Of a stretch of 64,000 nucleotides of DNA, positions 1 through 64,000 are shown in pieces. Position 1 is the stretch's first letter, and every line of letters starts with the position of its first letter. Origin of the DNA: Clostridia bacterium (GTDB taxonomy: Bacteria > Bacillota > Clostridia > Oscillospirales > CAG-272); NCBI GenBank assembly GCA_017961575.1, contig JAGCXA010000044.1:5705-69704 (forward strand). Direction: 5' to 3'. Under the pieces are notes generated by a model. It was not told the DNA's origin, did no database searches, and saw only the letters and a program-made list of their open reading frames with translations. The position numbers and the translations under genes are program-made.

Positions 1-1391
1 AGGGCAGCGATTTCATCTACCAATACACCGCAGCCAGCGGAGGCGGTTATTCCAGCGCGGCTGCCCGTGGCACACTGGCGTTCGATATGGAATGGATGAC
101 GAATCCGGAAGCGAGCAAGTTCGTGATGAACGCGGTCTACTATTTCGAGATCCCGGTCAACGGCGGCGAATTCGCTTTGGGTTCGGTTCCCGATAAACGA
201 GGCGCCTATCTGTTCTACCTCGATATTGCCGCCAACGCCGGCACGGCGGAGGACAAAGACCGCGTGACCGTGACCGAGAAGATCAAAGACGAGAGTTATT
301 CCGTTTCGCTTCCCCGCGGCGTGCAGCTGGTCGAATCCGGCAACGCGTACGACGCCTCCAAGCCGTACGAGTTCGCAACGTTCGCCCTGAAAAGCGGGTT
401 CAGCGGAACCTATCCGCTGGTACGCACCGGCACCGACGTTCTCTATACCGAAAATACGTATGCCAAACTGACCTACATCGGGGCGACGCTGAGTGCCGGA
501 ACAGACGACGGCGAGGGAGGGACGGATCCCTACGCGTACTATCCGAACGGATACGTGATCCGCTACCTGGAACACGTAACCGATAAGGGAAGGGACACCG
601 ACAACTACGACCACTTCCTGATCGAAACGATCGACGCCTACGACAGTGCGGGAACCCGAACGGGAAGAACCGTCAGGGTGTACGCGGACGTCGAGAATTT
701 GGAAGTGAACGACACGGTGGATGAAGCCGACCTTGATTTGATCATCACCTTTACCTACGATCCCGCGGGACACAGCGGTATGAAAACACGCGTCGTCCGC
801 GCCGTGTCGGAGGGGGGATTCAATATCTCCTTCGACCAGAACGTAACGATTATTTCCGCGTCGATAACAAGCGAAGCCGTGCACGTGAACTTCGGTGACA
901 ATACCGCGTCTACCCTGATTACCGCGTCCGCCGCGACGCCGCTTGCCGCCAATACCGTCGTTTCGGAGCTCAATATGTCCGGTTTGACGGAGAGCACCGT
1001 GGAGAATAAGTACTTTGCCTCGGTGTACGGACCGAACGCCGTCGACCAGCCCGCCGAGATCGCCACGTACTTCTATTACTATGAGGGAAGCGGCGTGTCC
1101 GTCACGCCGACGACCGCGATCACGATGCCGCAGCTGGACACCGGCAACGCCGCTCAGGCAAGGAATCTGACTTACGCGGTCACGCTGACCCCCGGCGACG
1201 GCGTTTCAAGCGTGAAGGTTTACGGCAAACGGCTGCTTGATTCCTACACCTATTCCACAAAGGTTCTGAATGAGACGGAGGGCGAAAGCATCGTTGACTC
1301 GGGAACCGTAACGGTGACCGTAAGCGGCGTAACGGTCAACGGCACCTCGCTCGGAACGACCAACACCGAAATTACGATCAACGGGAGCTAA
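1..1391 (+). CDS. C-terminal part of a larger secreted/surface-type protein of unknown function; the 5' end lies upstream of the window
   Basis: The frame is open from nt 3 (GSDFIYQYTAASGGGYSS...) into the listed ORF 87..1391, so the ATG at 87 is probably internal. The composition is Thr/Val/Ser/Asn-rich and beta-strand-like. I recognise no catalytic motif. Confidence 0.55.
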   Translation, partial: GSDFIYQYTAASGGGYSSAAARGTLAFDMEWMTNPEASKFVMNAVYYFEIPVNGGEFALGSVPDKRGAYLFYLDIAANAGTAEDKDRVTVTEKIKDESYSVSLPRGVQLVESGNAYDASKPYEFATFALKSGFSGTYPLVRTGTDVLYTENTYAKLTYIGATLSAGTDDGEGGTDPYAYYPNGYVIRYLEHVTDKGRDTDNYDHFLIETIDAYDSAGTRTGRTVRVYADVENLEVNDTVDEADLDLIITFTYDPAGHSGMKTRVVRAVSEGGFNISFDQNVTIISASITSEAVHVNFGDNTASTLITASAATPLAANTVVSELNMSGLTESTVENKYFASVYGPNAVDQPAEIATYFYYYEGSGVSVTPTTAITMPQLDTGNAAQARNLTYAVTLTPGDGVSSVKVYGKRLLDSYTYSTKVLNETEGESIVDSGTVTVTVSGVTVNGTSLGTTNTEITINGS

Positions 1392-1589
1392 CGACGCAAA
1401 ACAACGCTTCGTCGCCCCGTCTCCCATCCCCGGTACGCCGGGCTTCCTACCGTTTCCGCAGGCGGGCAACCGCTGAAAAACCGGAAAAACCGCACCGCAA
1501 ATACCCTACCCCAGCGCAAGGGCGCCCGGAGCAATCCGGGCGTCTGTTGCGTTTTCGGGGACGCCCTGCAAGCGGAAACGCAAAAAGAA

Positions 1590-1620
1590 AGCGCACGGAT
1601 CGCTCCGTGCGCTTTTCGTT
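1590..1620. terminator. Bidirectional intrinsic terminator between convergent genes
   Basis: A 10-bp stem agcgcacgga/tccgtgcgct (1590-1613) has a 4-nt loop. A T-run follows on the plus strand (ttttcgtttt) and on the minus strand (ttcttttt). Confidence 0.6.
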
Positions 1621-1649
1621 TTCCGGGGCGGGGAAGCCCCGCCGGGAGA

Positions 1650-2654
1650 TTACTTGTTCTTCTGCGACTCCTCGACGGCGACCGCGACGGCGACCGTCGC
1701 GCCGACCATCGGGTTGTTGCCCATACCGATGAGCCCCATCATTTCGACGTGCGCCGGGACCGAAGAGGAACCCGCGAACTGCGCGTCGCTGTGCATACGA
1801 CCCATCGTGTCGGTCATGCCGTAGCTGGACGGACCGGCAGCCATATTGTCGGGGTGCAGGGTTCTGCCCGTTCCGCCGCCCGAGGCGACCGAGAAGTACT
1901 TGACGCCGTTCTCGACGCACCATTTCTTGTAGGTGCCGGCGACCGGGTGCTGGAAGCGGGTCGGGTTGGTCGAGTTACCGGTGATCGAAACGCCGACGTG
2001 TTCGAGTTTCATGATCGCCACGCCCTCCGGCACATTGTCGGCGCCGTAGCAGCGGACGTTCGCGCGCGGACCCTGCGAGTAGGCGGTCTTCGAGACGACC
2101 TTGACCTCTTCGGTGTAGGGGTCGAACTCGGTCTTGCAGTAGGTAAAGCCGTTGATGCGCGAGATGATGAAGGCGGCGTCCTTGCCCAGCCCGTTCAGGA
2201 TGACCTGCAGGGGGTTCTTACGCACCTTGTTCGCGTTCAGGGCGATCTTGATCGCGCCCTCGGCGGCGGCAAACGACTCGTGTCCCGCGAGGAAGCAGAA
2301 GCAGCTCGTCTCCTCCGAGAGGAGCATCGCGCCGAGATTGCCGTGACCGAGCCCGACCTTGCGGTTCTCGGCGACCGAACCGGGGATGCAGAACGCCTGC
2401 AACCCGATGCCGATGGCGGCGGCGGCGTCAGACGCCTTCTTGCAGCCCTTTTTCAGGGCGATGGCGGCGCCGACGGTGTACGCCCAGACGGCGTTCTCAA
2501 AGCAGATCGGCTGCGTTTCGCGCACGATCTTGTCGCAGTCGATGCCGGCGGCAAGGGTGATGTCGCGGCACTCCTCGATCGAGTTGATGCCGTATTCTTT
2601 CAGGGCGGCGTTGATCTTGTCAACTCTTCTTTCGTATCCTTCAAACAATGCCAT
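1650..2654 (-). CDS. GGGtGRT family protein (conserved, function unknown)
   Basis: The 334-aa ORF contains the family-defining motif ...FSVASGGGTGRTLHPDNM.... It sits in the usual pairing with a NifU-like gene immediately upstream. Confidence 0.85.
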   Translation of the reverse strand: MALFEGYERRVDKINAALKEYGINSIEECRDITLAAGIDCDKIVRETQPICFENAVWAYTVGAAIALKKGCKKASDAAAAIGIGLQAFCIPGSVAENRKVGLGHGNLGAMLLSEETSCFCFLAGHESFAAAEGAIKIALNANKVRKNPLQVILNGLGKDAAFIISRINGFTYCKTEFDPYTEEVKVVSKTAYSQGPRANVRCYGADNVPEGVAIMKLEHVGVSITGNSTNPTRFQHPVAGTYKKWCVENGVKYFSVASGGGTGRTLHPDNMAAGPSSYGMTDTMGRMHSDAQFAGSSSVPAHVEMMGLIGMGNNPMVGATVAVAVAVEESQKNK

Positions 2655-2668
2655 TTCGCTCGTCCTCC

Positions 2669-3376
2669 TTATTTCTTCCGGGGGTCGATATAGCTGACCG
2701 CGTCGGCGAATCTGCCGTAGGTGCCGATCGACTTCTGATAAGCGGTGTTCGGATCGTCGCCGCGTTTGATGAAGTCGGTCATCTTGCCGAGCGAAACGAA
2801 CTCGTACCCGATCACCTGATTGTCGGCGTCAAGCGCCATCCGGGTGACGTAGCCCTCCGCCATTTCGAGGTAGCGGACGCCCTTCGCCTTCGTGCCGTAC
2901 ATCGTGCCGACCTGCGAACGGGTGCCTTTGCCGAGGTCTTCCAGCCCCGCGCCGATCACGAGTCCGCCCTCGGAGAACGCCGATTGGGTACGCCCGTAGA
3001 CGATTTGCAGGAAAAGTTCGCGCATCGCGGTGTTGATCGCGTCGCAGACGAGGTCGGTGTTCAGCGCTTCCAGAATGGTTTTACCGGGCAGGATCTCCGC
3101 CGCCATCGCGGCGGAATGGGTCATCCCGGAGCAGCCGATCGTCTCGACCAGCGCCTCCTCGATGATCCCTTTTTTCACGTTCAGGGTCAGTTTGCAGGCG
3201 CCCTGCTGGGGAGCGCACCAGCCGATCCCGTGGGTAAGACCGGAGATGTCGGACACCTCTTTCGCCTGCACCCATTTCCCCTCTTCGGGAAGCGGGGCGG
3301 GACCGTGATCCGGACCCTTGGCGACGGTGCACATCGCGGCGACGTCGCTCGACATCGCGTATTCACACTTGCTCAT
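2669..3376 (-). CDS. NifU/IscU-like iron-sulfur cluster scaffold-related protein (partner of the GGGtGRT protein)
   Basis: The 235-aa ORF has an N-terminal IscU-like segment (GWCAPQQGACKLTLNVKKGIIEEALVETIGCSGMTHSAAMAAEIL) with conserved Cys residues. Only 14 nt separate it from the GGGtGRT gene. Confidence 0.7.
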   Translation of the reverse strand: MSKCEYAMSSDVAAMCTVAKGPDHGPAPLPEEGKWVQAKEVSDISGLTHGIGWCAPQQGACKLTLNVKKGIIEEALVETIGCSGMTHSAAMAAEILPGKTILEALNTDLVCDAINTAMRELFLQIVYGRTQSAFSEGGLVIGAGLEDLGKGTRSQVGTMYGTKAKGVRYLEMAEGYVTRMALDADNQVIGYEFVSLGKMTDFIKRGDDPNTAYQKSIGTYGRFADAVSYIDPRKK

Positions 3377-3411
3377 GTTCTTTCTCCTTTTCGTTTGATC
3401 CGCGCGGGCGG

Positions 3412-3975
3412 TCAGTCGACGATGATCTCGCCTTCGGTCGCGCCGAACGCGGCGTTCGATTCGTCGGTGTCAATGTGCATCGCGGGGGAAAACTTCGTGC
3501 TGACGCGCACGACCACCGCGTCGAAGATCAGGGGACGGAGCCCGTTGACCTTGACCTTGACGATCTGCTTGTCCTTCACGCCGAATTCCGCGGCGGTTTC
3601 GGGGGTCAGATGGATGTGCCGCTGCGCCGCGATCACGCCCTCGGAAAGTTCGATCTCGCCGCACGGCCCGATGATCTTGCACGCGCCGCTCCCGGCAATA
3701 TCGCCGCTCTCGCGGATCGGCGCCTTCACGCCGATGGTGCGCGCGTCGGTCAGGGAAAGTTCGACCTGATCGGCGCTCCGTTCGGGACCGAGGATGCTGG
3801 CGGAGAGCTGTCCGCGCTCGCCGACGACGGTCACCTTCTCGGCGCAGGCGAACTGCCCGGGCTGGGAAAGGTCCTTCTTCTTCGTCAGCTGGTAGCCGGC
3901 GCCGAAGAGAAGATCGACGTGCTCACGGGTAAGATGAACGTGACGGGCGGAGGTTTCCACAATAATTTTTGCCAT
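3412..3975 (-). CDS. pduL: Phosphate propanoyltransferase / phosphotransacylase PduL
   Basis: The 187-aa ORF carries the duplicated PduL signature (SARHVHLTREHVDLLFG ... AQRHIHLTPETAAEFG) and has the typical length. Confidence 0.85.
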   Translation of the reverse strand: MAKIIVETSARHVHLTREHVDLLFGAGYQLTKKKDLSQPGQFACAEKVTVVGERGQLSASILGPERSADQVELSLTDARTIGVKAPIRESGDIAGSGACKIIGPCGEIELSEGVIAAQRHIHLTPETAAEFGVKDKQIVKVKVNGLRPLIFDAVVVRVSTKFSPAMHIDTDESNAAFGATEGEIIVD

Positions 3976-4139
3976 TGTTTTGTCTCCTTAATCTGTTCTT
4001 TTTTTCTTCCGCCGAATATTATAACATATAAGAATTGAAAAGTAAATGCGCAGAAAAGATAATCTCGCGTCGGAATAAAAACGATTCTTCGGCAAAAACT
4101 ATAAAAACGAAAAAAGGAACAGCGGGAGCGGAAAAGCAA

Positions 4140-4898
4140 ATGGAAAAAAGACAGACCGAAGAGACAGAAAAGAAGAGCGATCAGGGAGAGGGCGTCAACC
4201 TTCTGCCGGGCGGCGGCGGGGTGACGGCGGAGAACGGGCGCGAGTGCTTCTACTGCCTGAACGTCATCGGGCAGATCGAGGGGCATTACGTGCAGGAGAG
4301 CAACCAGAAAACGACCAAATACGAGCATCTGATCCCGCTGCTGTTCGCGCTCGAAGAGGACGAACGGGTCGACGGGATCCTGATCCTTCTGAATACCATG
4401 GGCGGGGACGTCGAGGCGGGGCTCGCCATCTCGGAGGTGATCGCCTCGCTCGACAAGCCGACCGTCTCGGTGGTGCTGGGCGGGGGACATTCGATCGGCG
4501 TGCCGCTCGCCGTCTCTGCAAAGCGGTCGTTCATCGTCCCCTCCGCCACCATGACCGTCCATCCCGTCCGTACCACCGGAACGGTCATATCGGCGCCGCA
4601 GAGTTTCGCCTATCTCTCCGAGATGCAGGAGCGGATCGTCCGCTTCGTCGTCGAGCATTCGCGCGTCGGGCGCGACTATTTCGAGGAGGTGATGATGCGC
4701 ACCGACCGGATGGCGAACGACGTCGGTTCGATCCTCGAAGGCGAGGAGGCGGTCGGGTGCGGACTGATCGACGGGATCGGCGGGATCCGCGAGGCGCTGT
4801 CCGCCCTGCGCGAGATGGCGGGGATCCCCGCGCCGCCGCTGCGCCGCCGCGCCGCGGGAAACGGCGGCGCCGGGCGGTCGGAGGGGGAAAACGGCTGA
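4140..4898 (+). CDS. ClpP-family, TepA-like (translocation-enhancing protein) peptidase homologue
   Basis: A ClpP/TepA-like core is present: NVIGQIEGH...LIPLL...ILILLNTMGGDVEAGLAISEVI...TVHPVR. The listed ORF starts at a TTG at 4035. I prefer the ATG at 4140, which follows GGGAG, but the start is uncertain. Confidence 0.7.
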   Translation: MEKRQTEETEKKSDQGEGVNLLPGGGGVTAENGRECFYCLNVIGQIEGHYVQESNQKTTKYEHLIPLLFALEEDERVDGILILLNTMGGDVEAGLAISEVIASLDKPTVSVVLGGGHSIGVPLAVSAKRSFIVPSATMTVHPVRTTGTVISAPQSFAYLSEMQERIVRFVVEHSRVGRDYFEEVMMRTDRMANDVGSILEGEEAVGCGLIDGIGGIREALSALREMAGIPAPPLRRRAAGNGGAGRSEGENG

Positions 4899-5042
4899 CC
4901 GCCCTTATCCGCCCGCCCCGTCCGAGAGATTGACGACGAGGACGCCTTTCCGTTCGGCTCTCTTAAAGCAAATATACTTCAAACGTTATACCGCAAAAAT
5001 GACTTAAAATATACGCGAAATAAGTATTTTTCGGGGGACGTT

Positions 5043-5231
5043 ATGAGAAACAAGGAGAATAAGCATCTCGGGATCGAGATCGACCCGGAATTGCACCGAA
5101 AGATCAAGTACGTAGCCGAATACGAGGGGCGTTCGATCAACGGGCAGATCCTCTACCTCGTCAGACAATGCGTCAAAAAGTTTGAGAGCGAGGTCGAACC
5201 GATCGCCCCGGAATCCGGGGAAGGAAAATGA
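5043..5231 (+). CDS. Ribbon-helix-helix (Arc/CopG-like) DNA-binding protein, possibly the regulator of the adjacent phage-like cluster
   Basis: The 62-aa ORF begins HLGIEIDPELHRKIKYVAEYEGRSINGQILYLVRQCV, a beta-strand/helix/helix pattern typical of Arc/MetJ-type repressors. GGGGGA lies upstream of the ATG, and the flanks are comparatively AT-rich. Confidence 0.65.
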   Translation: MRNKENKHLGIEIDPELHRKIKYVAEYEGRSINGQILYLVRQCVKKFESEVEPIAPESGEGK

Positions 5232-5241
5232 AAACGAAAAG

Positions 5242-5267
5242 AGACCCGACGGTGCGGGTCTTTTTTC
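5242..5267 (+). terminator. Intrinsic terminator after the RHH gene
   Basis: The stem agacccg/cgggtct has a 6-nt loop and is followed by tttttt. Confidence 0.7.
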
Positions 5268-5413
5268 TTTCCTTGCTTCTTTTTCTCTTGTTCTATTTGT
5301 CACCTGACGGGTGACAAGCCAAAGAATGGTAAAATTGTGCAACCCTAACCGAAATGATAGACAAAATCGGTCTGCGATTTAGAAAAACGCGGACCGTTTT
5401 TCTTTTTTCGGCG

Positions 5414-5422
5414 TGCTATAAT
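5414..5422 (+). promoter_or_regulatory. Candidate extended -10 promoter (TGcTATAAT) for the phage-like cluster
   Basis: tgctataat lies at 5414-5422, about 145 nt upstream of terS. The -35 is poor. The downstream leader contains hairpins gtcacgc/gcgtgac (5424-5449) and ctgccg/cggcag. Confidence 0.35.
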
Positions 5423-5565
5423 AGTCACGCAACAGGTGAAAAGCGTGACGCCTGACGCAATTTGATCGCTGCCGCAGGACACGGCAGGTACGAGCCGCTT
5501 AGGCGTTTTTTTCGCCGGGTAGTCGGCGGGGCGATCCGAAAAAACGAACGAAGGGAGGGGGAAGT

Positions 5566-5946
5566 ATGACGGGGGAAAACGCGGCGCCGGACGGGGAGTC
5601 CGTACCCGACGGCGCGGGGGAGCGGATGATCCGCTATTTCCGCGAGTGCGCCGCCGGGGGAGAACTGCCCACCTTTTCGGGTGCGGCGGAACTGCTCGGG
5701 GTCGGGGTACTGACGCTCGGCGAGTGGCGGGCGCGCGATCCGGCGTTTGCCCGCGCGACGGCGGAGTGCAGGGCGATCACAGCCGATCATCTGCTCCGGC
5801 AGGGGCTCGCCAAGCGCTACGACGCCTCGCTCGTCAAATTCCTTCTTCCCTTTTTCGGGATGGGGTCCGACGGGGAGGAGGGACCCGACGAACTCTCGGT
5901 GAAGATCGAGGTTCTCGACGGGGGATCCCCGGACAATGCCGTCTGA
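5566..5946 (+). CDS. Terminase small subunit
   Basis: The 126-aa ORF has an HTH-like segment (PTFSGAAELLGVGVLTLGEWRARDPAFARATAECRAI) and the typical C-terminal ...YDASLVKFLL motif. It overlaps the terL start by 11 nt. The RBS is GGGAGGGGG. Confidence 0.75.
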   Translation: MTGENAAPDGESVPDGAGERMIRYFRECAAGGELPTFSGAAELLGVGVLTLGEWRARDPAFARATAECRAITADHLLRQGLAKRYDASLVKFLLPFFGMGSDGEEGPDELSVKIEVLDGGSPDNAV

Positions 5947-7312
5947 GGACGTTTCCTTCAAGGTGACGCCGCGGCAGAGGGCGTTTCTTTCCGCCTCCGA
6001 GCGGGAGGTGCTCTTCGGCGGGGCGGCGGGGGGAGGCAAGTCGTTCGGGCAACTGATCGACGCCTTCCTTTACGCGCTCCGTTACCCGAAGTCGAAGCAA
6101 CTGATCCTGCGACGTACCTATCCCGAACTCGAAAAATCGCTCATCCGGGTCAGCCGGACGATCTATCCCGGGTCGGTCTACACCTACAACGGGAGCAGTC
6201 ACGTCGGGTACTTCAAAAACGGGTCGCTGATCGATTTCGGCTATTCGGCGAGCGAAGCGGACGTCTTCCAATATCAATCGGCGGAATACGACGTCATCCG
6301 CTTCGACGAGCTGACCCACTTCACCGAGTTCCAGTACGTCTATATGCTCTCGCGGCTCCGGGGGGTCAACGGCTACCCGAAGCAGATCAAGTCGTCCACC
6401 AATCCGGGCGGGATCGGTCACGCTTGGGTGAAGGAGCGGTTCATCGACCCTTCGCCCCCCGATACGCCCTTCGTCGGCGAGGACGGGGGAAGCCGGATCT
6501 TCCTCCCCGCGAAGATCGACGACAATCCCTTTCTTGTCCGGGCGGATCCCGAATACCGGGAGCGCCTGCTCGCCCTGCCGGAGGAGCAGAAGCGGGCGCT
6601 TCTCTTCGGGGACTGGAACCTGCTCGAAGGCAGGTTCTTCCGGGAGTTCCGCTATGACCTTCACACCGTCGATCCCTTCCCGATTCCGGCGCATTGGCGG
6701 AAATACCGGACACTCGACTACGGACTCGACCGACTTGCCTGTCTTTGGGCGGCGCTCGATCCCGACGGCAACGTCTGGATCTATCGGGAGGTGTGCCGCT
6801 CCGATCTCATCATCTCGGACGCCGCCCGCGCCATCCTTTCGGCGGAGGGGGCGGGGGAGACGGTCTACGCGACGCTCTCTCCCCCCGATCTCTTCGCCCG
6901 GAGTCAGGAGTCGGGGCGCTCGCGCGCCCTGCTCTTCGCGGAGCACGGCGTCCGATTGACCAAGACCGAAAACGATCGGGAGACGGGTTGGCTCGCGGTC
7001 AAGGAGTTGTTAAAACAGGAGGGGGACCGTCCGCCGCGCTGCCGGATCTTCCGGACCTGTACCGAACTGATCCGGTGTCTTTCCTCGATCGAGTGCGATC
7101 CGGCGCGTCCCGGGGACGTGCGGAGCGAACCTCATCGCCTGACCCACGCCCCCGACGCGCTCCGCGGATTCGCGATCTACTACGCGCGTCCGAATCCGAT
7201 AGAGGAGCGCGTCCGGGGTCGCCGCTGGACGCCCGATCAATGGGAGGACTACGAAAACGCCGACCGCGCGGGGCGGGATTATCTGCTTCGCCGGTACGGC
7301 AGACCCGAGTAA
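5936..7312 (+). CDS. Terminase large subunit
   Basis: The 458-aa ORF has a Walker A motif (FGGAAGGGKSF), a Walker B-like motif (YDVIRFDELTHF) and a C-terminal RNase-H-like nuclease region. It sits between terS and the portal gene. Confidence 0.85.
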   Translation: MPSEDVSFKVTPRQRAFLSASEREVLFGGAAGGGKSFGQLIDAFLYALRYPKSKQLILRRTYPELEKSLIRVSRTIYPGSVYTYNGSSHVGYFKNGSLIDFGYSASEADVFQYQSAEYDVIRFDELTHFTEFQYVYMLSRLRGVNGYPKQIKSSTNPGGIGHAWVKERFIDPSPPDTPFVGEDGGSRIFLPAKIDDNPFLVRADPEYRERLLALPEEQKRALLFGDWNLLEGRFFREFRYDLHTVDPFPIPAHWRKYRTLDYGLDRLACLWAALDPDGNVWIYREVCRSDLIISDAARAILSAEGAGETVYATLSPPDLFARSQESGRSRALLFAEHGVRLTKTENDRETGWLAVKELLKQEGDRPPRCRIFRTCTELIRCLSSIECDPARPGDVRSEPHRLTHAPDALRGFAIYYARPNPIEERVRGRRWTPDQWEDYENADRAGRDYLLRRYGRPE

Positions 7313-7341
7313 CGAACCGAAAAACAAAGGAGACAAAGAAC

Positions 7342-9114
7342 TTGAAAATCGAGGAAGGCGTTTCCCGTCTCTCCTTTTTCGCGTCCCTCTACGAGGAGGC
7401 GAAGGAACGGTTGACGGGAATCAGCGAAGCGCTCGAAAAGAACGAGGCGCAGTACCGCGGCGACGACAGGATCGACGGGTCGACCGAGCGCGCCACCGCC
7501 GTCCGCAACATCACCTACGAGATCGTCGAAAGCCAGGTCGCGTCGGACGTCCCGCAGCCGAAGATCACGGCGGCGGAGTACAGCGAGGAACGCGAACGGC
7601 TCGCCCACGCCGTCGAGCGGCTCTGCGTTTCGGTGCGGGACGAACTCCCCTTCGAGGAGATGAACGATCTTGACGAGCGTTACACCTACGTCTACGGCGG
7701 AAGCGTGTGGCTCGTCGAATGGGAAGAACGGGAGGGGGGTCGCGGCGGCGTTCGCGTCGAGTGCGTCTCTCCCCGCGACTTCTTTCCGCAGCCCGAACTC
7801 TGTCGGATCGAGGATATGGAGTACTGCTTCTTCCGTTTCGACACGACGCGCGAGGAGATCTGCCGCCGCTACGGCGTCAGTCCCGAGGTCGCGCGCGAAG
7901 CCGAACGAGAGGGGGCGTCGGACGGGATCGGCGAGACCGTCACCGTCGTCGTTTGCTACTACCGGGGCGAGGAGGGCGAGGTCTGCCGCTTCGTTTTCTC
8001 GGGCGACGCGGTGTTGGAGGACGCCGTCGGTTACTTCCGGCGGAAGATCGGGGATCGCCGCGCCGACGCCGAGCGACCCGGAAAACCCATCCCCCTGACC
8101 TCGGGCGACGCGATCAATCCCGTCACGGCGTACCTGCGCCCGGACGGGAGCGTCGGGCGCGTTCCGACCGCCCTTCCGTATTACGAGATCCGGGAATTCC
8201 CGATCGTGATCCGGCGGAACACCGCCGCCGAGCGGCGGCTTCTCGGTCAGTCCGACTGCGCCTTCATCCGCCCGCAGCAGCAGGCGATCAACAAGGTCGA
8301 GTCGCGCATCCTGCAAAAACTGATGCGCGGTTCGGTCACGCCCATCGTCCCCGAGGACGCGCAGATCTCGGTCAACAACAGCGTCTTCGGGCAGGTGATC
8401 CGGCTCCGCCCCGGCGAGAGCGCCGCCCAGTACGGGAAGGTGGACACCACCCCCGATGTTTCGCGCGACGTACTCGAAGCCGAACGGCTCTACGATCAGG
8501 CAAAGCGGATCGTCGGGATCTCGGACACCTATCAGGGGATGGATACCAACGTCGGCAACATCTCCGGGATCGCGCGGCAGTTGCAGGTCAGCCAGACGGC
8601 GGGACGGCTGGAATCGAAGCGCCGGATGAAGAACGCCGCCTACGCGAAGATCGACCGCCTGATCTTCCTCTACCATCTGTCCTACGCCGACGAGACGCGC
8701 GACCTGCACTATCTCGACACGTGGGGAAGGGAACAGAACGTGGCGTTCAACCGCTACGACTTCTATCGGTTCGATCCCGAACGCGGGGTCTATACCGTCG
8801 ACGACGGATTCCTCTTCTCCGCCGATCTCGGACAGGGCGCCGAGATCGGACGCGAGGCGCTCTGGGAACGCAATCTCGACAATCTGCGGGCGGGTACGCT
8901 CGGGGATCCCGCCGATCCCGGCACGCTGCTCCGCTATTGGCAGATGCAGGAGAGGGCGCACTATCCCTTCGCGCGGGATCAGGTGGAATTCTTCCGGAGA
9001 AGCGGAAAAGGGGAGGAGGTGAATCGGGAGAATGAGTCTGAAAGCGGCGACGAAGTCGCTCCTGTCGACGCTCTTTCCGTCCTCGCGTTCGGGCGGGGCG
9101 AAGGAACTCGCTAA
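7342..9114 (+). CDS. Portal protein
   Basis: The frame of the listed ORF 6694..9114 overlaps terL for 620 nt. The likely true start is the TTG at 7342, preceded by AAGGAG (7327-7332). The size (590 aa) and the position directly after terL fit a portal. Confidence 0.7.
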   Translation: MKIEEGVSRLSFFASLYEEAKERLTGISEALEKNEAQYRGDDRIDGSTERATAVRNITYEIVESQVASDVPQPKITAAEYSEERERLAHAVERLCVSVRDELPFEEMNDLDERYTYVYGGSVWLVEWEEREGGRGGVRVECVSPRDFFPQPELCRIEDMEYCFFRFDTTREEICRRYGVSPEVAREAEREGASDGIGETVTVVVCYYRGEEGEVCRFVFSGDAVLEDAVGYFRRKIGDRRADAERPGKPIPLTSGDAINPVTAYLRPDGSVGRVPTALPYYEIREFPIVIRRNTAAERRLLGQSDCAFIRPQQQAINKVESRILQKLMRGSVTPIVPEDAQISVNNSVFGQVIRLRPGESAAQYGKVDTTPDVSRDVLEAERLYDQAKRIVGISDTYQGMDTNVGNISGIARQLQVSQTAGRLESKRRMKNAAYAKIDRLIFLYHLSYADETRDLHYLDTWGREQNVAFNRYDFYRFDPERGVYTVDDGFLFSADLGQGAEIGREALWERNLDNLRAGTLGDPADPGTLLRYWQMQERAHYPFARDQVEFFRRSGKGEEVNRENESESGDEVAPVDALSVLAFGRGEGTR

Positions 9115-9760
9115 ACGGCTGGAAGGAAAAAACCGCGAAATGACCTATCGGGAATGGCTGCGAAAGAACGGCGCGCAAGAGGACGGCGAAGCCCTGCGGA
9201 ACGCCGGGACGGACAGAGCGAAAAACTCGCCGGTCTACGGCGCAGCAGGCGAGAAACTGAACGACCGGGGGCTTCTCGGCACGGGGTACGCGGACTATCT
9301 GCGGGAACGGAACGAGAAGACCTACCGCGAAATTATGGGAAGGATCCGGGAGTCGGACGACGAACGGGCGCGCGCCGATCGGGAGGGGTATCTCGCCTAT
9401 CTCGGAAAGTGGGAGACGGCGCAGGATGAACTGATGAAAAAAACGCTGTCCCACCTTGCCGAAACCAAGGTTTCCGGGATCGACGACGCCTACGCCGACG
9501 CGCTCTCGGCGGGTCTTTCCGACGAGCGTGCGAGGATCGTTTCGCGGATCGCGCCCTCGGTCGCGCGTTACGGAATGCGCCGCCTCCGCGAGGGGGTCTC
9601 GGGCGTTCTCGCCGTCAGTCTCTCGGCGGGGCTTTCGGGTGAGGAAGCCGAACTGCTCGCGCGCGCCTGCGGCGTACCCGCGTCGGACGCGGCGAAACTG
9701 CGGCAGACGGTCGAATCGTCGCCGTCACGCACCGTCGGCGGATCCGACCGATGGGAGTAG
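9032..9760 (+). CDS. Phage head-morphogenesis-position protein, function unknown
   Basis: The 242-aa ORF is helical and charged and follows the portal gene. An alternative start at ATG 9140 (after GGAAGG) would remove the 83-nt overlap with the portal. Confidence 0.5.
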   Translation: MSLKAATKSLLSTLFPSSRSGGAKELAKRLEGKNREMTYREWLRKNGAQEDGEALRNAGTDRAKNSPVYGAAGEKLNDRGLLGTGYADYLRERNEKTYREIMGRIRESDDERARADREGYLAYLGKWETAQDELMKKTLSHLAETKVSGIDDAYADALSAGLSDERARIVSRIAPSVARYGMRRLREGVSGVLAVSLSAGLSGEEAELLARACGVPASDAAKLRQTVESSPSRTVGGSDRWE

Positions 9761-9790
9761 AGCGAAATCGGAACGAGGGGAGGTGAAAGA

Positions 9791-9919
9791 ATGAAAGAAC
9801 GGGATATGGGAAAGAACCCCTACGCCACCAACCGCGGCGGACGGATCGAAGCGCCGAACAAAGAGAGCGAAAAACCGAAGGCGTCAACGATCCGTCCCGC
9901 GGGCGACGGCAGAGCGTAA
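9791..9919 (+). CDS. Small hypothetical protein (42 aa), not in the ORF track
   Basis: The ATG at 9791 is preceded by GAGGGGAGGTG. It encodes MKERDMGKNPYATNRGGRIEAPNKESEKPKASTIRPAGDGRA and fills the gap before the scaffold-like gene. Confidence 0.35.
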   Translation: MKERDMGKNPYATNRGGRIEAPNKESEKPKASTIRPAGDGRA

Positions 9920-9948
9920 AGACCGAACGACGAAAGGAAAAAAAGAAC

Positions 9949-10515
9949 GTGAACGAAAACGAAATCAGAACCGAAACGGTACGGGAAACCGAACCGACGG
10001 AGGCGACGCCCGCGTCGGAGAGAATCGCCGAAACCGAAGCGCCGGAAACGGTCGACGAAACCGAAGAGTCGGCGTCCCTCCCGGAAAACGGGGCGGACGA
10101 AACGGCGTCCGGCGACGACCCCGACGGGGAGAACGCACCGGAAGAGACGCCGGACGGGGACGACGAGCGCTACCGGAGGCAGGCGGAGAGCGATCTTGCC
10201 GAATTGCAGAGGATCGACCCCGCCGCGGCGGGCTACCGCCATCTCGGAGAGATGCCCGGCGCGCTCCGCTTCGCCGAACTCCGCGGGCTCGGACTCACGG
10301 TCGAGGAGGCGTACTTCGCCGTCAGGGGGGCGGTTGTCGAAAAAACCGATCCCGACAGGGGCGGAAGGGCGCATCTGCACGGATCCGTGCCCGGGCGCGC
10401 CGCATCGGGCGGGAACGGAATGACCGTCGGCGAGATCGAAAACGCGCGACGGCTCTTTCCGGGGCTTCCCGACCGTGAGATCGCGTCGCTCTGGCGGCGC
10501 GTGAACGAAAACTGA
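9949..10515 (+). CDS. Scaffolding-like protein (acidic N-terminus)
   Basis: The 188-aa ORF has a GTG start after GAAAGGA and a highly acidic Glu/Thr/Asp-rich N-terminal half. It lies two genes upstream of the major capsid gene. Confidence 0.5.
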   Translation: MNENEIRTETVRETEPTEATPASERIAETEAPETVDETEESASLPENGADETASGDDPDGENAPEETPDGDDERYRRQAESDLAELQRIDPAAAGYRHLGEMPGALRFAELRGLGLTVEEAYFAVRGAVVEKTDPDRGGRAHLHGSVPGRAASGGNGMTVGEIENARRLFPGLPDREIASLWRRVNEN

Positions 10516-10543
10516 ACGAAACGAAAGAAAGGACGGACAAAGA

Positions 10544-10957
10544 ATGTATAAACTCGTAAAGATCCTCTCGGGACGGGGGAATGAGGCGGAGCCGCGCACC
10601 GTTTCGGTGACGGCGCTCTCGGCGGCGATCGACGCCGGCACGCCGGTCAATATCGCGGCGGGCGTCGTGACCCCTCTGACCGCTTCCACCACCGTGCTCG
10701 CCACGCATATCGTCGCGCGGGCGGCGGCGTCGGGCGCGACGTCGATCCTCGTCTTCGACCTGCTTCCCGGCATGGTGTTCGAGGCGCCGCTCACCGCCGC
10801 CATCGGCTCGATGAAGGTCGGCGGCGAATACAAGATCACGGCGTCGGGCGTCTCCGCGACCGCGGTTTCAAGCTCGGTGCGCGGCGCCATCCTCTTCGAT
10901 CCCGCAGGGGCGGCGCTCACGGGCGACAAGGTTCTTGTGACCTTCCCGCTCGCCTGA
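10544..10957 (+). CDS. Hypothetical phage head protein (possible decoration or accessory protein)
   Basis: The 137-aa ORF has the RBS GAAAGGA and is Ala/Thr/Val-rich. It lies directly upstream of the major capsid gene. Confidence 0.45.
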   Translation: MYKLVKILSGRGNEAEPRTVSVTALSAAIDAGTPVNIAAGVVTPLTASTTVLATHIVARAAASGATSILVFDLLPGMVFEAPLTAAIGSMKVGGEYKITASGVSATAVSSSVRGAILFDPAGAALTGDKVLVTFPLA

Positions 10958-10985
10958 CGAAAACTGACAGAAAGGAAAGAAACGA

Positions 10986-12047
10986 ATGTCGATCGTATAC
11001 GCGAAATCTTCGGGGCTTGTGAACGCCCAGATCGGACGGCTGGAAACCCCGATCAAAATGATCATCGAGCACGAGTCGGACAACCTCACCAAGCAGGGAG
11101 GCGTCCGCGACTGGCTCTTCAACGTCGAGAGTTCCGACCGGTTCGGCGAGACCGTCGTCGGTCAGAACGAGTTCGGGGTCTTTACCTCGGTGGAGGAGGG
11201 CGCAGGCGCCGAAAACGACGATCTTGCGGAGACCTACAAGAAGTTCATCGAACACATCCAGTTCATGAAGGAGTTTACCGTCACGGCGCAGATGATGGAG
11301 GACGCCCGGTACGGGGTCGCCGCCGACGCGAAACGCCGCGCGGAGAACTTCACCCGCGCCTACTTCAAGACGCAGAACAAGATCTGCGAGTACGCGCTGG
11401 CAAACGGCACGGCGACCTCCGGCACCTTTGCCCGCGCCTCGCTCGATCTGACCACCCCCGACGGGCAGGCGCTGTTCAGCTCCTCGCACCGCTGGGGCGG
11501 ACAGCGCGCGTCGGGCACGCAGGCAAACTTCTTCTACGGGGACGTGTTCTCGTCGACCGTCGGGGGCAACCGGGTCGCGTCGAGCGCGGTCTTCGAGGAG
11601 GCGCTTGCCGCCCTCGCCGTCAAACTCCGCAATATGAAGGACGAGAACGGGGAACCGCTCGGCTACACCGCCGACACCCTGATCCTGCCCGGCAACCGCC
11701 CCGCCGCCGAGATGATCGCGAAGAAGGTCTGCGGCTCCGAGGGCGCGCTCGGCAACGGTTACAACGACATCAACCTGCACTACGGGAACTGGAACGTCGT
11801 GATCCTCCCCGGCTGGCAGACCTCGGACGACCGCTGCATGATTATGTCGAGCGAGGCGAACAAGAACCTCGCGGGCAACCTCTTCTTCAACCGCATTCCG
11901 CTCACCGTCACCAACTGGGTGGACAACCACACCGGCAACTACGTCTGGAACGGCAGATGCCGCTTCGGCGTCGGGTTCGGCACGTACAAGCACATCCTGC
12001 TCGCCGTGGACAGCGCGAGTTCGGTCACGGGGGCGACCGCGCTGTGA
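10986..12047 (+). CDS. Major capsid protein
   Basis: The call rests on the 353-aa size, the position, the RBS GAAAGGAAAG, and a general resemblance to HK97-fold or Mu gpT-like capsid proteins (…FGVFTSVEEGAGAENDDL…FMKEFTVTAQMMEDARYG…). Confidence 0.7.
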   Translation: MSIVYAKSSGLVNAQIGRLETPIKMIIEHESDNLTKQGGVRDWLFNVESSDRFGETVVGQNEFGVFTSVEEGAGAENDDLAETYKKFIEHIQFMKEFTVTAQMMEDARYGVAADAKRRAENFTRAYFKTQNKICEYALANGTATSGTFARASLDLTTPDGQALFSSSHRWGGQRASGTQANFFYGDVFSSTVGGNRVASSAVFEEALAALAVKLRNMKDENGEPLGYTADTLILPGNRPAAEMIAKKVCGSEGALGNGYNDINLHYGNWNVVILPGWQTSDDRCMIMSSEANKNLAGNLFFNRIPLTVTNWVDNHTGNYVWNGRCRFGVGFGTYKHILLAVDSASSVTGATAL

Positions 12048-12913
12048 CGGTCGGGGAGTTGCAGGCGGAGGTCGCCTATCTCGGGTTCGAGACCCGTCTG
12101 AACGACGAGGCGATCCGCCGCGGGTTCATCCCCGCCGTCAATCGCGGGATCGCGGAACTCGACGCGCTGATGCCGAGGACGGAAAGAGTCACTTTCTACC
12201 ACCGTCCCCCCGCCGATCTGCTCCCCGCTTTTTCTTCGATCCGCAAAAGTCCGGGGGAGACCGTCACGGTCTCTCTCCCGGACGGGACCCGCGCACTTTC
12301 CGCACGGGTCTCGGGGACCGGGACGCTGATCTTCTCGGACGGGAGCGGGGAAACGCGCTTCCCGTTTGCGACGGGGCGGCGGACGGCGACCTTCTCCCGA
12401 AACGTGACGGGGAGCGGCACGCTGTTGCTCTCGGACGGCGACGGCGGGACGGGGGACGCGGATCTGATCGCGGTGCGCGCCTATGATTCCGCGTCCGCCG
12501 ACGGGCTTTTTGACGAGTCGGGTTTTCTCGCCTACCGGGTGCGCGACGCGCGCCCCGATTTCCACGCCTTCGCGCCGCCCTTCGTCGAGTACCGGGGCGC
12601 GCCTTATACGGGCGAATACAGGACGGCGAACGGGACGCTTCTGCTTCCGGCGTCGGCGCCGACGGGGGAATACACGGCGGTGATCCGCTTGGCGCCCCGG
12701 ACGGTATCCGAAGCGGACGGGAGCGACGCGACGGTCCCGCTCGACGGGGCGCTCGCCGCCCTTTTGCCCGAACTCGTCGCCTCCTTTCTCTGGCTTGACG
12801 ACGCGCCCGAGAAAGCGCGGTTCTACTACGAGACCTATCTGCGCAAGAACGCCGCCTTCCGCTCGGCGCTCCGCGGAGAGGGCGACCGTTCGGTTCGCGG
12901 GAACGGCTGGTAA
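12044..12913 (+). CDS. Hypothetical phage structural protein
   Basis: The GTG at 12044 overlaps the capsid stop (GTGA) and is preceded by ACGGGGG. The listed ORF 11957.. would overlap the capsid gene by 90 nt. Confidence 0.5.
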   Translation: MTVGELQAEVAYLGFETRLNDEAIRRGFIPAVNRGIAELDALMPRTERVTFYHRPPADLLPAFSSIRKSPGETVTVSLPDGTRALSARVSGTGTLIFSDGSGETRFPFATGRRTATFSRNVTGSGTLLLSDGDGGTGDADLIAVRAYDSASADGLFDESGFLAYRVRDARPDFHAFAPPFVEYRGAPYTGEYRTANGTLLLPASAPTGEYTAVIRLAPRTVSEADGSDATVPLDGALAALLPELVASFLWLDDAPEKARFYYETYLRKNAAFRSALRGEGDRSVRGNGW

Positions 12914-12925
12914 GGAGGCGATCGG

Positions 12926-15634
12926 ATGGCACGTGTTACCCATCGCCGGATCGCCGCCTCTTCGGGGTTCGATCCCTCGGGCGCGGGCGGCAGACCGACC
13001 GTTTCACGCAACCTTTACCGCGACTACGCGGCGGCGGGCGAACCCTCCTGGCGGACGGTGCCGGGATACCGGCTCCACGCGACGCTGTCGGGGAAGATCA
13101 ACGGGATCTTTCCCTTCGGCGAGGGAGTTTTGCACGCCGACGAGACGCCGGGGCGGCTCTGGCTCGTCCACGCCGGGACCGAACTCTGGCTCGTCCGGGC
13201 GGACGACGGATCGAAACGCCGTTTTCTCGGCTTGACCCTTTCGGATCACGAGAGCCGGGGCTGCCGCTTCGACGGTTGGTTCTATCTTCTCGACGGCACG
13301 CGCTTCGTCAGGGTCAGAACCGATCCGCAGGACAACTCCGATCCGCTTTTCCGGAGCGAGACGGTCGGCGGATACGTTCCGACCTGTATCCTCAACGGCG
13401 AGCCCTACGAATCGGCGAACCTTTTGACGGGGATCTACCGGATCGCGGCGGATCTGTCGGATCCCGTCGGCTCGTCGGACGCCGACTTTCACTACGGACG
13501 CTCGGGCAGAGCGGGGGAGGCGGTGCTTCTCTCCGCCGCCACGGCGTCGGGCGACGTTTTCCTGCCCGAAACGGTCGCGGTGGACGGCGAGACGCTGCGC
13601 CTGACCGAGATCGGCGCGCACGCCTTCGACGGCAATCTGACCCTGACCGGGGTCGTCTGCCCCGACGGGATCACCCGGATCGGCACGTCGGCGTTCCGGG
13701 GCTGTACGGCGCTCGCCGCCTTCTCGGGCGGCGAGGAACTGACCGTGATCGGACTGAGCGCGTTCCGCAACTGCACGTCTCTTACCACCCTGATCCTGCC
13801 GGGAACGCTCCGTACGGTGAAGAGTTACGCCTTCTACGGGTGTTCGTCGCTTGCGACGCTTCACTACGGGGGCGACGACTTTGCCGGCGAAGTCGGCGTC
13901 TCGATCCTCGGCAATCAGCCCCTCTCCTCCCTGACGCCGAACAACGGATCCGACGGGGCGGGGGAGTTCGGGGACGCCTATACGCTCGCCTTCGACGCGC
14001 CGGCGGACGGCGTGGTCGAGGTCAAGCTCGACGGCGCCGAGATCTACGAGGACGCAGGCGACCCGGTCTATTCGGTCGGGACGAAGAACAGCAAAGCCGT
14101 TTCGGTCACGGTGAAAACGTCCGACCGTCGGAAACTGCGGGGATGCAGACTGACCGTGACGGTCTCGGCGTCCTCCCGCCGCGCGGGCGGCGAGTCGGTG
14201 CGCGAGGCGTTGCCCGGCTATACCGGGGAGATCCGCGATATGATCCGGCGGTGTCGGCTCATCACCGTTTTCGACGGACGGCTGTTCCTCTCCGGCAACC
14301 CCGACCTGCCCGACGTGGTTTTCTACTCCTGTCGGAACGCCGCGGGAACGATGGAGGGGGGTTACTTCGGCGTCTATCAGTACTTCCGCGACGGGGCGGG
14401 TAAGGACGCCGTCGTCTCGATGGTCGCGGGTCCCGACGCCCTGACCGTCTTCACGTCGGGGAACGGACGGGGCGGCGTGTTCCGCCACGCGGCGGCGTCG
14501 ACCGGGGACGACCAACTTCCGCGGATCTATCCGCGCGAGAGCGGCAACGAACTGCCGGGTGTCGTCGGCGACGCGATCCTTTACCGCGACGCCCCCGTGT
14601 TCGTCTCGGCGGCGGGGATATACAGCGTCCTTCCGTCCGGGCTTCGCTACGAGCGCAGCACCGTCTGCCGTTCCGAGGGGATCGCGTCGCTCTTTCCGCT
14701 CGATCCCGCGTCGGTCCGGCTCGGCGTCTGGGACGGCTATCTCGCCGTCTTTCTCCCCGGCGGGGAGGTGCTGCTCGGCGACGGGCGGCAGGGGCGGGAA
14801 CAGCCGTCGGAGGGGACCGGATTCGAGTGGTGGCGTCTGTCGGGGATCGGCGGACGTACGGGCGATCGCGTCGTTTACCGTTTTTCGTCCGCGCTCCCGT
14901 CGGGCGCCGCCGCGCTCGGCGTCACGCTGGCGCCGCCCGAACTGCGGGATACCGTGACCGAGGAGACCGTCGTTGAAGAGAACGGGGTTCTTTCGGTCAC
15001 GGTCGGGACGGCGCGCTGCGCCGTTTACGGCGGGCGTGAAAAGGCGGGAGGGACGCTCTCGCCTCCCTCCGCTTTCGCCGCGAGCGGGGACGAACTTCTT
15101 TTCGGGGTCGGGACGGGAAAACTCTACCGTTTCAATACCGACAAGCGCGGCGTTCCGCCGACGGCGGAACTCTCCGGGATGACCGAGGGCGACGTCGCCC
15201 GCTACCGGGAAAACCATCCCGGCGAGATCGCGCCCGAATGGTACGATTTCGACGGGCATCCGATCCCGGTCCTGCTCGAAACGGCGCAGGACGACGGGGG
15301 ACTTCCCACCTGCAGGAAAAACACCGTCGCGGGGTCGGCTTTTCTTGATCTCGACCGGTTGCCCCGCTCCACGTTTTCTTTGACGGTGGGATCGGACGGC
15401 AAAACCCCCGCGCAATCCTTCCGTATCAACGCGTCTGGCGCCGACTTCTCCTCGGTCGATTTCTCGGCGTTCTCGTTTGCGCCCTGCGGCGCGGGGACGG
15501 CGGTCTTCCGGGAGAAATGCCGCCTCTGGCACAGGAAACGCTATCTGATCCGCACGGAGGAGTTCGACTCCCCGATCTCGGTGCGCGCCGTCCTCTACCG
15601 CGCGGAGGAAGCCGGAAAAGTCAAGGAACAGTAA
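12926..15634 (+). CDS. Large phage structural protein with BspA-type leucine-rich repeats (candidate receptor-binding or tail protein)
   Basis: The 902-aa ORF has the RBS TAAGGAGG. Aa ~225-300 carry repeated units ...LTEIGAHAFDGN..LTGVVCPDGITRIGTSAFRGCTALAAF...LTVIGLSAFRNCTSLTTLILPGTLRTVKSYAFYGCSSL, typical of BspA-like LRRs. Confidence 0.65.
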   Translation: MARVTHRRIAASSGFDPSGAGGRPTVSRNLYRDYAAAGEPSWRTVPGYRLHATLSGKINGIFPFGEGVLHADETPGRLWLVHAGTELWLVRADDGSKRRFLGLTLSDHESRGCRFDGWFYLLDGTRFVRVRTDPQDNSDPLFRSETVGGYVPTCILNGEPYESANLLTGIYRIAADLSDPVGSSDADFHYGRSGRAGEAVLLSAATASGDVFLPETVAVDGETLRLTEIGAHAFDGNLTLTGVVCPDGITRIGTSAFRGCTALAAFSGGEELTVIGLSAFRNCTSLTTLILPGTLRTVKSYAFYGCSSLATLHYGGDDFAGEVGVSILGNQPLSSLTPNNGSDGAGEFGDAYTLAFDAPADGVVEVKLDGAEIYEDAGDPVYSVGTKNSKAVSVTVKTSDRRKLRGCRLTVTVSASSRRAGGESVREALPGYTGEIRDMIRRCRLITVFDGRLFLSGNPDLPDVVFYSCRNAAGTMEGGYFGVYQYFRDGAGKDAVVSMVAGPDALTVFTSGNGRGGVFRHAAASTGDDQLPRIYPRESGNELPGVVGDAILYRDAPVFVSAAGIYSVLPSGLRYERSTVCRSEGIASLFPLDPASVRLGVWDGYLAVFLPGGEVLLGDGRQGREQPSEGTGFEWWRLSGIGGRTGDRVVYRFSSALPSGAAALGVTLAPPELRDTVTEETVVEENGVLSVTVGTARCAVYGGREKAGGTLSPPSAFAASGDELLFGVGTGKLYRFNTDKRGVPPTAELSGMTEGDVARYRENHPGEIAPEWYDFDGHPIPVLLETAQDDGGLPTCRKNTVAGSAFLDLDRLPRSTFSLTVGSDGKTPAQSFRINASGADFSSVDFSAFSFAPCGAGTAVFREKCRLWHRKRYLIRTEEFDSPISVRAVLYRAEEAGKVKEQ

Positions 15635-15686
15635 AGCCGGAAAAAAGAAAGGAGCGCTCCCCGCCGGGGGCGGGGAGCAGACGAAT

Positions 15687-16361
15687 ATGCCGATTGCACA
15701 ACTGACCGAAAACGAAATGAACCAAATGGGGGTCGTCTCGCTTCCCACCCGCCCGAACGGCGACTATGCGTCGGGGGGAGAGGCGCTCTCCGCCGCCGCC
15801 CTGAAAGAGCGGTTCGATCGGCTCCCGCGCTATATCGCCGCGCGGCTGAACGCCGTGATCGCGGCGCTGAACGCCGATCCCTCGGACGGGGACGGCGCGA
15901 TCGCGGGGATGATCCTGACCGGGATGTTCCCCGACGAAAACGCCGGGCATACCCTGTCCGACCTCTTTACCGATATTCTGAACGGCGATCTGGCGGGATA
16001 CCTGTCGGTCGGGAACGGCTCGCTCTCCGAGGGGCTGGCGCGGAAGGAGGACACCTTCCTCGTCTCGACCTGTTCGGGGACGACCCTCACCCCCTCTGAT
16101 CAGGTCGAGTATCGCTGCGGGACTCTGTCCGAACTCTCGCTCTCGCTCCCCGAAAACCCGTCGCCGACCTTCTGCTGCGCGATCGTGTTCGACACCCCGG
16201 AGGGGAACGAAAGCGCTTCGCTCGATTATCCGGAGGGGATCCGTTGGTCGGGCGACGACGTCGCGAACGGCGATCTCCTGCTCTTCGGGGAACGGCACTA
16301 CACCGTTTTCCTCTGGTACGACGGGGCGTGGGAGGCGACGGTGCGGGGGGTGGATCTGTGA
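15687..16361 (+). CDS. Hypothetical phage structural protein
   Basis: The 224-aa ORF is co-directional with the cluster and is coupled to the next gene by a GTGA overlap. Confidence 0.5.
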   Translation: MPIAQLTENEMNQMGVVSLPTRPNGDYASGGEALSAAALKERFDRLPRYIAARLNAVIAALNADPSDGDGAIAGMILTGMFPDENAGHTLSDLFTDILNGDLAGYLSVGNGSLSEGLARKEDTFLVSTCSGTTLTPSDQVEYRCGTLSELSLSLPENPSPTFCCAIVFDTPEGNESASLDYPEGIRWSGDDVANGDLLLFGERHYTVFLWYDGAWEATVRGVDL

Positions 16362-17851
16362 GCCGCCTGCAACGGCTGATCCGGATTCTTGCCTGCCGGA
16401 CGGGACTCCGCACGGGAAAGAAGGTCGAGACGCGCGGAAACTTTCCCCTGACCAAACAGGGGACGTTCGGGGGTTTTGCGCTTCGGGACTACGGCGTACT
16501 CGGCGCCGTTCCGTCCAACGTCCCGATGCCCGGCGAGCCGAGCTACCCGAAGTTCACCGGGGCGGCGGAGTTCCCGGACGGATCGGCGGGGCTTTCGCTT
16601 TCCGTCACGGTCGGCGACGGCGCGGGAGAGAGCCGGGAAACCACGCTGTCCTTTCCCGGGGTCGATCCGCTGCGCGCGGTGTCCGGGGTCGCCGACGAAC
16701 TCAATTTCGCCGGAGGAAAAGTGATCCGCCGCGTGGGGGTCTGCCGCGATCCCGTCCTGCTTCCCGGAATGCGGGACTCTTTCGGAAGCGGCTATCCGGC
16801 GCTGGGACTCCTCGTCGGCGACGGGTCGACGGTGGGCAGTTACCGGAACCTTCTTTCGTCTCATTGGTGCGAGATCCGGGGACGCGAACTCATCAACGGC
16901 GATATGCCGGGGATGAGCGTGCAGAGCGGGGTCCTCTACGTCAATCTCCCGCACGAGACCTACCGCCGCTTCGTCAAGGGGTGCGTCGGCGAGACGGTCG
17001 GGGAGGGGGACGGGGACGCGGCGACCTTTTCGGCTCTGCCAGCCCCCGGCGTCTACCGCTGCGATTTCTTCGACGGGACCAGCCGGGTCGTCACGCTGAC
17101 CGAACGGCTGGACGGGATCCCGTACTGCGCCGACGTCGTCGCCGTTTCAAGGAGCGGCGCGATTCTGAAAAAATGCCTGCTCCGGCACACGTTCACGGGG
17201 GAGGAACCGTTTGAAGAACTGCCCGACTTTGAGGAAACCGGCGAAACGCTCTTCCGGATCGCGAAGGAGGACCTCGGCGGCAGAAACACCGAATACGAGA
17301 TCCCGACCGCTCTCTGCACGCACTTCGTCTACGTAGAGTACGCGATCCCCGAGGACCTGATCTGGGACGGCGACGGATGCACGCCGACGTTCTGCGAGGA
17401 CGACGAGTACTGGTATTTTTACCTTCCGGAGGAGGATTCGCTCGCGGGATTCTCGGACTACCTCGCCGACAAGAACGCCGAGGGGACGCCCGTCGTCCTC
17501 GTGTATCCCGCCGATTCGCCCGTCGAAACGCCGCTGACTTCCTATCTCGCCGATACGGCGACGGTCGGCGCCGTCACGCCGTTCCCCGCGATCGCCGACG
17601 ATTACGCCTTCGACGCAGCCGATGGCGTTACGCTGATCCCGGCGATGCGGGAGTTCTTTTCCGAGGAACGCGCGGCGGGGCGGGAGATCGAGATCTACTA
17701 CGTGCTTCCCGAAAACGAAGTCGGCGAAACCGAACTCCCGCTTCCGCGTATTGCGGCGGGGGAGGGGGCGACGACCTTTTCGGTCGCGTCCGCGCAGGCG
17801 GGCGCGACGGAGCCCGTTTCGGGGTGGTTTTCCGCCCTGTGCGATGCGTAA
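16358..17851 (+). CDS. Hypothetical phage structural protein
   Basis: The GTG at 16358 overlaps the previous stop (GTGA) and follows GGGGGG. The product is 497 aa. The listed start at 16244 would overlap the previous gene by 118 nt. Confidence 0.5.
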   Translation: MSRLQRLIRILACRTGLRTGKKVETRGNFPLTKQGTFGGFALRDYGVLGAVPSNVPMPGEPSYPKFTGAAEFPDGSAGLSLSVTVGDGAGESRETTLSFPGVDPLRAVSGVADELNFAGGKVIRRVGVCRDPVLLPGMRDSFGSGYPALGLLVGDGSTVGSYRNLLSSHWCEIRGRELINGDMPGMSVQSGVLYVNLPHETYRRFVKGCVGETVGEGDGDAATFSALPAPGVYRCDFFDGTSRVVTLTERLDGIPYCADVVAVSRSGAILKKCLLRHTFTGEEPFEELPDFEETGETLFRIAKEDLGGRNTEYEIPTALCTHFVYVEYAIPEDLIWDGDGCTPTFCEDDEYWYFYLPEEDSLAGFSDYLADKNAEGTPVVLVYPADSPVETPLTSYLADTATVGAVTPFPAIADDYAFDAADGVTLIPAMREFFSEERAAGREIEIYYVLPENEVGETELPLPRIAAGEGATTFSVASAQAGATEPVSGWFSALCDA

Positions 17852-17867
17852 AGCAGAAAGGAGAACA

Positions 17868-18137
17868 ATGAACGAATACAGATTGACGGAGGAGGGACGG
17901 CTCGAGCGGTTTTCCGGCAGAGTCCTTCGCCGCAACGGTCGGGTCTACGTCAACCCGAAGCAGGACGTCCTGCGCGCGGCGGGGTATAAGCCCCTCGTCC
18001 GCGACCGACTTCCGGCGGACGCCGGACAAAACGACGAGCGGGGCGTTCCCGTCGTTTACGAGGCGGTCTACGCCGACGAGGGCGACGCGATCCGCCTTTC
18101 ATACAGAAGGGGGGCGTATTCCCGTGATGAAGATTAA
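17868..18137 (+). CDS. Small hypothetical phage protein (89 aa)
   Basis: The ATG at 17868 is preceded by AAAGGAG. The listed ORF 17751.. is an upstream extension that overlaps the previous gene. Confidence 0.5.
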   Translation: MNEYRLTEEGRLERFSGRVLRRNGRVYVNPKQDVLRAAGYKPLVRDRLPADAGQNDERGVPVVYEAVYADEGDAIRLSYRRGAYSRDED

Positions 18138-18522
18138 ACTCGTCGGGGAGAGCTACGCGCTGCTCTCCGGGAGAAGCGATCCCGGCGAGAACGGATACCT
18201 TTCGCTCCGCGTCTCCGGGGAGGAGAAGGTCGGTGCGCTCTCGGTGAACGGACGCGCGTTTCCCGCGACGGGAGAGGTCTTCCGCGTACCCGTCACGGCG
18301 TTTGCCGTCGGAGAGAACCGTATTGCGCTCCGACTCACGGACGGGCGCGCCGTTCCGTCCGAGGGGATCCGCCTGACCGGGGGACTCTTCTCCCCGGCGG
18401 GCGCGAAGACCGAGGAGATCGTCGCCGCCTGCGACAAACGGTTCGCGTCGCTCTCGGCGTCGCTTGCGGGACTTGCCGCCCGCGTCAAAGCCCTTGAAGA
18501 TGAATCCGGGATCCTCCCGTAA
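18124..18522 (+). CDS. Hypothetical phage protein with a C-terminal coiled-coil-like tail
   Basis: The 132-aa ORF starts at GTG 18124 or ATG 18127 and overlaps the preceding stop. Confidence 0.45.
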   Translation: MMKIKLVGESYALLSGRSDPGENGYLSLRVSGEEKVGALSVNGRAFPATGEVFRVPVTAFAVGENRIALRLTDGRAVPSEGIRLTGGLFSPAGAKTEEIVAACDKRFASLSASLAGLAARVKALEDESGILP

Positions 18523-18538
18523 AAAGAAAGGAAAAACA

Positions 18539-19201
18539 ATGGTCAAAACCGAAAGAAAACTGCCCTTCGCCGTGCGTGCCGCGGCGACGGTCCTTTTGCT
18601 CCTGCTTCTTTTCGCCGTCCCTCTGACGGCGTTCTGCGCCGAAGGCGACGCGGGATCCGAATCGGCTGAAACCCCGTCCGAACCGACCCTCACCGACACG
18701 GGGGAGGGTGCTGATTTTTCCGAGATCGTCAGCAATTTCCTTGATCGGTACTCGGGCGAGATCTTCTCGGCGCTCTCACTTGTCGGTACGCTCGTTCTGG
18801 CGTGGCTTGCCCGCCGCGGACTTCTCCCCGCCCTGCGCGGGGGACTCGACGGTCTTGCCGCCGGCGTGGATCGGCTCTCCGAATGCACCCGCGACGCGGG
18901 CGAGCGCCAGAGCCGCCTGCTCTCGGAGTTCGTCTCCGACGCCGAGCCGATCCTCTCGGATCTTTCCGGGGTGCGCGATCTGTTCGCCGCGCTCTCGGAG
19001 CGCACCGCCGAACTCGAAAGGAAAACGGCGGAGGCGGAGAGCGAACGGGAGAAACTGATGGCGCTCAACCGCGCGTCGGTCGAGATGCTGAAAGAGGTCT
19101 TTACGGCGGCGCGGCTTCCCGTCACGTCCAAGGAGGAACTGGCGGCGATCTACCGCCGCGCGCTGGACGCCGTCGCGGGAGACGGGGAGGCGACGCCGTG
19201 A
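18539..19201 (+). CDS. Secreted/membrane protein with a signal peptide, a second hydrophobic helix and a coiled-coil C-terminus
   Basis: The ATG at 18539 follows AAAGGAAAAA. The N-terminus MVKTERKLPFAVRAAATVLLLLLLFAVPLTAFCAEG is signal-like, and IFSALSLVGTLVLAWLA forms a second TM segment. Confidence 0.5.
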   Translation: MVKTERKLPFAVRAAATVLLLLLLFAVPLTAFCAEGDAGSESAETPSEPTLTDTGEGADFSEIVSNFLDRYSGEIFSALSLVGTLVLAWLARRGLLPALRGGLDGLAAGVDRLSECTRDAGERQSRLLSEFVSDAEPILSDLSGVRDLFAALSERTAELERKTAEAESEREKLMALNRASVEMLKEVFTAARLPVTSKEELAAIYRRALDAVAGDGEATP

Positions 19202-19554
19202 CGCGCCGCAGACCGGTGTTCCTCGTGCTCGGATGGGCGGTCTCGACCCTTCCGGCGCTGATCGCGACGCTGCGGTGGTTCCCGCTCTTCGTTTCCCGGG
19301 GGCAGGGGGAGAGGGCGATCTCGCTCCTCTCCTGCCTTCTCCTCGTCGTCGCGCTCGTTCCGCTGCGCCGCGCGCTCGGCGCCTTCTTCCGTAACCTCAC
19401 GGCGTGGAAAGTCTACCTCTTCCTGTTCGTGTTCTTTACCCTGACCGGCGCGATCGCGCACGAGGTGCGGTGCGTCGCCGCCGTCGGGCTGATCTCCTCG
19501 ATCCCCGGCAGCATCCTGTTCGCCTTCGGGCGGGGAAGCGGGGATCAACCGTGA
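19198..19554 (+). CDS. Small polytopic membrane protein (118 aa; holin-like position)
   Basis: The GTG at 19198 forms a GTGA overlap and follows GGGGAGG. Three or four hydrophobic helices are present (VFLVLGWAVSTLPALIATL; LLSCLLLVVALVPL; VYLFLFVFFTLTGAIA; AAVGLISSIPGSILFAF). Confidence 0.5.
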   Translation: MTRRRPVFLVLGWAVSTLPALIATLRWFPLFVSRGQGERAISLLSCLLLVVALVPLRRALGAFFRNLTAWKVYLFLFVFFTLTGAIAHEVRCVAAVGLISSIPGSILFAFGRGSGDQP

Positions 19555-20396
19555 CGGGCGGGGATCTTCGCGGACTCGGCGAACTGCGCTGGAAGCGCGG
19601 GGCGGGGATCGTCGTCGGGGCGCTGACCTTCGTCGTTTCGATCCTCGTCTTCTTCACCGAACCCTCGCTCTCGGCGCAGCCGGTCGAAAAGATCACGGTG
19701 CAGATGACGGTCACGATGTTTTGCATTTTCCTGATGTATACCTCGATGAGCGACGCGGGATGCCGCGCCGGGGAGGAACGCGGGGATTACACGGCGGCGC
19801 GCGACGAGTGGATCTCGCTTGCTGACCGCGTGCGGAGATCGGGAAGTCTCGCGGGGCTTTCGGGCTTTTGCCGTCGGCTCGCCGTCGAGGAACGGGAGGA
19901 GGCGCGGGCGGATCGGTTGGCGGCGGTCGGGCTTTCGCTTGACGATTACCGCGCGATCACGGCGGATCCCGCCCGATTCCGCGGTTTGCCGCGCCGTACC
20001 CGCCGCGCGATCCTGCGCGCGCGCTCGATCCGGCTTCTTCGGCTCACCCCCGACCGCCTGCTTTCTTCCTCCGGGCGGGGACGGCGGCGGATCGCCCCGG
20101 TTTCCCCCGGTTCGGCGCGCGCCCGTTCGACGGTCTGTGCGATGGTGCCGTCGCTTCTCGGGACGTTTCTCACCGTTTCGGTGGCGTTCACGGCGGCGGA
20201 CGGACTTACGGCGTCGACGGTCATCTCGGCGGCGTTCCGTCTGCTCGCCCTGCTCTGGACGGGATTCCGTGGCTACGGAATGGGGTACCGGAGCGTCGTC
20301 CGGGACAGCGTTTCGGCGTGCAAGACCCGCTCCGCTCTCCTGCTCCGCTTCCTTTCGGAAACGGGGAACGAAGTGAAAAGTGACGGCGCGGAATAA
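19551..20396 (+). CDS. Membrane protein (281 aa) with N- and C-terminal TM pairs around an Arg-rich central region
   Basis: The GTG at 19551 forms a GTGA overlap. TM segments are IVVGALTFVVSILVFF, VTMFCIFLMYTSM, VPSLLGTFLTVSVAF and VISAAFRLLALLW. Confidence 0.45.
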   Translation: MTGGDLRGLGELRWKRGAGIVVGALTFVVSILVFFTEPSLSAQPVEKITVQMTVTMFCIFLMYTSMSDAGCRAGEERGDYTAARDEWISLADRVRRSGSLAGLSGFCRRLAVEEREEARADRLAAVGLSLDDYRAITADPARFRGLPRRTRRAILRARSIRLLRLTPDRLLSSSGRGRRRIAPVSPGSARARSTVCAMVPSLLGTFLTVSVAFTAADGLTASTVISAAFRLLALLWTGFRGYGMGYRSVVRDSVSACKTRSALLLRFLSETGNEVKSDGAE

Positions 20397-20487
20397 TTTT
20401 CCTTTGCGGCGATCCCGCCCGAAGGGATTAAAACGCGCCCCGCCCGGAGATACTTTCCGTATCCTCAACGGAAAGGAAGTCGACGGG

Positions 20488-21264
20488 ATGAAAAACGGCG
20501 GAAAGGTCGAGATCAGCGGTCTGAACACCTGCGATCTCATCACGCTTTCGGACGGGGAGAAACGCGAATTGCTCGCGGCGGCGCAATCGGGCGACAAATC
20601 GGCGCGCGATCGGCTGATCCTCGGGAATCTCCGGCTGGTTCTGTCGGTGATCCGGCGGTTCTCCTCGCGCAACGAGAATCCCGACGATCTGTTTCAGGTC
20701 GGGGTGATCGGACTCATCAAGGCGATCGACCATTTCAAACTCGATCTCGACGTGAAGTTCTCGACCTACGCCGTCCCGATGATCATCGGTGAGATCCGGC
20801 GCTACCTGCGCGACAACAACAGCATCCGGGTCAGCCGCTCGACCCGGGATCTTGCCTACCGCGCGCTCTCGGCGCGCGAGGAACTCACCCGCAAAACCGA
20901 GCGCGAGCCGACCGTCGAAGAGATCGCCAAAACGCTCGGGGAAGACCCCGCGGCGGTCTCGCAGGCGATGGAGGCGATCGTCGAACCCGTCTCGCTCTAC
21001 GACTCGGTGTTCGGCGAGGGCGACGACGCCGTCTACGTGATCGACCAACTGAAGGACGAGAGCGTCTCTGACGAGATCTGGATCGAGAACATCGCGCTCC
21101 GCGAGGCGATGGATCGGCTCGGACAGCGCGAGCGCGACATCATCCGGATGCGCTTCTACCGCGGAAAGACCCAGATGGAGATCGCCGCCGAGATCGGCAT
21201 CTCGCAGGCGCAGGTCTCGCGCCTCGAAAAGAGCGCCATCGAGCACATCCGTGGAAATATGTGA
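20488..21264 (+). CDS. sigG: Sporulation (forespore) RNA polymerase sigma factor SigG
   Basis: The 258-aa product is near-collinear with the SigG consensus as I remember it: GNLRLVLSVIRRF...DDLFQVGVIGLIKAIDHF...VKFSTYAVPMIIGEIRRYLRDNNSIRVSRS...GKTQMEIAAEIGISQAQVSRLEK. The ATG at 20488 follows GGAAAGGAAG. Confidence 0.85.
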   Translation: MKNGGKVEISGLNTCDLITLSDGEKRELLAAAQSGDKSARDRLILGNLRLVLSVIRRFSSRNENPDDLFQVGVIGLIKAIDHFKLDLDVKFSTYAVPMIIGEIRRYLRDNNSIRVSRSTRDLAYRALSAREELTRKTEREPTVEEIAKTLGEDPAAVSQAMEAIVEPVSLYDSVFGEGDDAVYVIDQLKDESVSDEIWIENIALREAMDRLGQRERDIIRMRFYRGKTQMEIAAEIGISQAQVSRLEKSAIEHIRGNM

Positions 21265-21275
21265 AACCGAAAAAA

Positions 21276-21318
21276 GAAGAGGGCAGGTGCGCCGAACGGC
21301 GACCTGCCCTCTTCTTTC
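21276..21318. terminator. Bidirectional intrinsic terminator between sigG and the RpiR-family gene
   Basis: A 13-bp stem gaagagggcaggt/acctgccctcttc is flanked by an A-run (5') and a T-run (3'). Confidence 0.8.
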
Positions 21319-21375
21319 ATTATTATAGAAACTGTGAAACGGCGCTCTTTTCAATATGTTTGGTAAAAGGAGCGT

Positions 21376-22209
21376 TCAGTATTTCTTCGATTGCAGCGCG
21401 CGCTCGGTTTCCTTGATCGATTCGACCGCCTTGTCCGAGAGGTTGAAGACGACGTAGTAGTAGAGCGTGTCGATGATCGCGAGTTGCGCGATCCGCGAGT
21501 TCAGCGCGAGGATGCTGTACGAGGTTTCGGGCGACGAGGTGTGCAGAACGACGTCCGAGACCTTGTTGATCGGCGATTTGCCGACGTTGGTGATCGCGAC
21601 GGTTTTCGCGCCGTGCTCGCGCGCGACTTTCAGGGCTTCGACGATGTCCTTCGACGAGCCGGAGTGTGAAACGCCGATCGCCACGTCCCCCTCCCCGAGA
21701 TGCGACGCCACGATCATCTGCATATGGTTGTCCGAACACGCCGTCGAGTTCAGCCCGGCGCGAATGAACTTGTGGCTCGCGTCGAGCGCGACCGACGCCG
21801 AGTTTCCGAGCCCGAAAACGGCGATCTTCCCGGCGGAGCAGATCGCGGCGGCGGCGGCGGAGAGGGCGGCGGGGTCAAGCGCTTTCTTCGTCAGTTCAAG
21901 AGAGCAGTAGATCTCGTTGCAGACCTTGTCGAACATCTCGGCGGCGGAGTCCTGCGCCGTGATGGTCGTGCTGACCGTCGTCTTGCTCTCGGACGCGAGC
22001 GAGATTTTCAGATCCTGATACCCCTCGAGCCCGATCTTCCGCGAAAAACGCACGATGGTCGCCTCGCTGCATTTGCACTGCTCGGCGAGTTCCACGATCG
22101 AGAGCGAGATGATCTTTCCGGGGTTCTGCTCGATCCAGTCCGCGATCTTCTTTTCCGCCGTTCCGAGCGTGTTGTAGAGCATTTTGATCTTCAGGGAAAC
22201 CTTGTCCAT
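21376..22209 (-). CDS. MurR/RpiR-family transcriptional regulator (HTH + SIS domain)
   Basis: The 277-aa ORF has an N-terminal HTH (…SIVELAEQCKCSEATIVRFSRKIGLEGYQDLK…) and a C-terminal SIS domain (…KIAVFGLGNSASVALDASHKF…AIGVSHSGSSKDIV…). It is divergent from the sugar operon. Confidence 0.85.
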   Translation of the reverse strand: MDKVSLKIKMLYNTLGTAEKKIADWIEQNPGKIISLSIVELAEQCKCSEATIVRFSRKIGLEGYQDLKISLASESKTTVSTTITAQDSAAEMFDKVCNEIYCSLELTKKALDPAALSAAAAAICSAGKIAVFGLGNSASVALDASHKFIRAGLNSTACSDNHMQMIVASHLGEGDVAIGVSHSGSSKDIVEALKVAREHGAKTVAITNVGKSPINKVSDVVLHTSSPETSYSILALNSRIAQLAIIDTLYYYVVFNLSDKAVESIKETERALQSKKY

Positions 22210-22294
22210 TTTCGTCCTCTCCCGGCATTTTTTACACTTTTATTATAAACTGAAAAAAACGATTTGTCAAATGAAACTTATTTTCGCATTTTTG

Positions 22295-22350
22295 TTGACA
22301 CGGCGCCCCGGAAGTGATATAATAAAAGCCGGATATGAAAATTATTTTCA
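22295..22350 (+). promoter_or_regulatory. Consensus sigma-A-type promoter plus a palindromic operator candidate for the carbohydrate operon
   Basis: TTGACA (22295-22300), a 17-nt spacer and TATAAT (22318-22323) are present. The 15-nt palindrome tgaaaatTattttca (22336-22350) lies just downstream of the predicted start site. Confidence 0.6.
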
Positions 22351-22388
22351 CAAATCTGCCGTAATCGCATTATAATGAAGGAGGAAAA

Positions 22389-23813
22389 ATGAACGATTTT
22401 TTGTTTGACGTGATCGCGACGGAACTCGAGGACGCGGTCGGACGGGAGAACTGCTCCACCCGTACCATCGACAAAATCACGCACAGCGTCGACTATTTCT
22501 GGCTGTCGCGGATGTGGGCGGACCGCGGGCTGCGGATGCCGGAGGGCGACTTCATCGTCGCGCCGAAGGACGCGAAGGAGACGTCTGCCGTCTTGAAGAT
22601 CGCCAACTATTATAAACTCCCCGTGACGACCTGGGGCGGCGGAGGCGGCACGCAGGGCGGGGCGATCCCGGTCTGCGGCGGGATCGTGCTCGACACCAAG
22701 CGGATGAACGCGATCTACGATTTCAACGAGCCGGGTATGTACATAGAATGCGGCACCGGTACGATCTACAAACACCTCGAATGGGCGGCGAACGAGCGCG
22801 GCTACGCGACGATGCACTATCCGTCTTCGCTCACCTGCTCGACCGTCGGCGGGTTCCTCGCCCACCGCGGGATCGGCGTTTCCTCGACCAAATACGGCAA
22901 GATCGACGATATGGTCCTGCAAATGGAGGTCGTGCTTCCGAACGGCGATATCATCGAGACCTCGCCCGCGCCCAAACACGCGGCGGGTCCCGACCTGAAC
23001 CAGATCTTCATCGGTTCGGAGGGGACGCTCGGCGTCATCACGAAGGCGCAGATGCGCATTTACGATCAGCCCGAGGCGCGCCGTTTCCGCGGCTTCCTCT
23101 TCCACAATATGACCGACGCCTTCAACGCGGGGCGCGAACTGCTTCAAAAATTCAAGCCGTCGGTGATGCGTCTCTACGACGAAGCCGAGACGGCGTCGCT
23201 CATCAAGAAGATCGTCGGCGTCGAGAAGAAGGGCGCCTTTATGAACGTCGCGATCGAGGGCGTCTCCGAGATGGTCGATCTCGAAGAAAAGATCCTGCTT
23301 GAAACCTTCGGCAAATACGGCGCGGAGGATCTCGGATCCGAGTACGGCGAGAAATGGTGGAAGGAGAAGATCACTTTCTTCTATCCCGGACACATGATGG
23401 ACATCCCGCAATGCTTCGGCACGATGGACACGATCGCCCCCTACGGCAAGATCGAGAAGATCTATTGGGAGATGAAGAAGGCGATCGAGACGAACTTCCC
23501 GCAGGCGAAGTTCATCGCGCACTTCTCGCATTGGTACGAGTGGGGCTGCATGATCTACGACCGCTTCATCGTCGACGGTAAGGACGTGCCGAAGGATCCG
23601 CACGAGGCGTTCCGCCTCCACCAGGCGATCTGGAACTGCGGCGTCCGCACGGCGCTCGCCAACGGCGGCGTGGTGAACGATCACCACGGCGTCGGCATCA
23701 AACTCGGTCGTCTGATGAAGGAACAGTACGGTCCCGCGATGCAGGTCTTCGAGGGCATCAAAAAACAACTCGACCCGAACGGGATCATGAACCCGTACAA
23801 ACTGGGGCTGTGA
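22389..23813 (+). CDS. FAD-binding oxidoreductase (GlcD / D-lactate dehydrogenase / FAD-linked oxidase family)
   Basis: The 474-aa ORF has an N-terminal FAD_binding_4-like region (…VTTWGGGGGTQGGAIP…GGIVLD…) and a C-terminal FAD-oxidase region (…HHGVGIKL…LDPNGIMNP). The RBS is GGAGGA. Confidence 0.8.
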   Translation: MNDFLFDVIATELEDAVGRENCSTRTIDKITHSVDYFWLSRMWADRGLRMPEGDFIVAPKDAKETSAVLKIANYYKLPVTTWGGGGGTQGGAIPVCGGIVLDTKRMNAIYDFNEPGMYIECGTGTIYKHLEWAANERGYATMHYPSSLTCSTVGGFLAHRGIGVSSTKYGKIDDMVLQMEVVLPNGDIIETSPAPKHAAGPDLNQIFIGSEGTLGVITKAQMRIYDQPEARRFRGFLFHNMTDAFNAGRELLQKFKPSVMRLYDEAETASLIKKIVGVEKKGAFMNVAIEGVSEMVDLEEKILLETFGKYGAEDLGSEYGEKWWKEKITFFYPGHMMDIPQCFGTMDTIAPYGKIEKIYWEMKKAIETNFPQAKFIAHFSHWYEWGCMIYDRFIVDGKDVPKDPHEAFRLHQAIWNCGVRTALANGGVVNDHHGVGIKLGRLMKEQYGPAMQVFEGIKKQLDPNGIMNPYKLGL

Positions 23814-23829
23814 GGGAGGTGCGTCTGCA

Positions 23830-24912
23830 ATGAAGTTTACTCAGAAAAGCAAGGAACATCTCGACGCCTGCCGCTTCTGCTGGATGTGCCGGCACATCTG
23901 CCCGATCGGGAACGCGACGGGGCAGGAAAGAAACACGTCGCGCGCAAGGGCGCTCGGGCTCTCGCTCGTGGCGCGGGGCGCCGTCGAATACTCCGAGGAC
24001 GTCGTCAACAACGTCTACGAGTGCGCGCTCTGCGGCGCGTGCGTCAAGGAATGCGTGACCGGATGGGACCCCGTGACGTTCACGAAGGAAGCGCGGCTCG
24101 GCGCGGCGCTCGACGGCAAACTGCCGCCCTACGTTCTCAAAATGGTGAACGCCGCCCTGGAAACGGGGAATATCTACGGGGAAAAACTCGGAAATGAACT
24201 CGCGGGAAAGATCCGGACGCTCAAAAAGAGCGAGACGCTCTTCTTCCTCGGCGCGGACGCGCGGTATAAGACCCCGAAAAACGCCGTCGGGGCGATCGAC
24301 CTGCTCGCGAAACTGGGCGCCGACTTCACCGCGCTCGAAAACGAGCCCGACAGCGGCTACGGGATGGACTTCCTCGTCTCGGCGACATCCGAGACAAAAA
24401 AGATCGCCGAGACCTGCGCCGAAACGCTGAACGGCTACAAAAAGGTGATCTGCTACGACCCCGCCGACGCAAAAGTATTCCGGCGGGAATACAAAGAATG
24501 GAACGTCGGGATCAAAGCCGAAGTCTTGACCTTTACTGAATACCTTGCTATAATGATTAAAGATAGAAAGGTCAAGAAAAGCGATCTCGTTTTCACCCCG
24601 CAGGACAGCGCGATCCTCGCCCGCGATCTCGAAGAGACCGAGCCGATCCGCGATATCCTCGGCAAGATCGGCGGCGTTTCGGAAATGCTGCTCAACCGCC
24701 GCGACACGATGCTGGCGGGCAACCTGATCATGAACGAGTACATGCCCGAGGTGATGGAGCGCGTCGCGCTCGACCGCTGGACCAACGCGAAGAACGTCGG
24801 GGCGAAGATCCTCGTCACCGAGAGCCCCGCCGAATACGCTCTGCTCGCGAAAACCAAACCCGCGGACCTTTCCGTCGTCACACTTGAGGAGGCGATCAGT
24901 CAATGCTTGTAA
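23830..24912 (+). CDS. (Fe-S)-binding protein, GlcF/HdrD-like partner of the FAD oxidase
   Basis: Two ferredoxin-type Cys clusters are present (CRFCWMCRHICP ; CALCGACVKECV), followed by a CCG-like C-terminal region. The product is 360 aa. Confidence 0.75.
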   Translation: MKFTQKSKEHLDACRFCWMCRHICPIGNATGQERNTSRARALGLSLVARGAVEYSEDVVNNVYECALCGACVKECVTGWDPVTFTKEARLGAALDGKLPPYVLKMVNAALETGNIYGEKLGNELAGKIRTLKKSETLFFLGADARYKTPKNAVGAIDLLAKLGADFTALENEPDSGYGMDFLVSATSETKKIAETCAETLNGYKKVICYDPADAKVFRREYKEWNVGIKAEVLTFTEYLAIMIKDRKVKKSDLVFTPQDSAILARDLEETEPIRDILGKIGGVSEMLLNRRDTMLAGNLIMNEYMPEVMERVALDRWTNAKNVGAKILVTESPAEYALLAKTKPADLSVVTLEEAISQCL

Positions 24913-25745
24913 ACCTGAAAACGGTGCTTTCGCTCGCCGAGGCGGGCGGGTTTGCCGTTCCGGCGTTCAACGTCTACAATATGGAGACGGTGATGGGCGC
25001 CGTGAGGGCGGCGGAGGAACTGCGCGCGCCCGTTATTTTGCAGGTTTATCCCCGGCTGATGAAAGAGGAGACGGGGTATTATCTCTCGCCCGTCATTCTC
25101 GCGGCGGCGAAGAGGGCGACCGTTCCGGTCTGTTTCCACCTCGATCACGGTCCGTCGGAACTCGAAACCACCCGTTCGATCCGCTACGGCGCGACGGGGA
25201 TCATGCTCGACGGCTCGACGCTTCCGTTTGAGGAAAATATCGCTCTGACGAAGCGCGTCGTCGACACCTGCGCCTACCTCGACGTTCAGGTCGAGGGCGA
25301 ACTCGGACACGTCGGGATGACAAGCGACAAGGAAATGGACGAATTCACGACCCCGGAGGACGCGAAGATCTTTTTCGAGCGTACCGGCGTCGCCTGCCTC
25401 GCCGTGGCGGTCGGAACGGCGCACGGACGCTATAAGAAACCGCCGAAACTCGACGTCGACCGGATCAGGGCGATCCGGGAGGCGACCGGGGGCGCGGCGC
25501 TCGTCCTGCACGGCGGAAGCGGCGTGCCCGACGAGGAGATCAAACGCGGCGTCGCCGCGGGGATCCGCAAGATGAATTTCGCGACCGATATTTGCTACGC
25601 GTTCCTCGACAGTTGCCTTGAAGAACTGCAAAAACCCGACCGTCCGGTCGCGGTCGACAGTTTTATGAAGCGCCCGATCGAGGCGGTCAAGGAATTCTGT
25701 ATGACGCGGATCAAGTTGGTCGGCGCGGACGGAAAGGCGAAATAA
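24903..25745 (+). CDS. Class II fructose/tagatose-bisphosphate aldolase family protein (IolJ/KbaY-like)
   Basis: The 280-aa ORF contains …GGFAVPAFNVYNMETV…PVILQV…HLDHG…EGELGHVG…AVAVGTAHG…LVLHGGSG…, the class II aldolase signature. Confidence 0.85.
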   Translation: MLVNLKTVLSLAEAGGFAVPAFNVYNMETVMGAVRAAEELRAPVILQVYPRLMKEETGYYLSPVILAAAKRATVPVCFHLDHGPSELETTRSIRYGATGIMLDGSTLPFEENIALTKRVVDTCAYLDVQVEGELGHVGMTSDKEMDEFTTPEDAKIFFERTGVACLAVAVGTAHGRYKKPPKLDVDRIRAIREATGGAALVLHGGSGVPDEEIKRGVAAGIRKMNFATDICYAFLDSCLEELQKPDRPVAVDSFMKRPIEAVKEFCMTRIKLVGADGKAK

Positions 25746-26656
25746 TGATGCAGATAGTCGGCGTCGGGGCGAACGTTTACGACACCCTGATCGCGCTTGA
25801 AAAGTATCCGACGGAGGATACCAAGACGCGCTGCGAAGGGATCCGGAAGAGCGGGGGAGGACCCTGCGCCACCGGTCTTGTCGCCGCGTCGAAACTCGGG
25901 GCGGAATGTGCGTATATCGGCAATTTCGCCGACGACGAAGGCGGGCGGTTCCTCAAAGCCGACCTCGAACGGTTCGGGGTGTCGACGAAATACTGCCGGA
26001 CGCTCTCCGGCTACGCCTCCTTCTCGTCCTGTATCTGGCTCGCCGCCGATCGGGCGAGCCGGACGGTCGTCTTTGACAAGGGAGACTTGCCCGGGACGGA
26101 ACTCGACGAAAACGCGAAAGCCGCGATCGCCTGCGCCGCCGTCCTGATGGTCGACGGAAACGATCTTGACGCCGCGGTCGAGGCGGCGAAGATCGCTCGG
26201 GAAAACGGCGTGAAGGTGCTTTACGACGCGGGCGGGCTCTACGCCGGGATCGAGCGGCTGTTGCCTTACGCCGATTATCTCATCCCCTCCGAGGAGTTCG
26301 CGCTCGCTCACACCGGGAAAAAGACCGCGGAAGAGGCGGCGAAAGCCCTGTTTGAAACCTACTCTCCCGCCGTCGTCGTCGTCACGCAGGGAAAGCGCGG
26401 GGGGATCCTCTGTGACGGGAGGACCGTCCGGGAATACCCGGCGCTGCCCGTCCCCGTGCTCGACTCCAACGGCGCGGGCGACGTCTTCCACGGCGCGTTC
26501 GCGTTCGCCGTGACGCGGGGGTACGACCCTTATCGCGCCTGCGTGTTTTCGAGCGCGGTTTCGGCTTTGAAATGCACCAAGGTCGGCGCGCGCGACGGCG
26601 CCCCCGATCTTGATTCGGTTAACGCGTTTTTGAAGGAGAACGGATATGAATTTTAA
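25745..26656 (+). CDS. PfkB-family sugar/ketodeoxy-acid kinase (KdgK/IolC-like)
   Basis: The 303-aa ORF has a ribokinase-like fold with the C-terminal signature …DSNGAGDVFHGAFAFAV…. Its start overlaps the aldolase stop (TAATG). Confidence 0.8.
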   Translation: MMQIVGVGANVYDTLIALEKYPTEDTKTRCEGIRKSGGGPCATGLVAASKLGAECAYIGNFADDEGGRFLKADLERFGVSTKYCRTLSGYASFSSCIWLAADRASRTVVFDKGDLPGTELDENAKAAIACAAVLMVDGNDLDAAVEAAKIARENGVKVLYDAGGLYAGIERLLPYADYLIPSEEFALAHTGKKTAEEAAKALFETYSPAVVVVTQGKRGGILCDGRTVREYPALPVPVLDSNGAGDVFHGAFAFAVTRGYDPYRACVFSSAVSALKCTKVGARDGAPDLDSVNAFLKENGYEF

Positions 26657-27434
26657 AAAGACTTACGTTCCGAAGAAGGGATTTACCCCCGTCTGCGAGA
26701 TCGGGAAATGCTCGCTCTCTCGGCTGGAATTCGGGATCATCGAACTCTCGGAGGGGGAGGAACAGCCCTTCGACACGGGCGATAAGGAGACGGCGTTCAT
26801 CGTTCTGTACGGGCATTGCGACGTCCTCTTCGACGGCGGGACCTTCGAGAACGTCGGCAACCGGCGGAGCGTGTTCGAGAACCGCAAAGCCGAGTGCTTC
26901 TATATGCCGCGGGACCAAAAACTTCTCGTGCGCGCGCGCGATCGCTTGAAGATCGCGGTCTGCGCCACCCCGATCGGGGAGAAGACCGAGCCGCAACTGC
27001 TCCGCGAGGATCGCGTCCCCCTGAAACTGCTCGGCAGACCGCCCTTCGAGCGCGAAACGAGTTTCCTGATCGACGGCACGACCAACGCGAAGATCCTGAC
27101 GGTCGGCGAATCCTACACGACCGAGGGCAACTGGGCGGGCTTCCCGCCGCATAAGCACGACGCGGACAATATGCCCGCCGAGTGCGTCGCCGAGGAGATC
27201 TACTACTTCCTCTTCGAGCCGGAGCAGGGCTTCGCCGTTCAATGCCTCTACACCAAGGACGGCGAGATCGACGAGGCGTACCGCGTGAAGAACGACGAAC
27301 TCGTCGAGTTCCCGCGCGGCTACCACACCACCGTTTCGACGCCGGGCTACAAGACCTACTTCCTGTGGCTGATGGCGGGCGATTATCAGGGATTCAACCG
27401 CTCGAACGACCCGGATCACGACTGGATCAAATAA
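26646..27434 (+). CDS. KduI/IolB-family isomerase (5-deoxy-glucuronate or 5-keto-4-deoxyuronate isomerase type)
   Basis: The 262-aa ORF has a cupin-type core …NWAGFPPHKHD…EEIYYF…GYHTTVSTPGYKTYFLWLMAG…, characteristic of IolB/KduI. Confidence 0.75.
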   Translation: MNFKKTYVPKKGFTPVCEIGKCSLSRLEFGIIELSEGEEQPFDTGDKETAFIVLYGHCDVLFDGGTFENVGNRRSVFENRKAECFYMPRDQKLLVRARDRLKIAVCATPIGEKTEPQLLREDRVPLKLLGRPPFERETSFLIDGTTNAKILTVGESYTTEGNWAGFPPHKHDADNMPAECVAEEIYYFLFEPEQGFAVQCLYTKDGEIDEAYRVKNDELVEFPRGYHTTVSTPGYKTYFLWLMAGDYQGFNRSNDPDHDWIK

Positions 27435-27458
27435 AAGCGCCCGAAAGGGGACACGGCG

Positions 27459-28934
27459 ATGAAATATCTTCTCGGAATCGATTTCGGCGGCGGCGCCTCG
27501 AAGGCGACGCTGCTCTCGGCGGCGGGGCGGGTGGTCGCCACCCATACCGTCGAATATCCGACGCACTATCCCGCGCCGGGCTTCGTCGAACAGGACCCCG
27601 AGGACTGGGTCCGGGCGGCGAAAGAGAATATCCGCGCCCTGCTCGGGGAGAGCGGGATCGATCCGAAGGACGTCGCCGCGCTCGCCTTTGACGCCGCGAC
27701 CCATACGGCGGTGCTCTGCGACGAAAACTACCGCGCGCTCCGCCCCGCGATCTATTGGACCGACACCCGCTCCGTCGGGGAGGTCGCGTACCTGAAAGAA
27801 CGCTGCGGCGACCTGATCTTCGACCGGGCGTACCACCGCCCCGACACGATCTGGACGCTCCCGCAGCTGATGTGGGTGAAAAAGAACGAGCCCGACGTCT
27901 GGGCGAAGACGAAAAAAATCTTTTTCGCCAAGGACTACGTGCGGCATTACTTCACGGGCGACTACGTGACCGACGTGATCGAGGCGGAGGGCAGTATGCT
28001 CTTCGACTATCGGACGCTCTCGTGGTCGGATGAACTCTGCGGCGTACTCGGACTTGATCCGGCAACGCTCCCGAAAACCGTCCGTCCCACCGACGTCGCC
28101 GGAACCGTGACCAAGGCGGCGGCGGAGGCGACCGGGATCCCCGCGGGGACCGTCGTCTACTGCGGGACGACCGATACCGTGACGGAGATCTATGCCGCCG
28201 GCGCCGTCGAGCGCGGCGACGTGACGGTCAAACTCGCGACGGCGGGGCGGATCTGCGTGATCTCCGAACGCCCGGTGCGCGACGTCAACCTCATCAATTA
28301 CTCGCACGTCGTGGACGGGCTCTGGTATCCCGGCACGGCGACCAAATCCTGCGCCGCAAGCAACCGCTGGTTCCGCGACACCTTCGGCGGCGATTACCGC
28401 ACGCTCGACGAGATGGCGGCGACGGTCGAACCGGGGTGCGGGGGACTCGTTTTCCACCCCTACCTGAACGGGGAACTCACCCCCTACGCCAACCCCAACC
28501 TGTCGGGCAGTTTCACCGGGATCCGCGCCTGTCACACCAAGGCGCACTTCGCCCGCGCGGTGCTTGAAGGCGTGGCGTTCAGTATGCTCGACTGCGAACG
28601 GGCGCTGCAAGAGATCGGACTTTCGCACAAGGCGCGCGCGACGATGATCGGGATGGGCGGCAAAAGCCCGCTCTGGCGGCAGATCCTCTCGGACGTTCTG
28701 GGGATCCGCCTGACCGTGAAAAAATACAGCGATTCGTCCTTCGGCACCGCGATGCTCGCGGGGGTCGCCGCCGGGATCTTCGACGGGTTCGCCTCCGCCG
28801 TCGCGCTCTGCAACGGGGACGTCTCCGAGACGTTGCCCGATCCGGAAAAACACGAACTCTATCAGACGTATTTCAAACGCTACAAGGCGATCACCGACGC
28901 GCTCGCCCCGATCTATAACGAGGGCGTCCGATGA
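27459..28934 (+). CDS. FGGY-family carbohydrate kinase (xylulokinase/gluconokinase-like)
   Basis: The 491-aa ORF begins MKYLLGIDFGGGASKATLL and shows …WTD.R…, …GTTDT… and …GGGAKS-like MGGKSPLWRQILSDVLG motifs. Confidence 0.85.
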   Translation: MKYLLGIDFGGGASKATLLSAAGRVVATHTVEYPTHYPAPGFVEQDPEDWVRAAKENIRALLGESGIDPKDVAALAFDAATHTAVLCDENYRALRPAIYWTDTRSVGEVAYLKERCGDLIFDRAYHRPDTIWTLPQLMWVKKNEPDVWAKTKKIFFAKDYVRHYFTGDYVTDVIEAEGSMLFDYRTLSWSDELCGVLGLDPATLPKTVRPTDVAGTVTKAAAEATGIPAGTVVYCGTTDTVTEIYAAGAVERGDVTVKLATAGRICVISERPVRDVNLINYSHVVDGLWYPGTATKSCAASNRWFRDTFGGDYRTLDEMAATVEPGCGGLVFHPYLNGELTPYANPNLSGSFTGIRACHTKAHFARAVLEGVAFSMLDCERALQEIGLSHKARATMIGMGGKSPLWRQILSDVLGIRLTVKKYSDSSFGTAMLAGVAAGIFDGFASAVALCNGDVSETLPDPEKHELYQTYFKRYKAITDALAPIYNEGVR

Positions 28935-30352
28935 AGACCGCCGTTCTGGTCAAGGTCGTCGACGGAGAAATCAACCCGTTCGACGCCTCCGCCGTCGAAT
29001 GGGCGCTGTCGCTCGGCGGCGAGGTGACCGTGATCTCGATGGGACCCCGCACCTGGGAGGGCGTACTGCTCCCCCTGACGCGGCTCGGGGTCGGGCGGGT
29101 GATCCTGCTCTCCGACCCGGTTTTCGCGGGATCGGACACCCTCGCGACCGCCTACGTTCTGTCGCGGGCGCTCGCCCGGCTGGATTACGGTCTGCTCCTC
29201 GCGGGGCGAAAAACGCTCGACGGCGAGACGGGGCAGGTCGCGCCATGCCTTGCCGAGACGCTCGGGATCCCCGTTCTGACGAACGTCTTTTCGTTTGCGG
29301 TCGGGGACGGAGCGATCGTCGCCGAGACCGCGCTCGGGACCGAGTGCGTCGGACTCCCCGCCTGCCTTTCGCTCGAACGGACGAAGCAACTGCGCTTCCC
29401 GTCGCTCTTCTCGCAGACGGGCGAGGTCGAGATCTGGGACAGTCAGACCGTCGGCGCCGACCCCGCCCGATGCGGGCTTGCCGGCTCGCCGACCCGGGTG
29501 ATCGAAACCTTTGAAAACAGAAAGGGCGAACGCGCCTGCAAGATGATCGCGCCGACCGACCTGCCGGATCTCTTCCGCGATCTGCGGAAAAAGCAAAAGC
29601 GCAAAGCCGCCGCCGCGGAGAGCGAAACAAAACTCCCGTCGGTCTGGGCGGTCGGGGAAGAGGTGCTCGGCGAGGCGAGGGCCATCGCGAAAGAGGTCGT
29701 TCTGATCGGAAAGGACAGCCCGGAGGCGATCGCCGGACGGGCGAAGACCGAACGCCCCGACGTGATCCTGTGGAACGCCGACGTTTGGGGAAGACGGAAC
29801 GCCCCGATCGTGCAGGCGATGCTCGAAACCGGGCTGTGCGCCGACTGCACGGAACTTGAAACCGACGGAAAGCGGCTCGTGATGATCCGTCCCGCCAAGG
29901 GAGGGAGCGTCACGGCGAAGATCCTCTGCCGGACGCGCCCGCAGATGGCGACGGTGCGTACGGTCGACGAAAAGGCGGGCGATCTGATCGTTTCGGCGGG
30001 ACGCGGGGTCGCGGACGAGGTCGGGGCTGTACGGGCGTTTGCCGGGCGGCTCGGCGCCGAGTTCTGCGCCTCCCGGGCGCTGGTCGATCTCGGGCTTGCC
30101 GACTATCCCGAACAGGTCGGTCTGACCGGACGGGTCGTCTCTCCGAAGATCTATCTCGCGATCGGGATCTCGGGCGCCGTGCAGCATCTGGTCGGGATGC
30201 GCGACGCCGACGCCGTGATCGCGGTCAACCCCGATCCTGACGCCCCGATCTTCGGGTTCGCCGATTACGGGATCGTCGGTACGTTTGCGAGTTTAATGAG
30301 GGAAACCGACGGACGGTTTCCGGAAGGAGATAAACGGAATGTTGGATTATAA
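28931..30352 (+). CDS. Fused electron-transfer flavoprotein: EtfB-like N-terminal half plus EtfA-like C-terminal half
   Basis: The N-terminal half resembles EtfB (INPFDASAVEWAL…VTVISMGP…LLSDPVFAGSDTLATAYVL…LLLAGRKTLDGETGQVAPCLAETLGIP). The C-terminal half resembles the EtfA FAD domain (RPQMATVR…SAGRGV…ASRALVDLGLADYPEQVGLTGRVVSPKIYLAIGISGAVQHLVGM…IAVNPDPDAPIF..ADYGIVG). It is a single 473-aa ORF. Confidence 0.8.
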   Translation: MKTAVLVKVVDGEINPFDASAVEWALSLGGEVTVISMGPRTWEGVLLPLTRLGVGRVILLSDPVFAGSDTLATAYVLSRALARLDYGLLLAGRKTLDGETGQVAPCLAETLGIPVLTNVFSFAVGDGAIVAETALGTECVGLPACLSLERTKQLRFPSLFSQTGEVEIWDSQTVGADPARCGLAGSPTRVIETFENRKGERACKMIAPTDLPDLFRDLRKKQKRKAAAAESETKLPSVWAVGEEVLGEARAIAKEVVLIGKDSPEAIAGRAKTERPDVILWNADVWGRRNAPIVQAMLETGLCADCTELETDGKRLVMIRPAKGGSVTAKILCRTRPQMATVRTVDEKAGDLIVSAGRGVADEVGAVRAFAGRLGAEFCASRALVDLGLADYPEQVGLTGRVVSPKIYLAIGISGAVQHLVGMRDADAVIAVNPDPDAPIFGFADYGIVGTFASLMRETDGRFPEGDKRNVGL

Positions 30353-31745
30353 GGTAAAGATCGGACTGGTCCCGATGCGTCGGGACACGAACAACCGCCC
30401 GAGGTGGACCTTCCTCACCTGGTACTCCGCGGAGGAGCGGGGCGAACGGTTCGTCAAGTATATCGAGGAGAATTTCACGACCGACAAGGTGTCGTTTATC
30501 GACTCGAAGGGGCTCGGAACGAAGGATCTGATCCACGACGCCGCGTCCGCCGACGCGATGGTCGAGCGGATGAAGCGCGAGGGGGTCGACGCCGTTTTCA
30601 TCATCAACTGCAACTTCGGCAACGAGGAAGCGGCGGCGGATATTGCGCGGGCGATGGGGAAGCCGGTGCTTCTCTGGGCGCCGCTTGACGACGAGTACTA
30701 CGTCGACGGGATGCGTCCGACCGACTCGCAGTGCGGGCTGTTCGGCGTGTCGCGCCAGATGCAGCGCTTCCATATCCCCTTCTCGCACCTCCCCTGCTGC
30801 CGCGTCGAGAGCGACGAGTTCAAAAACGGCTTCGACCGTTTCGTCCGGGTCGCCTGTATGGTGAAGAACTTTACCGGGCTTCGGATCGGGCAGATCGGAC
30901 TGCGCCCGGCGCCCTTCTTCTCGATGATCTGGAACGAGGGCGAACTGATGGAGAAGTTCGGGTTGAAGATCATCCCGATCAACTTCGCCCTGATCGAGCA
31001 GCGGATGAAAGCGACGCTGTCCGAGCAGCCCGAGGAGATGAAAAAGATCGCCGCCTATATCCGCGCAAACTATCGGCTCGACGATCTGACCCCGCCCTAT
31101 ATCGACCGGATGGCGGCGTACGCCGTGACGCTGAAACGGCTCTACGCCGAGTTCAACCTCGACGCGATCTCCGCCGAGTGCTGGACGGCGACCCCCGTGA
31201 TGTTCGACGGGTTCGCGCCCTGCACGGTCTACGGGATCCTAAACGATATGGGCTACCTCGTCTCCTGCGAGAGCGATATGCATTGCCTTCTCACGATGGT
31301 GCTCCTGAAATGCGCCACGCTGGGAGAGGGCAAGCCGCTCTTCGGCGAGTTCACCGTCCGCCATCCCGAGAACAAGAACGCAGAACTGCTCTGGCATTGC
31401 GGACCCTTCCCGCTCTCGCAGAAGACCGGGAGCGGCGTCGGATCGGAGGCGCGCCTCGTCAATCAGCGCTCGTGGTTCCGCGCCAAGGACGGCGTCTACA
31501 CGGTCGCGCGGATGGATCAGGAGAGCGGGCGCTACAAGATCCTGCCCCTCGTCGCCGAAACCACCGAGGGACCCGCGACCCACGGCACCTACCTCTGGGT
31601 GAAGTTCGACGATCTGCAAAAGGTGGAGGACAAGATCCTCGACGGACCCTACGTCCATCACTTCGTTGAGATCGCGGGCGATTACAGCCGCGAGATCCGG
31701 GAGTTCACCAAGTATTTTCCGAACCTGGAAGCCGATTCTGTCTGA
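30339..31745 (+). CDS. L-fucose/L-arabinose isomerase-family protein
   Basis: The 468-aa ORF starts KIGLVPMRR…FIINCNFGNEEAAADIARAMGKPVLLWAP…DSQCGLFGVSRQM…, typical of the fucose-isomerase-like N-terminal and central domains. Confidence 0.6.
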   Translation: MLDYKVKIGLVPMRRDTNNRPRWTFLTWYSAEERGERFVKYIEENFTTDKVSFIDSKGLGTKDLIHDAASADAMVERMKREGVDAVFIINCNFGNEEAAADIARAMGKPVLLWAPLDDEYYVDGMRPTDSQCGLFGVSRQMQRFHIPFSHLPCCRVESDEFKNGFDRFVRVACMVKNFTGLRIGQIGLRPAPFFSMIWNEGELMEKFGLKIIPINFALIEQRMKATLSEQPEEMKKIAAYIRANYRLDDLTPPYIDRMAAYAVTLKRLYAEFNLDAISAECWTATPVMFDGFAPCTVYGILNDMGYLVSCESDMHCLLTMVLLKCATLGEGKPLFGEFTVRHPENKNAELLWHCGPFPLSQKTGSGVGSEARLVNQRSWFRAKDGVYTVARMDQESGRYKILPLVAETTEGPATHGTYLWVKFDDLQKVEDKILDGPYVHHFVEIAGDYSREIREFTKYFPNLEADSV

Positions 31746-31779
31746 CGCGCAAATCCGTCGGGCGTAAAGGAGAAGCAAA

Positions 31780-34110
31780 ATGAGAGAGAAGATCCTCTTC
31801 GACGACAACTGGAAATTCCATCTCGGCGATATACCGGTTCCCGATCCCGTCGGGAAGGGACCGGTCTATATGCAGGCGAAAACCGAGCGGAAAAAGATCG
31901 GACCCGCGTCGGTCCACTACGTCGCCGACAGCGACGACTATTCCACCGAACGGGACCTGAATCCCGTGCGGTGGGAGACCGTTACGCTCCCGCACGATTA
32001 TATCATCGGGCAGACGCCCGACCCGCGCTGTAACAACGCGCTCGGCTACTTCAAATACGAGAACGCCTGGTACCGCAAGACCTTTACCGTCCCGAAGGCG
32101 GACAGGGACAAGCGGATCACCCTCTTCTTCGACGGGGTCGCCGTTCTGGCGACGGTCTATTTCAACGGGTGCCTGATGGGTCACAACTTCTCGGGGTACA
32201 CCGGGTTTGAGATCGACGTTACCGATTACGTCGAGTTCGACCGCGAAAACGTCCTCGCCGTCTACGTCGACGCCACCTCCACCCACGAGGGCTGGTGGTA
32301 CGAGGGCGGCGGGATCTACCGGCACGTCTGGCTGACCAAGACCGACAAGGTCGCCCTCGATCTCTACGGGCTTTACGTCCGCCCCGAATACAAGAACGGC
32401 GCGTGGGAGGTCACGGTGGAGAATACCGTCCGCAACGACCGCGCCGAGTCGGTTTCGGCGACGGTGAAGACCGAGATCCTCGACGGGAACAAAACCGTCC
32501 TTTCGCTGTCCGGCGAGTGCGAACTCGCCCCGATGACGAAGGGAACGACCGTCTTCTCGGGCGCCGTCAAACGGCCGCGCCTCTGGAGCGTGGAGGACCC
32601 GTACCAATACCGCGCGGTGACAAAAATCTACCGCAGCGGGGCGCTCTCGGATACCTGTGAAACGAAATTCGGCTTCCGCACCTTCGCCTGGTCGCCCGAG
32701 GAGGGTTTCACCGTCAACGGCAAGCGCACCTTCATCAACGGCGTCTGCGCCCACGAGGATTTCGGGCTGACCGGCAAGGCGGTCGCCGACAATATCCGCA
32801 GATACAAGATCGGGCTCATCAAGGAGATGGGCGCGAACGGTTACCGCTGCACCCATTATCCGCAGACGGCGGAGACGATGGACGCCCTCGACGAAGCGGG
32901 GCTGATCGTGATGGCGGAGACCCGTTGGTTCGAGTCGTCAAAAGAGGGGCTGGAACAACTCGAATCGCTGATCAAGCGCGACCGCAACCGTCCCTCGGTC
33001 TTCTTCTGGTCGGTGGGGAACGAGGAACCGAAGCAGACGACCGACGCCGGGCGGCGGATCAGCCGCCGGATGATCGGGACGATCCGACGGCTCGACCCCA
33101 CGCGCTGGATCACCTGCGCCGTCTCGGACAATCCCGACAAGGCGACGGTCTACGACGATCTCGACGTGATCGGGATCAACTACAATCATTGGAACTACGA
33201 CGCCGTGCATAAGAATCATCCCGACAAGATGATCCTCGCGTCGGAGTGCTGCGCCACCGGAACGACGCGCGGCTGGTACTTCGACGACGACCCGCAGAAG
33301 GGGTACTTCAACGCGGTCGACAAGGACACCAACGAGTGGTTCATCGGGCGCGAGAATATGTGGCGGTTCTTTCGCGACCATCCCTACGTTTCGGGCGGCT
33401 TCCAATGGATCGCCTTCGAGCATCGCGGGGAATGTACCTGGCCGCGGCTCTGCTCGCAGTCCGGCGCGATCGACCTCTTTATGCAGAAGAAGGACGCCTT
33501 CTATCAGAACAGGACGCTGTTCCTGACCAACCGCCCCCTGATCCACGTCCTGCCGCATTGGAACTGGACGGGATACGAGGGCGAACCGATCCGCGTCGTC
33601 GCCTACACCAACTGCGAGGAGGCGGAACTCTTCCTCAACGGCAAGTCCTTCGGGCGTCGGACGGTCGACCGTCCGGGACACGCCGAATGGAGCGTTCCGT
33701 ACGCCCCCGGAATGATCAAGGCGGTCGGCTACAACGGCGGGAACCCGGTCGCGGGCGACGCCTGCCGCACGACGAAGAAGCCGGTCGGACTGGCTTTGAA
33801 ACTCGAAAACGAGGTCGGAGAGGCGAACGGGCGCGACGTCGCGCTGATTACTTGTTTCTGCATCGACGAGGACGGACGGGAAGTCCCGGACGCCGGTCCC
33901 TTCGTCCGCTTCATTCCGAACGCCCGCGGGAAGATCCTCGGGACGGGTTCCGACGTTTCGGATCACCGCCCGGTGACCGAGCCCGACCGACGGATGCGGG
34001 CGGGCAGGATCTCCGTCGCCGTTCTGGTCGGACGGGAGGCGGGAACGCTCACGCTTCGCGCCGAAGCCGACGGGCTGACCCCCGCGATCCTCAAAATCGA
34101 GTTGCAATAA
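31780..34110 (+). CDS. Glycoside hydrolase family 2 (beta-galactosidase/beta-glucuronidase-like)
   Basis: The 776-aa ORF starts FDDNWKFHLGD and shows the sugar-binding, Ig-like and TIM-barrel order (…NGYRCTHYP…WSVGNEE…ASECCA…). Confidence 0.85.
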   Translation: MREKILFDDNWKFHLGDIPVPDPVGKGPVYMQAKTERKKIGPASVHYVADSDDYSTERDLNPVRWETVTLPHDYIIGQTPDPRCNNALGYFKYENAWYRKTFTVPKADRDKRITLFFDGVAVLATVYFNGCLMGHNFSGYTGFEIDVTDYVEFDRENVLAVYVDATSTHEGWWYEGGGIYRHVWLTKTDKVALDLYGLYVRPEYKNGAWEVTVENTVRNDRAESVSATVKTEILDGNKTVLSLSGECELAPMTKGTTVFSGAVKRPRLWSVEDPYQYRAVTKIYRSGALSDTCETKFGFRTFAWSPEEGFTVNGKRTFINGVCAHEDFGLTGKAVADNIRRYKIGLIKEMGANGYRCTHYPQTAETMDALDEAGLIVMAETRWFESSKEGLEQLESLIKRDRNRPSVFFWSVGNEEPKQTTDAGRRISRRMIGTIRRLDPTRWITCAVSDNPDKATVYDDLDVIGINYNHWNYDAVHKNHPDKMILASECCATGTTRGWYFDDDPQKGYFNAVDKDTNEWFIGRENMWRFFRDHPYVSGGFQWIAFEHRGECTWPRLCSQSGAIDLFMQKKDAFYQNRTLFLTNRPLIHVLPHWNWTGYEGEPIRVVAYTNCEEAELFLNGKSFGRRTVDRPGHAEWSVPYAPGMIKAVGYNGGNPVAGDACRTTKKPVGLALKLENEVGEANGRDVALITCFCIDEDGREVPDAGPFVRFIPNARGKILGTGSDVSDHRPVTEPDRRMRAGRISVAVLVGREAGTLTLRAEADGLTPAILKIELQ

Positions 34111-34137
34111 TCCCGCCGATTTTTGAAAGGAAAAACG

Positions 34138-36108
34138 ATGCTCACACAACGATTCGGAAAACCGTATCAGACCGACGAAGGGTATATCGACCGGTTCCTC
34201 TCGATGGTGCGGGACAATCCCGGCTCCTGCGACGAGGTCTGGTTCGCGTCGCTCTACGGCTACCCCAAAACCGAGACGCACAGGGCGTACGCCGAAAAGA
34301 TCCTGCCCTTTGCCGGGAAGATCCGGCGGGCGGGGCTCCGCGTCTCGCTGCAAATCAGCAATACGGTGGGACACGGGGAATACATCGCCAAGCGCGACTG
34401 CTCCGGGCTGGTCTATCCCGGCTCGCCCGTGCGGAACCTCGTCGGATGGGACGGCGCCGTCGCGCGCCACTCCTTCTGCTGGCGTGACCGGTTTTTCCGC
34501 GACTATATCCTCGATTCGATCCGGGCGTACCTGCCGATCAAGCCTGCGGCGATCTGGTTCGACGACGACTTCCGCCCCAATCACCATCTGCCGGTCACCT
34601 TCGGCTGCTTCTGCGACGATTGCCTCGCCGCGTTCGGCAAAGAATACGGCAGGACGTTCACGCGCGAAGAACTGGTTTCAGAGTTGAACGACGGGGATAT
34701 CGCCTGCCGGAAGGCGTTCATTGACTTTACCAAGGCGGGGCTCGCAAGTTTTATGGCGGAATGCTGCGAGGTCATCCACCGCGAACTGCCCGAGACCAAA
34801 ATCGGTTTGCAGCAGGGGTCGATGACCGGATTCATCGGCGATGAGGGCAACCGTTACCTTCACGAGACGATCTACCGGGTGACGGGGCTTCGGTCGCTGT
34901 CGCGTCCCGGCGGCGGCGCCTACACCGATCAGGACGTGCGCGCCTTCATCAAGAAGGGCGGCGAGATCGAGCGTCAGAACCGGGAGTGTCCCGACACGGT
35001 GTCCGAAATTCGCCCCGAGATCGAGAGTCTCCCCTACGTCGCCTACGGCAAGAGCGCGGCGGGAACCTGTTTTGAATCGACCCTCTACTTCGCCGTCGGC
35101 GCGACGGCGATGAGTTACGCGATGATGATGGACGAGAACGAGGACGCCGCCTTCTATCGGCGGGAGTTCGAGCTTTTCTCGCTTCACCGCCCCTACTGGG
35201 AAAAACTCTCCAAGACCAACCGGGAGAGCGTGCAGGACGGGGTCAACGCGGTCTTCCTTCGGGGGAAGTGGGCGTACCGTTCGAAGATCCCCTTCGACTA
35301 CGCCGAGGGTGATCCGGCGGAGGAGACGGTTCTAAGGTATATCAGTCTGCCGATCTCCTATCGGCGGGACTCCGACGGCGTGCAGATCCTACACGGCTCG
35401 GACGCCGACCGTCTCTCGGACGAAGCGGTCCGGGAATTGCTCGGCAAGCCCCTGCTGACCGACGCCGAAACCATCGAGCGCCTTTCCGCGCGCGGGATTT
35501 CGTTCCCGATCGGGGTCGAAAAGATCGACACGCTGAAAATGAACGAGGAGTGCGCCGATCACCCGATCAACCGCGGGATCACCCGCCGGGTCTGGGACGG
35601 CAAGTTCGCGGGGAAACGCGAGGGCTATCGGATCGACGCGACGGGAGACGGGGTCGAGGTCGTCGGGCGCTATCTCGCGGTCGGGGCGGGCGCCCCGGAC
35701 GGCGGGAGCATCGCGACGGCGGTCTTTACGACCTCCGCCGGCGCGAAGTGGGCGGTTTTCGGTTTCGATCTCTGGAACCGCGTCGTCAGTATCGAGAGAA
35801 GAGATCAGATTTTCAACACCGTCGAGTATATCGGCGGAAAACCCCTGTCCGCACGGATGATCGACGGATTCTCGTCGCTCGTTCTGCCGCGGGTCGCCCC
35901 CGACGGGCGGCTCGTCTCGGTCAGCGTCGTCAACTGCACGCCGGGCGAGAGCGGGGAATACCGGATCCGGGTGGCGGCGCCCGCGGGGACGACCGCGCAT
36001 TATCTGGCACAATACGGAAAAGAGGCGACCGTCTCGGTCGGTGTGGGCGGGATCGTTTTGATGCCCTCGCTCTCCGGTTGGAACGTCGGCACGCTGTTTT
36101 TTGAATAA
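34138..36108 (+). CDS. Hypothetical protein (656 aa) embedded in the glycan operon; possible uncharacterised glycosidase
   Basis: The ATG at 34138 follows GAAAGGAAAAA. I recognise no motif and see no signal peptide. It lies between the GH2 and GH65 genes. Confidence 0.5.
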   Translation: MLTQRFGKPYQTDEGYIDRFLSMVRDNPGSCDEVWFASLYGYPKTETHRAYAEKILPFAGKIRRAGLRVSLQISNTVGHGEYIAKRDCSGLVYPGSPVRNLVGWDGAVARHSFCWRDRFFRDYILDSIRAYLPIKPAAIWFDDDFRPNHHLPVTFGCFCDDCLAAFGKEYGRTFTREELVSELNDGDIACRKAFIDFTKAGLASFMAECCEVIHRELPETKIGLQQGSMTGFIGDEGNRYLHETIYRVTGLRSLSRPGGGAYTDQDVRAFIKKGGEIERQNRECPDTVSEIRPEIESLPYVAYGKSAAGTCFESTLYFAVGATAMSYAMMMDENEDAAFYRREFELFSLHRPYWEKLSKTNRESVQDGVNAVFLRGKWAYRSKIPFDYAEGDPAEETVLRYISLPISYRRDSDGVQILHGSDADRLSDEAVRELLGKPLLTDAETIERLSARGISFPIGVEKIDTLKMNEECADHPINRGITRRVWDGKFAGKREGYRIDATGDGVEVVGRYLAVGAGAPDGGSIATAVFTTSAGAKWAVFGFDLWNRVVSIERRDQIFNTVEYIGGKPLSARMIDGFSSLVLPRVAPDGRLVSVSVVNCTPGESGEYRIRVAAPAGTTAHYLAQYGKEATVSVGVGGIVLMPSLSGWNVGTLFFE

Positions 36109-36126
36109 AATCGGGAGAAATACGAA

Positions 36127-38439
36127 ATGATCGAAAACGTCGGGAACGTCAAACCCATCTACCCCTCCGAGCCGTGGCGGATCACCGAGGAGGAGTTCAA
36201 ACCCGAATACAACTACCGCAACGAGACGGTTTTCGTCCTCTCGAACGGCTATATCGGGATGCGCGGCACCTTTGAAGAGGGCTACAAACTGCAAAAAGGA
36301 TTCGGGATGGAGGGCAGTTTCGTCAACGGCTTCTACGAGAGCGAGACCATCCGCTACGGCGAGACCGCCTACGGGTTCGCCGACAAGACGCAGACGATGC
36401 TGAACGTCGCGAACGCCAAGATCATCCGGCTCTCGGTCGACGGCGAGGAGTTCAGTATCTTCGAGGGGAAACTTTCCGAATCGAAGCGTGTCCTCGATAT
36501 GAGGACGGGGACGCTCTCGCGCTTCGTCCGCTGGACGTCGCCGAAGGGGAAGACCGTCGGGATCAGATCGACCCGGATCGTATCGCTGACGAACAAGTTT
36601 GCCGCGGCGATCCGTTATTCGGTCACTCCGATCGACTTCGACGGCGAGATCGTCCTGACGTCGGTGATCGACGGCGACGTCGAGAACAACACGAAGGAAA
36701 ACAACTCCCGCATCGACTACGGCCCCTACGGACGGGTCGTTCTGCCGGTCAACGGAAAAACCGAGGGCGCCTTCTCGGCGCTCCGGCAGAGATCGAAGAA
36801 CACCGCGATCGGGATCGTTACCGCCGCGAGATGCGAAACCGACTTCGACGCGGCGCGAGAAAACGCGGACGACGAGTTCTCCGTATCGACCCGCTTCGCG
36901 TTCAGGGCGCAAAAAGGGAAAACCTACACCCTGACCAAGTATATCACCTACGTCACCACCCGCGACTTCGCCGAGGAAAAACTCTACGACGCGGCGAAAA
37001 CGGTCCTGTCCGATCTTGCGCGCGACGGCTTTGCCGCGCTTGAAGCCGCGCAGAAAAAGTACCTCGACGAGTTCTGGGAGAACGCCGACATCGAGATCGA
37101 CGGCGACGATCTGCTCTCGCAGGGGCTCCGCTTCCACATGTTCGCTCTGCTCCAATCGCCGGGACGGGACGGCAAGACCAGTCTCGGGGCGAAGGGGCTT
37201 TCGGGCGAGGGCTACGAGGGGCACGTCTTCTGGGATACCGAGATGTACGTCACTCCCTTCTTCAATTTCGAGCGTCCCGAGGTCGCGAAGCAGATCCTGA
37301 TGTTCCGCTACAACACGCTGGATCAGGCGCGCGAGCGTGCGCGGGTGCTGTCGGTCAAGCGCGGCTGCTGTTTCCCGTGGCGGACGATCAACGGGCGAGA
37401 AGCCAGCGCCTTCTTCCTTGCCGGGACCTGCCAGTTCCACATCAACGCCGATATTGCTTACGCCGTCAACCAGTACGTCGCGGCGACGGGCGACGACGAG
37501 TTCCTCGCCGACTACGGCGCGGAGATCCTGGTCGAAACGGCGCGCTTCTGGGTCGAGTTCGGCGAGTATATCGACTACAAGGGCGGCAAGTTCTGCATCA
37601 ACGGCGTGACGGGACCCGACGAGTTCGCCGTTCTGGTCAACAACAACTGCTACACCAATATGATGGCGCGCGAGAATATGAAGTACGCCGTCAAAGCCGT
37701 CGCGTTCTTAAAGGAAAAGATGCCCGACAAGTACGCCGCTTTGGCGAAGAAGATCGGGCTTTCGGACGGCGAGCCCGCCGAATGGCAGCGCGCGATCGAC
37801 AATACCTACATCCCCTACGACGAAGAGCGCGGGATCTACCCGCAGGACGACAGTTTCCTCTCGAAGAAGCGGTGGGACATCGAACACACCCCCTTCTCCG
37901 AGTTCCCCCTGCTCGACAAGCATCACCCGATCGTCGTCTACCGCCATCAGGTGTCGAAGCAGGCGGATTTCGTCCTCGCGATGTTCCTGCTCTCCGAGTA
38001 CTTCACCCGTGAGGAGATGAAGCGGAACTTCGACTTCTACGAGACGGTTTCGGTGCACGAATCCTCGCTCTCCGCCTGCATCTTCTCGATCGTCGCCGAC
38101 GCCATCGGCTATAACGACGTCGCCTACAAGTATTTTATGACGACCTCGCGTCTCGATCTCGACGACTATCACGCCAACGTCAACGCCGGTTACCATTGCG
38201 CGAATATGGCGGGAACCTGGATGAGTATGCTCTTCGGCTTCGGCGGGATGCGGCTCCGGGACGGCAAACTCACGTTTGCCCCGGTTCTGCCCGAGAAGTG
38301 GAACTCCTATCGCTTCCGGGTGCTCTGGCGCGGTCGGCTGATCGAGGTGAAGGTCGATCGGGAGGGGGCGCACTACCGTCTCGTCCGGGGCGACGCCGTA
38401 ACGATCCTCTCCTACGGCAAAGAGATTACGATTTCGTAA
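36127..38439 (+). CDS. Glycoside hydrolase family 65 disaccharide phosphorylase (kojibiose/maltose/nigerose/trehalose phosphorylase type)
   Basis: The 770-aa ORF starts W.ITEEEFKPEYNYRNETVFVLSNGYIGMRGTFEEG and contains …GLSGEGYEGHVFWDTEMY…. A beta-phosphoglucomutase gene follows downstream. Confidence 0.85.
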   Translation: MIENVGNVKPIYPSEPWRITEEEFKPEYNYRNETVFVLSNGYIGMRGTFEEGYKLQKGFGMEGSFVNGFYESETIRYGETAYGFADKTQTMLNVANAKIIRLSVDGEEFSIFEGKLSESKRVLDMRTGTLSRFVRWTSPKGKTVGIRSTRIVSLTNKFAAAIRYSVTPIDFDGEIVLTSVIDGDVENNTKENNSRIDYGPYGRVVLPVNGKTEGAFSALRQRSKNTAIGIVTAARCETDFDAARENADDEFSVSTRFAFRAQKGKTYTLTKYITYVTTRDFAEEKLYDAAKTVLSDLARDGFAALEAAQKKYLDEFWENADIEIDGDDLLSQGLRFHMFALLQSPGRDGKTSLGAKGLSGEGYEGHVFWDTEMYVTPFFNFERPEVAKQILMFRYNTLDQARERARVLSVKRGCCFPWRTINGREASAFFLAGTCQFHINADIAYAVNQYVAATGDDEFLADYGAEILVETARFWVEFGEYIDYKGGKFCINGVTGPDEFAVLVNNNCYTNMMARENMKYAVKAVAFLKEKMPDKYAALAKKIGLSDGEPAEWQRAIDNTYIPYDEERGIYPQDDSFLSKKRWDIEHTPFSEFPLLDKHHPIVVYRHQVSKQADFVLAMFLLSEYFTREEMKRNFDFYETVSVHESSLSACIFSIVADAIGYNDVAYKYFMTTSRLDLDDYHANVNAGYHCANMAGTWMSMLFGFGGMRLRDGKLTFAPVLPEKWNSYRFRVLWRGRLIEVKVDREGAHYRLVRGDAVTILSYGKEITIS

Positions 38440-38454
38440 AGGGAACGATACGCA

Positions 38455-39192
38455 ATGAACGCACAGGACTACAAAAAGCAGCTTGAAAGCGAATACAAGT
38501 ACAAACTCGAACTCCACGCCCACTCGAACCCCGCCAGCGGGTGCAGCGAGGTGCCGGCGCCCGATCTGGTCAGAACCTACGCGGAACTGGGCTATCACGG
38601 GATCGTTCTCACCAACCACTTCATCTACGACTACTCGACTTGTATGCGGGGGCGCAGCGTCGAGGAGGAGATCGCCGTCTGGCTGAACGACTATCGCGAG
38701 GCGGTCGAAGAGGGCAAAAAATACGGTCTTGCCGTATTTCTCGGCGCCGAGATCCGCTTTACCGAAAACGATAACGACTATCTGATCTACGGTCTCACGG
38801 AAGAGATGCTGCCCGAGATCTACCGGCGGCTGCCGGCGGGGGTCGAATCCTTCCGCAAAAACTATAAAATGCCCGACAGCGTGTTTTTGCAGGCGCATCC
38901 CTTCCGCGACGGGATGGTTGAGGTCGACCCGGCGATCCTCGACGGGATCGAGACGTTCAATATGCATCCGGGTCAGCGTTCCCGCAACGCCGTCGCGAAT
39001 ATCTACGCCAAGAAAAAGGGGATCGGCATCCGGCTGGTCGCTTCCGACTTTCACTTCCTGCGCGGGCGGGACGTCGCGGTCTCGGCGATCCGGACGAAAA
39101 CGATGCCGAAGGACGCCTTCGAGATCGCGAAGATCCTCCGGAGCGGCGATTTTATCGGCGAGGTCGGAGGTCAGGCGCTGATCCTGCCGTAA
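38455..39192 (+). CDS. PHP-domain metal-dependent phosphoesterase
   Basis: The 245-aa ORF starts with ELHAHSNPASGC…HGIVLTNHF…, a PHP His motif pattern. Confidence 0.65.
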   Translation: MNAQDYKKQLESEYKYKLELHAHSNPASGCSEVPAPDLVRTYAELGYHGIVLTNHFIYDYSTCMRGRSVEEEIAVWLNDYREAVEEGKKYGLAVFLGAEIRFTENDNDYLIYGLTEEMLPEIYRRLPAGVESFRKNYKMPDSVFLQAHPFRDGMVEVDPAILDGIETFNMHPGQRSRNAVANIYAKKKGIGIRLVASDFHFLRGRDVAVSAIRTKTMPKDAFEIAKILRSGDFIGEVGGQALILP

Positions 39193-39203
39193 AGGAGAAA
39201 ACG

Positions 39204-39839
39204 ATGATAAAAGCGGTACTGTTCGATTTGGACGGCGTGATCGTTTCGACCGATCATTGCCATTACCGGGCGTGGAAACGGATGGCGGACGAAGAAGGGA
39301 TCTACTTCGACGAGAAGATCAACGACCGTCTCCGCGGCGTCAGCCGGATGGCGAGTCTCGAAATCGTGTTGGAGAGGGCGACACGCGCCTATACCGACGA
39401 CGAAAAGAAAGAACTTGCCGAGCGCAAGAACGGCTATTATCGGGAACTGATCTCCGAGTTGACCCCCGCCGATCTTCTGCCCGGCGCGATGGAGAACCTG
39501 AATAAACTGAAAGACAACGGGATCCTCGTCGCCGTCGGCTCGTCGAGCAAGAACACCCCGATCATTCTCCGGCAGATCGGACTGGACGCCTTTTTCGACG
39601 CGGTGTCCGACGGGAATAACATCACCCGCTCGAAACCCGACCCGGAGGTCTTCCTGAAAGCCGCCGAGATGCTCGGCGTGCCGCCCGCGGAGTGCCTTGT
39701 CGTCGAGGACGCCGACGCGGGGATCGAGGCGGGACGCCGCGGCGGGATGAAGACCCTGTCGGTCAAGGGCGCCGCGGGCGCCGACTACTTTGCCCCCGAC
39801 CTGTCCTCGTTCGATATTTACGAAAAGATCGTCCGATAA
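39204..39839 (+). CDS. pgmB: Beta-phosphoglucomutase (HAD superfamily)
   Basis: The 211-aa ORF begins MIKAVLFDLDGVIV.T and contains …RLRGVSRMASLEIVL…VGSSSKN…SKPDPEVFLKAAEMLGV.P.ECLVVEDADAGIEAG…. It sits in the classical pairing with a GH65 phosphorylase. Confidence 0.85.
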   Translation: MIKAVLFDLDGVIVSTDHCHYRAWKRMADEEGIYFDEKINDRLRGVSRMASLEIVLERATRAYTDDEKKELAERKNGYYRELISELTPADLLPGAMENLNKLKDNGILVAVGSSSKNTPIILRQIGLDAFFDAVSDGNNITRSKPDPEVFLKAAEMLGVPPAECLVVEDADAGIEAGRRGGMKTLSVKGAAGADYFAPDLSSFDIYEKIVR

Positions 39840-39870
39840 AAAACGATACGGAACCGAAAAGGAGAAAACG

Positions 39871-42654
39871 ATGAAGAAACTGATCTTTGCGGCATTCCTG
39901 ACGATCCTTGCCCTGCTATGCCTTTCCTTCGCGTCCTGCAAGCCGAAGGTCCCGGAACACGAACACGAATGGGACGGGGGAACGGTCACGGCAGAAGGAA
40001 ACTGCAAGACCGGCGAGCCGGGCGAGATCCGCTATACCTGCACGATCTGCGGCGCGACCAAGACCGAGGAAACCGACGGACACGCCTGGGGTGAAGGAGA
40101 GGTCATTTCCTCACCGACCTGTACCTCGACCGGCGGTCGGCTTTTCAGATGCGCCCGGTGCGGCGATTCGAAGACGGAGGATATCCCGATCGACCCCGAC
40201 GCGCATACGCTCGAAAAGAACGAGGGACGGATCGTGACCCCGGCGACTGCTTTGGCGGACGGCGAGATCGAGCGGGTCTGCACCAAATGCGGCAAGGGCG
40301 TTTCCGAGCCGCTCAAATTCGCCGACTATAACCCCAAGGTCGTCGCTGCCAAACAAAAGGTCGATTCGTTCGACTCCTCCCTGTTCGGCAGCGGGACGAT
40401 CACCTCCAACCTCGGCGGAAGCTACGCCCTGCCCTCGGTCAAACCGACGAAAAAACAGCATCCGCGCGTCCTGTTCCGGAAGGGGAGCATCGACGGGATC
40501 AACGCCGAACTCCACGATCTGCGGAGTTCCGCCGCGTCGGGGCTGTTCCGCGCGGCGGTAAGAAAGCCGACCGACGGGAAACTCGGAAGCGGCAACCAGA
40601 ACTTCTCGGAGGACGTGATGAGCAATATCCAGATGCTGGCGCTCGATTACGCCCTGACCAAGAACGCGATTTCGGGTTACAACGCGATCTACGCGATCAA
40701 GAACGCGATCACCACGCTGAGTTATTCCGGTATGAGCGATAACTCCCGCTATTACGGCTGCACGATGTATATTGCGGCGTGCGTCTACGACTGGTGCTAC
40801 GATCTGCTCTCCGACGCCGATAAACAGCAGATCGTCCTCGGCGTAGAGAAGAAGATCTGCTCGCAGATGGAGATCGGCTTCCCGCCGTCGGGACAGTCGG
40901 CGCTCAACGGGCACGCCTGCGAGTATCAACTGCTGCGCGATTACCTTGCTTTTGCCATCGCGATCTACGACGAATATCCCGGCTGGTGGAACTATATCGG
41001 CGGACGCTACTACGAGGAGTTCGTCCCGATCCGCGCGCGTTTCTACGAGGCGGGGATGGCGCCGCAGGGCGTCTCGCTCTACTTGCAGACCCGCTACGCC
41101 TCCGACCTCTATTCGGCTTGGCTGATCTACGGAATGACGGGGAGCACCCCCTTTAACGCCGACGATATGAAGCAGGTCGCGCGGACGATCTTCTCGCACG
41201 AATTGCCGGGGTACTATCACTCCAACGTGCGGTACTACCTCGGGTTCAATACCGGGGACGATCACGTTCCCGACGGCAGTTTCATCAACTACGGACGGGT
41301 CGCCCTGATCTCGTCCCACGTCTTCGGCGACGCGACGATGCGCGCCGAACTCGAACATTTCAAATCCTCCTATTCCGACTTCACGACCCAGTTCACCTCC
41401 GGCGGGGCGACCGTCGCGGAATACCTGATCTGCTCCTCTTCCGGGTTGAAGGCGGCGTCCGACCGCCACGAGGGGATGGATCTGATCCTCTATAACGGCG
41501 GCTGGCTCGGACAGACCATCGCCCGGAACAACTGGGGGGACAAACAGGCGGCGGTGCTGATGAAGATCGGCGTCCAGACGACGGCGAACCACGATCACCG
41601 CGACGCGGGACAGTTCCAGATCTTCTACCGCGAGATCCTCGCCGGCGATACCGGCGCCTACGTCAAGTACGGCGAAGACCATCACAACTACTACCACAAG
41701 GCGACCATTGCCCACAACAGTCTGCTGATCTACAATCCGTCGCAGTCCTCGACCGACGGCGGCTATTATTCCGGCGGTCAGAACTCCGCGATCTCGGGGG
41801 AGATCTCGGACTACTCGAACTGGCTGAACCGGACCAAGTACGTGACCGGCGAGGTGACGGGACACGCGGAGGGCTACGCAGACGCGGCGAAAACGATCCC
41901 GACCTACGCCTATATCGCCGGGGATATTGCGAAGGCGTACTCCTCCTCGACGGTCTCGGAGGTCACGCGCCGGATGCTCGCCGTCTACGATACCGGGAAC
42001 CCGAGCGTTCCGATGTACTTCTTCGTCTTCGACAATATCACGGCGAAGAACGGCAGTTTCAAAAAAACCTTCCTGCTCCACGTTCCGACCGAGCCCGTGA
42101 TCTCGGGCAAGACCGTGACCGTGACGAACGGAAACGGCAAACTCGTCCTGCAAAACGTGATCGGCAACAACGCGACGATCGAGAAGATCGGCGGCGAAGA
42201 CAAGAACTTCTGGGTCAACAAGGGCGGGCAGACCAACTACGTCCAACTCAAAAGCAAGGAGAACCCCGACCGCACCGACGATTTCTGGGGGCGCGTCGAG
42301 ATCAGCCCCGCGACCGGCAACCCGACCGATCAACTGCTCAACGTGATGTACGTCTGCGACGCGGATAAGACCCTCGGTCTGACGGCGACGAAGATTGAGA
42401 CGGGCGACGTCAAGGGCGCCCGGATCGGCAACACCGCGGCGGTCTTCGTCTGCGACGCGACCCGGCGCACGACCGCGTTCACCTTCACGTCGGGCGAGAC
42501 GGGCACGCTCAATTACTATATTTCGGGCGTCAGAGCCGGAAAATGGACGGTTTCGGTGGGCGGACAGACGACGGTCGTAACGGCGACCGCGGACGGCGGA
42601 TTTCTCACCTTTTCCGCTCCGGCGGGAAATGTCACCCTGACCCCCGGCAACTGA
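39871..42654 (+). CDS. Lipoprotein with N-terminal Cys-rich repeats and a heparinase II/III-like (polysaccharide lyase-type) domain
   Basis: The ATG at 39871 follows AAAAGGAG. The signal peptide carries a lipobox (LLCLSFASC). There are three Cys-rich CxxC-containing modules. The core (…DWCYDLLSD…GFPPSG…NGHACEYQLLRDYLAFAIAIYDEYPGWW…ANHDHRDAGQFQIFY…ATIAHNSLLIYN…) resembles heparinase II/III-family alpha/alpha-toroid plus beta-sandwich proteins. Confidence 0.7.
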   Translation: MKKLIFAAFLTILALLCLSFASCKPKVPEHEHEWDGGTVTAEGNCKTGEPGEIRYTCTICGATKTEETDGHAWGEGEVISSPTCTSTGGRLFRCARCGDSKTEDIPIDPDAHTLEKNEGRIVTPATALADGEIERVCTKCGKGVSEPLKFADYNPKVVAAKQKVDSFDSSLFGSGTITSNLGGSYALPSVKPTKKQHPRVLFRKGSIDGINAELHDLRSSAASGLFRAAVRKPTDGKLGSGNQNFSEDVMSNIQMLALDYALTKNAISGYNAIYAIKNAITTLSYSGMSDNSRYYGCTMYIAACVYDWCYDLLSDADKQQIVLGVEKKICSQMEIGFPPSGQSALNGHACEYQLLRDYLAFAIAIYDEYPGWWNYIGGRYYEEFVPIRARFYEAGMAPQGVSLYLQTRYASDLYSAWLIYGMTGSTPFNADDMKQVARTIFSHELPGYYHSNVRYYLGFNTGDDHVPDGSFINYGRVALISSHVFGDATMRAELEHFKSSYSDFTTQFTSGGATVAEYLICSSSGLKAASDRHEGMDLILYNGGWLGQTIARNNWGDKQAAVLMKIGVQTTANHDHRDAGQFQIFYREILAGDTGAYVKYGEDHHNYYHKATIAHNSLLIYNPSQSSTDGGYYSGGQNSAISGEISDYSNWLNRTKYVTGEVTGHAEGYADAAKTIPTYAYIAGDIAKAYSSSTVSEVTRRMLAVYDTGNPSVPMYFFVFDNITAKNGSFKKTFLLHVPTEPVISGKTVTVTNGNGKLVLQNVIGNNATIEKIGGEDKNFWVNKGGQTNYVQLKSKENPDRTDDFWGRVEISPATGNPTDQLLNVMYVCDADKTLGLTATKIETGDVKGARIGNTAAVFVCDATRRTTAFTFTSGETGTLNYYISGVRAGKWTVSVGGQTTVVTATADGGFLTFSAPAGNVTLTPGN

Positions 42655-42681
42655 CAAACGCCGTCAAAAGGGAGACGCAAA

Positions 42682-45027
42682 ATGTCGTTTTTCGACAAAA
42701 ACAAACGGCTTGAAACAGAACTGAAAAAGAAGATCGCCGCCTTCGCCCCCTCGGATTTCGGGGGCGAGACGGTGACCGCGGATCTTGCGGCGGCGGCGGG
42801 GAAGACCTATCCCGCCCCGCCGGTTTTTCCGAAAAAGGGTCGGCATCCGCGCGTGCTTTTCCACGCGGGGAATATCGCGGGGATAAGGGAAGCCGAGCGC
42901 GACCCGAAGAACGCCGCCGCCGTTTCGCGCTTCCGCCAAGCGATCGAACGCCCGACCGACGGAGACCTCGGGGACGCCGAGCGGAAGAAAACCGGAACGT
43001 ACCACAACTTCGACGATTCGGTTCTGCGAGAGATCCAGTCGCTTGCCCTCAACTACGCCGCGAACGGCGTCCGCCTTTCGGGCTATCGCGCGATCTATGC
43101 GACCAAGAACGTCCTCAAAACGATGGATTTCCGCGACGTCGGGGGCGATCAATGCCGCCAGTTCGGCTACGTAACCTTCACCGCCGCCTGCGTCTACGAC
43201 TGGTGCTACGACCTGCTCACCGACCTCGACAAACGGCAGATCGTGGCGGGCGTACAGCACAAGTGCTGCGAGGGCGAAAACGAGCGCGGCGCGAGAATGG
43301 AGGTCGGCTTCCCGCCTGCGGGACAGGGCGCGATCTCGGGGCACGGCACCGAGTATCAGATCCTGCGCGACTACCTGTCGTTTGCCATCGCGATCTACGA
43401 CGAATACCCCGGCTGGTGGGATTTCATCGGCGGGCGGTTCTACACCGAGTTCGTCCCCGTCCGGCGGGAGTTTTACCGCGCCGGGCTCTATCCGCAGGGC
43501 ACGTCGCTCTACATCCAGATCCGCTACTCCGCCGACCTCTTTTCGGCGTTGCTCGTCCGGGCGGCGACCGATACGTTCCCCTACGACGAAGCCGATATGA
43601 AGCGGGTCGCGCGGACGGCGTATTCTTACGAGTTGCCCGGCGGGCGCGCCTTCGCCTCGGGCGACGACCATACGACCGACCGCCCCCTCGCCGACCTCGG
43701 GCAGATCGCGCTCCTTTCGTCCTATCTCTTTGACGACGGGACGGTGCGGGCGCAGCTCGAATCCTGCCAATCGAACTATACCGACTTCGGCGCCTATTTC
43801 ACCTCGGGCGCCGGCGCGGCGATCTATCTGATCTGTTCCTCTTCGGGGCTTCGTGCGGCGCCCGACCGTCACGAGGGGATGCCGCTCGTTCTTTATAACG
43901 GCGGCTGGCTCGGGCAGATCATCGCCCGGAACAACTGGGGGGACGATCAGGCGGCGGTGCTGATGAAGATCGGCTGCCGCTCCGCCGCCAACCACGAGCA
44001 CAACGACGCGGGACAGTTTCAGATCTTTTACCGGTCGATGCTCGCCGGCGACACGGGTTCCTACGATAAATACGGCGATCCGCACCACTACTGGTACCAC
44101 CAGGCGACGGTCGCGCACAACTGCCTTCTGATCTACAACCCCGCGCTGTCCGAGTCCGACCGGGGGTACTACAGCGGCGGGCAGATCCACCGCTGGGAGT
44201 GCCACGATTTCTCGGTCTGGAAAGACGATCGGGAACACAAAACGGGGACCGTGACGGGCTGGGAGACCGGCTACGCCGACGCGGCGCAAACCAAACCGAC
44301 CTACGCGTATCTGGCGGGCGATATCACCCCCGCCTACGACGAGGCGACCGTCTCCGAGGTCACGCGCCGCTTCCTTTCGGTATTCGATACCGGGAACCGC
44401 GACGTCCCGTTGTTCTTCTTCGTCTTTGACCGGATCACGGCGACCGATCCGTCTTTCAAGAAGACGTTCCTGCTCCATACCGCGACCGAACCGTCGGTCA
44501 ACGGCAATACCGTGACCGAGATCAGCGGAGAGGGAAAACTCGTCCTGCAAACTCTGTTCGGCGGCGACCGGATCGAAAAGGTCGGCGGAGAGGGCAGAAA
44601 CTACGTCGTCAACGGAGAGCAACTCGCACCCTGCAAAAACGGCGACGACGGCTTCTGGGGTCGCGTCGAGATCAGCCCCGCGACGGGCAACGCGACAGAC
44701 GATCTTCTGAACGTGATGTACGTCTGCGACGTCGACAAGAACCCGAAACTCACCGCGACCCCGATCGGGACCGACGCCGTGAAGGGCGCCGCGCTCGGCA
44801 AGGTCGTCGCGGTCTTCGTGACGGACGCGACCCGCGCCGCCGCGCCCCTCGCCTTCGAAACGGGCGGCACGGGCGCCCTCACCTGCTACGTCTCCGGCGT
44901 CGGGGCGGGGAATTGGACGGTCGCGGCAGGCGGAAAAACAGAGACCGTCCGGGCGACCGAAGAGGGCGGCTTGCTCGTCTTTTCCGCCCCCGCCGGCACC
45001 GTCACCCTGACCCCGCAGACTGACTGA
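42682..45027 (+). CDS. Heparinase II/III-like protein, cytoplasmic paralogue of the preceding gene
   Basis: The 781-aa ORF is collinear with 39871..42654 from about aa 150 onward (…DWCYDLLTD…GFPPAG…GHGTEYQILRDYLSFAIAIYDEYPGWW…ANHEHNDAGQFQIFY…ATVAHNCLLIYN…). It has no signal peptide. Confidence 0.7.
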   Translation: MSFFDKNKRLETELKKKIAAFAPSDFGGETVTADLAAAAGKTYPAPPVFPKKGRHPRVLFHAGNIAGIREAERDPKNAAAVSRFRQAIERPTDGDLGDAERKKTGTYHNFDDSVLREIQSLALNYAANGVRLSGYRAIYATKNVLKTMDFRDVGGDQCRQFGYVTFTAACVYDWCYDLLTDLDKRQIVAGVQHKCCEGENERGARMEVGFPPAGQGAISGHGTEYQILRDYLSFAIAIYDEYPGWWDFIGGRFYTEFVPVRREFYRAGLYPQGTSLYIQIRYSADLFSALLVRAATDTFPYDEADMKRVARTAYSYELPGGRAFASGDDHTTDRPLADLGQIALLSSYLFDDGTVRAQLESCQSNYTDFGAYFTSGAGAAIYLICSSSGLRAAPDRHEGMPLVLYNGGWLGQIIARNNWGDDQAAVLMKIGCRSAANHEHNDAGQFQIFYRSMLAGDTGSYDKYGDPHHYWYHQATVAHNCLLIYNPALSESDRGYYSGGQIHRWECHDFSVWKDDREHKTGTVTGWETGYADAAQTKPTYAYLAGDITPAYDEATVSEVTRRFLSVFDTGNRDVPLFFFVFDRITATDPSFKKTFLLHTATEPSVNGNTVTEISGEGKLVLQTLFGGDRIEKVGGEGRNYVVNGEQLAPCKNGDDGFWGRVEISPATGNATDDLLNVMYVCDVDKNPKLTATPIGTDAVKGAALGKVVAVFVTDATRAAAPLAFETGGTGALTCYVSGVGAGNWTVAAGGKTETVRATEEGGLLVFSAPAGTVTLTPQTD

Positions 45028-45039
45028 AAACGAAAAAAC

Positions 45040-45079
45040 GCGGGCACGCCGAACGGCGCGCCCGCATTCTGTTTTTTTT
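45040..45079. terminator. Bidirectional intrinsic terminator between convergent genes
   Basis: A GC-rich hairpin gcgggc(a)cgcc-gaac-ggcg(c)gcccgc is flanked by aaaaaa upstream and tttttttt downstream. Confidence 0.75.
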
Positions 45080-45082
45080 CGC

Positions 45083-47242
45083 TTATTTGAGGTAGAGGTG
45101 TGCGAGAATCGGGATGTGGTCGGCAGGATAGGTACTGTCCGTGTCGATGGGATTGTTGACGACGGTGTAGTACGCCGTCCCGAAACTGCCTTTCGTCAGG
45201 ATATAGTCGAAGATCCATTGCGGACGGGTCGTGCGGTTCTGTTCCGCGAGCGTTCCGCCGACGTCGCCCTTGATCTTCGCCTCCGTCCGCGACATTTTGA
45301 AGCCGCCGTCGGTGAAGACTCTCATATTGACCGCGCCCTGTCCCGATCCCTTGTAGTGCGAGTTCATATCGCCGAGAACGATCTGGTCGGGATAGTTCGC
45401 CTTCTGCGTTTCCAGCCAGGCGAGCAGGGTACGGATCTCGTAGCGGCGCACCTTGTCGTCCTCTTCGTGCCCGCTTCCGGTACCGCCGTAGTGCAGATGG
45501 GTGTTGACGACCAGAATTTTTCTCCCGGAGCTCTTCGATTGCAGAACGGCGTAGTGGAAGATCCGGTCGACATTGTCGAGCTTGTTGTTGGCGCTTTCGG
45601 TGTTCGCGACGCCGAGGAGCGTCGCCGCGGTCTTAAACGAGAGCGTTCCCTCGGTTTTCAGGGTGAACTTGGAGGTCTTGAAGAAGATCTCGTTTTTCTC
45701 GAAATCATGCGCGCAGTAATTTCCCGTCAGCCGGGTGTATCCGCCTTCGGTCGCCAGTGAGGCAAGATAGGAGTCCCATCCGTTCTCTCCTTTTTGGTTG
45801 ACTTCCTGGAAGCCGATGACGTCGGGCAGAACGGACAAAACGGTCTCGGTCACCTTCTCGGGATTCCTGCCTTCCCAGCCCTTCCCGCCTTTCGGGCTGT
45901 CGTAGACCGCGATATTATAGCTCATCACGGTGAAGGCGTCGACGTAGCAGAACTGCGACAACTGCTCGCGCTCTGCCGGCGTGTAGGGGCTGTACTTGGT
46001 CTTGTCAAAGGCGCACAGCGTGTACTGATACTTGCTCGTCTTCGAACTGTTGAGATCGTAAAGTTCGATCTCCGCCAAGTCCGCGAGAGAACGCGAGTCG
46101 CTTGCCTGCGAATAGGCGGAATAGCGAAGGATCCGCCCGTCGAGTTCCACGTAGGTCGCAAACGAGTACGCCCGACCGTAATCGGCTTCCGCGATCGGCA
46201 GAACGTGTGCGACGCGATAGGTATTGTCGGAGGCGTTCAGCGTGACGGAAAGTTCCTCTTTCACGTATTTCGGCTCGGCGACGGCGGCGCAGTTATCGAG
46301 CGCCTCGACCGTGAAGGCGAGTCGGTTTTTCGTCAGGTTCTCGGTCGGCGTGAAGAGCATCCCGACCTTGACGCGGTCGGCGCCGTAGGTCGCGTAGAGC
46401 AGGTCGAGGTACCGTCGGCTGATCTGACCGAGGAATCGCATCCCCGTCGGGGACGAGAGCGAGACCGTCGCACCGCTGACCGTTCTGACCGGCGCCGCTT
46501 CGAGCGTGCAGAAACCGAGCAGCTGTTCGCGCTGCGCCGGCGTGTAGGCGCTGTATTTCGTTTGACCGTAGATCCGCACGGCGTTTCGGTACGCGCCCGT
46601 CTCCGTGTCGGAGAGGTCGAACAACATTTCCTCCGCCGCGTTCTTTACCGACCGCGCGTTGTTCGCTTCCGCGTAGACGGCGTAGCGGAGAATGAAGCCG
46701 TCCGCTTCCACGAAGGCGACGGCGGAAAACGTCTTCCCGTAGTCCGCCTCCGCAATATCGGGCAGAACGCAGCGGAAAGTGAACTCGTCGCTTTCCCGGA
46801 GCAGACTCTCGGCTGTGACCCTGACGTACTTCTGCCCGGTCACGGCGTCGCAGCGATCGAGCGCCCGCGCCGTGAAGGGGATCTGGTTCGCCGTCAGGTT
46901 CTCGGTCGCCGTGAAGAGCATCCCGACCTTGACGCGGTCGGCGCCGTACGCGGCGTACAGAGCGTTGAGGTACTGCCGGTTGACGTGTCCCGTGAACTGC
47001 AATCCCGTCGAGGGGACCGTCGTGACCGTCGCGCCGCTCTCCGTCCGGATCGGCGCCGCGGCGTCGTATCCCGCGGGTTCGGTCACCGCCGCGGGAGCGG
47101 CGGCGGTCGTTTCGGGCGCGGTCGCCTCGCCGGAGGGCGTTTCCCCGCCCGCCGTGAGTTCACAGCCCGCGAACACACCTATCATCAGAAGGGCGAATAG
47201 CAAAACCGCTCCCAGGCGGACGCCCCATCGAATCGTTTTCAT
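45083..47242 (-). CDS. Lipoprotein of the endonuclease/exonuclease/phosphatase (EEP) family with two copies of an N-terminal ~170-aa repeat domain
   Basis: The 719-aa ORF has a signal peptide with a lipobox (LLMIGVFAGC). The repeat is internal (PIRTESGATV…YGADRVKVGMLFTATENLT… and PVRTVSGATV…YGADRVKVGMLFTPTENLT…). The C-terminal EEP domain reads …MSYNI…IGFQEVN…VVNTHLHYG…LGDMNS…PADHIP. Confidence 0.75.
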   Translation of the reverse strand: MKTIRWGVRLGAVLLFALLMIGVFAGCELTAGGETPSGEATAPETTAAAPAAVTEPAGYDAAAPIRTESGATVTTVPSTGLQFTGHVNRQYLNALYAAYGADRVKVGMLFTATENLTANQIPFTARALDRCDAVTGQKYVRVTAESLLRESDEFTFRCVLPDIAEADYGKTFSAVAFVEADGFILRYAVYAEANNARSVKNAAEEMLFDLSDTETGAYRNAVRIYGQTKYSAYTPAQREQLLGFCTLEAAPVRTVSGATVSLSSPTGMRFLGQISRRYLDLLYATYGADRVKVGMLFTPTENLTKNRLAFTVEALDNCAAVAEPKYVKEELSVTLNASDNTYRVAHVLPIAEADYGRAYSFATYVELDGRILRYSAYSQASDSRSLADLAEIELYDLNSSKTSKYQYTLCAFDKTKYSPYTPAEREQLSQFCYVDAFTVMSYNIAVYDSPKGGKGWEGRNPEKVTETVLSVLPDVIGFQEVNQKGENGWDSYLASLATEGGYTRLTGNYCAHDFEKNEIFFKTSKFTLKTEGTLSFKTAATLLGVANTESANNKLDNVDRIFHYAVLQSKSSGRKILVVNTHLHYGGTGSGHEEDDKVRRYEIRTLLAWLETQKANYPDQIVLGDMNSHYKGSGQGAVNMRVFTDGGFKMSRTEAKIKGDVGGTLAEQNRTTRPQWIFDYILTKGSFGTAYYTVVNNPIDTDSTYPADHIPILAHLYLK

Positions 47243-47275
47243 CTGTTCTCCTTCCCGTCGTGCGATCGGATCCGA

Positions 47276-48877
47276 TTATTGCAGGAAATAGATCTCCGCC
47301 ATGACCGGAATGTGGTCGGACGGATAGGAGTTGCCGACGTCGTTCGGGTTGTCGACGACGGTATAGTACCCTGCCCCGAGCGCCCCCTTCGTCAGAACGT
47401 GGTCGAAGACGTATTCCGAGCGGGTTTTGCGGTCGGAGACGGCGAGCGTTCCGCCGACGTCGCCCTTGACCTTCGCCGAGAGGGAAGTCATTGCGAATCC
47501 GCCGTTCAGGAACGTCGTCATCGTGCGCGTTCCGCCGTTGTTCGGGTTGTCGGCTTTGTAGTGCGCGTTCATATCGCCGAGAACGATCTGATCGGGATAC
47601 TCCTCCACCTGTAGCTGCAGCCACGCGAGCAGCGCGCTGATCTCGTAGCGGCGCACCTTGTCGTCCTCTTCGTGCCCGTTTCCGGTTCCGCCGTAGTGCA
47701 GATGCGTATCGACCACCAGGACTTTTCTTCCGGTGCCCTTCGTTTCCAGCTTCACGTAGTGGAAGGTCCGACCGTGACTGTCGATCGTGTTGTCCGCGCC
47801 CTCGGGGTTGGACAGTTTCAGGTTCGAGATCACCTGCTTGAAGGTGAACGTCCCTTCGGCGATCATGTTGAACTTATCGGTCTTGAAGAAGATCTCGTTC
47901 TTCTCGAAATTATCGGTGGTATAGCGCCCGGCAACGCGGGTGTAGCCGCCTTGGGCGGCAAGATCGGCGAGGTAGGAGTCCCAACCGATCGTCTCCTTCT
48001 GGTTGACTTCCTGGAAGCCCACGATGTCGGGTAAGGCGGTCTTGACGGTCTCCATCGCGACCAGGGGATTTCTGCCTTCCCAGCCCGCGCCGCCGCTCGG
48101 ACTGTCGTAGACCGCGAGGTTATAGCTCATCGCGGTGACGAAGGTGCAGAACCGCGGCAGCTGCGCGTACTCCGCCGCCGTGTAAGGGCTGTAAACCGTC
48201 TTGCCGTGCAGGGTCACGGCGTTCTGATACTTGTCGGCTTTCGTTTCGCTGACGTCGAGATACCGCTCCCCCGCAAGGCCGGACAGCGAACGGACGTTGT
48301 CGGCGTCCGAGTAGGCGGAATAGCGCAGGATCTTTCCGTCGACCGCCACGTAGGCGACGGCGGAGTAGAGCCGACCGTAGTTCGTCCGCGTGACTTCAAG
48401 CGTGCCGTTGATGCGGTAGACGTTGCCCGAGGCGTCAAGTGCGGGCGCCGACTCGACCTTCACGTATTTCTGTCCGGTCACGGCGGCGCAGGCGTCGAGC
48501 GCCTCGGCGGTGAACGCGATCCCGTTTTTCGTCAGGTTCTCGGTCGCCGTGAAGAGCAGACCGGTTTTGACGTGATCGGCGCCGTACGCCGCGATCAAGG
48601 CGTCGAGATAACCCTTGTCGACCGACCCCGTGTACTTCAACCCGACGGGAGCGGCGAGCGACAGCGTCGCGCCGCCGTCGATTCTGACCGGCGACTCGGC
48701 TCCGTCATATCCGGAGGGCTCGGTCGCCGCCGGGGCCGTCGCCTCGGTCGACGCCGCGGGCTCCTTCACGCAACCCGCGCACGCGAGAACCAAAAGCAGG
48801 ACGAAAAGCAATGTCGCCCCGCATCGAATAGCCCAACGTTTCTTTTCCGTCTTCATTTCGTTTTTGCTCCGTTTCAT
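47276..48877 (-). CDS. Lipoprotein of the EEP family, paralogue with a single copy of the N-terminal repeat domain
   Basis: The 533-aa ORF has the lipobox LVLACAGC, one repeat (PVRIDGGATL…YGADHVKTGLLFTATENLT…) and an EEP domain (MSYNL…VGFQEVN…VVDTHLHYG…LGDMNA…PSDHIP). Confidence 0.75.
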   Translation of the reverse strand: MKRSKNEMKTEKKRWAIRCGATLLFVLLLVLACAGCVKEPAASTEATAPAATEPSGYDGAESPVRIDGGATLSLAAPVGLKYTGSVDKGYLDALIAAYGADHVKTGLLFTATENLTKNGIAFTAEALDACAAVTGQKYVKVESAPALDASGNVYRINGTLEVTRTNYGRLYSAVAYVAVDGKILRYSAYSDADNVRSLSGLAGERYLDVSETKADKYQNAVTLHGKTVYSPYTAAEYAQLPRFCTFVTAMSYNLAVYDSPSGGAGWEGRNPLVAMETVKTALPDIVGFQEVNQKETIGWDSYLADLAAQGGYTRVAGRYTTDNFEKNEIFFKTDKFNMIAEGTFTFKQVISNLKLSNPEGADNTIDSHGRTFHYVKLETKGTGRKVLVVDTHLHYGGTGNGHEEDDKVRRYEISALLAWLQLQVEEYPDQIVLGDMNAHYKADNPNNGGTRTMTTFLNGGFAMTSLSAKVKGDVGGTLAVSDRKTRSEYVFDHVLTKGALGAGYYTVVDNPNDVGNSYPSDHIPVMAEIYFLQ

Positions 48878-49324
48878 CTTTTGCCGCAGCCGTTGCGCGG
48901 CTTGTTTTTATTATAACAAATTCCTCGCAAAAAAGCAAGTAGGCGCCGCCTGATCCGCAAGAGATTCCGCAAAAAAATCCTCCAAAAGATCCGCAAGAAA
49001 ACCCGCCCCTCGCGCATCCCCCAAACGGCGAGAGACGAAAACACCGCGGTTTCAAGATTCCGTTGGAAATATGTCGCAGGTCATTGAAAAGCGAATCTTA
49101 ATGCGACTGCAAGAAACGTTTTAGACGGGGATGAAGTATTATTTAAACCTGCCTATCCCAATCGCGAGGGAGGACCGTTTTCGAGCGTGAGAAGACGGTG
49201 AGAAGGGAAGAGAGACGCCGTGTGACCCCCGTTTTTACGAGGATTTCGCCAAAGGCGAAATCCTCCCGCTTGCCGCCGGTGAGCACCCCCCGACGGCTGC
49301 GCGGGTAATGCGCCCCCGGCGCCA

Positions 49325-49372
49325 AATAAAAGGAGCAGGGCGAACGCCGATTCTCGGCGTTCGCCCTGCTCC
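49325..49372 (-). terminator. Strong intrinsic terminator of the candidate sRNA
   Basis: A perfect 19-bp stem (49332-49350 / 49354-49372) has a 3-nt loop. On the minus strand it is followed by TTTTATTT. Confidence 0.75.
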
Positions 49373-49611
49373 CTTCGTCCTTTTTCCTTCGGTCAGCTTC
49401 CTTCGGTTAGCTTTCGCCGCCCTGCTTTCGTTGCCCCATTTCCTTCGTCTTGCTTCCTTTGGTCGTTTTCCCGTCCTTTTATCCCGCCGGTTTTTCGGAA
49501 AACCGTCCCCGGTTCGATCCCCGAACGGTGAGCCGTATCGACTCTAAATCGAGACACGCTTTTTCCAGTAAAATCAACGCCTTCCGGGTTTTGAGATCCT
49601 CCTCCGGATTT
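49325..49611 (-). ncRNA. Candidate ~285-nt small non-coding RNA, purine/GGA-rich, class unknown
   Basis: The interval is delimited by a near-consensus promoter and a 19-bp-stem intrinsic terminator on the minus strand. It holds no credible ORF or SD+start. It is rich in CGAAGGA(A) motifs, including two tandem 14-nt repeats (plus-strand coordinates 49384-49411). Confidence 0.5.
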
Positions 49612-49617
49612 GCTATT

Positions 49618-49646
49618 ATTATACCACAAAAACCGCTAAGAGTCAA
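49618..49646 (-). promoter_or_regulatory. Near-consensus sigma-A-type promoter driving the candidate sRNA
   Basis: On the minus strand, TTGACT (49646-49641) is followed by a 17-nt spacer and TGgTATAAT (the -10 at 49623-49618). Confidence 0.6.
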
Positions 49647-49741
49647 GATTGACATTCTGATGAACTTAATTGTTTTTAACTTTTCCTTTTTTCCAAACGG
49701 GGTATAAAAAGGGGTATAATAAAAGACAATGACCGCGATAT

Positions 49742-49845
49742 TATACCCGAACGGGTATATTTCACGTTTGGATGCTCTGAATTATACCTTAACGGGTATA
49801 AAATTTTAAAAAAGCATTGACATTATACCCGATAGGGTATATAAT
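49742..49845 (+). promoter_or_regulatory. hipB promoter with three phased palindromic operators
   Basis: Three operators of the form TATACCC-N4-GGGTATA lie at 49742-49759, 49783-49800 (one mismatch) and 49824-49841, with 41-bp centre-to-centre spacing. TTGACA (49817-49822), a 17-nt spacer and TATAAT (49840-49845) form the promoter, and the third operator fills the spacer. Confidence 0.7.
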
Positions 49846-49879
49846 TGTCATAGAAAACAACGATCGGGAGATATTGATT

Positions 49880-50083
49880 ATGAACCGAATTGCAGAATAC
49901 GTAAAGAAACACAGAAAAGAAGCCGGGCTCACACAGGAAGAATTCGCTATGCGTTCGGGGTTGGGACTTCGTTTTGTCCGCGATCTCGAGCAGGGCAAAG
50001 AAACGCTTCGTATGGATAAAGTCAACGTTGCGCTTGAAATGTTCGGCGCCGTCGCTGTTCCGGGCAGAAAGGATGATCAATGA
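49880..50083 (+). CDS. hipB: XRE-family HTH protein, HipB-like component of a tripartite HipBST-type toxin-antitoxin
   Basis: The 67-aa product begins MNRIAEYVKKHRKEAGLTQEEFAMRSGLGLRFVRDLEQGKETLRMDKV. The ATG at 49880 follows GGGAG and lies downstream of the predicted promoter. The listed start at 49817 coincides with the -35 hexamer. It forms an ATGA overlap with the next gene. Confidence 0.8.
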   Translation: MNRIAEYVKKHRKEAGLTQEEFAMRSGLGLRFVRDLEQGKETLRMDKVNVALEMFGAVAVPGRKDDQ

Positions 50084-50412
50084 TGGAAGCGTTCAGAAAA
50101 GCGTACGTCTACGTGAGAAACGTCTTTGCCGGGATCCTTTCGGAAACCGATTCCGGTTATCGTTTCACGTACGATAATGAGTATTTGAAATCAGAAAACA
50201 CTACGCCCGTATCACTCACACTTCCGCTCGTCGACACCCCGTACGAATCGAAAACTTTATTTCCGTTTTTCGACGGATTGATTCCGGAAGGGTGGCTGCT
50301 GGGCGTCGTCACCCGAAACTGGAAGATCGACGTGAAAGATCGTTTCGGATTGTTGCTTATCGCTTGCAAAGACGGGATCGGCAACGTGACCGTTGCGGAG
50401 GAAAAGAAATGA
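50080..50412 (+). CDS. hipS: HipA N-terminal-subdomain protein (HipS-like)
   Basis: The 110-aa ORF contains …VFAGILSETDSGYRFTYDNEYL…PVSLTLPL…FPFFDGLIPEGW…, the HipA N-terminal 'couple' domain encoded as a separate gene. It has ATGA overlaps on both sides. Confidence 0.75.
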   Translation: MMEAFRKAYVYVRNVFAGILSETDSGYRFTYDNEYLKSENTTPVSLTLPLVDTPYESKTLFPFFDGLIPEGWLLGVVTRNWKIDVKDRFGLLLIACKDGIGNVTVAEEKK

Positions 50413-51359
50413 TTTGTTATTGCTGTGGGAAACCGCTTGATGATCACAACGAAAACGGTTGGCATCCGGCGTGCGTCAAACGCTTTTTCGGGACCTCCGT
50501 ACTCCCTCGGATTGAGATTGATGAAGACACTTTGGAAAAGCTTGCAAGCGAGTATACGAGGAAGGGCATAACCGTTCCGGGCGTTCAGAAAAAACTGTCG
50601 CTGCATTTGCACTCGGGCAGTGCAGGCTCACGTTTGACGCTTGTCAATTATCCTACCGGCTATATTCTCAAACCGCAGGTTTCGGATTATGAATCTCTGC
50701 CTGAGGCGGAACAATTGGTAATGACGATGGCGGATCATACCGGCATCGTCACCGTTCCTCACGCGCTGATAAAGAACGGGGATTCTTTTGCATATATCAC
50801 AAAGCGTGTCGACCGGATCTTTGGAAAAACAGGCGTTGAGATGCTTGCAATGGAAGATTTCTGCCAGTTGGATCTTCGTTTGACGCAAGACAAATATCGG
50901 GGTTCATACGAACGTTGCGCGAAAATAATTACGACCTATTCTTCACAACCGAAATTGGATCTGACGGAACTTTTTATGCGAATCGTGTTCTCGTACATCG
51001 TGGGGAATTCGGATATGCACTTGAAAAACTTTTCGTTACTTGAAACCAAAGAAGCAAGCGGCAACTATACGTTGTCTCCGGCATACGATCTGCTACCGGT
51101 CAACCTCATTATGCCGGAAGACAAAGAAGAATTCGCTCTGACGCTGAATGGAAAGAAGAACAATATTCGAAAGAAAGACTTTTTCCTATTCGCGGAAAAG
51201 TGCGGACTGCAAAAGCCGTCTGCTACCAAAATGATTGAGAAGATCGTATCTCTGAAGTCGCGTTATCTTGAAATGTGCGCCGAGTCTTTCATGCCGTCGC
51301 ACTTGAAGGAACGCTTTGCGGAGTTGATTGAGAAACGGTGCGCGGTGTTGCAGAAATAA
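50409..51359 (+). CDS. hipT: HipA-family serine/threonine kinase toxin core (HipT-like)
   Basis: The 316-aa product starts at the ATG at 50409 (MICYCCGKPL…WHPACVKRFFG). It has a P-loop-like segment VPGVQKKLSL and the catalytic region …VGNSDMHLKNFSLL…SPAYDLLP…. Confidence 0.8.
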   Translation: MICYCCGKPLDDHNENGWHPACVKRFFGTSVLPRIEIDEDTLEKLASEYTRKGITVPGVQKKLSLHLHSGSAGSRLTLVNYPTGYILKPQVSDYESLPEAEQLVMTMADHTGIVTVPHALIKNGDSFAYITKRVDRIFGKTGVEMLAMEDFCQLDLRLTQDKYRGSYERCAKIITTYSSQPKLDLTELFMRIVFSYIVGNSDMHLKNFSLLETKEASGNYTLSPAYDLLPVNLIMPEDKEEFALTLNGKKNNIRKKDFFLFAEKCGLQKPSATKMIEKIVSLKSRYLEMCAESFMPSHLKERFAELIEKRCAVLQK

Positions 51360-51640
51360 AAAGCAGAGAGTTATTATTGCTATTTGTTGTATCGTATGCT
51401 ACAATAATAACAGGAGAATCGTTAGGATGTGCCTTTTTTAGATTTCGTTATCTATCATGATTTGTCATTTATAACCAAAACGAAAACTGTTGGCTCTGAT
51501 TGATAATGTTGAGTTTTAGTTTTCAATAAACCGCGAGAAAACCAAAAACGCAATCCAATGCAATAAAGAGTTGCGTGTATCATTTTACTACTAGGGTAAT
51601 GAGCGCAGAAAAAAAGAATGCCTGCAAGGAGATTATTTAG

Positions 51641-52909
51641 ATGATTAATGTGTCAGTAACAGATATCGGCGATATTGGGATAGATGACAAATGGAACAAT
51701 TGTGATGAAAACGAACTGATTATGCACAGCATTCATGCATATCCCGCGAAGTTTCCTGCTTTTATTGCCAGAAAAGCATTTAGTTATGCCGAAGAAGAAG
51801 GCGTGAAGATAGAAAGTGTTGCGGACATTTTTTGTGGGTGTGGGACGGTTGCTTTGGAAGCAAAAATACACAACAAAAGTTTTTTGGGGTATGATATTAA
51901 TCCAGTTGCAACATTAATCGCGAAAACGAAAAGTAATAATTATATTTTGAAAGAATTGAAGTCGTATTTTAAGATAATCGAAAAGGAATATGAAGCTTAT
52001 GCTCCTGATCATAGCGTTTATGAAAGTGCAAACGAGCGTTTGAAGTATTGGTTCTCCATCAATAATTATATTGCACTGCTAAGAATAAAACACGCTATTG
52101 AAGTTGCAATTCCCCGTGGGAAATATAGAGATGCATTTTATTGTTTGTTTTCATCTATTCTGAAAGCATCTTCTCACTGGTTAACGAAGTCAATCAAGCC
52201 ACAAGTTGATCCCGAGAAACTAGATAAGAATCCGTGGCATTTATTTGCTGATCAGTATCAGAAATTCGAAAGAGCGGTTGAACAAATAAATAATTGCAAT
52301 CTTTTGAATCAAAGAATTAACATTTTCACTCAAAACTTTATCGCAAAGAAGTCATTTGAACCTGTAGATTTGATTATTTCCAGCCCACCATACGTTACGT
52401 CATATGAATACGCTGATCTTCATCAGCTTTCTTCGTTATGGCTAGACTATACTGATGATTATAAAACTCTAAGAAAAGGATCAATAGGAAGTGTATATAA
52501 TAGCGATGGATTCAATCTTCAACTTGAAGAATTGAATAATTGCGGTCAGAGAATTGTTCAGGAATTGCTTGGCGATAAGCAAACTCCATCATCAAAAGTG
52601 AAATCGGTTGCAAGGTATTATACGGACATGCAGCATACTATTCACAATTGCACCAAGATGCTACGCAAATCTGGCATGGCATTCTTCGTCGTCGGGGATA
52701 CAGAGTACAAAGGCGTAAAAATTCAAAATTCTGAGCATTTAATTGAATGTATGGTCAATGAGGGGTTCTCAGATATTAAAGCAGCAAAAAGAACCATCTC
52801 CAATAAACTATTGACTCCTTATAGAGACAACGCAGGGAAGTTTACATCAGATAAATCAAGCAGAACAATTTATCACGAAGAGTTTTTAATTAGTGGGAGG
52901 TTGTTTTAA
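51641..52909 (+). CDS. DNA (N6-adenine or N4-cytosine) methyltransferase with motif I upstream of motif IV
   Basis: The 422-aa ORF has the AdoMet motif I DIFCGCGTVALEA (aa ~62-74) and the catalytic motif IV IISSPPYV (aa ~235-242), with about 160 aa between them (alpha-class-like order). The RBS is AAGGAG. The next gene starts 2 nt after its stop. Confidence 0.75.
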   Translation: MINVSVTDIGDIGIDDKWNNCDENELIMHSIHAYPAKFPAFIARKAFSYAEEEGVKIESVADIFCGCGTVALEAKIHNKSFLGYDINPVATLIAKTKSNNYILKELKSYFKIIEKEYEAYAPDHSVYESANERLKYWFSINNYIALLRIKHAIEVAIPRGKYRDAFYCLFSSILKASSHWLTKSIKPQVDPEKLDKNPWHLFADQYQKFERAVEQINNCNLLNQRINIFTQNFIAKKSFEPVDLIISSPPYVTSYEYADLHQLSSLWLDYTDDYKTLRKGSIGSVYNSDGFNLQLEELNNCGQRIVQELLGDKQTPSSKVKSVARYYTDMQHTIHNCTKMLRKSGMAFFVVGDTEYKGVKIQNSEHLIECMVNEGFSDIKAAKRTISNKLLTPYRDNAGKFTSDKSSRTIYHEEFLISGRLF

Positions 52910-52910
52910 A

Positions 52911-55148
52911 ATGCATGAGAGTTTAACGATTAAGCCGTATGCAAGATTGCTCACAATGTTAGGTGATCAATTGATAAAGAACGAATTGATTGCTCTTTCA
53001 GAATTGATAAAGAACTCCTATGATGCGGACGCTTCATGGGTCAGAGTATCTTTTGTCGATTTCGAAGAAGATTTCACGAAAAAACCAACTTCGAAGATTA
53101 TCATCGAAGACGATGGAAACGGGATGGATTCTGGTATATTAAAAAAGCATTGGCTGAATCCTGCTACTCCCGAGAAATTAAAAAAGAAAAAGAAAAATAC
53201 AACTACTCAGTTAGGACGGGTTTTGCAAGGAGAAAAAGGAATCGGGCGTTTCGCTATTTTCAAACTCGGGAAAACCATCACTATAACAACTCGTAGACAG
53301 TTACAAGATGACAAAGGCGTTTTTGTCGAGGGTGGAGATGATCATGAGTATGTTTTGAAATATGATTTTTCAAAATATGATGAAGATTTCATTACTGAAG
53401 ATGGTGAAGAAAAGGATCTGTTTTTAGATAATCTTAGTGTCTCTTTGGATACAATTCAACCGGCTTCGATTGTTAGCAAAGAAATAGTTTTGGGCTCTGT
53501 AAAAAAAACAAGGAAACCGCACGGAACCATAATTGAAATATCGGATTTAAAAACCAGTTGGACAAGGGCCAGAGTCGAAAAAATACAAAAAGAAGTTGGG
53601 AAACTTCAACCGATTTTTGCAGACAAAGGCGGCTCAGATTTTTCTGTTTGGATTTGCAAAAATGAAGATTTAGTGGGGGGATACGATTCATACAAAGAAA
53701 AACTGAACAAATGTTTACAAAACAAATCTGTTTTTAGAATTAAAAAGGGAGTATTTAATTGCGAATCGAAACTGATATCTTTTGAAATAAACGAACAACC
53801 CATAAAACTAAGTTTTCAAGATCCGGAGATTAGAGGTCTGGATACTTTTACTAAGCACTTTAAAGATTTGAAGAGGAATCTTGAATGTGGAGATTTTTCT
53901 TTCGAATTTTATATTTTTGATCTTAATTCGAACTCTATCGAAAAAACAAAATACTATCTAGATAAAGAAGAAGTTGATTTAATTAAAGAACACCGAATCT
54001 ATCTATATAGAGACGGTCTAAGAGTTATGCCATACGGAGACCCATCTGATGATTGGCTTGGAATCGATATCGCGCGAGGAACGATTCGCGCCACCGAGTT
54101 TTTAAGTAACGACCAGGTTGTTGGATGCGTATATATAACTCAAAAGAATAATCCATTATTGCGAGACAAAACCAACAGAGAAGGACTCATTGACGAAGGT
54201 AATGCTTTAGATGACTTCATCAGTGTGCTTCAAGTTATTTTGCGATACCTTCGTTGCAAGCCTTTTGCGCAGTATCTGATTGAAAAAAACAAAAAAGCAG
54301 AGATTGATAGAATCAAAAAAGGGCTTCCTTCAGAACTCATTGAAACCGCAAAAAAGAAGTTCGAAGGAGATGACAAGGCGTTAAACTTTCTTAAGTCATT
54401 TGAATCAAGCTATTCTCAGGAAAAACGAGTTTATGAGGAGCGCATTAAAAAGACTGAAAACCTCGCTGCAGTAGGACTTTCAGTTGAAACGGCTTCTCAC
54501 GATATGATGATTTTCTTAAGAAGAGGTTTGGAAGCCCTGGATGGAATAATACGAGAATTATCGTTTGGTGAAGAGATTGATAAAGATCATCTTGTGGAAA
54601 GATTAACGCTCATAAAAGGCAATTTTTCTATTATAGAAAGTCAAATGAAGGATGTTCAACTCCTTTTCCCCTCGACAAAGTCCAAAACAAAAAATATTGA
54701 TGTTAATGATATTATGGATAAGGTTTATAATCTTTATAGACGCGCATGCAACGAGAATAACATCAATGTTCATTTTGCCAAAACCAGCAAGCCCCTTATT
54801 GTGAAAACTACGGATGCAGTTTTATTGCAAGTTTTTATTAATCTGTTTGACAATTCGCTATATTGGTTGAAAACGGTCAATAGGGAAAGGAATATTCTGA
54901 TTACAATCGATGGCGACAATCAAAGATTGATCTTTTCTGACAATGGACCAGGCGTAAGAGAAGAAGACAAGAATTATATTTTTGAAGCTTTTTATTCAGG
55001 AAAAGGACAAGATGGACGCGGATTAGGTTTATATATAGCGAGACAACTATTAGATCGTTATGATTATTCCATTGACGTGGCAGAGTTTTCCACCGATAAA
55101 AAACTTCCTGGTGCAAACTTTGTTTTGGAATTCATTAGAGAGGTGTAA
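52911..55148 (+). CDS. Cytoplasmic dual-GHKL protein: an N-terminal MORC/Hsp90-like ATPase domain plus a C-terminal histidine-kinase transmitter (DHp + CA)
   Basis: The ATG at 52911 follows GGGAGG, giving 745 aa. The N-terminal Bergerat motifs are ELIKNSYDA (aa 31-39), DDGNGM (67-72) and GEKGIGRFA (107-115). The C-terminal motifs are the H-box ETASHDMM (His530), the N-box NLFDNSLYW (aa 644-652), G1 SDNGPGV, F FEAFYSG and G2 GRGLGLYIARQL. No hydrophobic TM segment is seen. Confidence 0.75.
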   Translation: MHESLTIKPYARLLTMLGDQLIKNELIALSELIKNSYDADASWVRVSFVDFEEDFTKKPTSKIIIEDDGNGMDSGILKKHWLNPATPEKLKKKKKNTTTQLGRVLQGEKGIGRFAIFKLGKTITITTRRQLQDDKGVFVEGGDDHEYVLKYDFSKYDEDFITEDGEEKDLFLDNLSVSLDTIQPASIVSKEIVLGSVKKTRKPHGTIIEISDLKTSWTRARVEKIQKEVGKLQPIFADKGGSDFSVWICKNEDLVGGYDSYKEKLNKCLQNKSVFRIKKGVFNCESKLISFEINEQPIKLSFQDPEIRGLDTFTKHFKDLKRNLECGDFSFEFYIFDLNSNSIEKTKYYLDKEEVDLIKEHRIYLYRDGLRVMPYGDPSDDWLGIDIARGTIRATEFLSNDQVVGCVYITQKNNPLLRDKTNREGLIDEGNALDDFISVLQVILRYLRCKPFAQYLIEKNKKAEIDRIKKGLPSELIETAKKKFEGDDKALNFLKSFESSYSQEKRVYEERIKKTENLAAVGLSVETASHDMMIFLRRGLEALDGIIRELSFGEEIDKDHLVERLTLIKGNFSIIESQMKDVQLLFPSTKSKTKNIDVNDIMDKVYNLYRRACNENNINVHFAKTSKPLIVKTTDAVLLQVFINLFDNSLYWLKTVNRERNILITIDGDNQRLIFSDNGPGVREEDKNYIFEAFYSGKGQDGRGLGLYIARQLLDRYDYSIDVAEFSTDKKLPGANFVLEFIREV

Positions 55149-55152
55149 AAAA

Positions 55153-56505
55153 ATGGATGTAAAAAGGTTTTTTAATGGAGTTGCAGTAATAATTGATGAT
55201 CAAATAGACGATAAAGAGTCAGAGATATATCAGATAAGGAACAATTTGATTAATAACAATATTCCAGTTCTTCCATTTGATCGCGTTCCATCACAAGAGA
55301 TTATTTCTTCTTTGTCTTCTGTTTCTTTTATAATACTCGATTGGGATTTTTTCCATGGGATTATTGGGAATGCAAATGGGGACGAACTTGATCCTGGAAT
55401 CATTCTGCCAGAAGAGTTAGGCAAAGAAGAAGAGAATCGCTTAATTACTTTCATTAGAAAACTGCTCAAATCAATTTTTGTACCGATTTTCATTTTTACA
55501 TCCAAACCTATTGATGGTATTCAATCGAAGCTAGTTAATGAATCGTTGTACTTTCAAGATAAGCCCAATAGACTCTTCATTAAAAGCAAAGGAGAAGTTT
55601 TAACAGAAGATGATCTTTTTGCCACTCTTGATGATTGGTTGAACGATTCGCCTTCTGCTTATGTTCTCAAAGCATGGAACGAAACAATCGTTGAGGCTCG
55701 CAATGATACATTTATTGAATTATACAATTGTTCGCCAAACTGGGTTAAACTTATTTGGGAAACTATAAAGAATGATAGTATTGACAGTCAGGAAGAATTT
55801 GGGGCTTTTTTAACTAAAAATTTAATCAACCATATCAAGGGATATAGTTTTCAAGAAGAAGTTTTAGACAGAAGTGTTGACGGAAATAATGAAAAAGATA
55901 TTATAAGTATTATTGAAAAAGAGCGTTTTGTACGCTATGAGAGTCAACCCAACCAAGCATATACAGGCGATTTGTTTAAAATATCCGGCGGGAAATACTT
56001 TTTAAATATTCGTGCTCAGTGCGATTTATCACGTATCAAAAAACAAACCAATGAATATGCCCCCGAACTTTTTGGCATTGAAGGAGAAGTTCTTAATAGC
56101 AAAGATATTGTTTCTAGTGACATTAGGTTAACTAGTGAAGGACAATTGGTTTTTGAGAACCAAGAACCGTTTTCTTTAGATGCATTAAGCGAAATCTGTC
56201 GCAATGATGAAGAGCTTATCGCTTTTAACGGAAAATTTCGGCGCTATAGAAACAAAGTATTCTTCCAAAATGGAACATTTATTGGCAGGTCAGATAAAAT
56301 AATAATATGTTGCATTGACGGAAAAAGAATCCTCCAATTTGATTTAAATCTAAAATGCCGTTCATTTGCAGAGATAAAAGATAAAAGAGTTGGTCGAATT
56401 TTGCCACCATATATAACTCAAATACAGCAAAAGTGTTCGGCATACCTAATTAGAGAAGGCACCATTCCTACACCACAAAAGATTATTGAGGATTTTTCCA
56501 ATTGA
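55153..56505 (+). CDS. Receiver (CheY-like) domain protein with an unknown ~300-aa C-terminal domain (candidate effector)
   Basis: The ATG at 55153 gives 450 aa. Receiver landmarks are VAVIIDDQ (D15,D16), SFIILDWDF (D63), IFIFTS (T116) and DKP (K137-P138), with CheY-like T-to-K spacing. The C-terminal two-thirds have no motif I can name. Confidence 0.65.
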   Translation: MDVKRFFNGVAVIIDDQIDDKESEIYQIRNNLINNNIPVLPFDRVPSQEIISSLSSVSFIILDWDFFHGIIGNANGDELDPGIILPEELGKEEENRLITFIRKLLKSIFVPIFIFTSKPIDGIQSKLVNESLYFQDKPNRLFIKSKGEVLTEDDLFATLDDWLNDSPSAYVLKAWNETIVEARNDTFIELYNCSPNWVKLIWETIKNDSIDSQEEFGAFLTKNLINHIKGYSFQEEVLDRSVDGNNEKDIISIIEKERFVRYESQPNQAYTGDLFKISGGKYFLNIRAQCDLSRIKKQTNEYAPELFGIEGEVLNSKDIVSSDIRLTSEGQLVFENQEPFSLDALSEICRNDEELIAFNGKFRRYRNKVFFQNGTFIGRSDKIIICCIDGKRILQFDLNLKCRSFAEIKDKRVGRILPPYITQIQQKCSAYLIREGTIPTPQKIIEDFSN

Positions 56506-56547
56506 ATAATGGGTCGCATCACTGATACAGTGATGCGACCCATTATT
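56505..56547 (+). terminator. Perfect 20-bp hairpin immediately after the three-gene operon
   Basis: aataatgggtcgcatcactg-ata-cagtgatgcgacccattatt starts in the stop codon. No clear T-run follows, so it may act as an mRNA-stabilising or terminating element. Confidence 0.55.
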
Positions 56548-56820
56548 CAAGCATTTTCAAACCCTTCAAAGACTGATGAGTTTTTGGAATTCAGCTTGGA
56601 AGACAGGTACTGTCTTTTCAGAATTTGTTCTTGATTAAGCTCGAATCATCGGAAGGAACACAAATGACCAACTGGCTTTGGCGTAAGTGAACAAAAAGCA
56701 AGAGACTTTCTTGACGTATAGTGATAAAAAAGAAAAACAACTTATCAATATACTGGATGAATTGCAAAGATAGCAAGAACGCGGGCTCCGAATTGCTTTC
56801 AGAGTCCGCGTCTTCTTTTA

Positions 56821-57258
56821 CTATAGGTCCTTCTCCATCCGGATACACTGGAAGGTGTCGCCCTGGATCGGGGTGGGATTGGTGACCGTGAAGCCGAGTT
56901 TTTGATAGAAGCCGACTGCGGTCTCGCGGCTGTTGACAACGATATGCGAAAAGCCGAGATCCCGGATCCACGCTTCGGCTTCGTTCACCACGCGGCGGCC
57001 GAGTTCACGCCCGCGGTATTCCGGCAGAACGACCACCCGCCCGATCAAAGCGGACGTTTCGTCGATCGGATTGATCCGGCAGGTCGCGACGGGGAACTCG
57101 TCGTCGGTCAGCACGATATACTTCGTCTCCGGCGTGTCCTTGTCATCAAACTCCCGCCGCAGCGTGATCCCGTGTTGTTTCGCCATCCCCGCGATCCGCA
57201 CGTAGTACGCTCCGGCTTGCTGCCACGTCTCGGCGGCTCTGATCACTTGGAGGTTCAT
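56821..57258 (-). CDS. GNAT-family N-acetyltransferase (YjcF-like)
   Basis: The 145-aa ORF has the acetyl-CoA motif …IGRVVVLPEYRGRELGRRVVNEAE…FYQKLGF…. It is conspicuously GC-rich relative to its AT-rich surroundings. Confidence 0.8.
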   Translation of the reverse strand: MNLQVIRAAETWQQAGAYYVRIAGMAKQHGITLRREFDDKDTPETKYIVLTDDEFPVATCRINPIDETSALIGRVVVLPEYRGRELGRRVVNEAEAWIRDLGFSHIVVNSRETAVGFYQKLGFTVTNPTPIQGDTFQCIRMEKDL

Positions 57259-57303
57259 AATTGGTTTTCTTTGATTCCTTTAGCGATAATACCCGTTAAA
57301 GAC

Positions 57304-57465
57304 TTACTTAACGTTCCAGGTGGAAAGAACAATCATTAACAAATCATTTGGATTCATTGCTTTGTCAACCGCTTGCTTTAGCAGTTCTTTCTGTTCCTTT
57401 GAGAACGGTCGATTACTGTTTTCAATACAGAGTTTGCAAAAAAGTTTAATCTGTTGTTCGGTCAT
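57304..57465 (-). CDS. Small hypothetical protein (53 aa), not in the ORF track
   Basis: It encodes MTEQQIKLFCKLCIENSNRPFSKEQKELLKQAVDKAMNPNDLLMIVLSTWNVK. AGGTGA lies upstream of the ATG, and the sequence is AT-rich. Confidence 0.3.
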   Translation of the reverse strand: MTEQQIKLFCKLCIENSNRPFSKEQKELLKQAVDKAMNPNDLLMIVLSTWNVK

Positions 57466-57652
57466 TTCTTTTTCTCACCTTTTTGAATTGAATCACTTTT
57501 TGATAGAGTTTTCCTCTAATCGGTTGCTATTCTACCATATATGTTGAGAAGAGTCAAGTGCTCATTTGATGCGGTTTTCTAGTTGATTGGAGATTCGAAC
57601 AAGGAAGTGAACCAGATTTGAAAGAAACCATCGATTGTTACTCATAGTCCGT

Positions 57653-57688
57653 TGAATCAAAATCCGTTGACGGTTATAATGATTATAG
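57653..57688 (+). promoter_or_regulatory. Promoter and candidate C-box operator of the R-M controller gene
   Basis: TTGAAT (57653-57658), a 17-nt spacer and TATAAT (57676-57681) form the promoter. The 13-nt perfect palindrome TATAATgATTATA (57676-57688) overlaps the -10. The direct repeat TCCGTTGA x2 (57649-57656 and 57664-57671) overlaps the -35 region. Confidence 0.5.
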
Positions 57689-57722
57689 ATATTTGTAAAA
57701 TAGTGTCGGAGGACTCCTAAGT

Positions 57723-57932
57723 ATGATTACAAAAGATTTAGGGAAGCGTCTGCAAGAACTCAGAAAAGAGAAAACCGGTCTGTCTCAGGAGAAGTTTGCG
57801 TTCAAGATTGAGATGGACCGTACTTATTATGCGTCCGTCGAAGCCGGCAGGCGAAACATCTCCATTATCAATATCAAGAAGATCGCCGACGGACTGGGGA
57901 TCTCACTTAGCGAACTGTTTGAGGGATTATAA
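57723..57932 (+). CDS. XRE-family HTH protein in the position of an R-M controller (C) protein
   Basis: The 69-aa ORF encodes …LRKEKTGLSQEKFAFKIEMDRTYYASVEAGRRNISIINIKKIADGLGISLSELF. It has C-protein-like size and sits directly upstream of the methyltransferase genes. The RBS is GGAGGA. Confidence 0.7.
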   Translation: MITKDLGKRLQELRKEKTGLSQEKFAFKIEMDRTYYASVEAGRRNISIINIKKIADGLGISLSELFEGL

Positions 57933-57963
57933 TTTTCGCCGCTCAGAACGTGTGCCCAAGAAT

Positions 57964-58902
57964 ATGAAAGTATGTAGTTTGTTTAGCGGAATCGGCGGCA
58001 TCGATCTTGGTTTCATTCAAGCAGGATTTGAGGTCGTATGGGCGAATGAAAAAGATCCTGCCGCTTGTAGAACGTATCGTCACAATTTTGGTGATGCAAG
58101 CCTAGTAGAAGGAGATATAACCAAAATCCCCGCCTCCGCTATACCGGATTTTGACGTTCTCGTTGCGGGCTTTCCGTGTCAGCCTTTTTCTATAGCCGGG
58201 AAACAACGCGGCTTTGAAGACAAAAGAGGCAACTTGTTTTTTGAAATAACGCGAATCATTGACGCCAAACGCCCCAAAACGATTTTCCTTGAAAACGTAC
58301 CCAATTTGGTCGAACACGACGATGGTCGAACGTTTCTTGTTATTTTTAACTCGCTCGCTCAGTTTGGCTATAACGTGTATTACCGGGTTATGTCTGCAAA
58401 CGAATACGGCAACATCCCGCAGGCGAGAAAACGGATTTATATTGTCGCCGTTCACGAGAGTCTGAACGTTCACTATACACATCCAGACGTAGTTGAATTA
58501 AAGGTTGGCGTAAACAGCATAGTAGATCGGTCAAATCGTAAGAAAGATATCTACTACTATAAAGAGGGTCCTTTCCTAGATCAGATTCGTAACGTGGTTC
58601 AGAATAAAACAATAATTTACGGTATTCACGATGATCGTCCTCAACCAATGAAAAACGGTCTTTGTCCAACGTTAACGGCAGGTATGGGTACTCATGAGAA
58701 TAGAGTTCCAGTATTGGTTGACGATTTTGGCATAAGAAAATTAACTATCAGAGAGTGTCTCGATTTTCAGGGCTTTCCTAAAAGTTTTGCTTTCCCCAAC
58801 AATCTATCTTTGCAAGACGCATACAAACAAATAGGCAATTCTGTATGTGTTCCTCTTATAAAACGAATTGCCGTTAGTATTTTGAATTGCATATCCAATT
58901 GA
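57964..58902 (+). CDS. DNA (cytosine-5)-methyltransferase
   Basis: The ATG at 57964 gives MKVCSLFSGIGGIDLGF (motif I). Other motifs are GFPCQPFS (IV), ENVPNL (VI), QARKRIYIV (VIII) and IGNSVCVP (X). The listed ORF start at 57796 overlaps the C gene. Confidence 0.9.
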   Translation: MKVCSLFSGIGGIDLGFIQAGFEVVWANEKDPAACRTYRHNFGDASLVEGDITKIPASAIPDFDVLVAGFPCQPFSIAGKQRGFEDKRGNLFFEITRIIDAKRPKTIFLENVPNLVEHDDGRTFLVIFNSLAQFGYNVYYRVMSANEYGNIPQARKRIYIVAVHESLNVHYTHPDVVELKVGVNSIVDRSNRKKDIYYYKEGPFLDQIRNVVQNKTIIYGIHDDRPQPMKNGLCPTLTAGMGTHENRVPVLVDDFGIRKLTIRECLDFQGFPKSFAFPNNLSLQDAYKQIGNSVCVPLIKRIAVSILNCISN

Positions 58903-58926
58903 GAAGCGTTCTAGGAGGCTAAGAAC

Positions 58927-61074
58927 TTGATTAATGCGTTATCTTTATTTGCCGGTATTGGCGTCGGCGAATTCTATTTGGATCAGTGTGGTATAAACGT
59001 AGTGTTAGCAAACGAAATAGTGCGTTCTCGTGCAGAAGCGCATTCTATTCTTCATCCAAAATGCGAGGTGCTGACCGCAGATATTACCAAAGAAGAAACG
59101 CAAAATGAAATAATTAAAAAGAGCGTGGCGAAAAACGTAGAAATGGTAATCGCCACTCCTCCGTGCCAAGGTTTGAGCACCGCCGGTAGCAACAAGACCG
59201 AAGAATCGCTGCTGGACGATCCAAGGAACTTTTTAATCCTGTCCGCGCTAAAGATAGTCGACGCTTTGGCTCCAAAGTATTTTGTGATCGAAAACGTTCC
59301 GCGTTTTCAACAAATGCTTTTTCCTTATGAAAACAAGCTCGTTCGGTTGATCGATTTGTTAAAAGCCAAATACTCAGAGCAATATCACGTTAGAGTCGAC
59401 GTGTTCAACGCCGCGGAATATGGTGTTCCCCAAACGAGATTTCGCGTCGTCTATAGGTTGTGGAAAAAAGGATTTGCTTGGAATGATCCGAAGAAAAAGC
59501 CTATAGTAACGCTTAAAGACGCAATCGGCGACCTTCCGTCTCTTGAGCCTGGAGAAAAAAGCAGCATAAAAAACCATTATGCGTTGATGCATCCGCAAAA
59601 CCATATTGAATGTATGCGGCACACCCCTACCGGAAAGTCGGCTTTCAAAAACGAAGAGTTTTTCCCGAAAAAGCCGGATGGATCTAGAATTAAGGGTTAT
59701 GGTAATAGTTATAAACGTATGAGATGGGATGCACCAGCGCCTACTATTACTATGAGAAATGAAATCGTATCTTCGCAGGAGAACGTACATCCAGGCAGAC
59801 CGTTGGGTAACGGTGTGTGGAGCGACGCACGCGTTCTTACTCTTAGAGAGTTGCTGATCGTTTCCTCTCTTCCTGCAGATTTAGATAAACCCGAAAACTT
59901 AACCGAAACCGCGTTCAGACAGCTAATCGGCGAAGGTATTCCCCCGGTATTGATGAAAGAGATTATGAACGGTATAAACGATACTCAAGACAAAACCATT
60001 GCTTTATCAATGTTTTCCGGCGGCGGTATTGCGGAAACGTATTTTGAGAGCGTCGGCATTCACGTTGCAGTTGCTAACGAACTGTTGCCCGAAAGAGCAA
60101 AGTTTTATAGCCACGTTTATCCAAACACAAAAATGATCTGCGGTAGCATCGCAGATTCTTCCGTGTTTGAGAGCGTAATGACCGAAGCAAAAAACGCCGG
60201 TGTAAAGTTTATTTTAGCAACCCCCCCTTGCCAAGGGATGAGTACGTTGGGTAAACGTAATTATGAATCCGACAGCCGCAATTCTTTGATAAAATACGTG
60301 CTAAAGGCAATTGATAGACTTGATCCGGATTACGTTATGATTGAGAACGTTCCCAAATTTGTTGAGTTGCTTTACGACGAAGACGGAAGCACCTATTACG
60401 TAGATTCCGCCAAATCGAAACAACCGTATCGTATCGTTGAATTGCTCCAGAAAAGATTCGGGAGCAAGTATAACGTTGAAATGAAGATCCTTAACGCGAT
60501 GAATTACGGTGTTCCTCAGAGTCGCCCAAGAGTTATCATCAAGGTTTATAAGAAGGGGCTTTCTTGGAGTTGGCCGGAAGAAGATCAGCACGTTATCACC
60601 CTTCGAGAAGCAATTGGAGACCTACCATCTCTTGAGTCTGGAGAACGCTCGGGTATCAAATGGCATAACGCATTGCGTCACAACGCAAGACAGATTGAAG
60701 CGCTTCGTCACACTCCGGAAGGCAAGAGCGCAATGAAAAATGAGGTTTACTATCCGAAAAAAGCAGACGGGACAAGAGTTAAAGGCTTCCATAACACGTA
60801 TAACAGAATGCGTTGGGATGAACCTGCTCCCGCAAGAACGACAAACAATCACTTAATAAGCGGGCACAACAACGTTCATCCTGGAAGGCTTCTTCCCGAC
60901 GGCACGTGGAGCGACGCAAGAGTTCTTACGTTTAGAGAATTGGTAATCGTTTCATCTTTGCCTTTGGATTGGAATATTCCGAATGATTTTCCGGAAGCGG
61001 ATGTCCGTATTATCATCGGTGAAGCAATTCCGCCGCTCCTCAGCAAGAAGATTGCAGAACAAATCGGGAGGTAA
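58927..61074 (+). CDS. Tandem-fused double DNA (cytosine-5)-methyltransferase (two complete m5C catalytic modules)
   Basis: The 715-aa ORF has a TTG start after AGGAGG. Module 1 carries LFAGIGVGE, TPPCQGLS, ENVPRF and QTRFRV. Module 2 carries MFSGGGIAE, TPPCQGMS, ENVPKF and QSRPRV. The variable regions of both halves are closely similar (HTPTGKSAFKNEEFFPKK… and HTPEGKSAMKNEVYYPKK…). Confidence 0.9.
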   Translation: MINALSLFAGIGVGEFYLDQCGINVVLANEIVRSRAEAHSILHPKCEVLTADITKEETQNEIIKKSVAKNVEMVIATPPCQGLSTAGSNKTEESLLDDPRNFLILSALKIVDALAPKYFVIENVPRFQQMLFPYENKLVRLIDLLKAKYSEQYHVRVDVFNAAEYGVPQTRFRVVYRLWKKGFAWNDPKKKPIVTLKDAIGDLPSLEPGEKSSIKNHYALMHPQNHIECMRHTPTGKSAFKNEEFFPKKPDGSRIKGYGNSYKRMRWDAPAPTITMRNEIVSSQENVHPGRPLGNGVWSDARVLTLRELLIVSSLPADLDKPENLTETAFRQLIGEGIPPVLMKEIMNGINDTQDKTIALSMFSGGGIAETYFESVGIHVAVANELLPERAKFYSHVYPNTKMICGSIADSSVFESVMTEAKNAGVKFILATPPCQGMSTLGKRNYESDSRNSLIKYVLKAIDRLDPDYVMIENVPKFVELLYDEDGSTYYVDSAKSKQPYRIVELLQKRFGSKYNVEMKILNAMNYGVPQSRPRVIIKVYKKGLSWSWPEEDQHVITLREAIGDLPSLESGERSGIKWHNALRHNARQIEALRHTPEGKSAMKNEVYYPKKADGTRVKGFHNTYNRMRWDEPAPARTTNNHLISGHNNVHPGRLLPDGTWSDARVLTFRELVIVSSLPLDWNIPNDFPEADVRIIIGEAIPPLLSKKIAEQIGR

Positions 61075-61078
61075 GCGT

Positions 61079-62593
61079 ATGTGTTATAACCGTGATGATT
61101 CTAAAGAAAAATGGACCATCATGATGTATATGAGAGACTTTGATTTGATGGTCACTTATGCGTACGCGCTGAGATCTTCTAACGAATTGACGAGCGAAAA
61201 CATAGACGAAATACTGCTCAGGATGGAAGAGGAAGGGATTTATCGTCCTCGAAACGGAGGAAGTACGTTTACCGGTCAGTTCAAATCAATCCAAATCGCG
61301 TGGTACATGTTTGGTTATTACAACAATTCAAGGCGAAAAGACGAGCAAAAAAAGATGGTTTTTAGCCCGTTGGGGAATCTTTTGCTTGACAACGTGAAGG
61401 ACCGAGAAAAAGTTGCAAAAATCTTTACAACGATGCTGTTTGGAAACGGATTTAGGCAGCCGTTCAGTAGAATGGATGCGCGATTCAACATATACGCGTA
61501 TCGTCTTATTTTCAAGCTGTTAAGAGATCCGCGACTTAACGGTAAACTCTACAACGACGAAGTGTTCTACTACGCGATGTTTATAAAAACCATCGATGAA
61601 AACCAATACGAGGAGCTTGTTCACGATATTCTTGCTTTTCGAAACGTGTCACCTTACGAGAAATTAAGGCTTTTTAAGGAGCATGAAAGAGTAATTGGAT
61701 TAGCGTGCCACGAATGGAGATACGCAACGGGGATGCTTGAATCTGCCGGTATCGTGAACGTACGTAACGACAACGATCATCGCGTAATCGGCGAATTAAC
61801 GTATGGAAACGTTAGTAAAGCCACGGGAAAGCCCAACGCAGTAAGACGGTATACCGAAGACTACATAGTGTTGAGAGACAGCTTGGAACAGTACGTTGAC
61901 GTATTGTTGGACAACTATCGATACTATGAGAAGCCGTTTCCTGAAGACGAACTAACAACGAGATTTAATAGTTCTATCGTCGTTGATATGTATTCTTTCT
62001 ATCCTCCCGAGCTTCTACGTGAGATCGGAGAAGATACGGAAGAAGATCAAGCGATTTCTATGATGTTAAGCGTTGCTAGAGACGTGTTTTACTATTCTCA
62101 TGAGGAAACGAATACCGGAGAACAATTCGAAAGAGCGTTAACCGCCGCTTTTAATCTGTTTGAGGACGTAGAAGCAGAAAGAATTGGCGGCGCAGGCAAC
62201 GCAGACGCAGAGTGCATATATTACCCCGAGGAATTACCTCCAAAGAAATTCGACGTTGAAGCAAAATCAACTTCAAGAAAGCTTCTGCAAATCAATTCAA
62301 GGCGCTTGAAAACGCACAGATTAATGATCGGCTCAAAGTATACGATGATAGTTACTCCGAACTTCTCAATCGGCGTACTTAAGGATATTGCCGGAGAGAA
62401 TTCCGTAATAATCAAAGCAGCAACGCTCGCTAATTATCTTTATCAGTATATCGTTAAAAATGGCAGGGAGCTATCATACGCAAAGCTTGATAAGATAGTT
62501 GAAGCAAATTTGGGAAAAGATATCACGGACAACGTAAACGATTACGTGTATAGCAACTTTGGGCATGCGGCAACCGACTTGAGCGCCAGGTAA
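61079..62593 (+). CDS. Restriction endonuclease, type IIS-like, with a FokI-like C-terminal PD-(D/E)XK cleavage domain
   Basis: The ATG at 61079 follows GGGAGG, giving 504 aa. The C-terminal segment ERIGGAGNADAECIYY…KKFDVEAKST parallels the FokI catalytic pattern (GG…PD…IY…D-x-K). It is positioned between the methyltransferase genes and vsr. Confidence 0.65.
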   Translation: MCYNRDDSKEKWTIMMYMRDFDLMVTYAYALRSSNELTSENIDEILLRMEEEGIYRPRNGGSTFTGQFKSIQIAWYMFGYYNNSRRKDEQKKMVFSPLGNLLLDNVKDREKVAKIFTTMLFGNGFRQPFSRMDARFNIYAYRLIFKLLRDPRLNGKLYNDEVFYYAMFIKTIDENQYEELVHDILAFRNVSPYEKLRLFKEHERVIGLACHEWRYATGMLESAGIVNVRNDNDHRVIGELTYGNVSKATGKPNAVRRYTEDYIVLRDSLEQYVDVLLDNYRYYEKPFPEDELTTRFNSSIVVDMYSFYPPELLREIGEDTEEDQAISMMLSVARDVFYYSHEETNTGEQFERALTAAFNLFEDVEAERIGGAGNADAECIYYPEELPPKKFDVEAKSTSRKLLQINSRRLKTHRLMIGSKYTMIVTPNFSIGVLKDIAGENSVIIKAATLANYLYQYIVKNGRELSYAKLDKIVEANLGKDITDNVNDYVYSNFGHAATDLSAR

Positions 62594-62618
62594 CGTGTGA
62601 TTTGATGGTATTGACACA

Positions 62619-63041
62619 ATGGGGGACGTTTTTTCAAAGAGCAAAAGATCAGATATTATGAAAAAGGTTCGCCCGTCCGGAAACAAGACGACGGAATTGA
62701 GGCTGATTAAGTACTTCTCCTCCAACCACATAACCGGCTGGAGGAGAAAGTACAAGGTCAAGGGGCATCCGGATTTCGTCTTTCTTGATCGGAGAATTGC
62801 AATCTTCGTCGACGGCTGTTTTTGGCACGGACACGATTGCCGCAATACTCGCCCCGCCGATAACGCGGAGTATTGGAGCGAAAAAAGGCAGCGTAATATC
62901 GAACACGACAAAGAAATAACCGAATTGTTTGAAAAACGCGGCTGGACGGTTATCCGTATTTGGGAATGTGAATTGAAAAAGAAGAACAGGGATTTGCTTT
63001 GTGATAAACTAGCAAAAATTCAACACAATCAAAGCAAATAA
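62619..63041 (+). CDS. vsr: Very-short-patch repair endonuclease Vsr
   Basis: The 140-aa ORF contains …KSKRSDIMKKVRPSGNKTTELRL…GHPDFVFLDRRIAIFVDGCFWHGH…IRIWECE…, the Vsr signature. It is associated with m5C methyltransferases. Confidence 0.9.
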   Translation: MGDVFSKSKRSDIMKKVRPSGNKTTELRLIKYFSSNHITGWRRKYKVKGHPDFVFLDRRIAIFVDGCFWHGHDCRNTRPADNAEYWSEKRQRNIEHDKEITELFEKRGWTVIRIWECELKKKNRDLLCDKLAKIQHNQSK

Positions 63042-63258
63042 AGAGAGCAGCGCATATAAACAAATCTGCAATTCGGTATATGCTCAGGCGGTGAAAAAAC
63101 TGCGGAGAAGATTAAAGAAGCATGCAAGAAAACAAGGCAGTAAGATTTTTCAAAACTGAGCTTAACCTGATGATAAATGAAAAATGGCTTGAAAGTGCTC
63201 GATTTTAATTGTTTTAGATGACTAAACAATACACTATTTCGAAGCATTGGAGGAAGAA

Positions 63259-64000
63259 ATGGATATTAATAACGAAATACAAAGAGCAATAAAGCATATT
63301 CAAGCTCAGAATCCGCAAATATCAAAAAGCGACGATGAAGTGCAATCTATTGTTCCACTCGTCTGGGAATGCATTGACAAAAGCCAATATCGTTTTGAGG
63401 ATTCGGATAAGATTATTCTTAACAAAAACGGCAAAAAGCGTCTTGTAAAAAGATTTGCTGATCCATTTTCAAACGAGAACATCATTTGCCAGGTTATAAA
63501 ACAGATCTTAGACAAAGAATTTGGGATACAATACCCAAACAGGAATAAAACCACTAAGAATCTGTTTGAAATTCTTACAGCAGTAAAACAGATGGCAGAG
63601 TTTACAATTGTAAAAATTGATTTTAAAGATTACTTTAATTCTCTGTCTTCTGAATACGTTTATTTAAAATATCTAAAACCATATATCTCTGATCGAACTA
63701 TAAGGAAAACCATTGAAGATTTTTGTTTAACTACGAAATATACCTATGCAGGTTTTCCGACATCAAATGCGATGGCGGAAATAGTTGCTTGTGAGTTCGA
63801 CAGGGATCTCAAACGCCGTTTTTTTTATAATGGTATAGTTTTTTATGAACGCTATATTGATGACGGATTAATAATTTTTAATAGATTTATTGACCAACAA
63901 AAAGTGGATGAAGAGATTCAAAAGACTATCGACAGTGTTTTTTATGATAATTGTATTGATGCAAAAGTTTTATGCAAAACAGTTTTGAATCAGCAAAAAT
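63259..64000 (+). CDS. Reverse transcriptase of the defence-associated (Abi/DRT/retron-like) kind; the 3' end lies outside the window
   Basis: This ORF is not in the track because it has no stop in the window. The ATG at 63259 follows GGAGGA, and the frame is open for 247 codons to the window end. RT motifs are LNKNGKKRLV (1), IVKIDFKDYFNS (A, Asp at 63619), AGFPTSNAMAEIV (B) and YERYIDDGLIIF (C, YIDD at 63853-63864). Confidence 0.8.
   Translation, partial: MDINNEIQRAIKHIQAQNPQISKSDDEVQSIVPLVWECIDKSQYRFEDSDKIILNKNGKKRLVKRFADPFSNENIICQVIKQILDKEFGIQYPNRNKTTKNLFEILTAVKQMAEFTIVKIDFKDYFNSLSSEYVYLKYLKPYISDRTIRKTIEDFCLTTKYTYAGFPTSNAMAEIVACEFDRDLKRRFFYNGIVFYERYIDDGLIIFNRFIDQQKVDEEIQKTIDSVFYDNCIDAKVLCKTVLNQQK

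Follow-up and report, generated by a model that had tools for sequence, protein, structure and literature searches.

A methylase-linked pair of kinase-like and receiver-like proteins as a candidate phosphotransfer-gated defence or addiction module

What might a DNA methyltransferase do when it shares an operon with a histidine-kinase-like protein and a receiver? The locus that raises this question lies in a 64-kb window, the whole stretch of DNA that was analysed, and consists of three open reading frames on the forward strand: a DNA methyltransferase gene (gene 1, 51641-52909, 422 aa), a gene for a double-ATPase, kinase-like protein (gene 2, 52911-55148, 745 aa counted from its ATG), and a gene for a protein with a receiver and an output domain (gene 3, 55153-56505, 450 aa counted from its ATG). 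An earlier sequence-only reading had described three co-directional genes with 1-nt and 4-nt spacers, and the reading frames and junctions (TAA-a-ATG between genes 1 and 2, TAA-aaaa-ATG between genes 2 and 3) bear this out.

A three-gene operon in a low-GC island

The GC content of the window falls from about 0.61 upstream of 49 kb to 0.34-0.38 over the operon. An HTH/HipS-like/HipT-like gene set lies upstream, and an acetyltransferase, two C5 methylases, Vsr and a reverse transcriptase lie downstream, so that profile and flanks agree with the AT-rich island between a HipBST-type toxin-antitoxin set and a restriction-modification/Vsr/reverse transcriptase block that had been proposed. The low GC of the island and its position next to toxin-antitoxin genes and another restriction-modification block speak for a foreign origin of the operon, which we count in favour of the best explanation of the locus. 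A tRNA or integrase was dropped as a marker of the island edge, as the 64-kb window contains no tRNA gene.

A promoter-like site (TTGCTA and TACAAT spaced by 17 nt, and a TG; 51377..51405, forward strand; 9 of 12 matches in a consensus scan) is located in the 281-nt gap 5' of the methylase gene. It is a candidate only, because such sites are no commoner in this region than expected from shuffled sequence. At the other end, a perfect hairpin on the forward strand (56502-56550) overlaps the stop codon of gene 3 and is highly stable (-38.8 kcal/mol, z = -9.6, with 0 of 200 shuffles equally stable). It had been given a 20-bp stem; the hairpin exists, but the stem is 23 bp long, with a 3-nt loop. 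Its interpretation as an intrinsic terminator is unsupported by a consensus terminator scan, which did not call it because a U-tract is absent after it.

Gene 1 matches PF01555 (N6_N4_Mtase, 1.2e-12), phrog_18146 in PHROGs (1.2e-33) and, across its full length, PADLOC MTase_II (2.3e-35), which relates it to known type II enzymes. Its best PDB matches, weak ones, are N4-cytosine methyltransferases. Motif I is FCGCGT (residues 64-69, with FxGxG at 64-68) and motif IV is SPPY (residues 248-251); FxGxG and SPPY are invariant in 47 orthologues. Read from its sequence, gene 1 is thus an amino-type (N4-cytosine or N6-adenine) DNA methyltransferase, as had been claimed. The triad includes no recognisable restriction endonuclease, which sets it apart from a type II restriction-modification system.

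Gene 2 combines two Bergerat folds. The N-terminal half (residues 1-500, 52911..54410, forward strand) comprises an Hsp90/MORC-type GHKL ATPase followed by a conserved middle domain. Residues 28-130 match HATPase_c_3 (PF13589, 4e-19), the family profile matches the GRP94/HtpG N-domain (5e-7), and E31, N35, D38, D67, G69 and G71, together with G107, K109, G110 and G112, are present in 48 of 48 sequences. The middle domain carries the conserved motifs RIYLYRDGxRVxPYG and LxDKTNREGL, and we infer that it is a transducer (S5-like) domain. The C-terminal part (54411..55148, forward strand) is a histidine-kinase transmitter with a DHp helix and a catalytic domain: residues 638-739 match HATPase_c (PF02518, 2e-17; 1.8e-17 unrounded) and residues 506-725 align to solved histidine kinases in the PDB, among them 3a0r (1e-9, residues 506-715). 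H530-D531 (codons 54498-54503) sit in the DHp helix. These two residues of the H box and N644 and N648 of the N box occur in all 48 sequences; the G1 box (D677, G679, G681), the F box (F691, F694) and the G2 box (G702, G704, G706) occur in 47 of 48, the remaining sequence being gapped. Gene 2 therefore has the conserved H-box histidine and the N, G1, F and G2 boxes of a canonical kinase. No hydrophobic stretch of transmembrane grade was found over the protein. In all three respects, two Bergerat folds of which the first is MORC/Hsp90-like, a complete transmitter around His530 and no membrane segment, the matches and the 48-sequence conservation uphold what had been seen in the sequence.

The best NCBIfam match of gene 2 (5e-20) and its PADLOC REase_II match (1.4e-10, the only one at E <= 0.1) raise the alternative of a conventional type II pair, in which the gene 2 protein would itself be the endonuclease, resembling BbrUII/HgiDII, and gene 3 would have an accessory role. 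However, both matches are limited to residues 14-142, the GHKL fold; the BbrUII/HgiDII score of 71.5 bits compares with a family cut-off of 550, and model positions 130-659 of 659, where any nuclease part would lie, are unmatched. Residues 506-725 align to histidine kinases instead. We regard this alternative as highly improbable and reject gene 2 as a BbrUII/HgiDII restriction enzyme, the GHKL fold being the sole part that matches.

The receiver protein and its output domain

Gene 3 escapes conventional annotation. It has no match in Pfam, NCBIfam, PHROGs or PDB sequences and no score against Response_reg (PF00072), and 43 orthologues match nothing in the sequence libraries even at E <= 10. 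In PADLOC a weak Cas6 match is all that appears at E <= 0.1. In an AlphaFold2 model, the N-terminus (residues 1-165, 55153..55647, forward strand) adopts a (beta-alpha)5 topology, and its top Foldseek matches are the receivers of WspR, FixJ, KdpE, CheY and PhoB, at a target-normalised TM of at most 0.70. On this CheY-like fold stand an acidic pair (D15/D16), a putative phospho-acceptor (D63, codon 55339-55341), T116 and a beta-5 lysine (K146, codon 55588-55590); D15, D63 and K146 are found in 48 of 48 sequences, with T or S at position 116. The model and the conserved residues support a receiver domain. Of the landmarks named in the sequence-only reading, D15, D63 and T/S116 are conserved on a modelled receiver fold, but K137-P138 shows no such conservation (18 of 48 sequences have the K) and the beta-5 lysine is K146. 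A linker with helices in the model follows (residues 166-258, 55648..55926, forward strand). Around its start lies a conserved DW(L/K)xxPS motif, including W162, P167 and S168, which can be aligned with the Response_reg_2 family, although that comparison falls short of significance.

The beta-rich output domain (residues 259-450, 55927..56505, forward strand) belongs to the C-terminal 300 or so residues in which the sequence-only reading could name no motif, and the sequence libraries likewise return no match there. Its landmarks are G272-D273, C290-D291, GRxLPPYI and Q425-Q426, with G272, C290, Q425 and Q426 in 48 of 48 sequences. For a model of residues 240-450 (pLDDT 74.9), the best PDB structure matches are MazF/Kid (4me7_A, E = 0.09, target TM 0.58) and the best BFVD match is a PemK/MazF toxin (E = 0.038, target TM 0.62). 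Both are weak, but MazF/PemK toxins rank first in two independent structure libraries, at E = 0.04-0.09 with models of pLDDT about 75, and MazF/PemK/Kid/CcdB proteins provide the best and only geometrically consistent structural matches for this region (target TM 0.5-0.62). MazF also has counterparts of the N-terminal G-D strand and of the C-terminal R-x-x-G-then-helix motif. We therefore describe the modelled fold as weakly resembling MazF/PemK/CcdB. Several features differ: the domain contains a helical insert of about 40 residues, it is fused to a receiver whereas the toxins are paired with an antitoxin, and it has no sequence-level similarity to them. MazF-type catalytic residues could not be placed in it, PF02452 and PF01845 found no match in 43 family members at E <= 10, a PDB profile search returned chance matches only, and hhalign gave E = 0.34 against a small MazF alignment in which four of the five sequences were approximate. 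We know of no equivalent of the invariant Cys-Asp pair in MazF or CcdB.

Two other readings of the output domain were rejected. A PD-(D/E)xK nuclease reading of E257…D273…N285-x-R287, judged by eye, fails because N285 and R287 are lost in sister families and Foldseek finds no nuclease fold. A caspase-like Cys-His protease reading of the QCD motif is ruled out because the gene 3 family has no invariant His. Searches of Pfam, PADLOC and NCBIfam found no nuclease family matches in gene 2 or gene 3.

Linkage, mobility and relatives

All of the roughly 50 loci with sufficient flanking or upstream DNA keep the order methylase, kinase, receiver and the common strand; the proposal that the genes form a unit thus held in a neighbourhood survey. 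The hosts are Bacillota, Bacteroidota, Pseudomonadota, Planctomycetota, Actinomycetota, Patescibacteria, Cloacimonadota, Omnitrophota, Atribacterota and one Woesearchaeote (an archaeon), among which the cassette is patchily distributed. Over 41 loci, gene 2 has a mean identity to the window of 53%, gene 1 of 49% and gene 3 of 37%, and the three genes appear to co-diverge, which we also count towards the best explanation. A conserved fourth gene is absent: among 150 flanking ORFs, each Pfam family occurs at most 4 times. Recombinases, transposases, integrases and further restriction-modification genes surround the triad. Our best explanation takes the locus to be an autonomous module of restriction-modification type whose three genes spread together by horizontal transfer. 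Several loci in which gene 2 or gene 3 is split (L003, L013, L015, L021 and L040), whether by decay or by assembly error, weigh against it.

Mobility of this kind also suits a selfish addiction module without an anti-phage role, in which loss of the cassette would let methylation fade until the long-lived sensor and effector kill the cell, stabilising the carrier island or plasmid. Classical type II restriction-modification systems behave in this way. The cassette or relatives of it are found on conjugative plasmids, toxin-antitoxin genes adjoin it in the window and on plasmids, and the modelled output domain has a weakly toxin-like fold. However, defence is compatible with addiction, as classical restriction-modification does both, and gene 3 is rare on plasmids (1 of 72,556 records) and its family nearly absent from viral contigs (1 of 2.9 million). 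Addiction without defence seems to us rather improbable.

The sequence-only reading knew of no described system with this architecture. That statement falls: methylase-linked pairs of this kind were found computationally by Bellieny-Rabelo et al. in 2021 (PMC8011034), in which a protein with HATPase_c_3, DHp and HATPase_c neighbours a gene for a receiver-like protein. The authors tied the pairs to paraMORCs and restriction-modification and proposed a regulatory role, signalling that controls restriction-modification, rather than an effector; the output domain was not described. The present triad shares the architecture: HATPase_c_3, DHp (His then Asp/Glu) and HATPase_c in a soluble protein beside a receiver-like gene and a methylase. 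As in the HEF_HK/Response_reg_2 family, a methylase is followed by the soluble two-ATPase protein and then by a receiver-like protein without other known domain, in mobile, restriction-modification-rich surroundings. A true member on a Pantoea dispersa plasmid shares the G(D/H)…TPxCD and C-terminal R…G helix motifs with gene 3.

By profile, nevertheless, the present triad is a separate family, because it misses both Pfam models although a true member matches them. Gene 2 does not match HEF_HK (PF19191) at E <= 0.1, whereas the Pantoea kinase-like protein scores 26.9 bits against a cut-off of 24.1. Response_reg_2 (PF19192) matches neither gene 3 nor its 43 orthologues at E <= 10 nor 10 distant relatives at E <= 0.01, whereas the Pantoea receiver-like protein scores 70 bits. 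Among the matches listed, precomputed Pfam annotation is empty in all 120 gene 3 relatives and PF19192 is present in all 120 relatives of the Pantoea protein. The gene 3 family has 659 clusters at 50% identity and Response_reg_2 more than 500. An amino-methyltransferase accompanies the present triad whereas the C5 type dominates the HEF_HK/Response_reg_2 family, and the receiver proteins are 450 aa and about 630 aa long, respectively. Compared profile to profile, the gene 3 alignment and a 38-sequence Response_reg_2 alignment show no significant similarity (E = 0.087), and neither do comparisons with single partner sequences, although all four local alignments (three single-sequence, one profile-profile) span the G-D…C-D motif. 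Homology between gene 3 and Response_reg_2 would therefore rest on motif, architecture and context. The G-D…C-D motif is also present in seven proteins that partner related kinases, one of them a true Response_reg_2 protein. In related cassettes of Bacteroides finegoldii and Klebsiella variicola a receiver-only protein is followed by a separate HNH nuclease and a methylase; the nuclease thus occupies the slot of the output domain.

These relatives bear on a further alternative, a cytoplasmic two-component regulator that senses an intracellular cue (nucleotide pool, DNA state) and whose output would be a DNA- or RNA-binding regulator of the methylase or of other genes, as an epigenetic or restriction-modification control circuit. 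Small barrels, those of MazF/CcdB type included, can do no more than bind nucleic acids. Gene 3 has no nuclease signature, a Mogibacterium orthologue has an HTH gene immediately 5', and the only published treatment of the class (PMC8011034) proposes regulation. Against this, Foldseek finds no known DNA-binding output fold (winged helix, LytTR, HTH), the invariant Cys-Asp and Gln-Gln resemble an active or ligand site more than a DNA-reading surface, the triad moves between phyla as a closed unit with no conserved target genes nearby, and sister cassettes fill the output slot with an HNH nuclease. We consider such a regulator unlikely.

PADLOC (2023) lists neither gene 2 nor gene 3 as a defence protein, which counts against a defence role. 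Detocs comprises the DtcA kinase, the DtcB buffer receiver and the DtcC receiver-nucleosidase. The triad shares with Detocs a design suited to His-to-Asp phosphotransfer, predicted here, a receiver fused to a non-transcriptional output and defence-island settings, but has a GHKL ATPase as sensor rather than a repeat domain, a strictly linked methylase, no buffer receiver and no nucleosidase family match. There is no Detocs match in PADLOC, and the flanks contain no conserved gene for another receiver. Detocs identity is rejected for want of DtcA, DtcB and DtcC matches, a buffer receiver and a nucleosidase effector; MADS identity is likewise rejected, the sole PADLOC match being a short methylase segment to mad2. 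The suggestion that the locus is neither Detocs nor an ordinary housekeeping pair holds: beyond the methylase, the GHKL part and the weak Cas6 match PADLOC is empty, and the cassette is patchy, low in GC and surrounded by mobile and restriction-modification genes.

It is established that GHKL ATPases occur in restriction-modification contexts (Iyer et al. 2008, PMC2292703); that account mentions no receiver and names histidine kinase only when spelling out GHKL. Gene 2 resembles paraMORC/MORC proteins in its N-terminal HATPase_c_3-type Bergerat fold and conserved middle domain, tied to methylases and nucleases. Where those have a C-terminal nuclease or TIR, or a helicase partner, gene 2 has a histidine-kinase core, and the effector of the present triad would be a separate, putatively receiver-gated protein. 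VcSduA, a GHKL-nuclease (GHKL-Shedu) fusion with proven anti-phage activity (PMC12137116), shows that control of a defence nuclease can lie with a GHKL ATPase fused to it.

A proposed phosphotransfer-gated module

We lean towards the hypothesis that the triad serves defence or addiction, with methylation as the mark and phosphotransfer as the gate; the cassette probably tells own from foreign DNA. From the observed anatomy, conservation and linkage we infer its trigger, direction of gating and effector chemistry as follows. The methylase, its function read from sequence, would put a mark on host DNA. The MORC/Hsp90-type part of gene 2 would act as an ATP-driven clamp coupled to the histidine-kinase core, and the state of the clamp, most likely its engagement with unmarked DNA, would set the autophosphorylation of His530. 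The phosphoryl group would pass from His530 to Asp63 of the gene 3 receiver, both conserved residues. Phosphorylation would then switch the fused C-terminal domain, a putative beta-barrel with an invariant Cys-Asp and a weakly MazF/CcdB-like fold that takes the nuclease or toxin slot of related cassettes, to act on the invader or arrest the cell. The literature searched contains no experiment on any family member, which we count against the hypothesis.

More tentatively, it is possible that these cassettes provide restriction-like immunity without a classical restriction enzyme. In this form of the hypothesis, a MORC-type, ATP-driven DNA clamp would read the methyl mark and His-to-Asp transfer would unlock a hitherto unrecognised Cys-Asp effector of MazF/CcdB-like fold, the common output of all paraMORC-kinase cassettes, including those with Response_reg_2.

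The architecture was already published computationally in 2021, and the present family differs in its amino-methylase and in falling outside both Pfam models. Other methylation-discriminating systems join the sensor to a nuclease, by fusion or in a complex. If the logic proposed here is true, a bacterial phosphorelay conveys the signal from a MORC-type ATPase that senses DNA to an effector on another protein. Eukaryotic MORC proteins respond to epigenetic marks by poorly understood mechanisms, and a three-gene bacterial relative would be an experimentally tractable model for them. Finally, at least four divergent kinase lineages have partner proteins with the G-D…C-D domain, whose activity, once identified, would annotate many hundreds of 'hypothetical' proteins.

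A three-gene operon in a low-GC island

Three + strand open reading frames occupy 51641-56505 of the window: gene 1, a methylase of 422 aa starting at 51641; gene 2, a kinase-like protein of 745 aa from its ATG at 52911; and gene 3, a receiver-effector protein of 450 aa from its ATG at 55153, ending at 56505. They form an operon, with stop-to-start gaps of 1 nt between genes 1 and 2 and 4 nt between genes 2 and 3. A perfect hairpin at 56502-56550 (23-bp stem, 3-nt loop, -38.8 kcal/mol, z = -9.6) begins within the gene 3 stop codon. No U-tract was found 3' of this hairpin, which is thus not a textbook terminator, and it could be a mobile-unit boundary or a protein-binding site instead. The 281-nt gap that precedes gene 1 holds none of the window's listed ORFs of at least 60 aa. 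At L001, the orthologous locus of Mogibacterium pumilum, a 69-aa HTH gene resembling a restriction-modification controller (6283-6492) abuts the methylase gene.

The window, which matches a Clostridia metagenome-assembled genome, has a GC content of ~0.61 up to 49 kb. This falls sharply near 49000, to 0.32-0.49, and stays low until the window end (64000), with values of 0.34-0.38 over the operon. No tRNA genes lie within the window, and the insertion site of the island is not tRNA-marked. In the high-GC host region, at 45083-48877 on the - strand, are two adjoining, secreted-looking paralogues (719 and 533 aa) with Exo_endo_phos at the C-terminus; their N-terminal segment occurs twice in the longer one.

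The neighbours within the island are those described in the sequence-only reading. Directly upstream, where the low-GC island begins, is a HipBST-like three-gene set at 49817-51359 (a 67-aa HTH protein, a 110-aa HipS-like Couple_hipA protein and a 316-aa HipT-like HipA_C protein). An acetyltransferase gene follows the cassette, and then a second restriction-modification block at 57723-63041, comprising a controller-like HTH protein, a 312-aa C5 methylase, a 715-aa double C5 methylase made of two DNA_methylase halves, a 504-aa protein and Vsr. The 504-aa protein has no Pfam match and is possibly the endonuclease. A 459-aa uncharacterised protein and then a reverse transcriptase lie beyond it, at the window end.

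Co-inheritance and distribution of the triad

Scanning one genome per species yielded 58 loci. The triad is strictly co-inherited: wherever a locus has enough DNA upstream (~50 loci, phmmer on ORFs), methylase, kinase and receiver genes occur in the same order on one strand. The hosts include Clostridia, Negativicutes, Bacilli, Bacteroidota, Synergistaceae, Cloacimonadota, gamma-, delta- and epsilon-proteobacteria, Planctomycetota, Actinomycetes, Patescibacteria, Omnitrophota, Atribacterota, Acidobacteria and a Woesearchaeote. Mean identity to the window's copy is 53% for gene 2, 49% for gene 1 and 37% for gene 3; the three proteins diverge together, the receiver-effector fastest.

The surroundings vary. 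We compared the two closest flanking ORFs of 110 aa or longer on either side at ~45 loci. No family accounts for more than 4 of 150 ORFs, and recombinases, transposases, integrases, helicases and further restriction-modification genes are among those present. The lack of a recurrent flanking family indicates that the cassette is complete in three genes and sits within variable, mobile surroundings. The receiver family comprises 659 clusters at 50% identity (E <= 1e-3) among 1.84 billion representatives, and is rare on plasmids (1 record) and nearly absent from viral contigs. phrog_8137, of unknown function, matches gene 2 residues 496-727 (54396-55091) at 1.7e-44, which means that related kinase-like proteins are encoded by phage or prophage genomes. 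Despite this match to the kinase half, a gene 3 homologue was found on only one viral contig.

The kinase gene is interrupted, giving two or three ORFs, at L003 (4522-6758), a near-identical metagenomic copy of the window's locus, and at L013, L015, L021 and L040; at L013 the receiver gene is split too. Such splits may be genuine decay of a costly cassette, or errors of assembly or frameshift.

Domains and conserved residues of the three proteins

Gene 1 encodes a DNA amino-methyltransferase: it matches PF01555 (1.2e-12), a PADLOC type II methylase over its full length (2.3e-35) and a phage methylase family (1.2e-33). Its catalytic residues are intact, with motif I followed after ~180 residues by motif IV (SPPY). 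Its closest solved relatives, all weak matches, are N4-cytosine enzymes, a candidate target that SPPY also favours. In a clade formed by L041, L044, L045, L035, L031, L037, L055, L050 and L049, the methylase diverges much further from the window's copy (~32% identity) than the kinase does (41-48%), pointing to an exchange of methylases, or an altered specificity, within the family.

Gene 2 contains two Bergerat folds. Searched as a profile, its N-terminal half picks up the Hsp90/GRP94/HtpG ATPase domain (5e-7), and its C-terminal part can be aligned with solved histidine kinases starting at the DHp helix; no transmembrane-grade stretch is present in the protein. Conservation was assessed on 47-48 sequences per protein, namely the window's copy and orthologues from 46-47 fetched loci. 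The catalytic residues of both ATPase folds are intact, and E31, N35, D38, D67, G69, G71, G107, K109, G110, G112, H530, D531, N644 and N648 are invariant in 48 of 48 kinases, and the residues of the G1, F and G2 boxes are kept in 47, the remaining sequence having a gap. The middle 250 residues gave no matches. Two motifs in them, RIYLYRDGxRVxPYG and LxDKTNREGL, are strongly conserved, and we infer, by comparison with MORC, MutL and GyrB, that this region may be a transducer domain. Gene 2 was also considered as a BbrUII-type restriction enzyme, a reading that we rejected because the match is limited to the GHKL fold and scores 71.5 bits where the cut-off is 550.

Gene 3 has no match in the sequence libraries searched (Pfam, NCBIfam, PADLOC, PHROGs, PDB sequences). 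Its AlphaFold2 model, built from a 43-sequence alignment and of moderate confidence (pLDDT 73.8), has a clear (beta-alpha)5 N-terminus, helices and a beta-rich C-terminus. The N-terminus is a receiver fold: the best Foldseek matches are the receivers WspR, FixJ, KdpE, CheY and PhoB, with target-normalised TM values reaching 0.70. The His-Asp pair of the cassette is intact, and D15, D63, W64 and K146 occur in 48 of 48 receiver proteins; position 116 holds T (31 sequences) or S (17), and position 16 holds D (38), N (6) or E (4). The locus had been observed correctly from sequence apart from one residue, the lysine assigned to K137-P138. That pair lacks conservation, position 137 being K in only 18 of 48 sequences, and the lysine of beta-5 is K146, after modelled strand 141-145.

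The output domain of gene 3 (residues 259-450) is conserved, with G272, C290, Q425 and Q426 in 48 of 48 sequences and D273, N285 and D291 in 46-47. Residues 240-450 were modelled separately (pLDDT 74.9) and searched in PDB and BFVD. MazF and Kid toxins supplied the top PDB match (4me7_A, E = 0.09, probability 0.89) and the majority of the geometrically sensible ones, with target TM of 0.5-0.6 against ~0.1 for the rest. In BFVD, a PemK/MazF toxin comes first (E = 0.038, probability 0.99, target TM 0.62) and another PemK-like protein fourth. Sequence methods gave no support for the MazF/CcdB match, and we tentatively describe the modelled fold as MazF/CcdB-like.

Relation to a published class and possible mode of action

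Starting from a Pectobacterium locus, Bellieny-Rabelo, Pretorius and Moleleki (2021; PMC8011034) described receiver-like proteins adjoining HATPase_c_3 + DHp + HATPase_c proteins, with a linkage of 91.6% in 644 regions, C5 methylases as the usual upstream neighbours and Vsr or HNH genes frequently close by. The sequence-only reading was therefore wrong to call the architecture undescribed; its domain calls and its linked triad, now seen at ~50 loci, are supported. Iyer et al. (2008) do not mention receiver fusions, and a 2026 machine-learning paper has HATPase and REC only as abbreviations in a figure of unvalidated predicted systems. A literature search found no experimental follow-up of the 2021 class.

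By that family's own models, HEF_HK (PF19191) and Response_reg_2 (PF19192), the window locus is not a member: neither genes 2 and 3 nor their orthologues match them. The models do work, as a Pantoea dispersa plasmid cassette that also carries a C5 methylase scores 26.9 bits with HEF_HK (989-aa kinase-like protein) and 70 bits with Response_reg_2 (629-aa receiver-like protein). Profile-profile comparison of the gene 3 family with Response_reg_2 was not significant (E = 0.087). Searching with gene 2 by tblastn found additional full-length relatives at 24-30% identity. Those of Campylobacter pTet-type plasmids and Acaryochloris pREB1 accompany a C5 methylase and a response regulator touching PF00072; those of Acinetobacter, Bacillus cereus and Agrobacterium have a partner of ~630 aa; and those of Bacteroides finegoldii and Klebsiella variicola are partnered by a receiver-only protein, followed by an HNH nuclease as a protein of its own and an N6 methylase. 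The class is broad, and the window's family is one distinct branch with an amino-methylase: a separate family of the kind described by computation.

Gene 3 and seven partner proteins of divergent kinase lineages have two motifs in common. The first, a strand, reads G-(D/H)-h-h … h-h-h-h-x-x-x-C-D (gene 3 segment, TGDLFKISGGKYFLNIRAQCD; Campylobacter partner, TGDIVKKNDDFFIILTPSCD; Pantoea partner, SGHIFRLDDTWWVCATPACD), and the second, C-terminal, reads R-h-(G/A)…helix…R-x-G. In four of four hhalign comparisons with partners, the sole local alignment fell on or across the first motif. We propose that the G-(D/H)…C-D region represents a single, as yet unnamed, effector domain shared across the class, a proposal that rests on motifs and context, not statistics. 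This output domain is not described in the 2021 paper.

How might such a cassette act? We hypothesize that the gene 1 methylase would mark self DNA, and that the clamp half of the kinase would report unmarked DNA via altered autophosphorylation. Phosphotransfer to D63 of gene 3 would release the output domain, which would then damage the invader or arrest the cell. GHKL and transducer modules undergo ATP-dependent dimerisation and clamp DNA or clients, paraMORCs act with methylases and nucleases, and phosphorylated receivers switch their fused outputs. The published suggestion is instead a regulatory two-component circuit, with which the lack of recognisable nuclease chemistry would agree; sister cassettes have an HNH nuclease in the same position, which speaks for an effector and against a transcription factor. 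A pure addiction module is a further reading, and it overlaps with the one that we favour. The cassette merits interest for its unusual design and for the wide spread of its family.
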